Source: Chrysomallon squamiferum (Eukaryota; Animalia; Mollusca). Taken from it: a stretch of 64,000 nt of DNA. The notes beneath the pieces were generated by a model. That model was not told the origin of the DNA. It searched no databases and saw only the letters and a list, made by a program, of their open reading frames with translations. This document shows, in pieces, positions 1 through 64,000 of this stretch. Each line of letters starts with the position of its first letter. The first letter of the stretch is position 1. The stretch lies in contig CM022675.1 in assembly GCA_012295275.1 (NCBI GenBank), forward strand, positions 1,736,001-1,800,000, in the 5' to 3' direction. The position numbers and the translations under genes are program-made.

Positions 1-1200
1 CTATTGAGTTTACTATGTTTGTGATATTCAGGACGCTCTTAGAGATTAATATCAAAATAAAAACAAACAACATTTATGCATAGTCAATAATTATAGTTGA
101 CTGCGTATTAACTTTGTCCTTCATCATAAGCAGATTTAAATAACTTATATTTTAAAAAAGTTAACTTTGGAAAGTTAACTGTGAGTTTTAGGTGAAAAAA
201 GTTAAAATAACTTTTAGTTCAGAAAACTGACTTTGGAAAGGTAACACTGGGTGATAATTTATAGAAAAATATAACATTTATTTAAAGGAAATATGTACAT
301 CATATAAATAACGATACTGCTAGGGTTAGGATTAGGGTTACGGTTTTGTTTAAGGACAGGTTTACCGTTATATTTTCGGTTAGGATTAATGTTATGTTCA
401 GGATTAGAATTAGAATTAGATTTAAGTGTTTATTTACTAGAAGAGGCTTTTGCTGTAAAAGTTGAACAATCTTTTGCCGAACTTAAAGATATAATTGAAC
501 ACAAAAAACAACATTATTTGAAAAACATTAATTCTGTAAAGTTAACGGTCAACATTAAAGTTGGAGTATATTAAGTTGACTGTGTTTCTGACATTCAGGC
601 TGCTTTTAGAGATTAATATCAAAATTAAAATAAATTAATTAATTAAAAACCAAAAAAACAACCGAAAAACGTATATGATAGTCAATAATTATAGTTGACT
701 TCGTATTAATTTTGTCCTTTATCATGAGCAGATTTAAATAATTTCTCTTTTAGAAAAGTTGACTCTGTAAAGTTAACTCAGTTTTAGGTGAAAAAAGTTA
801 ATATAACTTTTACATCAGAAAATTGACTTTGCAAAGGTACCGATGGGTGTTAGTTTATAACTAAATTTAACATTTATTTTTAAAAAATGAGCATGGTATA
901 AATAACGATACTGCTGGTGTTAGGATTAGGGTTACGGTTATGTTTAAGGTTAGGTTTACTTTATATTTTCGGTTAGGTTTAATGTTATGTTCAGGATTAG
1001 AATTAGGATTAGATTTAAATATTTATTTATTTATTCGCGTAAAAGTTGAACAATGTTATGCTCAACTTAATGATAAAATCGAAAAAGACTTTTATTGGAA
1101 AAACATTAACTTTGTAAAGTCAACGGTGAACATTAGTGAAAAAATATTTACTTGAAAAATTTAGCTTTGCAGAGTTAACAGTGCATGTTTCATAAAACGT
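1..1200. repeat. Diverged tandem duplication (about 570-590 bp unit) containing degenerate telomere-like TTAGGG/TTAGGA runs
   Basis: GA(T/C)ATTCAGG..CTTAGAGATTAATATCAAAAT recurs at about 23 and 591, and downstream sequences are collinear. TAGGGTTAGGATTAGGGTTA-like tracts occur at about 320-430 and 915-1020. Confidence 0.8.
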
Positions 1201-1562
1201 TAATTTATCGCATAGTTATAATTAATAATACAGCTAGATAGAGGGTCAGTGTTAGGTTTGGGGTTGGGCTGGGTGTTAGGGATAGTGTTAGTTTAAGCAT
1301 GATTCATCCTGCCTGACAAACTCATGAACAAAATATGAAAAAACGGGTTACACTGACATTAAATTTAGGACAGCGTTCTCTTATAACTTGTTTACCTCAT
1401 TTATCATGCAAATAATTTAATTCATCGAGAAGATTGTGTTTGAATCTTTTTTTGCCATAAAAGCTTATCGTAAATAAATTAAAATAGAGTGAAACATTCA
1501 CTCCCAGTTACCCGTGCAGGACGGTCATGTTGACATTCTCCTCCATAATGTACTTTTTTTAA

Positions 1563-1599
<37 letters not shown>

Positions 1600-2109
1600 G
1601 TTTTAAATGTTTACCTGAGTAGATATGTTAATCATATTTGACTATTTGCAGTAGAAGTAGTAATAATGAAAACAGTATTTGTAGTATAAGCAGTAGCAGT
1701 GTGTGTGTGTGTGTGTTCTTATGCATATTACTTATCACCTTTCTTCTCAGTATTGTTGTTCCTATTAATTATCATTATCATTATCATTATCATTATCATT
1801 ATCATATTATTATTATTATTATTATCATCATCATCATCATCATCATTATTATTGTTATTACCTTTAATTTTTGCTTTCTATTTATTTATTTATTTATTAT
1901 TTTGTTACTTTACTGACTTTGGGCGTTAGTTTAGTGTGATATTAAATATATTCTCATTGACCTAGACTGAACATTACATGTGACAGGACAGCCTGCCGTC
2001 TTGACATCTTCCTCCACAATGTGTTTAATAAGAATGTGTTTTATCTGGTCACATGGGTAACTATATTAATCGTGATTCACTATCCTAGTACAAAAAGCAG
2101 TAACGGTGT

Positions 2110-2131
2110 TGTGTATATGAGTGCGTGCACA

Positions 2132-2162
<31 letters not shown>

Positions 2163-2335
2163 GTGTGGTTGTGTTAGTGAGTGTGTGTGTATGTGTGTAT
2201 GTGTGTATGTATGTGTGTATATATATATATATGTGTGTGGTTGTGTTAGTGAGTGTGTGTGTATGTGTGAATGTGTGTATGTATGTGTGTATATATATAT
2301 ATATGTGTGTGGTTGTGTTAGTGAGTGTGTGTGTA

Positions 2336-2369
<34 letters not shown>

Positions 2370-2487
2370 TGTATATATATATGTGTGTGGTTGTGTTAGT
2401 GAGTGTGTGTGTATGTGTGTATGTGTGTATGTGTGTGTGTGTATATATATATATATGTGTTTGGTTGTGTTAGTGAGTGTGTGTGTA

Positions 2488-2524
<37 letters not shown>

Positions 2525-2651
2525 GTATACATATATATGTGTGTGGTTGTGTTAGTGAGTGTGTGTGTATGTGTGTATGTGTGTATGTGTATGTGTGTAT
2601 ATATATATATATGTGTGTGGTTGTGTTAGTGAGTGTGTGTGTATGTGTGTA

Positions 2652-2692
<41 letters not shown>

Positions 2693-2797
2693 ATATATAT
2701 ATATATGTGTGTGTTGTGTTAGTGAGTGTGTGTGTATGTGTGTATGTGTGTATGTGTATGTGTGTATATATATATATGTGTGTGGTTGTGTTAGTGA

Positions 2798-2850
<53 letters not shown>
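2110..2850. repeat. Compound minisatellite: constant GTGGTTGTGTTAGTGAGT core plus variable (GT)n/(AT)n
   Basis: About 11 copies of the core, separated by dinucleotide tracts of varying length. Confidence 0.9.
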
Positions 2851-3360
2851 TATATCTGAAGAAAAATACAACTTCTGTGACCATTGTATGACTCATCGAT
2901 GATCAGAGAATCCTCGTTTGTGCGTATCTGTGTGTGTCTGTGTGTGTACTTTATTCCATTTTATGTAATCTGTTTTTATTTTATTATACTTCCAATATTC
3001 TTTTCTAATAAAAAATGATGCGACTTTTCAGTCAAACTATAAAACTATTTTGAAGAAAGCATTAAGAAAAGAGTAAATAGATTTGAAATTTCTTAACGTC
3101 GCCATTTTTTATAGCATGAAAGCTGGATCAGTGAATCTGCGCACTCAGCTGTGAAGACAGCAGTCGCGTTTCTCACTCAACAACAAATATTTAGTTGAGT
3201 TTTGTCTGGTTTTTAATGTAACCCACAAACATATCAGCCATTTTGTTGTCATCTCGAAACGTACTGTTTGGTAGTGTAAATTAATTCAGAGTCGTCTACT
3301 TATTTAATACTGGCCACACACAGACAGACACTCACACTCACTCTCTCTCAACCACACACA

Positions 3361-3392
<32 letters not shown>

Positions 3393-3804
3393 TCTATATA
3401 CATACCCATACACATACTCACGTTTGAACCCAGTTTGTCATCGATGCTGATGTAAATAAAATTAAAGTAAAACTTTCACTCTCAGTCAGCTGTGTGTGAC
3501 GAACATCTTGACATTCTCCTGCATAGCGTATTTTATTATGTGTGTTAATTCTGTATGACATTTTTCTACTTCTTTATCTTTTTGATAGTTTGTTTACCTG
3601 AGTCTCTGTATTAATTATGATTGACTCTATACAGTATATAACAGCAGTTGTTTAGGAACAGTAGGAATAGTAGCATTAATACTAGCAGTAAACAATAAAT
3701 AAATTATATCTTATGTTAAAGGTTCAGTATAAATGAAAATTAAATTATGTGTAAATACAGACAACGTGTCTACCTTGTGTGCTATTTTCTTTTTCTTTAT
3801 TTTG

Positions 3805-4620
3805 TATTATTATTACTACTATTACTATTACTATTATTATTATTACTATTATTATTATTATTACTATTACTATTATTATTATTACTACTATTATTACTAT
3901 TACTATTACTATTATTACTATTATTACTATTACTACTATTATTATTATTACTATTACTATTATTATTATTACTACTATTATTACTATTACTATTACTATT
4001 ATTACTATTATTATTACTACTACTACTACTATTATTACTATTATTATTACTACTACTACTACTATTATTATTACTACTACTATTATTACTATTACTATTA
4101 CTATTATTATTACTACTACTATTATTATTACTACAACTATTATTACTATTATTATTATTATTATTATTACTACTACTATTATTACTACTACTACTACTAC
4201 TATTATTATTATTATTATTATTACTATTATTATTACTACTACTACTACTATTATTATTACTACTACTATTATTACTATTACTATTACTATTATTATTACT
4301 ATTACTATTACTATTATTATTATTATTATTACTACTACTACTATTATTACTATTACTATTACTATTACTATTATTATTATTATTACTATTACTATTACTA
4401 TTATTATTATTATTATTACTACTACTACTATTATTACTATTACTATTACTATTATTATTACTACTACTACTATTATTACTACTACTATTACTATTACTAT
4501 TATTATTATTATTACTATTACTATTACTATTATTATTATTATTACTACTACTACTATTATTACTATTACTATTACTATTATTATTATTATTATTATTACT
4601 ATTATTATTATTATTATTAT
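3805..4620. repeat. Long mixed (TAT/TAC)n trinucleotide microsatellite, about 800 bp
   Basis: Direct reading; it is the source of the poly-Y/L/I/N ORFs. Confidence 0.97.
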
Positions 4621-5253
4621 TGTTTATCAATAGCTCTTTGTGCATTTAGTTACACCCATTTTTTTAATGTTATTTAAACAAACAGTACAGCATCACCAAT
4701 GTGGACAGCACGATGTAATATCGCTATGTGAATGATTGTCATTGATAAGAATGAAGAGAATTGTAAGTACAGTAGAAATTGTATTAAATAAAATTAAAAT
4801 TATTTGTTAGAGAGTTTGAGATACTTGAAAGCAGCGTTACTAAATTGCTGAGACAGTAGACATGTAGAATAGCATTATAAACGTATTCAGTTACCTGCAA
4901 TGAAATATAAAACATTTTCAAATCTTAGTTTCAGAACAAAAGAGTAAGAAGGATAAGTTATGGTTAATTTGACACACGAGCACAACTGATAAGACGTTTC
5001 GCTTGTGTCAAATAACAGAGATAAAGTTGTAAATGTACCACTGTGTACGACTAGAAATTTATCAAATCTAACAATGAATAATTACATAGTTAGAACTTGA
5101 ACATTTCTGATTTTTTCAATATTAAATAATTTGTAAAGAAATTTTGCAACAGGGATGAATATGTTTAGAAATAAACAGATTTTGTTCATTGATAATTACA
5201 AACTAATGATTATGATGATGACGACGACGATGATGAAGATGATGATGATGATG

Positions 5254-5292
<39 letters not shown>

Positions 5293-6339
5293 GTAATAAT
5301 AATAGTAATTTAATTGCATAACGAATCTTCTACACAGACTGTGAGAGCTTTCAAAATAAATTACGATGTTAAAAGAAACGGGATGTGATAGATATTATAT
5401 CTGCGGATGTTAGGGAGTAACATAAAGTTGTATTTTCAGATAAATGGTGTATACACTGTTCAAAATAAAAAATTAGATCTTACATATATCTCTCAGTCAG
5501 TTTAAATACGAGAAAGATTTAGGATTTCCACAAAGTCAGAAATAAATTAGCAATTAAATAAAAGCTTTCAAATTTATCTTTAAGAACAAATGAGTTAAAC
5601 TTAGAATTCTCACTTACTCAGCACTAAATAAACAGATAATTTATAAAATTAAATAACACAAAGATTGTATGATTTAGATATGTCTGTTGCATCTTTAAAA
5701 TATATACATATATATTTTTTAAAGGGAATGCAGGTGGAACACACTAAATAATCGACGTACGTGCATTTAAACGCGTTTAAAAATACCAGACAAGTTTGTG
5801 AACAAAGTCTTATAAAACTGGTTTGACTGACACTAAATTTAGGACAGCGGTCTCTTTTAACACGCTTACCTCAATTATCATACAAATAATTAATCCTCGT
5901 GATTTTCTTCGTCATAAAAGTGATGCCGTCGAAACCTAGTAACTATTAACATTGAAAAGTTCATAGAAGTCAGCCAAACAAGAAACAACAACAAAGAAAA
6001 AAAAAAAAATAATAATAATAATAAAATAAAAAAGAAATGTTTTTATACAGTAGTTATGACTTCACATGACATGTGATTTAAAATCGGTGATACATTGAAA
6101 CAAGCTTTCTTTTTTTCTTTTCACAAAAATACTTTAAAGCTCATCTTAATACACATTTTTACACTTCTTTCCAAACACATCACATAGTGTATTATATATA
6201 TAATATATTAGTGCGTGTGTGTACGTATCTTACTTCAATAAATGTAAAAGTCACTAATTTTATATTTTGTATCTGTGATTCTTCAGGAAACGTACATTAT
6301 GTACACACTGCTGCAGCAATCACTGCTGCTACTACTACT

Positions 6340-11420
<5,081 letters not shown>

Positions 11421-11614
11421 GGATGTTTATGTGTATGCGTGTGTGTGTGTGTGTGCGTTTGTGTGTGTGTGCGTTTGTGTGTGTCTGTGAGTGTGCGTTT
11501 GTGTTTGTGTGTGTGTGTGTCTTGGCATTGGTATCTCAATGTATGTACGCGTGCAAAATATGAAAATGAAACATTTATTACTTCATTTAATTATATTTGT
11601 ATATGTATATATAT

Positions 11615-11714
<100 letters not shown>

Positions 11715-11937
11715 TGAGAAAGAGTCAGAGAGATTATATATATATGTTTAGCAATTACGTACAAGGTATGAAGTACAGACAAACTGATTGGATGTTGAAT
11801 TTATTTGTAAATATGATTTCATTGATGCAGTATTTCTGAATGTAGACGCAGTAAAATATTGTCATGGGGTCAACGTCGTTACTTTAATATCAACTGATGA
11901 AACGGGGTGGTACATCTATCAGAATGGTGAGAGAGGC

Positions 11938-12420
11938 TCAGAGAAGTGTGTGTGCAGGAGTAGCGTCAATGACAGGAGTTCATCGCCGTCTCATGCTTCT
12001 ACTGACAGCGTTAATCTCAGGAACAGCAATTGCGTGATCTGTTTTACCTCCATCATGAACTCCGGTCCAGACCGTGACGCTGCCATCGGCCTATCTGTTA
12101 AGATGAACGACGTTGTCTGCATCATTTCGTTCTCCCATCCCCTCCATACATGACGCCTACCATCCACAAAGTGAACACAAAACTGTATTCGTCTGTGAAT
12201 ACTGTCTGATTCCACTGTGTGCGACACCAGTGTTGGTGTATTGTGACCCATCTCAGACGTTCCTGAATGTGACGCGCTCTCAGGGTAACAACTACAACAG
12301 GGCGACGTGCTTGTAATACAGCAGCACGGAGACGGTAACGGACAGTTTGAGCATGAATTATAGTGCCTGCGACGTCGTGAACGCGTTGGCCGGCATTAAG
12401 CCGTTACATTGCTTCATGGC
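11938..12420 (-). mobile_element. Decayed, internally deleted Tc1/mariner (Tc1-type) transposase
   Basis: Minus-strand translation across frameshifts: IHAQTVRYRLRAAVLQARRPVVVVTLRARHIQERLRWVTIHQHWCRTQWNQTVFTDE / FCVHFVDGRRHVWR / GER..GSVTVW, then the C-terminal RSMRRR*TPVIDATPAHTHF*. This matches the Tc1 motifs (W..V.FSDES.F..DGR..VWR; SM..R..AVI.A.G..T.Y). TIRs were not resolved. Confidence 0.88.
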
Positions 12421-12593
12421 TTTCATTTTCCCAACCGAGTCTGCACGTGCAGTAGATATACCGGCGTGCACTGTGACAAATGTGTTACTTTCATTTCCCA
12501 AAGCGACATGACACATACAGCTAACAGATTACCACGTTTTATCACTTTATTTTAACAGAAATGGTGTTGGCAGCGTTAGAGCTAGTAGATACG

Positions 12594-12653
<60 letters not shown>

Positions 12654-12672
12654 CTCATATACACACAGATTA

Positions 12673-12705
<33 letters not shown>

Positions 12706-12913
12706 AACGTACATACACACAGACACACATATAACACATATATACACACATATACACACACATATACACAGACACTCTTACATAACTACGTACATACATA
12801 CATACATACATACAAACATAAAAGCATTCATGCATACCAACTTACAAACTTATTATTATCTGCTATCCGATCTTACTCTGTCATTAGACATAATCAGCAA
12901 ACACACGCCCACA

Positions 12914-12948
<35 letters not shown>

Positions 12949-14044
12949 GGTAAATGAAATATAAAGGTGCCTGAATTAACTAATGTAGCTGAAAGATGAT
13001 ATGAATGTTTTGTAAAATACAAACAAAATTGCAGGCTGTTATATAAACAGCTAAAATAGTCTTAACCATTTAGTTTAAGAAATAAAAAGAAGTAAGAAAC
13101 AGTTGAAAACACGTATGAAAGCAGCATGTGTGTTCAGCCAACTGAAACGAGTATGTACTGTAAGGTCGGTAGGAAACTTTACACGTAAACAAACGTAAAA
13201 TGTAAAATGTACAGTGAAGCCTTCTTTAATCACTTTCTTTAGTAGTAGAATAGCAGCACTAGCAGTGATAGTAGTAGTGTCAACAATAGTAATAATAATG
13301 TTAGTAAGTAGAGTATTAGCAGTGGTAAAATCAGTATATATAGACAGTATTTACAGTTATGATGTGAGAATTAGTATTAATCTAATACTAGTAATAGTAG
13401 GAGTAGGAAATACTCAATAGCGCCTCTATTTTTGGAGAGCCATACTATTTTGAACTGTTTTTTTACAGGTATTGGGAAAAGAGATAGAAGGGTATATATA
13501 TATATATTAGACTGATGTACAGCGGGAGAGAAACAGAAACATGTACACATGCATAGATAGACAAACAGTTATAAAGCAATTATCTGACAATCTACCTTCG
13601 TTCCTTTTATTTGATTAGCTTATTTTTAGTTCATTTAATTGTTTAATTATAATTATTGTTGTTGTTGTTGACGTTGTTGTCGTTGTAGCACTTAGTAATA
13701 TAACAAAACGAGAAACACGTTGTGCACGGTGACTCTTCCAGTCATTACAGAGGCTCGCTTACCCAAAGCTGCTTGTGTATAAAAACTGGGTATGTAACAA
13801 ATGTTAATAGTCCTCACGTGTTTAGTATCTTTTGTTAGACGGACTGAAACACGTTGTTATAAATGATAATTGCAAAAATAAACTTTAACGTTCATTGCTT
13901 TTAACCCACTGTTGCTCATTACAGACTAATACAGACTGTGGACATTTAAAAAGAAAGAACACTTTCTTTTCTGTCCACACTTCAGTTAACATTTAGCAAC
14001 TGTGAGAGTGACGGTGAAATACAGCGTGAACATTGGCATGCACA

Positions 14045-14102
<58 letters not shown>

Positions 14103-14348
14103 CATATGACGTATTTCGTATTAAAAATCGTACGAGAAGAAACACTGGTTGTTTTCACGATATTAAAATTAATACTATTACGTTACACAGACAAATATAT
14201 GAAGTGGAAGCCAAAAGAAGACTGAAATTACGTTAAAACGAACAGAACAAATATCAAACAAATAAATTCATAGCAAAATTAAATAAATAAATAAAATTAT
14301 AAACAAAGATAAAGAGGTACAAAAATACTGAGTTGTAGAGAGGAATAC

Positions 14349-14465
<117 letters not shown>

Positions 14466-14493
14466 TATGATGCAATAGTTAAACCAGTTATTC

Positions 14494-14595
14494 ATTGGAC
14501 AAGATGGTTTCTTTGTGCTTACCATATAAATACAGCTAAACACATCGTGAGATGCAGTTTTATGTTTTATTCTAAACACATTGAACTGTGTAAGT
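14494..14595 (+). promoter_or_regulatory. Putative core promoter and short non-coding first exon of the EGF-ZP-SRCR gene
   Basis: ATTGG (inverted CCAAT) at 14494, TATAAATA at 14525-14532, Inr-like GCAGTT with A at 14556 (31 nt after the TATA), donor GTAAGT at 14590. The module is duplicated upstream of the paralog at 46577-46678. Confidence 0.5.
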
Positions 14596-15989
14596 GAGGA
14601 CAAAGCTTAATTTGTGAGTGTCACAAGAAACAAGGTAGGTTCACGTTACCTTACTTGAGTTAATATGTCTGTGTTGTCTGTACATTATCATGCATCTGAC
14701 TTTATCAAATGTATGTGTGTATATTCTCTATGTAACAAAAGACGTATCAGCAGATTTATTATTACCTCAGTTCTTGATTTTTGTTTATGCTGAGGCTGCT
14801 GTTGTTCAGTTCTGCAGTCTAGTCTTAACTGAGAGTAAAACAAAAGAATTCAGTTTTAAATAAATAATAATTACCAAGATATGCAAAAATCATTACTGCA
14901 TGAAATTTAAACTGACAGTAAACTGTAAAAAGGGTGAAAGTGTTTTTGATCTGATAAAATCAAAGTTGATGATGCAGATAGCTACAGATATCTTGGTATT
15001 AATTGCGTGTAAAAATAAAGTTCAGTTCAGACTCTCGTACACATTTTTGTAGTCAGGTATGTACTACATGATTTACTTTCGAATGGTGATGACAAACATG
15101 TAGGCGACATCCTAAATTAGAAATAATTAAAACGATTGATAAAAAAGATAAGAAATAAAATCATGTTGTAAAAATAATATAATATGTAAATTATGCGTAA
15201 TTTTGATCAGCTTAATGCAATATAATTTATACATATTGTAGCAAATCTAAAGACTTTTTTACTAAATTATTATTCAAAAAGAGAATTATGTTTGTTCAGA
15301 TAGAAAGATATTAAATCCCAGGTGAAAAAAAGAAACAAAAAACGCCGCCTTTTTATTTATTCATTATTTATTTATTTTTTATTTTTTATTTTTTATTTTT
15401 TTTTAATTATATATATATATATATTTGATTTTTTATTATTTTGATCTTTTTTTAACATTTCCAGATAGTTAACAGTATCTAGTCCGAATCTAGCAATGTT
15501 AAAGTTTTTGAAGAAATCTTATTTCCAGGGATATCTGTATCAAATCTGGACCATCCAGTTATCTTTATAAAAACCTTAATAGAGACAGACGTAATAATAA
15601 TAATAATAATAGTTAATTTAATAATGATTTTTGTTTGTTTGTTTTGTTGTTTTTTTTCAAATTCTCTATATTCATATTCTACATATGTGTATTGTGTTAG
15701 AGTAAATCCACAGTCGTATTATGATTATATTAACTTGTGTATGTGCAACTATGGATTCTTACTGACTGAAACTGAAACTAACAGAAAACTCTATGTAAAT
15801 ATGTATGTCTGGCTGAAGGAATGGCTGTATGTATGTATCTCTGTGTGTAGGTATACATCTATACATGACGCATGTGTTACAGGGTTTATGTATAGTAAGC
15901 CTTTTCTCTTCAACTTTTTTCAATTATCCTTTGTTTTCAGGTAGAAAAAAAGTATTTTAATGATTTTTTTCATTTGTTTTAATTATTCT

Positions 15990-16036
<47 letters not shown>

Positions 16037-16559
16037 TTATTATTATTATTACAATTATTATTATTCATTTAGTTACTTTTTGTTTTCATTTGTTTTTGTC
16101 TTTATTTATTTATTTATTTATCTTTCTATCTATATACGTGTCTTTCAATCTTTCCTTTCGTCCATCGTTGTGATTGTTTGTTACCAGAAAACAGCAGCCT
16201 TGTCCGCCAGCATCATTTACTTAAGTTGTGCAATTACAGCAATAGTAATGGTAATATATGTATTAGAAGTAATAGTAATACTAGAATAGCAGTAATACTA
16301 CAAACCTTCATACCTACGTTTTATCATATGCCCATCTGTCTAGTCATTTATCTACATATCTACGTTTTTTATTGTATTCTGTTCTTCTTTACTTTAGTTT
16401 AGTGTTAATTATATATTTTTTGAATTATTGTTTCTACTTTTATTTATTTTTTCTCTATTATAAAGATTTATAAGAACATTTGTTTGATTTTATTTATCCC
16501 GTAGTCGAATATAAATAACACGATATATTTGTTGGAATTCTGTTTGCCCATCAAAGCTG

Positions 16560-22700
<6,141 letters not shown>

Positions 22701-22951
22701 ATACTTTACAGATATTTTTAATTGTGCTTTTGAAAATATTAAGAAAAGAGACTCAAACATCGTCCTAAGATTACGTAACTCTTGCAGGTGTTACAATTGT
22801 AAGTCTCTCATTTGTGTGTAGATAATAATACATCGAATCTTGTAGCTTTTGTTAGACATACAAACAGTTTTACCTCGAGACATCTCAGTCTACTGCTCTA
22901 CGAAAATGCTTCACTGGTCGTGTATGGCTTGCTGTTTGTTGGCTTGTATTC

Positions 22952-23001
<50 letters not shown>

Positions 23002-23479
23002 GTGTGTGTGTTGTGTGTGTGTGTGTTTTAATTTTCTTATGGCATTAATATTTTACGATAAAAGCAGTTCATATTTTGTCAGTGAAATTTTAAAACTGTT
23101 TTGAAGAAAGTATTAAGAAAACTAGTTTGACAACGTTTGACTAGATTGTTGTAGTGAACTAATACAAACACACTTGCGATGCCTCACTGCTCATCTACAC
23201 TATTACACGTCTTCCACGCTGTGTTTTTCACTCGCTTGTTGTACGTCAACAAACAGATATTATCTGATATATTAATGTTTTTATTTTATTATTTCTTTTC
23301 AGTCTCGATTGTTTTAACTTAAATATAATAATGTGCGCGACTTTATGTATGTATGTCTGTGAGTTTGTAATAATAATAATAATAATAATAATAACAATAA
23401 TAATAAAAATATTTTTTTTATGACATCATAAAGTTTCTGCGTAGATTGTGAGAGCTTTCAGACTGTACTCAATACTTTG

Positions 23480-23930
23480 AACATACATTACGACGTTAAA
23501 TTAAGCTTGATGCTATCTATGTTCTGACGTATATACACATTATCTCTGCGGGTGTTTGGGTGTGACACAAAGCTGTATTTTCAGATGAATAGTGTATACA
23601 CTATTCAGAAGAAAAAAAGTTAATTTTTAAAATATATCTCTCAGCCAGTGATCTTTGTTATAATTCTATTTCTTTGACGAGGGCAGCTTAGCTTACTATA
23701 CATTTTTGAATATATATTACGAAGTTAAATTAAACTTGATGCTATCTATGTTCTGACATATATACACATTATCTCTGCGGGTGTTTGGGTGTGACACAAA
23801 GTTGTATTTTCAGATGAATAGTGTATACGCTATTCAGAATAAAAAGTTAGTTTTTTATATATCTCTCAACCAGTGATTTTTGTTATATTTTAATGTCTTT
23901 GACAAGGGCAGCTTAACTTACTATAAAATA
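23480..23930 (+). repeat. About 230-bp tandem duplication of a dispersed repeat
   Basis: CTTGATGCTATCTATGTTCTGAC..CTCTGCGGGTGTTTGGGTGTGACACAAAG occurs twice, with diverged relatives at about 5360-5500 and 6600-6720. Confidence 0.8.
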
Positions 23931-24681
23931 TTTGTATACGTTTCTACAGCTGCCTTACACAAGATATTTACTTACATTTTTTTTTAAAAACCTGTTTATA
24001 ATCATGTCTTAGAAGTGAAAATTGTTATCGTAAACACGATTCTGCTGTCTGTTTTAACACAGAGGCGTACATAAATATAATACACAGATGCACAGAGACA
24101 AACACACACACACACACACACACACATATATTTTGCATATGTCCAAACTCACAGACACATACGCAACCATGCACACATACACTCATACACGCATAAATAC
24201 ATATCAGAATCTTGTTGTTCAATCCATTTTCGATAAATGTCTATCTATCGATATGTCTGTCTCAGCGTCTGTCTGTCTGTCAATCTATCTACATGTCTAG
24301 CTCTATGTCTCGCTATTTATCTCTTTATCTCTATATATATATCCATCGACCTATCAATTTTCCATCTATCTGCCTATCTATTTATCTATCTGCTCTCTAT
24401 GTGACCTCTTATTTGTCTATTTATTAATCTTATTTTTCTTTTTTTACTTTATTTTGAGTCCAAAATATTTTAATACAAGATCTATATGACCAAACTAAAC
24501 TTTCATAGATATTCCAAATTGTACTGAAACCACCGAAGATTTACCAGTGTATACTTTGTCTTACACCAACCTGCACTATTCCAAACGTAATGTTCATCAC
24601 GTTTATATGAGGATGCGTTTTGTGAATACATTTCTGCCTTTTCTATAATGAAATTATTTCCTTCGTTCGTTTCATTAATTA

Positions 24682-24732
<51 letters not shown>

Positions 24733-25764
24733 GTTTGTATGTTTGTTTAAGGATGAAATTTGTGAAACGCTTTGAACGAAGTATGAAGAAACGTGACTCG
24801 TTTGACATCTCTCTGATTAGGGTCACAAACCTTTAAAAACACGTGTAACACATCACTGCTCATCTAGACTAGTACTCCGCACTCACAACAAAACTCGCTG
24901 TTTTCTTTCACTTGTCACGCATCAACTAACAGATGTTTAGGAGTTTCTGACAGCTTTTAACCTTAAAGGTATCCTACATCAAGAAATATAAAACAAATTA
25001 AATAAAATATGTCTGCCAGTCATTATTTCTGACTGATTTTAACCTTAAAGGTATCCTACATCAAGAAATATAAAACAAATAAAATAAAAATGTCTGTCAG
25101 TTTACTGACATATTCAGAGAGTATTTATGACAGTATATCGATACTCATTTGTGTACTAATTTAAACACCCAGAAACAAGCACATTCACACTCTTCTACGA
25201 ACTAAAATAAATACAAATATACCCATTTAAACCACATACGTATATATGGACAGACGCTCATAGAGAAACATAATTATCAAACATAAACATACAATATAAT
25301 AATCATCACTCAACTCAACCCACCTACACACACACACACACACATACACACACAGATACACACAGACACATACATGCATGTACAACATTATACACATACG
25401 GAAACATACACTTACACACATTAACACCCCCATCCACATTCACAGACAAGCAGATACATAGGTAGATATGAAACAAAACTCACTGGCACATACATTTATA
25501 TACACATAGAAACATAGATAGATATATACAGACGTGCACTGGTACAGGAATAAATACACACGTTTACACAAATATATCCACGCACACACTTACACTCAAA
25601 TATCTACACTTATATGCACACATGCATGCATGGATAGAAAAATCTACGCACGCACGCATCAGGTAAAGGTAAACCCGTACCTCAGACTACTAAATTCAAA
25701 GAAATAAAGAAAGGACAAACCCGCGCGAAAAAAAAAAAAAAAAAGAAGCAAACACTATGTATAA

Positions 25765-26135
<371 letters not shown>

Positions 26136-27599
26136 CGTAAGACGCAGCTATCCCTCAGTTCTTTGTTAGAGAAGAAAGAAAATAAAAATGACACTGGACT
26201 TGGCTGGTACGTATTCAAGCACGGACACTGACGTCTAGTGCTCCAGAAACACAGATACGCATGACTGGCAATACATAGTAAGTTTTTTGGAGAAAGAAGA
26301 AAGCTTATATTTGTTGTTGCTTTTAATGTTAATTCTCGGACACAAGTACCGGCATATATAAAATTATCTGAGCACACATACATACATATATACATAAACA
26401 CATACAGACAGTATACGTTTTTGGAAGGACGCTAGTTATACAGAGGTAATGAATGTCAAGAATAAATAATCATCTTATTTGTCTAGGCTTTCGTCAAAAC
26501 ATATATATATATAGATAGATAGATACATAGACAGATAGATAGATGTTTTTAATTGGTATGTTGTTCAGTTGATATATTGTTGTTATATTGTTATTGGTGT
26601 TTATATCGTTGTTTATATGACTTACATCATTGCAAGTTGCAACAGCACTAGCAACAAAAGTAGTTGTAGTACTAGTTGTTTTTATCGTCTTTGTTCTAGT
26701 AATAATTGCGCTCAGTCTACTTTTCAAAAATAATTTAACAAGCTTAGATTTCAAACAAATAAAGACAACAAATTATAAAGCAAAGAAGGAAATAAGCAAA
26801 GAAACAATACAAAGAAGAAAGAAACAAACAGAAAGATAAATGAATAAACAAATAAACAAGAAGAAAGAGAAGAGATAAATGAAAAGTTTCGGTAACACTA
26901 GTGTTGCGCTTCACACACAATCAATTTTTTATTTATTTTTCTTAGTTATGATATAAATAGAGCAGAACTCATTTTATTTAATTTTTATGTAAATATATTT
27001 CTTTCCAAACAGATCACACAGTGTAAGAGAGGAAAACGGTTTACTTGCAGTGTTACAATAAACAAGGTACGTGCAGTTCATCTTTATATATATATGTACG
27101 TTTATTACTTCGGTGAATGTATGTGCACAGTTTCTATGTATTTTATGTATGGTACGTAAATAAATGTATGTGGATATTTCCATATATGTGTATATATGCT
27201 ATATGAATACATGTGTGTACAATTTCTGTATATGTGTATGTATGCCATGTCAGTAAATGTATATGGACACTTACAATGTATTTGTAAATATCCTACTTCA
27301 AAAATGTATGTATTCCTTCTGTACATTTTTATGCATATTACTACTTAAAATAAATGTCTACACTATCTATATACTTGTACAGGAACAAACATATGTGTGT
27401 GCGGGCGTACATTTGTATGTACGTTTATTCAGTGAATGTGTGCTTACATGTCCAGATTATTTACTTCGGTAAATGTGCCTGTTTGCCGTCTTCACATTTG
27501 CAGGAACATCACTTTACATACATCTACGCTTTATTCATACGTAAGCACGTTATTCAGTGGATGAGTGTACTCACTTTTCTATACATTAGCACACATTTT

Positions 27600-30500
27600 A
27601 CTTCAATAAATTTGTTTCATCCGTTGTCTGTAAATTTGTATTATAACTTCTTTATTGTCCACTGTCTGTAAATATACATGTACATTACTTTAGTCAATGT
27701 AATTTGTATAACTTCTTTATTGTCCACTGTCTGTAAATATACATGTACATTACTTTAGTCAATGTAATTTGTATAACTTCTTTAGTGTCCACTTTCTGTA
27801 AATACATATGTACATCACTTCTGTCAGTGTTATTTGTATGATTACTTTTGTAGTATCCACTTTCTGTAAATATACATGTACATTACTTCAATCAATGTAA
27901 TTTGTATGATTACTTCTTTAGTGTCCACTTTCTGTAAATACATATGTACATTACTTCAGTCAATGTAATTTGTATAACTTCCTTAGTGTCCACTTTCTGT
28001 AAATATACATGTTCATTTCGTCAGTCAATGGAATTTTTGCGATTACTTCCTTAGTGTCCACTGTGTATAAATATACAGTTACACTACTTCAGTCAAAGTA
28101 ATTTCTGTAACTTCTTTAGTGTCCACTGTCTGTAAATACATAGGCACTTTACTTTATTCAGTGTAATTTGTATGTTTACTAATGTTTAATAATTTCAGTA
28201 ACTTCTTTAGTGTCCAATATCTGTAAATATACCTGTACATTACTTCAGTCAATGTAATTTGTATGTTTACTAATGTTTAATAATTTCAGTAACTTGTTTA
28301 GTGTCCAATATCTGTAAATATACCTGTACATTACTTCAGTCAATGTAATTTGTATGTTTACTAATGTTTAATAATTTCAGTAACTTCTTTAGTGTCCAAT
28401 ATCTGTAAATATACCTGTACATTACTTCAGTCAATGTAATTTGTATGTTTACGTCTTTAGTGTCCAATATCTGTAAATATGACTGTACATCACTTCTGTC
28501 AATGTAATTTGTGCAACATTTTTAATGTCCACTTTCTGTAAATACTTATGTACATTACTACAGTTAATGTAATTTGTATGATTAATTCTTCAGTGCCCAC
28601 TTTCTGTAAATACATGTCTATCTTACTTCAGTCAATGTAATTTGTATAACTTTTTTAGTGTCCACTTTCTGTAAATACATATGTACATCACTTCGGTCAA
28701 TGTAAATTACTTCAGTCAAAAATACATATGTAAATCACTTCAGTCAATGTAATTTGTATAACTTCTTTAGTGTCCACTTTCTGTAAATATACATGTACAT
28801 TACTTGAGTCAATGTAATTTGTATTACTTCTTTAGTGTCCACTTTCTGTAAATACATATGTAAATCACTTCAGTCAATGTAATTTGTATAACTTGTTTAG
28901 TGTCCACTTTCTGTAAATACATATGTACATTACTTCAGTCAATGTAATTTGTATTACTTCTTTACTGTTCACTTTCTGTAAATACATATGTACATCACTT
29001 CGGTCAATGTAGATACTCCAGTAACTTCTTTAGTGTCCACTTTATGTAAATACATATGTACATTACTTCAGTCAATGTAATTTGTTTAACTTCTTTAGTG
29101 TCCACTTTCTGTAAATATACATGTACATTACTTCAGTCAATGTAATTTGTTTAACTTCTTTAGTGTCCAATTTCTGTAAATATACATGTACATTACTTCA
29201 GTCAATGTAATTTGTTTAACTTCTTTAGTGTCCAATTTCTGTAAATACATATGTACATTACTTCAGTCAATGTAATTTGTTTAACTTCTTTAGTGTCCAA
29301 TTTCTGTAAATATACATGTACATTACTTCAGTCAATGTAATTTGTTTAACTTCTTTAGTGTCCAATTTCTGTAAATATACATGTACATTACTTCAGTCAA
29401 TGTAATTTGTTTAACTTCTTTAGTGTCCAATTTCTGTAAATACATAGGTACATTACTTCAGTCAATGTAATTTGTTTAACTTCTTTAGTGTCCAATTTCT
29501 GTAAATATACATGTACATTACTTCAGTCAATGTAATTTGTTTAACTTCTTTAGTGTCCAATTTCTGTAAATATACATGTACATTACTTCAGTCAATGTAA
29601 TTTGTTTAACTTCTTTAGTGTCCAATTTCTGTAAATACATAGGTACATTACTTCAGTCAATGTAATTTGTTTAACTTCTTTAGTGTCCAATTTCTGTAAA
29701 TACATATGTACATTACTTCAGTCAATGTAATTTGTTTAACTTCTTTAGTGTCCAATTTCTGTAAATACATAGGTACATTACTTCAGTCAATGTAATTTGT
29801 TTAATGTAATTTGTATAACTTCTTTAGTGTCCAATTTCTGTAAATACATATGTACATGTCAATGTAATTTGTTTAACTTCTTTAGTGTCAATTTTCGGTC
29901 AATGTAATTTGTTTAACTTTTTAGTGTCCAATTTTGTTTAACTTTTTAGTGTCCAATTTCTGTAAATACATATGTACATTACTTCAGTCAATGTAATTTG
30001 TTTAACTTCTTTAGTGTCCAATTTCTGTAAATACATATGTACATTACTTCAGTCAATGTAATTTGTTTAACTTCTTTAGTGTCCAATTTCTGTAAATACA
30101 TATGTACATTACTTCAGTCAATGTAATTTGTTTAACTTCTTTAGTGTCCACTTTCTGTAAATACATATGTAAATCACTTCAGTCAATGTAATTTGTATAA
30201 CTTCTTTAGTGTCCACTTTCTGTAAATACATATGTAAATCACTTCAGTCAATGTAATTTGTATAACTTCTTTAGTGTCCACTTTCTGTAAATACATATGT
30301 ACATCACTTCTGTCAGTGTTATTTGTATATTGTTTTGTGTCCGCTGTCTGTAAATATATATGCAGATTACTTGAATCAATGTAATTCGTTTAAGTTATTT
30401 AGTGCCCCCTTTCTGTAAATAAACATGTAAATTCCTTCAATCAATGCAGTTTGTATGATTACTTCTTTAGTGTGCCTATTTCTGTAAATATAGCTGTAAA

Positions 30501-31060
30501 TTACTTCAGTAAATGAAATTTGTATGATTACATTTATTTATTGTCCAATGTAAAACTATTTAGTGTCATGAACCTTTTCAGTCAACGTAGTTTGTATAAC
30601 TTCTTTAGTGTCCACTTTCTGTAAATACATATGTACATCACTTCGGTCAATGTAAATATCTCAGTAACTTCTTTGGTGTCCATTTTCTGTAAATACATAT
30701 ATATATATATACCTTACTTTAGTCAATGTAATTTGTATGATTACTTCTTTAGTGACCTCTTTCTGTATATATACAGTTTCATTACTTCAATCAATGTAAT
30801 TTGTATGATTAATTCTTCAGTGCCCACTTTCTGTAAATACATATGTACATCACTTCAGTCAATGTAATTTGTGTAACTTCTTTACTGACCACTTTCTGTA
30901 AATACATATCTACATCACTTCAGTCAATGTAATTTGTATAACTTCTTTAGTGTCCACTTTCTGTAAATACATATGTAAATCACTTCAGTCAATGCAATTT
31001 GTATGATTACTTCTTTAGTGTCCACTTTCTGTAAATACATATGTACATCACTTCAGTCTG
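27600..31060. repeat. 65-bp satellite/minisatellite array, about 50 copies
   Basis: Unit GTAAATACATATGTACATTACTTCAGTCAATGTAATTTGTTTAACTTCTTTAGTGTCCAATTTCT, e.g. starting at 29241 and 29306. The core is homogeneous and the edges degenerate. Confidence 0.95.
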
Positions 31061-31670
31061 TGTGTTTGTACAGTTTCAAAACGTACTTATGCAAGGACAT
31101 CTTTAAATATGTCACGTTACTGTACATTCATGCTGTGCATTCAAGATCATGTGCTTCTATTTCATCGGATTTAAACTCATTTATGGGTTTTTTTTTATCC
31201 TTTGAAATAGCAAAAGTATCCAAATCATCTTAAAATATATTTTAAAGCCTAACTATCTGATCATATGACATCAAGTGAGGAGCTGTATTAACTTTGATTT
31301 CTCGATTGGTCCATACACTCACCACTGCAACTCGGCTTGTTTAACTTCAACAGTGACTGTACCAGCTATTACATAGCAATCAAATTAGAACATTGGGTAA
31401 GGTGTCACTCTGCAAAAATCCTCCAGATTTGTGTGTGTTACTTTTTGCTTATGTATGTATGTTTGTAAGTACGTATGTATTAATGCATATTGGTGGGTAC
31501 AAAACATAAATTTATAACACTACGATGTTAAGAAAAAGTGTGTTTCATAACAGTTAATAACTGTATTAATACTCTATTGTTTTATGACGGATCTTTGATT
31601 ATCACAATTCAACGGGTACAAACAGACACACACACACAATAATATTCATAAAATATAACATAATAGGTAT

Positions 31671-31709
<39 letters not shown>

Positions 31710-31813
31710 CAGATTTATATATTTATTTATTTTTAATTTATGTGTTTGTTTGTTCGTTTGTTTGTTTATTTTTTTCTTTATTTATTTAATTTTCTTTTCA
31801 GTATAAAGTAAAC

Positions 31814-32360
31814 ATGTGGATATCATTCGTCTATCTGATACTCCTAAGTTGTTCCATCACTCTAGGTAACTTTATTTTCGTCTCTGTTTCTTTATAGAAA
31901 TATTATATGCGTCAGTTCTCACAAAAAGAATGAGAATTTGAATATAGATAGTTCACACAGTGGAACAAAATATTTATAAAAAATACATCATTCAAATTAT
32001 AACATTAATATTTTAGAAATAATTCCTTTAAATGACGATATGTATTTGTTTTACATATATATATATATACCACGTATTTAATTACTTAAGTCGTCTTGTT
32101 CCTAACCCTAGTTCTCTATCTAAAATATATTTTAAAAACTATACAATTCAAATAAAAATAAATAAATAAATAAATAAATAAAAGAAATCAGAAACAAAAA
32201 TTTTGATTACAGTAATTTCGATATGCTTTCTTTATTTCATACTCCTCACAACATTTGTGATACTTAGTGGTTTTCTTTACATTATTCTTCCGAATGTCTA
32301 TTCTCTTCTATTTTATTATTATTATCATCATCATCATCATCATAATCATCATCATTATCA

Positions 32361-32438
<78 letters not shown>

Positions 32439-33274
32439 CTACTAACTCTATTGGAATTTAAACTAAAATCTCTCACCGTATATATTTCTTGTTTATTTTA
32501 TTTAATAGCATGTTGTACTTACTTACAGGTGATGAGTACTTCGACTGCAGACGACAGGGTCAGGATTGTGCTAATAATAAAACTTGTCAAAATGACGGCA
32601 CCTGTGACTGTGGAAATGACTACACTGGCTACAGCTGTGAGCTGGAGACAAGTCAGTATTCTAATTCTAATATGTCAAGTGTGGGTAACAGCAATGATAT
32701 CATCAAGAAAAAGCCAAGAAGGTATAGACAGATTTTTTTTTTAATTGTTTTTATTTCATAACAGATATGAAATTTGTGTTTCCAGGTTTGAGTGGTTCAA
32801 GTCCGTGTACCAATCAGACTGACTCTTGTGGCTCTGATGGAGGTATCTGTTACAACAATAATGGAAACAAGACGTGTTTCTGTCCTCCTGGTTTCTATGG
32901 TGACAGCTGTGAAAACAAAAGATGTGAGTAATTAATTCTACTTAACAACATAATACTTATTTTAATATCTTACACTGTTTTTATGTAGCAATGAAGGGTA
33001 GATGATATTCCAATTGTTTTCAGTATGCTCATTTATTATATATATTTACTGTACTTTTCACCTCCCAGGAAAGTAATATGAAATAAATAAATAACAAAAA
33101 AGTATAATAGTAACATATTATTTAAGTTTATAACAGATTTAAACTGTCTCACTAAACACAGTCAGATTCATCATCTGATTTGAATTAATCTGAAAGGAAG
33201 GTTAATGTTATTATTTGATGTCAAATACGCATTATTTCATGTTGAATGTCTATTATTATAATTAGTAGTAATAT

Positions 33275-33348
<74 letters not shown>

Positions 33349-34274
33349 CCATCATCACAATCATGTTGATTATTCCTGCTAACAAATACTAATCTTAATA
33401 TTTTAGATGAAGTTACCTGTGAGAAAAGTTCTATGTTGATTGTTATTAATCCTGCTGGAACATTCAGTGGTGTCGTCTATGCTAAAAGTGGAAAAGACAC
33501 GCCAAACTGCAAATTCACGTCATCAGTTCTACCATCGGGAAAACAGGGTGTGGGTCTCAATGTTAAGGATAGTGACTGTGGTGGGGTGACTCAGGTCAGT
33601 TCTTTATATTATTCATATTTTACTCTTTTTTTCTTAATGAACTATGTTTAAATACTTAGCTACTTCCATAAATTGTTTGAATAAATTAGATTTAAGTTTT
33701 GTGCATTTGTGGAATTATAATATCTGAGAAAATTGTTTTTAAAAATATTTCTTTTTATCTTTGTACAAAGTGGTATTAGACATTGACTAAACATAACTTG
33801 TGTAGATCTGACTCTTTCTTAAGGTAAATGGAGGTCGAACTCGAGATGTGATGATTCAGTTCAGTGAAAAGTACATGACAAACCTCGACACAAAAGTCAC
33901 TGTCACTTGTAGTGGAAACAACAACGATGCCGTAACCGTGACTGTCACCAAAGTGATAACAACCAAACAAACTGAAAGGTTCGTTATAAATATTATTATT
34001 ATTATTTTTATATTGTTCTTTCTTTCCTGCAATGTATATAAGTTTACTTACAATTGTGGTTACTACTGTCGGTAATGATGATGTTATTTCACAGAGACAC
34101 ACTGAACATCACAAACACAGTTAACTCAATAGACTCCTCGCTTGTCCAGTTCAACATCAACCTCAAAGACGGGTCTTCAGTTTCAGAATCAGCAGCTGTA
34201 TCTTTAGATGAAGAACTTACATTTGAGTTTATTACAAGTAGGAACAAGTTGTTGTTTCCATAGTTTTCTTCATT

Positions 34275-34324
<50 letters not shown>

Positions 34325-37300
34325 CATAATAATCATAATAATCATAAAGATAATAGCTGTCATTAACTAATTCAAATTCGCATCATCTTCGTATATTTTT
34401 ATTTATTTTTTATTTTTTGGTACTTTAGTTTTATTGCTTATTTATTAATGTATCTATTTTTTATATTCTCAGACTTGACAGCAGAGGTACCAGAAAAGAT
34501 TGACGACATTGAACCAGGTAAAACATATATATGTACTAGATTATAACTACAGACTTTAATTATTTACTTTATGTTTCTGAATTGTTTCAGTGTTTAGTCT
34601 TGACTTAAAACTGTCGACTTTCTCATTTTCAAACTACTCACAAACCGTTTCTAACGAATTCTTCCAAATTTCGCATGAAGATAATTTTCCTATCGGTTAT
34701 TATAAATGTTTTTTTTTTTTTTTTCTATTTCATTATAAGTGAAAGTTCGTCTAGTTGGTGGTAACACAAGTAAAGAAGGTCGAGTAGAAGTTTTGAACAA
34801 AGGTAAATGGGGCAGACTGCACAGTGGTCGTTTCTCCTACTACGAGGCCACTGCAGTTTGTAGAACTCTGGGTTTCAACAAGTAAGTTAACAGCAAATAG
34901 TTCTGATTCTTATTGTAGCTCTACCTTTCTGAGTCCGTATTTTCCAGTATTATGAAAGGAACTTTCTAAATGAAGAAATATAAAATAACGTCGAAGTAAA
35001 AATATATAAGAGAAACAATTGTGTGCGTGTGTGTATGTCTACAAAAGAAGTAATAAAAATAAACATAAAATAAAGAAGTAAATAAATAAATGAATTAATA
35101 AATACATAAAAATAATATCGTGTGACGTGTATGTTAACACTGTTCCTACAGTTAAGTGTCTATCCTACAGCGCGTTTGGTATGCCACGTGGTAAAGGATT
35201 CTTCCCAGAAGGAACTGGACAAATTTGGAAAGGTGATTTATTCTGTCTTGGATTTGAAATGGACGTAGATCGTTGCTATAAATGGATCATTACTGACTGT
35301 GGTGATGCCTGCACTGGAGAAGATATTGGACTGATATGTGACGGTAAAGAAATATTATTGTTATCATCTTCATCATCATCATCATCATTGTTATCATTAT
35401 TATCATCATAATTATTGTTGTGGCTGTTCATTGATCAAGAATAAACTTTGTGTTTTATTCCACTATAACAGAAAACCCTGCTCCATACAAACTGAGACTG
35501 GTCGGTGGAAACAGCACACAGGAAGGAAATCTTCAAGTATTTGATGATGGCAAATGGAATTCAGTGTGTAACACAAATGACTCTGAGAAAGTAAACTCCT
35601 GGGTCGACTGCCGGCAAATGGGTTATGCAGTGTTAGTAAGACTTTCTAAATTTAAACGTTCAATTGTAAAAATAATAATAATAATAATAAAAAAAAATAA
35701 AAAAAAAATAATAATTAATGGTTGTTGTTGCAGTAGTAACAGCAGTAGTATAGTAGTAGTACTAATGTTATCGTAAATACATACATACGGGCAAGGCCAC
35801 ATACACACGTTTAAATATACATAGAAAATATATTGATATAAATTTCAACATTTGTAACCAAAACGGTTATTGGTTAAATACAAATTTCCTGTGTTACTCT
35901 GATATTTGTTTTACGACTGTGGATCAAAGCTATCATTGTGAGTAAACGACATCTTGTATTTTACTTCTTATTATTTATGATTTTTGTTTTCAGCAGTGTT
36001 TGCTTTTCTAATTCTACACACTGTCCTACCACTGAGATATATTTTTGAATAACCTTTTAAATTTAACCTGCGTTTCTTCACAGATCATCAGTCTATAAAT
36101 CTGAAATAATTACTGGAAATAAATGGAAGTATGAGTTTATCAGCCTCGGTTTTGAACCTGCTGTGCATTTGTCTATTCTCAGACTTCGGAATGAAGAGAG
36201 TGAATGTCAATCTGTACATATTAGGTGTTCAGGTATTAATGTCAGTTACGTTTACTGTGTTATGTTCATCTGATAACACCATCGACTTCTACAGAGAAAA
36301 CGATTTACAATAGAAGAAAGGTTCACGTTGTTATATGTTTTTTATCAACCTGTCAAATTGTCAAATTCAGCAACTACGAAAAACATCAACATCCAACTAC
36401 ACAATACACTCTTATTATAACTATAACAGCTGTTTACTGCAGACGCCAAAATAAAAATAAATAAATAAATACATAATAATAAGCAATGTATATATGAAGT
36501 ATACCAAAAAAAAAAAAAAAAAAAAAGAAAGAAATGAATGATTGATTTCAGTTTTATGTTTATTTTCTAGTGGACATATCAAATATTGAATTACGACTAG
36601 TTGGTGGTCCAAGCAGTAACTACGGTGTAGTTGAAGTGAAAATAAACAATGTGTGGGGCAGACTGTATGATGATTATCCTACGTCAACAGTTGCTAGAGT
36701 TTTATGCAGAACACTTGGATTTAACGAGTAAGTAGAAACAGAACGTAATATTAAAACAGTTAAATATCACTTGAAACCATGTGCTAATGCTAATAAAGCT
36801 AATAATGATGATGATGATGACGATGATGATGATGATAATGATAATGATGATGATAATAATACTACTACTAATAATAATAATAAAATGACATCCATAATAA
36901 CATTTAAACTGATATAAAAACTGATGCAATTACTCTATATAAACTGATTTATATTTTATCTATTTATTTAAAGAAGTTATAAAGCAATATTACTGAGTGA
37001 GCGTGAGCATAATCTGACGTCAAGCAACAAAAAGATTTGGACACAAAGGGTGTTTTGTTCAGGACTGGAAAAGCGCATTAATGAGTGCTACCTTGAATAT
37101 AGTGAAAACGATGATCATGAGAAGTACACAGCCCTGCTGTGTTCAGGTAATGTGTTTTAGACAGCTGTCACTAAACATCTACCACATGTTTAATCATTTC
37201 TTCTATGGAGAATAACATTCACTGTATTAGAGACAAAAGACAACGAAATTAATAATGTGATAAAATCTAAGTGAAAAATTGTGTGTATGTGTGAGATGAC

Positions 37301-38387
37301 AAGAAATTTTAGTTTGTTATAGGCTTTTGTTTCTTACTGCAGAGGATAAAGCCGAAACTGAAATTCGTCTGGTGAATGGCAGTTCAAAACGAGAAGGTCG
37401 AGTAGAGATTAAATATCTTGGAATGTGGGGCACAGTCTGTGATAAATTTCATACTGATTACAACGCAGCTGTTTACTGCAGAATGCTGGGTTTTAAAAAG
37501 TAAGTTATTAATAATGATTATTATAACAGCTGTTTACTGCAGAATGCTGGGTTTTACTAAGTAAGCCATTAATAATGATTATTATAACAACTGTTTACTG
37601 CAGAATGCTGGGTTTTACTAAGTAAGTTATTAACAATCATTATTATAACAACTGTTTACTGTAGAATGCTGGGTTTTACTAAGTAAGTTATTAATCATTA
37701 TTATTATAACAGCTGTTTACTGAAGAATGCTGGGTTTCACTAAGTAAGTTATTGATAATTATTATTATAACTGCTGTTTACTGCAGAATGCTGGGTTTCA
37801 CTAAGCAACATATTAATAATTATTATTATAACATATGTTTACTGAAGAATGCTGGGTTTCACTAAGTAAGTTATTAATAATTATTATTATAACAGCTGTT
37901 TACTGAAGAATGCTGGGTTTCACTAAGCAAGCTATTAATAATTATTATTATAACAGATGTTTACTGAAGAATGCTGGGTTTCACTAAGTAAGCTATTAAT
38001 AATTATTATTATAACAGATGTTTACTGAAGAATGCTGGGTTTCACTAAGTAAGCTATTAATAATTATTATTATAACAGATGTTTACTGAAGAATGCTGGG
38101 TTTCACTAAGTAAGCTATTAATAATAATAATTATTATTATTACAGATGTTTACTGAAGAATGCTGTTTACTGCAGAATGCTGGGTTTCACTGAAGAATGC
38201 TGGGTTTCATATTAATAATTATTATTATAACAGATGTTTACTGAAGAATGCTGGGTTTCACTAAGTAAGCTATTAATAATTATTATGGAAGAATGCTGGG
38301 TTTCATTATTATTATTAAAACAGATGTTTACAGATGTTTTTACTTCATCATGCCGTGTTTCACTCAATTAATAATGGTTATTTATTT

Positions 38388-38442
<55 letters not shown>

Positions 38443-39125
38443 GTGTTATCAGAATAATCATATCAGTGAATAATTAAAGTAATTAGGAGTATAAAATAAA
38501 ATAAAAGAATAAATTTCACCTAAATATCTTTCCCAGTATAATATATCTAAACTTTTTATATTATTATTTTTAGCTTATAATTAATCACTCTAATCAAAAC
38601 AAAATATTTTAATTTTTAAATATATTTTTAATATATAACATGATATATTCACATTAATACTACATATTTGAGGATGCCACACCCTATGTTTTTCAGTTCA
38701 AATGCTACAGCTGTTGGTAGTGATTATTTTGGTGAAGGATCAGGACCTATCTTACTGCGTGATATTCACTGTTTGGGAAATGAAACAAGTCTTCAACAGT
38801 GTAATATTCTATGGGGTAACGTTGACTGTCAACATGCAAACGATGCTGGTGTGATATGTGCAGGTAATTCTCAACCTCTGTCAATTATTACGTTTGTAGT
38901 TTTACTAATTTTATGCTAGGCACTACCTGTATCAATTTCAACATGTGCTACTGAAAAAAAAATATTTATTTATTTATTAATATTATTATTATTATTATTA
39001 TTGTTGTTGTTGTTGTTGTTGTTGTTTTACTTATTTATTTATTTATTTGTTTATATATTTATTCGTTTATATATTTTTGTACTTGTTTATAGCTTTTTTA
39101 TATATTTTATTTTTAATTACAGTTA

Positions 39126-39178
<53 letters not shown>

Positions 39179-40878
39179 TTTCTGATGGACACGGACGCCA
39201 TTTTATTATTATCAGTAATACTGCAATCACATTTTACACTGATTATTGAGCTGTACCTTGTTTGTTTCTTACTAAAATTTGTTTCTAAAGAAACTCTATT
39301 CAAAATTGGTTCTCTCTATCAATAAATATTAAGATTTTTTTATGCTCCAAATTATTTTTAAACTTGTCTAAAATACTATTTTTCTCCAATATTATCTTTT
39401 TCTAACATGAAATAAAATGATAAATGAATGAATGTTATTTTGAGTAGTATTAAAACTTACTTATATATTAACCTGCAAAAGGAATTTCTAAAAAAATATT
39501 ATATTTAACTCCACAGTTGTATCATAGTTTTGACTACTACTCATAGCAAAGAATATAATTTTGTTTTAAATAACAACTTTGACAAGCAGTATTATTGTAA
39601 TATATTAGAAACAGAACCAGAAACAGGCACTGTCAGAGTGGAGTCATGTACTGCTGATAATCAGAAAACTGGAGAAGACAGTGAAACTCTGAAAATCATT
39701 GAAAACAGGTGATACCTTCATTTTAGCACATTTATTTCTTAGAATTTCCGTTCAATCAAACACCTAAATAAGTTGTGTTTTTAACTCGAGAGGGACTCAT
39801 TATTTCTGAAAATAATTTTTTTAAACTGTCATAATTAAATCTGAGTAAAGGGTGTCTACTTGTTCTTAGTTATTTAATATAAATAAACAATTTTGATATA
39901 TTTTAACCACTCTAAAAACGAACATTATTAATATATTCTGAAAAGAAAGTGGATCCATGTTTTGTAATTAATTATCTAGTCATCAATTTGACACCCTCTC
40001 AGAAAGTTTTAATTACACAACCAGGCACTGATGTTTCAGTGGAAATCAAATAATTAAAGAAGAATTATATTTGGTGCTGATTACTGGAAAATTTGGTTCC
40101 TTTACTCAGCTGCCCGTCTTCTGAGATCGGTAAACTGATGATACAGGAGCCTGAAAGATCAGGAAACAACGTCACATTCAAGTTGAAAGCTTTCACCTTT
40201 AACAAAAACAACGCGGTCTCTACAGAATGTTCTGTCAAAGTTTGTCCTCCAGATCAAAAATCTCTGTGTGACCCAGTAAGTTTTATCATTTCTGCTGTTA
40301 CTGTTTTTTTGTATTTCATCTTTCAACAAAGAGACACAGTTAACTTTTCCTATATAATAAAAAATGGCGTAATAAAATTATAGTTTGAGTTAAAATTTTT
40401 ACACAGAAATTTTCAATGTTAGGTGGACTGCAATGGCAAGAAAGGGTTTGGAAGAAAACGAAGATCGGCTGAAACGTCTGATGAACTTGTCAGAAAAACA
40501 TTTTCTGTTCTGGACGTGTTCGTGGAAGATCGAACATCAAGTGAGTTTATGTCAGATCTGTAGCAGTAATTTGTTTTCTTCAACTTAACTCATATTCGTG
40601 ATTAGTTTTATCAGAATAAATCAACATTAAATGCAGATTTTGTTTAATAGATATTAGTTACAAGAAAGAAAACAAGCATGTGATATTTAAAATCTTACTT
40701 CATTCTAGGTAAGAAACATGGATCTGCTCAAGTTGATGTCAACAACACGATTCTGATTGTTCTCTGTGTTGTCATGTTGATCATCTTCTCACTTGTCATT
40801 GGGATTGTGGTGGTCGTCTTCCTGAGGAAGAAAAAGTCCAGTCTGAAGAAGGAAGATGTCAACAAACACCAGATTTAG
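31814..40878 (+). CDS. Type I membrane EGF-like + ZP domain protein (molluscan EGF-ZP/ELDP/gigasin-2-like family) with four SRCR domains inserted in ZP-C; 891 aa
   Basis: Hand-spliced GT-AG exons: 31814-31865, 32529-32651, 32786-32923, 33407-33594, 33824-33978, 34095-34237, 34473-34517, 34740-34881, 35171-35343, 35472-35631, 36084-36232, 36571-36727, 36974-37146, 37343-37499, 38697-38863, 39609-39708, 40110-40275, 40423-40540, 40709-40878. Total 2676 nt, phases consistent, no internal stop. Signal peptide MWISFVYLILLSCSITLG; EGF1 YFDCRRQGQDC..; EGF2 ..CFCPPGFYGDSC; ZP-N EVTCEKSSMLIVI..; ZP-C VRVESCTA..LKAFTF..ECSVKVC; furin site RKRR; TM ILIVLCVVMLIIFSLVIGIVVVVFL. A few acceptors have nearby in-frame alternatives. 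Confidence 0.9.
34473..38863 (+). other. Exons 7-15: linker plus four group-A-like SRCR domains (two exons each), 1323 nt / 441 aa
   Basis: Starts VRLVGGNTSKEGRVEV, LRLVGGNSTQEGNLQV, LRLVGGPSSNYGVVEV and IRLVNGSSKREGRVEI..WGTVCD. The fourth ends FGEGSGPILLRDIHCLGNETSLQQC..DCQHANDAGVIC. Confidence 0.9.
37466..38340 (+). repeat. 61-bp minisatellite derived from the exon 14 / intron 14 junction, about 13-14 copies
   Basis: Unit CAGCTGTTTACTGCAGAATGCTGGGTTTTACTAAGTAAGTTATTAATAATGATTATTATAA at 37466, 37527, 37588 and onward. Confidence 0.93.
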
Positions 40879-41176
40879 TTAACCTGACCAACATTTCACA
40901 TACTGTAGTAGCAAATTGAAGTTAAAAAACTCTTTTGAATTTTATATAGCTTTTCACTTAAATTATTTTAGCTTTTGAACATTTGACTAAGCTTATAACT
41001 CTTTCGTAATTATTACTGTTTTCAGTGTTATTCTTTATTTTATTCTCATTTTTGGAACTATTGTTAATTTGTTTGCTTTACGGAAATTTTAAATAAGTAT
41101 ACATTGTTACTTCTATGACATTGGACACAACTTCGTAATCTTCTGATTTTGTTTTTGTCTTTGTCTCTTTGTTCTT

Positions 41177-41213
<37 letters not shown>

Positions 41214-43149
41214 CTTTCTTCTTCCTTCCTTCCTTATATTTATTATATAATATAAATATATAATATTTAGTATTCAGACATGTAATATACCTGATTATGA
41301 AAACAAAAATAATACGTTAAAGGTTTTCTGTAACATAAATAAATAAATCAGCTGTAAATTTCTAGTTGCAAATATTTAGAAATCAAGTGCAAAATGGTAA
41401 AAAAAAAGCTAAATATTACTACTACTAATAATAATAATAACAACAACAACAACAACAATAACAAAAACTATAATTTTTATTATTATAAGAAGAAAATGAT
41501 GAAAAGAAGAAGAATAAGAACAATTTTAAATTAAAATTTTAAATTAAAATCATAAACAACTTTTCTTATATTTTTTTTTAAATTTTCCTTTTTTTCCCTA
41601 AATTTACTTTGTTCTGTTATTTACGTTATATCATATAATAATACATTATCAGAACATTTCCAAATGCACTTAAAGTTAGTTGTTGGTGTTGGAATTTTTA
41701 TTGATATTATTACTGCTTAGTATCTGAAAATATTAAACTGATTTTATTATGCTTTTACAATGGTTTCGGTTGCCTTAAATAATTGTTTATGTATTTATTC
41801 GGAGTCTTACTTTTTGTCTTCTTTCGCTTTATTGGCATCCATCATAGTTTTATTTCTCATTTATTTCTTTATTTATTTATTTATTTATTTATTTACTTAC
41901 TTACTTACTTACCGATACCTCTTTTTATTGTTTATTTCTTTTATTTATTAGTTATTTATTGTTGCTTTTTTCTACTAAAATTTACTGAATATATTTCATT
42001 AAATTTAGTTGGGTTTTCTTGTTTTTGTTTTTTTGTTTTTAATTATTATTGTTTTATTTTATATTTGCTTTACATTTGGTTTTAACTACAATATATTAAT
42101 GAACCTCTTTTTTCTTGTTTCTTTTTTCATCTTTATATCCGCAATAACTTGAATAAAGCTTGTAGCAAAATGATTGGATGAGTTTTGTTTTGTTTTCTTG
42201 TACCAGTCTGACAGCTCATTTTAGATATGCAGACTTAAAACGTATTCAGGACGAAGAATACTGGTCTGTGTGGGACATGTGGGGGTATTTGGGGGGTTGG
42301 AGGGGTATGTCTTGGGGGTATGTGGGTGTGTTTGGAGGTGTGTGTGTTTGAATGGGTGTGGGTGTGTTAGTGACATAATCTGATGAATTGCTTTTTACGT
42401 GAGGAAGCCCTGTAAGAAGTTTATAGAATAAAAACATTCTCCTTTTTTAATCTGAAGAAACTATATTTATGTTTTGTTTCATATACAATCCCTATGTTTA
42501 CCCCTGGTAAAAATAATACTAAGTCAATGTTTAAAACAAAATTAAAATACATTCTATTCGGCGGTCTTCTGCGCTTTCAAATTTAAATTTACCGCGAATT
42601 TGCTGAAAATGAAAGACATTGTGAAGAGATTGGGAAAGCTTCCGGTTTGCACAAGCAACATCAGTAGTGAAAGTTATACTATTTTATTTATTACAAATTC
42701 GCAGGTGTCATTTACACAAACTTAGGTCATAAGACATGGAAACATAATCGCTTCCATTTTGGTTAGGTGACGTGTAACAAATATTATCACAGTGAAGTAA
42801 TATTTAAGAAATATTATGATCGTGTAATAATGTGCAACAAATTTTATCATCAGGTAACAGTAATACGTAGTCTTTGGTAACCAAGTTACGTCAGCATTCT
42901 CTTGCTGCCATTAGTATCGTCGTTTTCTTGTTGTTGTTGTGTTGTTATTAAAAAAACAACAACAAAAAAGAACACCGTTTCTAAACAATTTAGAGTGAAT
43001 GACTGCAACTTGGGAATATAATCAGAAATGTAGAAATAAAGAGAAATCAGTAATTAAACAAACATTAAATAAACAAAGGAATAAAACATAAAGAAGCAAG
43101 CAAATAATTATACAATTAATATGGCCACTACTGCGACACTATTCTTCTA

Positions 43150-43227
<78 letters not shown>

Positions 43228-43654
43228 GTTGTTGTTATTATTATTATTATATTTGATTTACTAATATTATTTTACCTGATCCACAGGCAAGTAATGACGG
43301 GAGAAAGCATTCGATAACGCTTACTGAATTTTTATTTTACTATACATTTGGCGAAATTATATATACTAATATCAGAAAAATTGTTTTACAATTTCCTCTT
43401 GTTTCAATTTGTTTTCATTTATTTGTATGTATTATTATTAATATTTTATTATTATTATTCAGACACATGTACGAATGAACACACAGAGAGACGGTCACGC
43501 AGACAAAAAGAAAACAAAAATAATAAAATAGAAACACACAAGAAATAAATCATTAAAAAAAATGAAAACACAACAAAATAATAATAATAAATATTTTTCA
43601 TACGTTCTCTTTATATCGAAACATATATGTATGTGTGTGTTTGTATGTATGTGA

Positions 43655-43733
<79 letters not shown>

Positions 43734-43734
43734 T

Positions 43735-44547
43735 TGCAGTTATTTGAAAATTAATGTGCTATACTACATAGTAACACCGACTTTTGTTAATGTTAACTAA
43801 AGTGCTGAAAGTAAATAAACATGTTCTTTAAATTTATTATAAGCAGCAGAGCGAAAAAAGCAATTACAATGAATGTAACTATTTTTCCCTTCTTTTTTCC
43901 GTCACTGATAAGTGTGTGTGTGTGTATGTGTGTGCGTTTCTCTTTATTAAAATCGTTCTGATACATTGAAAAGTAAGAATGTTGTTAAAAATATTAAGTG
44001 CAGTTAACTGAAAACGAAAGCAGTGTATACTTAAAAGTAAACCCCGGTTTTGTTAATGTTAGCTGATGTATGTACGTATGTATGTATGTATGTATGTATG
44101 TATGTATAATCATTTTTGTTCACACGTTTATAATTTTCTTTTTATTTTATTATTATTACTATTATTATTTTTATTTATTTATTTTTTATTTTTGTCAAAC
44201 GTGGTATTAATATTGAAACGTCCATATATATATACTAATTCAATTAATTGAAAATCAATGTACTGTGTATAGAGTAACTCCCAGTTTGTTAATGTTAACT
44301 GAGGTGTGGACAGTAAATAAAAGTCATGTTTCTCTTTCAATCTCTAAAATGTTTATCATTAACTTTTTAGCAACACTGCGATAAAAGCAGTGCATACGTA
44401 CATTGTATGTTCAATTATATTTCCCTTCAGTTTTTGGGTTAGGTGGTTTAAATTTCTTTTCTCGTTTGTCTTCTCATTATCGAAAGGTACCAGTGATTTA
44501 ATGTGTTTGCCCGCCTGTTCCTCTCTGAGTGTGTGTGTGTGTGTGTC

Positions 44548-44628
<81 letters not shown>

Positions 44629-45000
44629 GTTTTAAGAACAGTTAATTGAAAATCAGTGTATTGTATATTACATAGTAACTCCCAGTTTTCTTAGTGTTAG
44701 ATCAGTTGTACTGAGTAACTAAAAGTCTGCTTTGACTTTGAAGTCTATCATTTGTATGAGAAACATTTTAGCAACACTATGAAAAAAGCAATTCATATAT
44801 ATTTATGTATATATAATTATGTTTCTTTTTTTTCAAGACATTTCAACGTCAGTGCACTGTATTTTGCACCGTCGCTCCCACAGTTGTTAAATGTTAACTG
44901 AAGCGTGGATTGTAAATGAAGTGTTCTTTCTTTTTAAACGTATAACATTTGTATTACATTGTAATTAGCAGCAGTGTGATAAAAGCAGTGCACTTGTATT
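43735..45000 (+). repeat. Old degenerate tandem array (about 5 units) with microsatellite-containing spacers
   Basis: GTTAATTGAAAATCA..AGTAACTCCCAGTTT.GTTAATGTTAACTGA-like motif at about 43740, 44003, 44243, 44641 and 44850. Confidence 0.7.
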
Positions 45001-45134
45001 AATGTACGCATGCATCCATTTTTCTGTGTGTACATGTTTCTATCACTGTGCATTCATGTATGTAAGAATATAGGTATGAATGCCGAACTTACATCCATAG
45101 GTATGTTTATATTTTCATGTAGTGGTCTGCCGTA

Positions 45135-45315
45135 TTTACTTCTCATTATACATTACACATAGAAAATATTCGTGAACGCACTGACACAGGAGGACAAAGT
45201 CTAAATACGAACTCACCAACCCCGTCAGATGCTGCTGACGAGATTCGAACCTATGACACCCATTCGCCGGAACTCCGAAGTCTGAAGACGATACCATTCG
45301 ACCATCGAGACAACC
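45135..45315 (-). mobile_element. tRNA-derived SINE (tRNA-Arg-like head) or tRNA pseudogene
   Basis: Minus strand has A-box TGGTCGAATGG, GACTTCGGA (as in the tRNA-Arg-TCG anticodon loop) and B-box GGTTCGAATC. Acceptor and anticodon stems do not pair properly. The 3' extent is approximate. Confidence 0.6.
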
Positions 45316-46253
45316 TGTTTTACTTTTGTCACTGAACATTTAGTCATCGTTCCGTAATGAAGTTGTGATGTTTCTCATAATATAATTAGCAAGATATTCA
45401 CGAAAGTTTTTAAATTCGTTTCCTCCAGTGTGTTTGAACGAATAAAACTGAGCATGACTAACATGGAGGAAATATCTGAACCCCACCTTCTGTCAGACAA
45501 CCAAACTCTACAGTGATATACTCTATCTCACTTCACATTATAACAGCACATCACAACACGTATTATATCAGTTTAATTTAAACTTTGTCAGTATTCCATT
45601 GCTTTTCACAAAATCTGTGTACCATTAAAATATTCATTTTATCTTGAAAATATTCACTTAAACAGACGAAGAGAAAACACGCAAGCAAACAAAGACACAA
45701 AATTTAAATTATAAATAAATAAACAAATAAACAAACAAACAAACAAAGAAATAACGAAATGAAAGATAAACAAAAATAGGACAAACAAATAAATAAGTAA
45801 ACAAATAGAAAAAAAATGAAGTGCATAAAGAATAGAAAATTATAAACTATAAGTAAATAAATAAATGAATAAATAAATAAAAAAAATAAAAGACAAACAC
45901 AAAACTGGAACAAACAAATAAATATCTAAAAATAAAATAAATGAAACATGTATGTATGTATGTATATATATATATATATATATATATAAAACTATTATTA
46001 CAATTAATACTAACAGTCTTGGTACCGTTATTACTTTCATTATTACTACTATTATTAAAACCGCAGATACTATTAATTCTACTATTACTAAGTATATTAC
46101 TACTATGATTATTTTTCTTCTTTTTTGTGACTTTTTTATTGTTAATGAACTGTAATCATTTAGCTTGAAAGAAAGTGCTTGTGAGCGTATGTGTGCCTGC
46201 GCGCGCGCGTGTGCGTTAATGTTGTTGGCAGCATACTGAAGTCAAATGTGCAC

Positions 46254-46303
<50 letters not shown>

Positions 46304-46467
46304 TGTCATTATTATTCGATATATTACCTATTTCGTATCAAAAATGGAACGAGAAGAAACACTGAAAATGAAAGTGAAAATGTTAGACAAGTAAATTCAT
46401 AGCAATTAATTTATATTTAGATATATACAGCTCTGCAGAAAGAAAAAGAGGTAAACATTTATATTAA

Positions 46468-46503
<36 letters not shown>

Positions 46504-46576
46504 AATAACAATAATAATAATAAGTCTGAACACACATACAGCTCATGTATGCTGCAATACTAAAAAGCAGTTATTC

Positions 46577-46678
46577 ATTGGACAGGATGGTTTCTTTGTC
46601 CTTACCATATAAATACAGCTAAACACATCGTGAGATGCAGTTTTATGTTTTATTCTAAACACATTGAACTGTGTAAGT
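46577..46678 (+). promoter_or_regulatory. Putative core promoter and non-coding first exon of the paralog
   Basis: ATTGG at 46577, TATAAATA at 46608-46615, GCAGTT with A at 46639, GTAAGT at 46673. It lies in a block of about 300 bp closely matching 14480-14770. Confidence 0.5.
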
Positions 46679-47744
46679 GAGGACGAAGCGTTTTTTCTGA
46701 GTGTCACAAGAAACAAGGTAGGTTCACGTTACTTTACTTCAGTTAATATGTTTGTGTTGTTTGTACATTATCATGCATCTGACTTTATCAAATGTATGTA
46801 TGTAAATTCTCTATATAATAAAACACATATCAGCTGTTTTAATATTACTTGAGTTTATTCAGTTTTACTTATGTTGTTGTTGTTATTGTTGCTACTGCTG
46901 TCACATAAACCTCAAAGTTAAATTAGCATGCTATTTCATTGTATTACATGATATTGTACTATATTTATTTTATAACAGGCAATTAACCTTCAGAAATCAT
47001 TTCTTTCTTCTTTTTTTTTAATATACGGATTAAGCCCTATCATTTTTAATATTATTATTATTATAATTTTGTTTTATATATCTCATTTTATTTATTTATT
47101 TACTTGTCTGTTTGTTAGTTTTATTTAATTTTATTTCATTTTACTTTACTTTATTTCTTATACTTGAAGTGTCCCTGTGGAGATATTAAGAAAGTAAATA
47201 TTCTCTGTATTATTTTAAATTATGTTAAACCTGCTTTCTGCAGGCTAGTCGTAACTGAGTGTAAAACAAATGGGTACAGTTTAATATATATATAGATATC
47301 TTTCTGTAGTAGTGATGTCACAGCATATGTGGTCTATGTTTTCGCTACAAAAGTCTTCTTGAGTCAGAACAAACTTGTTATAAAGATGTAAAACGAGTGT
47401 TTCAGCTGATTTCACTGCATTGTGTCATTGTCTTATTTTGTTCTGACTAATGGAGGTCGCCCAAAACAGTGGTATAATAAGGTGTTAGTATATCAGATTT
47501 TATTACATCATTTATCACTACTGCCAAATAAACACTTTTAAGTATGCCAAAGCAATACATGGTTCTTATATAAATTTCAGTTAAGTGTGTACAACATCTT
47601 GACAACTGGTGTCAACTAATAAATTAACGCATAAATATAGATGGATAGATATAGATATAGATGGATAGATATAGATATAGATATAGATATAGATATAGAT
47701 ATAGATATAGATATAGATGAATAGATATAGATATAGATATACTG

Positions 47745-48700
47745 ATACACTGAAGCGGATCCGATGAGTTCCTCTCATGTGTGGGGCATCCGCAAAAAGC
47801 TTTTCTCTTCGAGGGTCTCAAGTCGTGTATCTCTATCGGATTTTAAAATGTGGCATCAGACCAAATGAGTACAGGTTTCACTGAAGTGAGGATCGTTTGC
47901 TGTGATAGTGTATTTCGAATGTGCAAAATTATCAGGTGCCATTAAAGTTGAGTGCGGCAAGGCGGTATGTCACATGAATACTGTAAAAAGCCTACTTGAT
48001 ATTGCTGCCAATGAGCACTTTGTATTTCGTCTTGATACTGGCACGTATAGTATAGAAGTGTTCCATAAACAGGGGTAATAAGGAGGAAATGAAAACGCGT
48101 AGATCATTAGTTGATGCATCTTCTACTACTTTTGAAATTGTTTCATCTCAATCAGTGTTTCAGACATCTCAAGTCACTTCCGCTAAGTCATCCATGTCAG
48201 TCATGGCCATAAACGTTATTTTGTCCGTGCTTGCAGTTTTCGTAATTTAGGAGTTTGTGGAAATGTGAATGCTCATTAGTGATCGCTTTTATCCAGGGAT
48301 TTGTCACATTTGAATGCATCCAGTTGTATTGTCTCTGCTCTTCTCACTGCTCTCAACATGCTCCGCGTTCTGCCATCTTCTGTTTCTTTACTCTTCTGTC
48401 TACACATGTCTGTTTTTTTTTTTTTTTGTCTGTTATTAATCTCCATTTTATTATAAAATCTGTAATTACTTTGCAATACTCTGTGTTCTTCTTGGGCTTG
48501 AAATGACAGTTTTTGAGACCAGTGTGAAAAGGTTGAATACACAAACTTTATTTATTTTGAACACGTTCCCTCATGAACGTGGTGTACATTTTTTCTTTAA
48601 AAACTGAAGAATTGTGGGTAAAAACGTCATTGTGCTGCAGGTGACCTCACTGTGTTTGGCGAAACCATCTTCTGTTCACAAATGTAAATAAATAAGTCGG
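47745..48700 (-). mobile_element. Possible heavily decayed transposon coding remnant
   Basis: Non-repetitive, higher-GC island with broken frames. The minus-strand peptide FYSIHVTYRLAALNFNG resembles the LAAL(H/N)FN motif of some Mutator-like transposases. Weak evidence. Confidence 0.25.
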
Positions 48701-49731
48701 TGGTAGTAAAAAATGTCCTCATTTATATGAATGCTAAAGTGTCCTGCTCTCTCTCAAGTACACATAACAAAATTTGATGTATTTTTTAACTTTGCCTTGG
48801 CTAGTAATAAGAGTTAGAAACTACATGATTATCTTCTCACAATGTAGATTTAAAAACAAAAAAATATATTAATATTTTAATTTATTATTATTATTTTTTT
48901 ATGATGGACTGGACTCATTGTTTTAAATCCAATATTTAGTTAGCTATTTCCAAGAATTACCTTAAACTGACTTGTTTTTTAAACAGATGCTGTGACATTA
49001 TAAACTCACTGAAATGAACTACCAAAGCGAGTTTAGTGTGAGTGTTTTAATATTCTTAATACTCCTGTTTTGTGTTGTCTTTAGTAGTAAAATTACATAA
49101 CGCGTCTTCAGATTGACAAAGCAAAAATAAGCAGTAAAAATAATCTTCATTATTTTATGTAAGTGTTCTCCTTTTGTTCCCTGGGCAATGGAATTGTCCA
49201 TACAGTTTCCAGTATTCAGGCATGGATTTACAGTACACATATACTTATCTGTGTGTGCGTGCGTGCGTGTGTGTCTGCGTGTGTGTGTGTGTGGTTTATT
49301 TATATGTATAGACTCAAGGTGTCATATTATTAATGTATGTGTTGCTCTCTATCACAGTCTGTTTTAGACGTTTAGATGAACTGTTACACGGTTGAACAAT
49401 TTCAAATGTATGATGGCGCAGGGCTCACCAAAGTTAAGCTAACAGAAAGGAAAGAGTAAATTTGGAAAAGATTCACAGGAAATTTAATTGTGATAAATGT
49501 TTTAAAAAGAAACAAAATATCTTTTTCTAGTAGACTGATTCGTGCTACACATGGGGACTCAGTTTGGTTGGACTTTTACAAATAAAACTTTTAACAACGA
49601 AAAGTTATACATGTTTATTAATTTCAGGTTAGACTAATATAAAAGATCACAGCTCCTTATATTTGTCATTTTCAGTTTAAATTTACTTACTCACTTATTT
49701 AATTAATTTGCTTTTTCAGTATACTCTAAAG

Positions 49732-50255
49732 ATGTGGATATCATTCGTGTATCTGATACTTCTAACTAGTTGTTTTATTGCAGTTAACTTTTTCTGTTTT
49801 CTTTTATGTGTGTGTGTGCATTCCTGTTCTTAAATAAATTATTTAAAAAGTTAAATATAATATAAAAATACATAATTTAAATAGTAAAATATGATTAAAA
49901 ATAAAAATAAAAATTCATTTTATAACAGTATTCACTATTTTATTATTATTGCTGTTGTTATTGTCGTTGTCGTCGTCGTTGTTGTTGTTTCTTCTATTTT
50001 GTTAGTTTTAATTAAATCTGTCAAAGATATACTTTCTTCTTGTTTAATTAGTTGTCAGTTACATGGGTTAAGCTATTTTAAAATGTTGTTTACAGGTGAA
50101 GAGTACTTCGACTGCAGACGACAGGGATAGGATTGTGCTAATAATAAAACTTGTCAAAATGACGGCACCTGTGACTGTGGAAATGACTACACTAGCTACA
50201 ACTGTCAGCTGCAGAAAAGTGAGTTATTGTTCTGACAAATGTTTTCCGTGATAAA

Positions 50256-50296
<41 letters not shown>

Positions 50297-51084
50297 ATAA
50301 TAATAATAATAATAATAATAATAGTAGTAATAATAATAATAATAATGGTAATAATAAACAACTTAAGAAATTTATCTAAACTGCAGAATCACAAATTTGT
50401 GTTTTCAGGTTTGAGTGGTTCAAGTCCGTGTACCAATCAGACTGACTCTTGTGGCTCTGATGGAGGTATCTGTTACAATGATAATGGAAACAAGGCGTGT
50501 TTCTGTCCACCTGGTTTCTATGGTGACCACTGTGAAAACAGAAGATGTGAGTTATTAACTTCGATTATAATAACAAATAATGATAACAATAATAATAATA
50601 ATTATAATAACAATAACAACAACAACAATAACAGTAAAGCAAGTGTTCACTTTGTTTATGATAAAAAGTAATATGTTTATATCAAATTATTTTTTATGTT
50701 TACCAACGAATATCAGTATTTTTAATTCCTATTTCATTATATGAATTTTAACTTGTATTCCAGTAGCTGAAATATAATTATATACATTTGATTGTGTAAC
50801 CATCAGTCTATATTTATATTCAGGATTAATATAATAAGGTTAAGAATTTCAATCACGTACTTCAGTTTAATTTTAGGGAAGCTTTTCTATTGTTCTGTAT
50901 TATCCTTTAAACTAATGCTTATTTTTGACAGTACAAACATTTATTTGGCTAAAATTATTGGCTTGTTTGTTGCTGTTGTTTGTTTTGTTGTTGTTGTTTG
51001 TTTTGTTATTGTTGTTTGTTTTGTTATTGTTGTTATTGTTTTTGAGTTGCTTTTCATTTTTTTATTTTTTTCCATCTGCAAGAA

Positions 51085-51134
<50 letters not shown>

Positions 51135-51205
51135 GTTATATATCAGCATTCACTTAAATTCATTCAGTCGTTTGTTTTAAATATTATTACTGTTACTATT
51201 ATTAC

Positions 51206-51269
<64 letters not shown>

Positions 51270-52385
51270 GTTACTGTTCTTGTTGTTATTGTATATAAAT
51301 ATAAATCTATTTATTTCAGATGAAGTTACCTGTGAGAAAAGTTCTATGTTGATTGTTATTAATCCTGCTGGAACATTCAGTGGTGTCGTCTATGTTAAAG
51401 GTGAAAAAGACACGAAAGGTTGTACGTTCACACAGTCAGATCTACCCTCGGGAGAACAGGGCGTGGCTGTGAATGTTCAGCATAGTGACTGTGGTGGGGT
51501 GACACAGGTTGTTTGTAACTATTTATTGATTTATTTTAAGTTTTTTTTTTTTTTTTTTTTTTATATAGCTTTTCTCCGCTCCGTATATATTTATTTGCCT
51601 GCGTTATTTCTTTAAATAAAATATACTTTTTTTCTTTTTTTTTTGTGAACTTTTACTCTCAGAAAAAGCCTTAAGAAAAAACAGATTGCATTTTTTTTCT
51701 GTGTACAAAGCAGTATTTAAATAGTATTGAACGTAACTAAAGCAATTGTGACTCGTTTTTAAAGCTAAATGGAGATCGAACTCGAGATGTGATCATTCAG
51801 TTCAGTGAAAAGTTTATGACAAACCTCGACACAAAAGTCTCTGTCACTTGTGAGAAGAACGATTCTGCTACAACTGTGACTGTCACCAAAGTTATCACAA
51901 GCGAAGATCTTTTCCTGTTAGTCACTATTTTTGTTTTATTTCAGTTTCAGACTGTAGTTTTCCATAGTATTATTAATAATACATGTAGTAGTCGTAATAG
52001 GAGTAATTTGCAAACTGTAATATCTATATATACATATATATTATATATTATATGTATATATATATCTTTGTGTTTTGTCATTTAGTTTTATTTACTAGTT
52101 CATTAGCAGAATATTGTTTATATTAAAACGTTATAAATGTTAATTGTTAATATGCAGCTAATATTTGAAAACGTATGACAGTAGTGCATTTTATGAACTG
52201 ACCTCATAAGCCAAGAAATAAAACCATTGGTTATAGTGAAGAAGAAAATGTGTATATTGAAAGTGTGAATATTAATCTTGTTTATGATATTATGTCTTAA
52301 GTGTGTTTGTTTCTAATGCTATTGTGCAGAAACAGACAGAATATCACAAACACAGTCAACTCAACAGACTCCTCGGAATCAAAAA
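49732..52385 (+). pseudogene. Tandem paralog of the EGF-ZP gene (signal peptide, 2xEGF, ZP-N), disabled and truncated
   Basis: Exons 49732-49783, 50096-50218, 50409-50546, 51320-51507, 51765-51916, 52330-52385. The first donor is TT (49784-5) where the paralog has GT. CAG>TAG stop at 50128-50130. No ZP-C, SRCR or TM exons were found downstream on + strand. Confidence 0.88.
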
Positions 52386-53582
52386 GTAAGTTAATAACAA
52401 ACAGATCTGATTTTTCTCTAATAAACAATGTACTATATTTGCTAACACCATCATCACCACTACAATGTAACTGTAATAACTGTTACAACATCAAAAACAT
52501 ATTTCTAGTAAATATGTATGTATAAACACACAAAGCAGATACTTGTTACATATACATACATTTAAATGTATACGTACACTATCTGCTTTGTGTGTGAATG
52601 GACGTGCATCGATTGTATTTTTCTGCTGTTTGATAATTTCTTAATCATTGCCCTCCAGTGTGGTTAAAAATTCATTTCAGTTGAATGTATCAGTATTAAT
52701 ATTCAACAGGCACCAAATAAAATGACTAGATAGGAAGTTAACGTAAATAAACGAAAACTTAATAAAATTCTTCGTATACACCTACATGGTATGTATAATA
52801 ATGCATTTAACACTAATATTAAACATGAGCTAGTTAGACAAATAAATTGGTTTAAAGAGATTACTGAAAAAGCTAGTTAGACAAATAAATTGGTTTAAAG
52901 AGATTACTGAAAACACAAGTTAATGTTATAAGATCATAGAATTTCGTTACAGTGTACTTAACTGTTAATGAGAACTGCATAACGTAACATATGTCTCAAA
53001 GTATTTACTGTCTTTATATGTTTGCTTCGTATCCCTACGTTTCACAAAGTATAAACGAATATTACATTAATTCCTCAAGAGAACTGAGAAAGGAGAAAAT
53101 TAACAAAAGGAAGAACAAAAAGAATTACAATAAATCCAAGAATATAGGAGAATACAATGTTTTAAAGAAGCATTATGTAATACTGGAAATATATAAATGA
53201 GAATAAAAAAGATTTTATTGATGTCAGTATAGTAAATATTTATCTAAAACGATATAGCTTAAAACATTGTTATATCAACTATATTAAATATATAAATAAA
53301 ACTATTTTTTATTAAAGAGAGAGTAACTGTATTTAGTTAAGTATTTATTTAGCGTCAGAAGTTGAAAATCTTATTTTGTGAAGTACAAGTATGAAGAATG
53401 AAAAAAGTCCAAGGAAGAAGAAATGACTAATTGTTTTACACGTTCTGTATTTGAGAAGTAAATTCTGAAATGCATTTGAATATAAGGATCACACAAATCT
53501 CAAGCACATTTAGAATAAATTTGCACTTATGTTACAATTAAATTTCTGTGTTTCTATCCACCAGCACGTAGGGAATGGGAAT

Positions 53583-53632
<50 letters not shown>

Positions 53633-53859
53633 CGCGCGCGAGCAGGCGCCAGCTGAAATAACATACGTACACACACAATCAGACATACACAACATGGTCA
53701 CTCCAAAAATAAAAATAAATAATAAATACAAAACTAAAGAAATAAAGAAATAAATATTAAGAAAAAAAAAAAGTTATCTATATATATATCTATATCTATA
53801 TCTATGTATATGTATATGTATCTATACTATATGTATATGTATATGTGTATGTATATGTG

Positions 53860-53973
<114 letters not shown>

Positions 53974-54738
53974 AGGAGAGAAAAGGAAAAATAAAATAAA
54001 AATACATCGGGTTTCATCCGTCCACTGTCACAGCCTTCATTTCCTTACACGGCTTATCTACCTCTAATAATTCTCGTTTCCTGTAGTCGTCGAAATTACC
54101 CGAGAAAAATAATCTCTAAATTCGATGCAAAGTTGCCGCCACGTTTGTGTGCTTGATTCCAAAAATCATTCTATACGGATTTAGTTTGAACTTGGTGCTG
54201 CCAAAAAATTTGTTGTTTTTTTTTTTTTTTTTTTTTTGCTTTTTTTCAATAGGGTTCAATACGTTTAATAAATGATTTATTTTTGCTGCTGTGAACAAAA
54301 AAACGCATGCAAGACCGAGTCCACGGCACCGACGCACACTAGGCACACTGTCTGTGGAGTGGGCTCGATCTTCCATTCGTAAAGATGTTTTCGGACTAAC
54401 TGCAACAACAACAACAACAACAACAACGTGTCTGATCATTTTATAAATTAAATCGTAATCGTCGTTATTTTCAATTAAGACAGAATTTAATCATTTTTAA
54501 TGTTCGAAGAGAACCTGGTCAATTGTAAATGGGTAGGTTATTCTTCAATAGATGAGGCAACTGCCGAATTGTCCGGCAGTGCCTGAAAATTGGAAAGAAA
54601 AAGAAAGAAAGAAAGAAAAGAAAAGAAAGAAAAAAAAACAAGAAAATAAAACACGATTTTTATCTTCGTTCTTCTTATTGCGTGCAATGAATAACGACAG
54701 CGATAACGATGGCAATAATAAACATAATAAACATAAAC

Positions 54739-54795
<57 letters not shown>

Positions 54796-55192
54796 GAAAA
54801 AAAGAATAAATAAGATAAAATATGTAAAATTTAAAAGAAAAAAATGACAAAAAAAAAAAAATATATATATATTAATAATTAAAAAAAAGAAAAAAAAAAA
54901 AAATAAAATTAAAGCGCTGGCAGTATTGCCTCGATGACAATTTCACCTTAAACTGCAGAAAAAAAAAATGAAAAAAAGAAAAGAAAGAAAAAGAAATAAA
55001 GAAAAAAAATCAAAAATCCAAAAATAATAAAAGAAAAGAAAAGAAAAATAAAGAAATAAAAAAAGAAAAATAAAGCGTTGGCAGTATTCGATCTTGTTGT
55101 TCTTGTTCTTCAAAGAAAGAAAGAAGGAAAGAAAGAGAGAAAGAGAGAAAGAAAGAAAGAAAGAAAAGAAAAGAAAAGAGAAGAAAGAGGCG

Positions 55193-55311
55193 TGTCTACG
55201 GCACTCGGTGTTCCCAGGCGGTCACCCATCCAAGTACTGTCCGAGCCCTGCGTTGCTTAACTTCGGTGATCGGACGAGAACCGGTGCTTTCAACGTGGTG
55301 TGGCCGTAGAC
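55193..55311 (-). rRNA. 5S: 5S rRNA gene (single copy, orphon-like)
   Basis: GTCTACGGCCACACCACGTTGAAAGCACCGGTTCTCGTCCGATCACCGAAGTTAAGCAACG..AGTACTTGGATGGGTGACCGCCTGGGAACACCGAGTGCCGTAGACA, 119 nt. Helix I is perfect, A/C boxes look intact, and a T-rich tract follows downstream. Confidence 0.96.
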
Positions 55312-55385
55312 GATCGCTTTAACGAACCGAGGTCTATTTATCTTTGTTGTTCTTATTGCGTGCGCTAAATAACGATCACCATGGC

Positions 55386-55430
<45 letters not shown>

Positions 55431-55670
55431 TGAAAAAATAATAAATAAGATAAAATAAAATAAAATATGTAAAATTTAAAATAAAAAAAAATGACAAAAA
55501 AAAAAATATAATAATAATAATAATAATAATAATGATAAATGAAAAAAAAAAAAAAAAAAAATAAAATAAAATATGTAAAATTTAAAAAAAAAAAAAAATC
55601 GCTTTAACGAATCGAGGTCTATTTATCTTTGTTGTTCTTATTGCGTGCGCTAAATAACGATCACCATGGC

Positions 55671-55726
<56 letters not shown>

Positions 55727-56133
55727 TAATAATTAATAATTAAAAAATGAAATAAAGAAATAAAGAAATAAAAATAAACGCCGGCAGTATTGGCTCGCTG
55801 ACAATTTCACCTTAAACAGTGCACTCACACAAACAAGAAAAGAAAAAAATTAAGATAAAAACATGAGGAAAAAAAAAAAAAAAAAAAAAAAAAAAGAAAA
55901 AAAAAATAATTAAAAAAAAATATCAAAAATCAAAAAAAAAAAAATAATAAAAGAAAAGAAAAGAAAAATAAAGAAATAAAAAAAGAAAAATAAAGCGCTG
56001 GCAGTATTCGATCTTGTTGTTGTTCTTCTTCTTCTACTCAAAGAAAGAAAGAAAGAAAGAAAGAAAGCGCCATGCGTGTGTGTGTGTGTGTTTGTGTGTG
56101 TGTGTTTGTTTCTGTGCATCTACGGTACTGTAC

Positions 56134-56193
<60 letters not shown>

Positions 56194-56277
56194 TAGTAGT
56201 AGTAGTATCCTGTGTTCACGAGTCATTTTGCACGAAATTAGCATTATTGCTGTTGTTGTTGTTGTTGTTGTTGGTGG

Positions 56278-56313
<36 letters not shown>

Positions 56314-56410
56314 GAACAGCATTGCATTTCGTCTTTCGTGGTGATGGACTGTAAAGTGTGACTGTCAATAATGTTTTTTTTTTTATTTATTCATTTTTTT
56401 TATTCTTAAT

Positions 56411-56661
56411 TTTTGTGCAGTCTTTAAGGCGAAATTGACATCGGTAGCGAGTACCGAGACCCAGTTTTCTAACGTTCGTTTCGCCGTTGCCATGGGAACC
56501 GATCTCAGCTCAGCTCCGTTCGGCTACACTCGGGTAGGGTCGGGTCGGGTCAGGTCGGGTCGGGTCGACTGCACTCCACTGGGCGGACGAGAGAAAAGGA
56601 AAAAAGACGTCGGGCTTCATCCGTCCACTGCCTATTATTATTACTGTTGTTGTTGTTGTTG

Positions 56662-56716
<55 letters not shown>

Positions 56717-56987
56717 GTTTTAAGTTCATTAGTCACTATTTTGGATAAACGATGAAAATTCTGTAAATAGGCAATGTGAGAATTCAGCTCAAAGAAAAAT
56801 ATTTTTACTTATAAAAGTGGAACTTAATAAAAAAATCTAGCTGATGCTCTATAATGGACCCAGTGTAATTTATGCATTCCAGGTTTACTCGTACCAGCCT
56901 TTCCTAGTAATAAAGTATAACAATATTTTCAAAAGTGGGTCTCGGAACTCACTACCGATGTCAATATCACCTTAAAGAATGCAGAAA
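56411..56987. repeat. About 55-bp imperfect inverted repeat pair enclosing a GC-rich core (MITE-like)
   Basis: TGCAGTCTTTAAGGCGAAATTGACATCGGTAGCGAGTACCGAGACCCA versus TGGGTCTCGGAACTCACTACCGATGTCAATATCACCTTAAAGAATGCA. Confidence 0.7.
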
Positions 56988-57728
56988 AAAAAAAAAAAAA
57001 AAAAAATAAATAAATAAATAAGCAAAATAAATAAAGAAAGAAAGAAAAAAAGAAAGAAAGAAATATTAAGAAAAACAAAATAATTTGAAAAAAAAAAAAA
57101 AAAAAAAAAAAATATGACGAGAGAAAAGGAAAAAAGCCGCCGGGTTTCATCCGTCCACTGTCAATTATTATTGTTGTTGTTGTTGTTGTTATTGTTGCTG
57201 CTGCTGTTTTTATTATCATTATCATCATCATCATCATCATCATCATTATTATTATTATTCTCATCCTTATTATTATTTTTAATAGTTTTTGTCTGTTTGT
57301 TAGTTTGTATGTTTGTTTGTTTGTTTGTTTGTTTGTTTATTTTTTTTTTTTTCTTTCTTTCTTTCTTTCTTTCTTTATTTATTTATTTATTTACTTACTT
57401 ATCTTCTAAATAAACACGCAAACAAACAAATAAACAAACAAACAAATAAATAAATAAATAAATAAAATAAAATAAAATAAAATAAAAAATAAAAGGAAAA
57501 CACGAGAAAAAGAAAGAGTAAAAAATAAAATAATAAAACAAAATAAAATAAATGAAATTAAACAAAAATAATAATAATAATAATAATAATAAAAATAATA
57601 ATAATAATAAAAAAAAAATAAATAAATAAATAAATAAATAAATAAATTAAATAAGTAAATAAATAAATGAATGTATAAATAAAAAAAATAAAATTAATAA
57701 TAATAATAATAATAATAACAATAACAAT

Positions 57729-57761
<33 letters not shown>

Positions 57762-58084
57762 AACAATAACAATAACAACAATAACAATAACAACAACAAC
57801 AACTCCTGACTGATCAACCCCGAAGGTAATTGTTTCCCATCCTCCCGTACGCCGAGCCGAGTGCCTGGTAAGAGTGGAGGTCAGGTAAGAAAAACGCGCG
57901 AGAAGGAGAACCGATGGGACCCGCGAAGAAGTGAGATTCCTTTCTTCCCGTACGCCGAGCCGAGTGCGTGCTACGCGGGGCCAAAAGGTAAGGAAAATCT
58001 GCGAGAAGCAGCATCGATGGGACCCGGGAAATCCGCTAGAAAGGGTAAACATGGGATCCGCGAAGAAAGCAGTTTCCTTTACAG

Positions 58085-58735
<651 letters not shown>

Positions 58736-59471
58736 TTGTATGAGTACACACTCTTAAATACATTATTTTATAAATTCAGCGATGTTTTATCTTTTCTATT
58801 TAGACGTACATTTTTTGAACTTTTTTATTATTTTTTATTTTTTGTGAGGGGAGGGGTTATCATGTTTTCCCCTGGATTTGATTTGTGATCATTTATTAAG
58901 TTTTTAATGTTATCATATTAAATTAAATAAATTATTAAATAAATTAATAAATAAATAATATTTACAGAGTCATGATCGAGGTGATGAAATACGTCGTCAA
59001 ATCTCTAAATATTGATAGTTCAAGGAAACTGTAATATTACATGTTGATAACCAAACCATTACGCAGTGAGTACTTAATTACAACAAGGGAGGTAAGTGGG
59101 AAGAAATTAAGTTATCTCTCTTTTTGATTTTTTATTCTGTTTTATTTGTCTAATTTCTCTTTGTAGAAGAGAGATACTGGCTGTGAATGACACAGAGGTC
59201 AGGTAGAAGGAACGAAGGTGTCTCTTTCTTGTTTTTACTTTTCGGGACATTTTCATTAATTTGTCTAATTTCTGCTGCTGATAGAGACTTACTTGCGGTA
59301 TACATCATGGATTTATGAAATACGTCACTCGCCTCTCTTTACAAACATTAAAACTAAAAATATTAAACTAATTCCTATTTACTTCTTTCAGACAAATATT
59401 ATTGTTAGTGTTATTGTTGTTTTTGTTGTTATTATTATTATATTAAAATTATTATTATCATTATCGTTATG

Positions 59472-59509
<38 letters not shown>

Positions 59510-59523
59510 CATTATCATTATCC

Positions 59524-59557
<34 letters not shown>

Positions 59558-60852
59558 GTTGTAAGGTCATAAGCATAAATCATCGGAAAATGTTCTTATA
59601 TGATTTGATCAACCGTATTGGAATGAGCTGTTAATAATTCTCATTACAGTTACAAGTTGTTTTAAAATGAAAGGAACTTTCTCTTTGTTGTTACTTTTCC
59701 TCTGGTTTTTCAACTTATTTGCTTCTCCCTGTGTAATATTTTCAGTACATCTATTCGGTCACTGCAGACAAGTATAGTAAAAATGTTGAAGAAGTGTTCT
59801 TCATCCATTACCATGAAGTGAAGTATGATTTTACTGAATGAAGAATGTTTAGTGATAAGAAATTGAGGTGTGATGTACGATATGAAATTCTATCACTAGA
59901 TATCTAATGATTATGTGTAATCCTTGCTGATTGGTTGTGCTGTCACGTGCTATGATGCCACCAAAAATTCAGCAAATGTTCGCATTCGTCTGATTCTTTA
60001 AAGAAGTAGTCATTTCCATAACACTTTCTATAGCTATAATTATAATGTTGTTGAGTTATAGTTCTTTTTTATACGACAATACCAAGAATATTAACAAGAA
60101 AATAATAATAATAATGATAAAATAACAATAATAATAATAACAATAGTAATAATAATAATAACAATAACAATAATAATAATAATTATAATAGTAATAATAA
60201 CAATAACAATAATAATAATAATAGTAATAATAATAACAATAATAATAATAACAGTAACAATAACAATAACAATAACAATAACAATAATAATAATAATAAT
60301 AATATATTTAATATTGAAAAAATAAGGACTAATAATCAAATAATCGACACGAGGAATTAAAAAATATATATATATATATATTGTTAATCAGATGGGTGTG
60401 TGATGAAACTATAGCAACAGTTACAGCAGATCCTTCATCTTGGAAACAGCACCACGAATAATCACGACGGAAATTCGAAAGCTTTTCCTCCGCCATCGAT
60501 TCTTACCGAACCTCCAGAATGTCCAGAAACACAAATGAGAAGAAAATAAATAACAACACACAGGAAGAGCAAAACAGAGAGGTAATTTGTTTTCCAGCAT
60601 AGAGTAATGACAATAATTACGTAAACATGAATTAATATGCAAGTAATAATTTCGACTTATAAAATAAAACAAATCACACGAGAGTCATTGCTACAATCTT
60701 TATTCAGTAAAGAAACTCAATATAAAATATTAATGACTACATAAACAAACATGTTTTTGAGAAAACACAAAAATACAACAAAAAACCTAAAAAAACAATC
60801 TTTACTATAGCAAAACAAGCAATCAAATATAATAATAGCAATAATTATAATG

Positions 60853-60907
<55 letters not shown>

Positions 60908-61552
60908 TAATAATGATAATAATAATAATAATAATAATGATGATGATGATGATGAAAAAGAAAAGTCAGCACATCAATGAAAGTTAAGGAGTAGAATGTC
61001 TATAAAATATCGATACTCCTTTATCATTTAACTTTAATTTTCTGCAGATTTCATTTTCTTTTCTTTTTTGTTTTTCATTTTGACAGCCTACTACAGACAA
61101 TTAATGAACAATATTCTCTCACGCGATAATACAAGTGAAATGCTGATGTTTGTTTTTTTCTTTTATTTTTTATTAATTTATTAACTTATTTACTTATTTA
61201 TTTAAATAGTGCCTGAAATGATATCCATTAGGGTGTCCTTCAAGTTTTCAAATAAATACTACTATTACTACTACTACTAACAATAATAATGGTACTACTA
61301 CTAATAATAATAATAATAACAATAGTAAAACATTAACCTTTGTTTTCTTCTGTTTTCTCTTTGTAAGCAATATATCATGTGATTCCATGCAACATTACGA
61401 ACCAGAGTGTAAAACAACAAGAAAAAAAACAACCAAAACCCTGTGTTTATTAAATAAAACAATTAATTAAACTATCAATTTACTGGAAACTAAACTAATA
61501 GTTTTAACATAAATACTGAACAGGTTATAATTAGAACACGATGTAAACTCAC

Positions 61553-61641
61553 AGAAGACGGTGATGAAGAGCAGGTTCCAAACCATCACACTTAACGTCA
61601 TCCTTCCATACATTCCTACTAGTAACACTGCGACCAACAGA
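61553..61641 (-). other. SRCR-like exon fragment abutting the gap
   Basis: Minus strand reads SVGRSVTSRNVWKDDVKCDGLEPALHHRL followed by donor GTGAGT. It fits the SRCR pattern IWLDDV.C.G.E..L..C with the last Cys as CGT. Confidence 0.5.
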
Positions 61642-61841
61642 NNNNNNNNNNNNNNNNNNNNNNNNNNNNNNNNNNNNNNNNNNNNNNNNNNNNNNNNNNN
61701 NNNNNNNNNNNNNNNNNNNNNNNNNNNNNNNNNNNNNNNNNNNNNNNNNNNNNNNNNNNNNNNNNNNNNNNNNNNNNNNNNNNNNNNNNNNNNNNNNNNN
61801 NNNNNNNNNNNNNNNNNNNNNNNNNNNNNNNNNNNNNNNNN
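61642..61841. other. Assembly gap (200 N)
   Basis: N run. Confidence 1.
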
Positions 61842-62530
61842 AGAATAGATTTCTTTGCTGCTATTTCCAAGATGGAGGTTCTTTCTGAAATTATTATAGC
61901 TTTTCATGGATATAACGATGTTTTATATTTACTTTTTCTAGCATTGACTACTGTACTTGTGAATCCTTATTGTTTTCTGTATTAATAAATATTTCTTACG
62001 ATTATTATTATTATTATTATTATAACTTTGTCCGAATTAATAAACAAAGCAAAACTACCTTACTACATTATAATTCTAACTAGGTATGTAGCAACAGAAC
62101 AGACTAAGTTTATAAACAGGCAGATTATCTGAACTTTTGGTGGCACCTTAACACGTGACAGCATGACCTATCAGCAAAGACTACACAGAATCACTTGATA
62201 TCATAGTTTGATCATCATAATTGTACAGGATTATAATTACAGGATCTATAAGTACTTGGTTACGTAGTGAAAATGTAATTTCATTGAGTAATTATAATAC
62301 TTACGAACTGTGTGTGTGTGTATATATATACAGTTAAACTATGAATTTCAAAAGCCTAAGTTTTTTATTTAAATCTCTTCAGATAGTTTGACAGCGAAAT
62401 TATATATGTATTTATTGATGTTGATAAGGCTATCTCTTAATGAAAGGAAATTACAAACAAAAGTTATTATCTGATACGTGTTACATTGATGATTCTGTAT
62501 TAATTCACTGACACGTGGAAAGTGATAAAA

Positions 62531-62574
<44 letters not shown>

Positions 62575-63001
62575 CTATGTGTGTCCTTTATTCTATTTCA
62601 TATATTATTTATTTTTATTACTTATTGTATTGTACTTCCATTATTCTTTTCAGATAAAAGTAGTTAAGAGTTCTCAGTTCTAACTATAAAACTGTTTTGA
62701 AGAAAGCATTAAGTAAATAATAAACATATTTGAAATGTCTTAACGTCGCCATCTTCCAGTAGCATAAAAACTCGACCAATGGATACCGGCACTCAGCTGT
62801 GACAACAGTAGTCTCCCTTGTTATGTCTCGACATATATTTAGTTTAGTTTTGTCTGTTGTTAAATGAAGCAACAAACATGTCTGCCATTTTCTTGTCATC
62901 TCTAAACGGATCTTTGTTATAGTAAATTAATTCACAGTTGTCTTTTCTCTTTAGTGCTGCACATATAGAGGTATACTGCTACTTCTTATAATAATAATAC
63001 C

Positions 63002-63055
<54 letters not shown>

Positions 63056-63861
63056 TCGTTCAGTTGCTGCTGCTGGTACTAATAACACTCCTATTACTAC
63101 TACGACTACTGTTAAAACTACTGTTACACTTGATGGTAATGGACGAAAAACACTTCTTGAAAGATTTCACTATAAGTGTGTGTATTGACAATATTAAACT
63201 GGAGAACAAAATAAGTTGAAAAATCAGAGATAGAGTAACAACAAAGAGAAAACTGAACAGAGAAATTAATTAGAAGACAAATTCCTTTCTTCTTAAAACT
63301 CAATTCATAATTATCTTCAATAACAATGTATAGTTATAATCAGTAACGGTATGAAATAATATCACTTGATATCAAGTGATTCTCTGCAGTCTTTACTGAT
63401 AGCTCGTTGTGTAAGTACAGTAATCTAAACTAGAAAACAGTAAGGAAAAACATCGTTATATGCATGAAGTAATATGATAATTACAACAAGAACCTTCATC
63501 TTGGAAATAGCAGGGAAAAAGCTTTTCTTCTGTCATGAATTTATACAACAAGCCGAATACCCCAAATATAGTATTAATAATAATTATATAGACATAAAAT
63601 AAATCTCAACTAATATCTACGACATATTACAGAAAACAAAGTACATGAGATGCACCCCAATAAGCTTTATTCAAACTATTGCAAATATATAAAAAACAAA
63701 AAAAAGTTAATAAATCAATTAAAAGAAATAAAAAAATACTAATACAGCTACAGGAATACGAAATGAGGCAACGAAAGAACGAGGACAAAATAATAATAAT
63801 AAAACTAAATGTAAACATAGCAATAACAGTAATAATTATAATAATAATAATAATAAAACAA

Positions 63862-63912
<51 letters not shown>

Positions 63913-64000
63913 CGAATCATGCCAAGCGAAATGAAAAAAAGCAAGAAAAAAAAGAAAAGAAAAAAGAAAGGTATAATAGAAATGAATGCATAAATAATAA

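Follow-up and report, generated by a model that had tools for sequence, protein, structure and literature searches.

ZP modules usually bear their additional domains upstream of an intact polymerising core, and in DMBT1 the SRCR domains precede an intact ZP module. The same order is described for LZP1 (signal peptide, SRCR, ZP, TM), which lacks the EGF pair and belongs to a separate ZP clade according to the available text of PMC9290575. In the same text, the molluscan EGFZP proteins (Lottia LUSP-17, Pinctada PfuEGFZP and the Haliotis EGF-like domain-containing proteins 1 and 2) are recognised by a furin-type motif, either RRRR or RKRR, that lies between their ZP and TM; most of them are considered likely to stay close to the cell surface, and a ZP domain with an SRCR or PAN in its interior is not described for them there. 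The filament contacts of uromodulin, as given in the available part of PMC7737619 (section 8), involve beta-C, beta-F, the IHP and the ef loop; the B-C loop is not among them. Insertions have been reported in the DE loop of ZP-N and in the AB and FG loops of ZP-C, none of them a whole domain in B-C (PMC7456536), and the 'bc loop' in the available text of 10.1101/2023.06.21.544075 is that of ZP-N, not of ZP-C. No published description of whole domains inside ZP-C was found in the open-access literature.

The gene reported here is a molluscan EGF-ZP (EGFZP) gene whose ZP-C is split between strands B and C by four SRCRs. It lies in a stretch of 64,000 nucleotides of Chrysomallon squamiferum, known as the scaly-foot snail (contig CM022675.1, positions 1,736,001 to 1,800,000; hereafter the window), where 19 exons on the forward strand (31814-40878) splice to an 889-aa protein without an interrupting stop. 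Every exon of the original prediction has GT-AG ends, and these exons do form one open frame with canonical splice sites, of 874 aa from exon 2 onward and 889 aa once the signal-peptide exon (31814-31865) is added. The domain order is signal peptide, two EGF, ZP-N, ZP-C strands A-B, linker, four SRCR, ZP-C strands C-G, furin site and TM, with the following features (positions in the window):

31814..31865, forward strand: exon 1 coding part, signal peptide of 17 aa (hydrophobic N-terminus, phase-1 donor, in frame with exon 2)
32529-32651 and 32786-32923, forward strand: exons 2-3, a pair of EGF-like domains (matched to EGF in Pfam weakly, under the cut-off)
33407-33594 and 33824-33978, forward strand: exons 4-5, ZP-N with four Cys and interdomain linker (Pfam CUT_N, ZP-N-like, E 2.5e-5 on exon 4)
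34095..34237, forward strand: exon 6, linker end and the first two ZP-C strands, A (which bears the internal hydrophobic patch) and B, with a donor in phase 1 (aligned to 22 intact ZP proteins; the profile also matches chicken ZPD)
34473..34517, forward strand: exon 7, 15-aa linker leading into the cassette, phase 1-1 (splice model)
34740-34881 and 35171-35343, forward strand: exons 8 and 9, SRCR1 (Pfam PF00530, E 1.5e-8 and 0.0084)
35472-35631 and 36084-36232, forward strand: exons 10 and 11, SRCR2, degenerate (Pfam match on exon 10 only, E 2.4e-6)
36571-36727 and 36974-37146, forward strand: exons 12 and 13, SRCR3 (Pfam E 8e-7 and 3.7e-5)
37343-37499 and 38697-38863, forward strand: exons 14 and 15, SRCR4 with six Cys (Pfam E 9e-11 and 3.5e-11)
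39609 or 39615-39708 and 40110-40275, forward strand: exons 16-17, strands C-F of ZP-C, including the FXF motif (exon 17 matches Pfam PF00100, E 1.3e-5)
40423..40878, forward strand: exons 18-19, encoding the RKRR furin-type site, the external hydrophobic patch, a transmembrane helix and a short tail up to the stop (motifs read from the model)
49732..52387, forward strand: broken tandem paralog with exons 1-6 only (85-95% nucleotide identity to exons 1-6)

Exon 1 resembles the neighbouring copy at 49732, the EGF layout of exons 2-3 is the same in the Gigantopelta aegis proteins P0002, P0004 and P0007, and the ZP-N half is 46% identical to G. aegis P0001. According to the model and the alignment, all features of the polymerisation module are kept, namely the four Cys of ZP-N, the six Cys of ZP-C, the IHP, FXF, the cleavage site (RKRR at aa 805 of the 889-aa model, between ZP and TM) and the EHP. 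The cassette formed by exons 7-15 (34473-38863) measures 1323 nt or 441 codons, exactly the 441-aa array that had been proposed between the two parts of ZP-C, and is in phase 1 at both ends; with exon 7 and each of the four SRCR units either included or skipped, all 32 combinations preserve the frame. In Pfam, SRCR was matched in seven of the eight half-exons (five above the curated cut-off) and PF00100 on exon 17, whereas exons 6 and 16 alone matched nothing and exon 11 gave no SRCR match.

The four-SRCR cassette occupies a phase-1 intron in the B-C loop of ZP-C. Alignment with intact EGF-ZP proteins and with the canonical ZP protein P0067 assigns exon 6 to strands A-B, which upholds its placement in ZP-C rather than in the ZP-N/ZP-C linker, and the family profile aligns across the exon 6 region to chicken ZPD 28yj. 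With DMBT1/SALSA/hensin and LZP1 the gene shares the combination of an SRCR array and a ZP module in one secreted protein. However, the SRCRs of DMBT1/SALSA lie N-terminal to a complete ZP, whereas here ZP-N and strands A-B precede them; DMBT1 has a CUB, while no CUB was matched on 17 exon pieces of the present gene and all residues of the 889-aa model are assigned to other domains; and LZP1 is without the EGF pair, unlike the window gene, which has two EGFs and EGF-ZP proteins as its nearest relatives. A true DMBT1 or LZP1 ortholog, whose upstream EGF/ZP-N exons would belong to a separate gene, would agree with automated annotation, which labels such models DMBT1-like, and with the similarity of SRCR4 to the SRCRs of DMBT1 and CD163 (its PDB matches are CD163, M2BP and DMBT1), but it is scarcely credible, since only strands C-G follow SRCR4, with no ZP-N, strands A-B or CUB, both ZP halves match one and the same EGF-ZP relative in order, and the ZP part groups with the G. 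aegis slot proteins. The DMBT1/LZP1 order is contradicted by the exon order as well: in the window sequence, no complete ZP-N plus A-B strands was found between exons 15 and 16.

The molluscan EGFZP proteins (PMC9290575) and the window gene have in common the signal peptide, two EGF, ZP-N, ZP-C, RKRR and TM, occur as tandem gene copies and are homologous over the entire non-insert length. The difference resides in the B-C loop, which has 3-13 residues in 41 of the 49 scorable proteins against 441 in the window gene, and because ZP-C is interrupted by this insert the gene is regarded as a variant of molluscan EGFZP. It is most closely related to EGF-ZP proteins from Gigantopelta, Haliotis, Argonauta and Capitella (210134). 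Once the inserts are taken out, a single clade (SH-aLRT 100) unites the window gene with nine G. aegis rows in a quick tree of EGF-ZP proteins that held almost no other ZP families and no LZP1 sequences, and that left the sister group of this slot clade unresolved.

The B-C loop site is a family-wide slot with differing cargo. The G. aegis RefSeq paralogs (XP_041347291, XP_041377501, XP_041373445, XP_041373053/4, XP_041371612, XP_041372195 and XP_041371836), all under generic names, belong to the same clade and share the insertion site, the nearest being 55% identical to the window protein outside the insert; they carry no domain, one or two PAN, or at least three SRCRs, compared with the four SRCRs of the window gene. 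The loop of P0002 contains no domain, one PAN is found in P0004, P0005, P0006 and P0093, and two are found in P0003 and P0084 (P0006 and P0084 being products of a single locus, isoforms one PAN apart). In P0007 the SRCRs come directly after strand B, and in P0009 an SRCR stands before strand C; both these models are incomplete halves. Among database proteins, B-C loops of at least 40 residues were found in seven, all from G. aegis, and the 40-residue filler without a domain in the slot of P0001 is probably a gene-model artefact. A search with residues 20-330 of P0007 returned 59 matches, of which four from G. aegis covered about 80% or more of the query and 55 were ordinary SRCR proteins; P0004, used as query in a word-index search, retrieved nothing but itself, which reflects the limits of that method. 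No database protein combined ZP-C A-B, SRCRs and C-G in one chain, a weak negative given that the scaly-foot snail proteome did not turn up in any search. No described protein with this architecture was found in the open-access literature, but the same-site layout already exists in unnamed G. aegis RefSeq models.

The two ZP-C halves are predicted to co-fold into one domain despite the insert, as judged from AlphaFold models of two PAN-bearing paralogs, not of the window protein itself. For P0003 (pLDDT 72.9), the part that superposes on uromodulin ZP-C spans residues 51-359 (Z 12.2, rmsd 3.3, 142 aligned) and includes an apple fold at 86-163; for P0004 (pLDDT 83.0), residues 245-471 superpose on betaglycan ZP-C (Z 11.2, rmsd 3.4, 132 aligned), and the PAN lies at 281-353. 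Together with the B-C position given by alignment, these models agree with the original prediction that the array loops out of ZP-C between early strands.

In the scaly-foot snail, about 65-70 'DMBT1' copies with 0-5 SRCRs each have been reported as a tandem expansion highly expressed in scale epithelium and mantle, one array member being annotated as EGF-like domain-containing 1; the available text of these papers (PMC7142155, PMC7736800) treats the copies as DMBT1 and describes no split ZP domain, and their tie to the window family is one that we infer. In the published domain table, the first SRCR starts at residue 174-175 in five of 50 models, where it should lie if a model begins at the ZP-N methionine, and a partial second SRCR is a further feature in common with the window gene. 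One model has four SRCRs followed seven residues on (707 to 714) by a 77-aa ZP match, as in the window gene; it is the only one of the 50 with a ZP match, the models being short fragments. Since these coordinates match the window layout, the expansion is probably the EGF-ZP slot family, not DMBT1, and the same layout is probably also present within the published set.

The transcription of the gene was supported by RNA at its 3' end, where one contig shows 0 differences across exons 17-19 and the junctions 40275-40423 and 40540-40709 occur in contigs that differ from the window at 0-1 positions; direct support for the window gene consists of these 3' junctions, and the exon 6-7-8 joins rest on the splice model. 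A single low-depth contig (6.2) from a ~93%-identical copy has an SRCR end (14/15 nt match to exon 15) spliced to exon 16, and a second contig from a related copy joins the exon-14 end to exon 15. The proposed exon 15-16 junction is thus seen in a related copy, but its acceptor there matches 39615, 6 nt downstream of 39609, both positions being in frame. An optional cassette, the main mRNA skipping from exon 6 to 16, or partial products with the SRCR exons joined to one gene half only, would be consistent with the clean 433-aa frame of the exon 6-16 join (counted from exon 2, and sharing 44% identity with P0001 of G. aegis), with the G. aegis SRCR models being halves and with the scarcity of ZP matches among the published models. 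Nevertheless, it seems improbable in view of the RNA with an SRCR end on exon 16, the direct passage from strand B into SRCRs in P0007, the PAN paralogs P0004 and P0093, which are complete single chains, the SRCR start at 174-175, and the fragmentary nature of the published models. That the architecture is real as one mRNA is highly probable.

As for its assembly, the window protein shares with uromodulin (PMC7737619) a ZP-C fold, here a predicted one, the FXF motif, the cleavage site, the hydrophobic patches and the use of binding domains as branches, but the uromodulin branch is N-terminal to ZP-N, whereas the present one would leave a ZP-C loop, besides the N-terminal EGFs. We consider with moderate confidence that this is an EGFZP gene with a B-C-loop SRCR cassette, its ZP-C halves co-folding and its SRCRs forming a side arm on a surface-matrix protein, and we give the same moderate credence to its polymerising as a decorated filament. 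A bulky insert could hinder assembly, because the adjoining beta-C contacts the next subunit in uromodulin; this, the likely retention of most EGFZP proteins around the cell surface and the lack of any DMBT1-labelled protein in the searched scaly-foot snail shell and scale proteome lists (PMC11871041 supplement, where intact EGF-ZP is present) would suit a membrane-anchored or shed monomer or dimer of the same architecture, whose ZP is a stalk presenting the SRCRs as an adhesion or microbe-binding receptor and makes no filaments. This reading is rather unlikely, since the window protein and the complete paralogs retain RKRR, FXF, the two hydrophobic patches and every ZP cysteine, and two of three G. 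aegis shell samples contain one protein labelled DMBT1 whose SRCR occupies residues 2-65 (matching the SRCR span of P0009).

How the SRCRs bind may differ from DMBT1. Alignment revealed that SRCR2 is without the central Cys pair and SRCR3 without one Cys in each of its two exons, so that the losses are paired in both. In SALSA, cation site 2 (D1019, D1020, E1086) is required for ligand binding (PMC7043408). Mapped by alignment to bird DMBT1, which suggests the equivalent positions, SRCR1 keeps only the E, SRCR2 none, SRCR3 both D with K for E, and SRCR4 one D with N for E. Because none of the four thus keeps the full D-D-E site, the pattern-recognition role that had been suggested for the array is weakened.

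For the favoured surface-matrix protein, the following origin may be envisaged. An ancestor of the peltospirid vent snails would have carried, within the B-C loop, an intron in phase 1 that phase-1 modules (PAN, two-exon SRCRs) could have entered by exon shuffling. Such modules would later have been duplicated, lost or exchanged with the frame preserved, and the gene itself would have undergone tandem amplification. Mantle and scale-forming epidermis would secrete the protein into the apical layer, where the SRCRs would hang from one ZP-C loop as the side arm of a likely furin-released, likely polymerising surface-matrix protein, and might bind partners such as matrix proteins, polyanions or microbes, with preferences that vary from copy to copy, not via the classical DMBT1 calcium site. 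More tentatively, and as a speculation that we would sooner doubt than assert, the peltospirid B-C loop may be an exchangeable display slot, a phase-1 intron taking whole PAN or SRCR modules in varying number, and the ~65-70 'DMBT1' genes a co-opted EGF-ZP family building ZP filaments with diversified binding arms in the scale-making layer that meets vent microbes and minerals. A loop tolerating 0, 80, 160 or 440 residues offers a direct test of ZP-C folding and polymerisation, and protein filaments with decorations could be engineered at this natural site. The headline result of two scaly-foot genome papers would probably be re-labelled, 'DMBT1' becoming a redeployed shell-matrix EGF-ZP gene, which would change the debate on its immune versus biomineral role.

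In RNA run X5, depth reached 10,000-27,000 in mid-exon bins vs about 125-960 in covered intron bins, a contrast that hints at many gene copies, although depth is not a copy number. The neighbouring paralog at 49732..52387 has lost its exon-1 donor, carries a stop in EGF1 and has an exon 6 shortened before ZP-C.

Splice-site inspection found all exons of the original prediction, in which four SRCR domains interrupt ZP-C, on the plus strand with GT-AG ends, and coordinate-based splicing gave a single open frame of 874 aa counted from exon 2, or a predicted protein of 889 aa with the signal-peptide exon 31814-31865 added. The domain order is signal peptide, EGF, EGF, ZP-N, linker, ZP-C strands A-B, cassette and ZP-C strands C-F, followed by RKRR, a hydrophobic strand, a TM and a short tail. 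In the gene model, the parts around the break are:

Exon 6, plus strand: ZP-C strands A-B
Exons 7-15 (34473-38863), plus strand: cassette, a 15-aa linker and then four SRCRs, two exons apiece
Exons 16-17, plus strand: ZP-C strands C-F

The cassette measures 1323 nt (441 codons) with phase-1 introns on both sides and, since each SRCR is a phase 1-1 unit, all 32 of 32 computed include/skip combinations stay open. Among 17 exon pieces scanned, Pfam matched SRCR on seven of eight half-exons (five above cut-off; exon 11 without a match), CUT_N on exon 4 and ZP-C on exon 17; exons 6 and 16, each alone, had no match. That the insertion lies inside ZP-C was upheld by aligning the skip form (exon 6 joined to exon 16) with 22 ZP proteins: exon 6 corresponds to strands A and B, outside the ZP-N/ZP-C linker, and exon 16 begins at strand C, the strands being named after canonical ZP-C. 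The family profile aligned with chicken ZPD (28yj_A, E 1.5e-26) through the entire module, with no sizeable gap at the slot, the B-C loop that holds the cassette. Two small profiles (A-B and C-F), built from the skip form and the 22 aligned proteins, which therefore score partly by construction, both scored 49 of 94 proteins (45 lacked a score on both halves); the spacing was 3-13 residues in 41 and 40-449 in eight.

The nearest protein, which shares 44% identity with the skip form, belongs to the vent snail Gigantopelta aegis, and a profile-free HMMER search with it as query returned 83 proteins. The closest relatives, G. aegis RefSeq models, vary at exactly the slot.

Slot contents of G. aegis paralogs
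P0002: empty
P0004: one PAN/apple domain (from structure)
P0005, P0006: one PAN/apple domain (Pfam PAN)
P0093: one PAN/apple domain (cysteine pattern only)
P0003, P0084: two PAN
P0007: SRCRs directly following strand B; model stops within the third SRCR
P0009: SRCR immediately ahead of strand C

P0006 and P0084 are isoforms from one locus, with one versus two PAN. Short B-C loops occur in the outgroups Haliotis, Argonauta and another G. aegis gene. Once the inserts are taken out, a quick tree of 35 rows groups the window gene with nine G. aegis rows in a single clade (SH-aLRT 100); it resolves neither the branching inside this clade nor its sister group. The source of the window is probably a peltospirid-like vent snail. 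Domain insertion in general is a known process. The original prediction knew of no such architecture; the open-access literature searched yielded no account of any domain lying within ZP-C. The layout already stands, unnamed, in RefSeq. Another unnamed protein, P0036 (685 aa), is a tandem pair of EGF-ZP modules with two CUT_N and two ZP-C stretches in Pfam.

AlphaFold models of two paralogs with a complete slot, which may lean on known ZP-C structures, predict a ZP-C formed by both halves with the cargo outside. The P0004 model (mean pLDDT 83.0, pTM 0.73) superposes over residues 245-471 with betaglycan ZP-C (Z 11.2, rmsd 3.4, 132 aligned) and, inside that stretch, over 281-353 with the plasminogen PAN domain (Z 11.1). 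The P0003 model (pLDDT 72.9) superposes over residues 51-359 with uromodulin ZP-C (Z 12.2, rmsd 3.3, 142 aligned) and matches apple domains over 86-163; ZP proteins fill all top 18 rows of its search.

Skipped or partial transcripts rank third as an explanation and are improbable. Contigs from four of seven runs were compared over 38640-40950, and their joints agree with the modelled exon junctions 16-17, 17-18 and 18-19. A contig from run X6 (kind of run unrecorded) is identical to exons 17-19, with 0 differences, and thus the 3' end of the window copy is spliced as modelled. The predicted junction 38863-39609 was seen in a related form: an RNA contig from run X2 (depth 6.2) carries an SRCR end upstream of exon 16, with 14 of 15 bases as in exon 15; its acceptor corresponds to 39615 rather than 39609, either being in frame. 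Given its ~93% identity, its source would be a paralog or related population. A further contig, likewise of a related copy, links an exon-14 end with exon 15.

The four SRCRs share 24-39% pairwise identity, so the cassette is old or fast evolving. By alignment, their cysteines differ:

SRCR1: first cysteine lost, one late cysteine gained
SRCR2: without the central cysteine pair
SRCR3: one cysteine missing per exon, in both exons
SRCR4: six cysteines

Under the group-A pairing these losses remove whole disulfides, which suggests selection on folded domains built from these exon pairs. The third SRCR of P0007 lacks the same two cysteines as window SRCR3, at just 28% identity, through shared cassette-order ancestry or parallel loss. 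SALSA (DMBT1) binding requires D1019, D1020 and E1086 (PMC7043408, in part); the equivalents occur all together in none of the four window SRCRs, which on alignment argues against DMBT1-type calcium-bridged recognition.

The scaly-foot snail has a published 'DMBT1' expansion, with up to 65 tandem copies of 0-5 SRCRs each, high in scale-secreting epithelium and mantle (PMC7142155, in part), or 70 copies (PMC7736800, in part). In its domain table (PMC7736800, Supplementary Data 2; about 50 gene ids), CUB is listed for 0 of 50. The first SRCR starts at residue 174-175 in five of 50 models, and reading the window gene from the ZP-N methionine would place it at 174. One four-SRCR model has a ZP match at 420-496, 7 residues past the last SRCR, as strand C of the window gene resumes 7 residues past SRCR4. 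At least one member of the array carries the annotation EGF-like domain-containing 1 (24 of 36 DMBT1 rows covered). This set is probably the family of the window gene, judging by domain coordinates. That the window gene is a true DMBT1 is nearly excluded. It probably descends from molluscan EGFZP (PMC9290575, in part), and its protein would work like a decorated ZP protein.

We consider most likely, with some confidence, that the protein is made as a membrane precursor whose ZP-C would fold around the cassette, be cleaved at RKRR and assemble as apical-matrix filaments bearing SRCR arms. A non-polymerising surface receptor ranks second and is rather unlikely. Against a hard-matrix role, 0 of 20 'malignant' rows appear in the scaly-foot shell or scale protein lists, both of which contain an intact EGF-ZP (PMC11871041 supplements, consulted parts). 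Fragmented gene models could hide peptides; one DMBT1-labelled G. aegis protein, with an SRCR at 2-65 like P0009, is in two of three shell samples of the same source. Uromodulin filament contacts include beta-C, the B-C loop being unnamed in the consulted part of PMC7737619.

The window also holds a broken tandem copy, for which no later exons were found, further fragments and other features:

37466-38253: 61-bp tandem array, 11.4 copies, derived from the exon 14 end and its donor site; nine copies of the heptamer that spans the donor occur at 37498-38108, so that the intron has spare donor sites
49732-52387: broken tandem paralog that has lost its exon-1 donor, has a stop codon within EGF1 and whose exon 6 is cut short by a new donor
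61552-61641, minus strand: SRCR second-half-like fragment ending in a stop, perhaps a third copy, adjoining the 200-N assembly gap 61642-61841
1-40 and 560-600, minus strand: a short stretch at each place that resembles the exon 6 start (83-90% identity), within a ~560-bp tandem duplication interrupted by the window edge
55188-55310, minus strand: putative 5S rRNA-like sequence, judged by eye
6321-11420 and 16673-21722: multi-kilobase duplicated segments (82-95% identity), probably repeats or local segmental duplication
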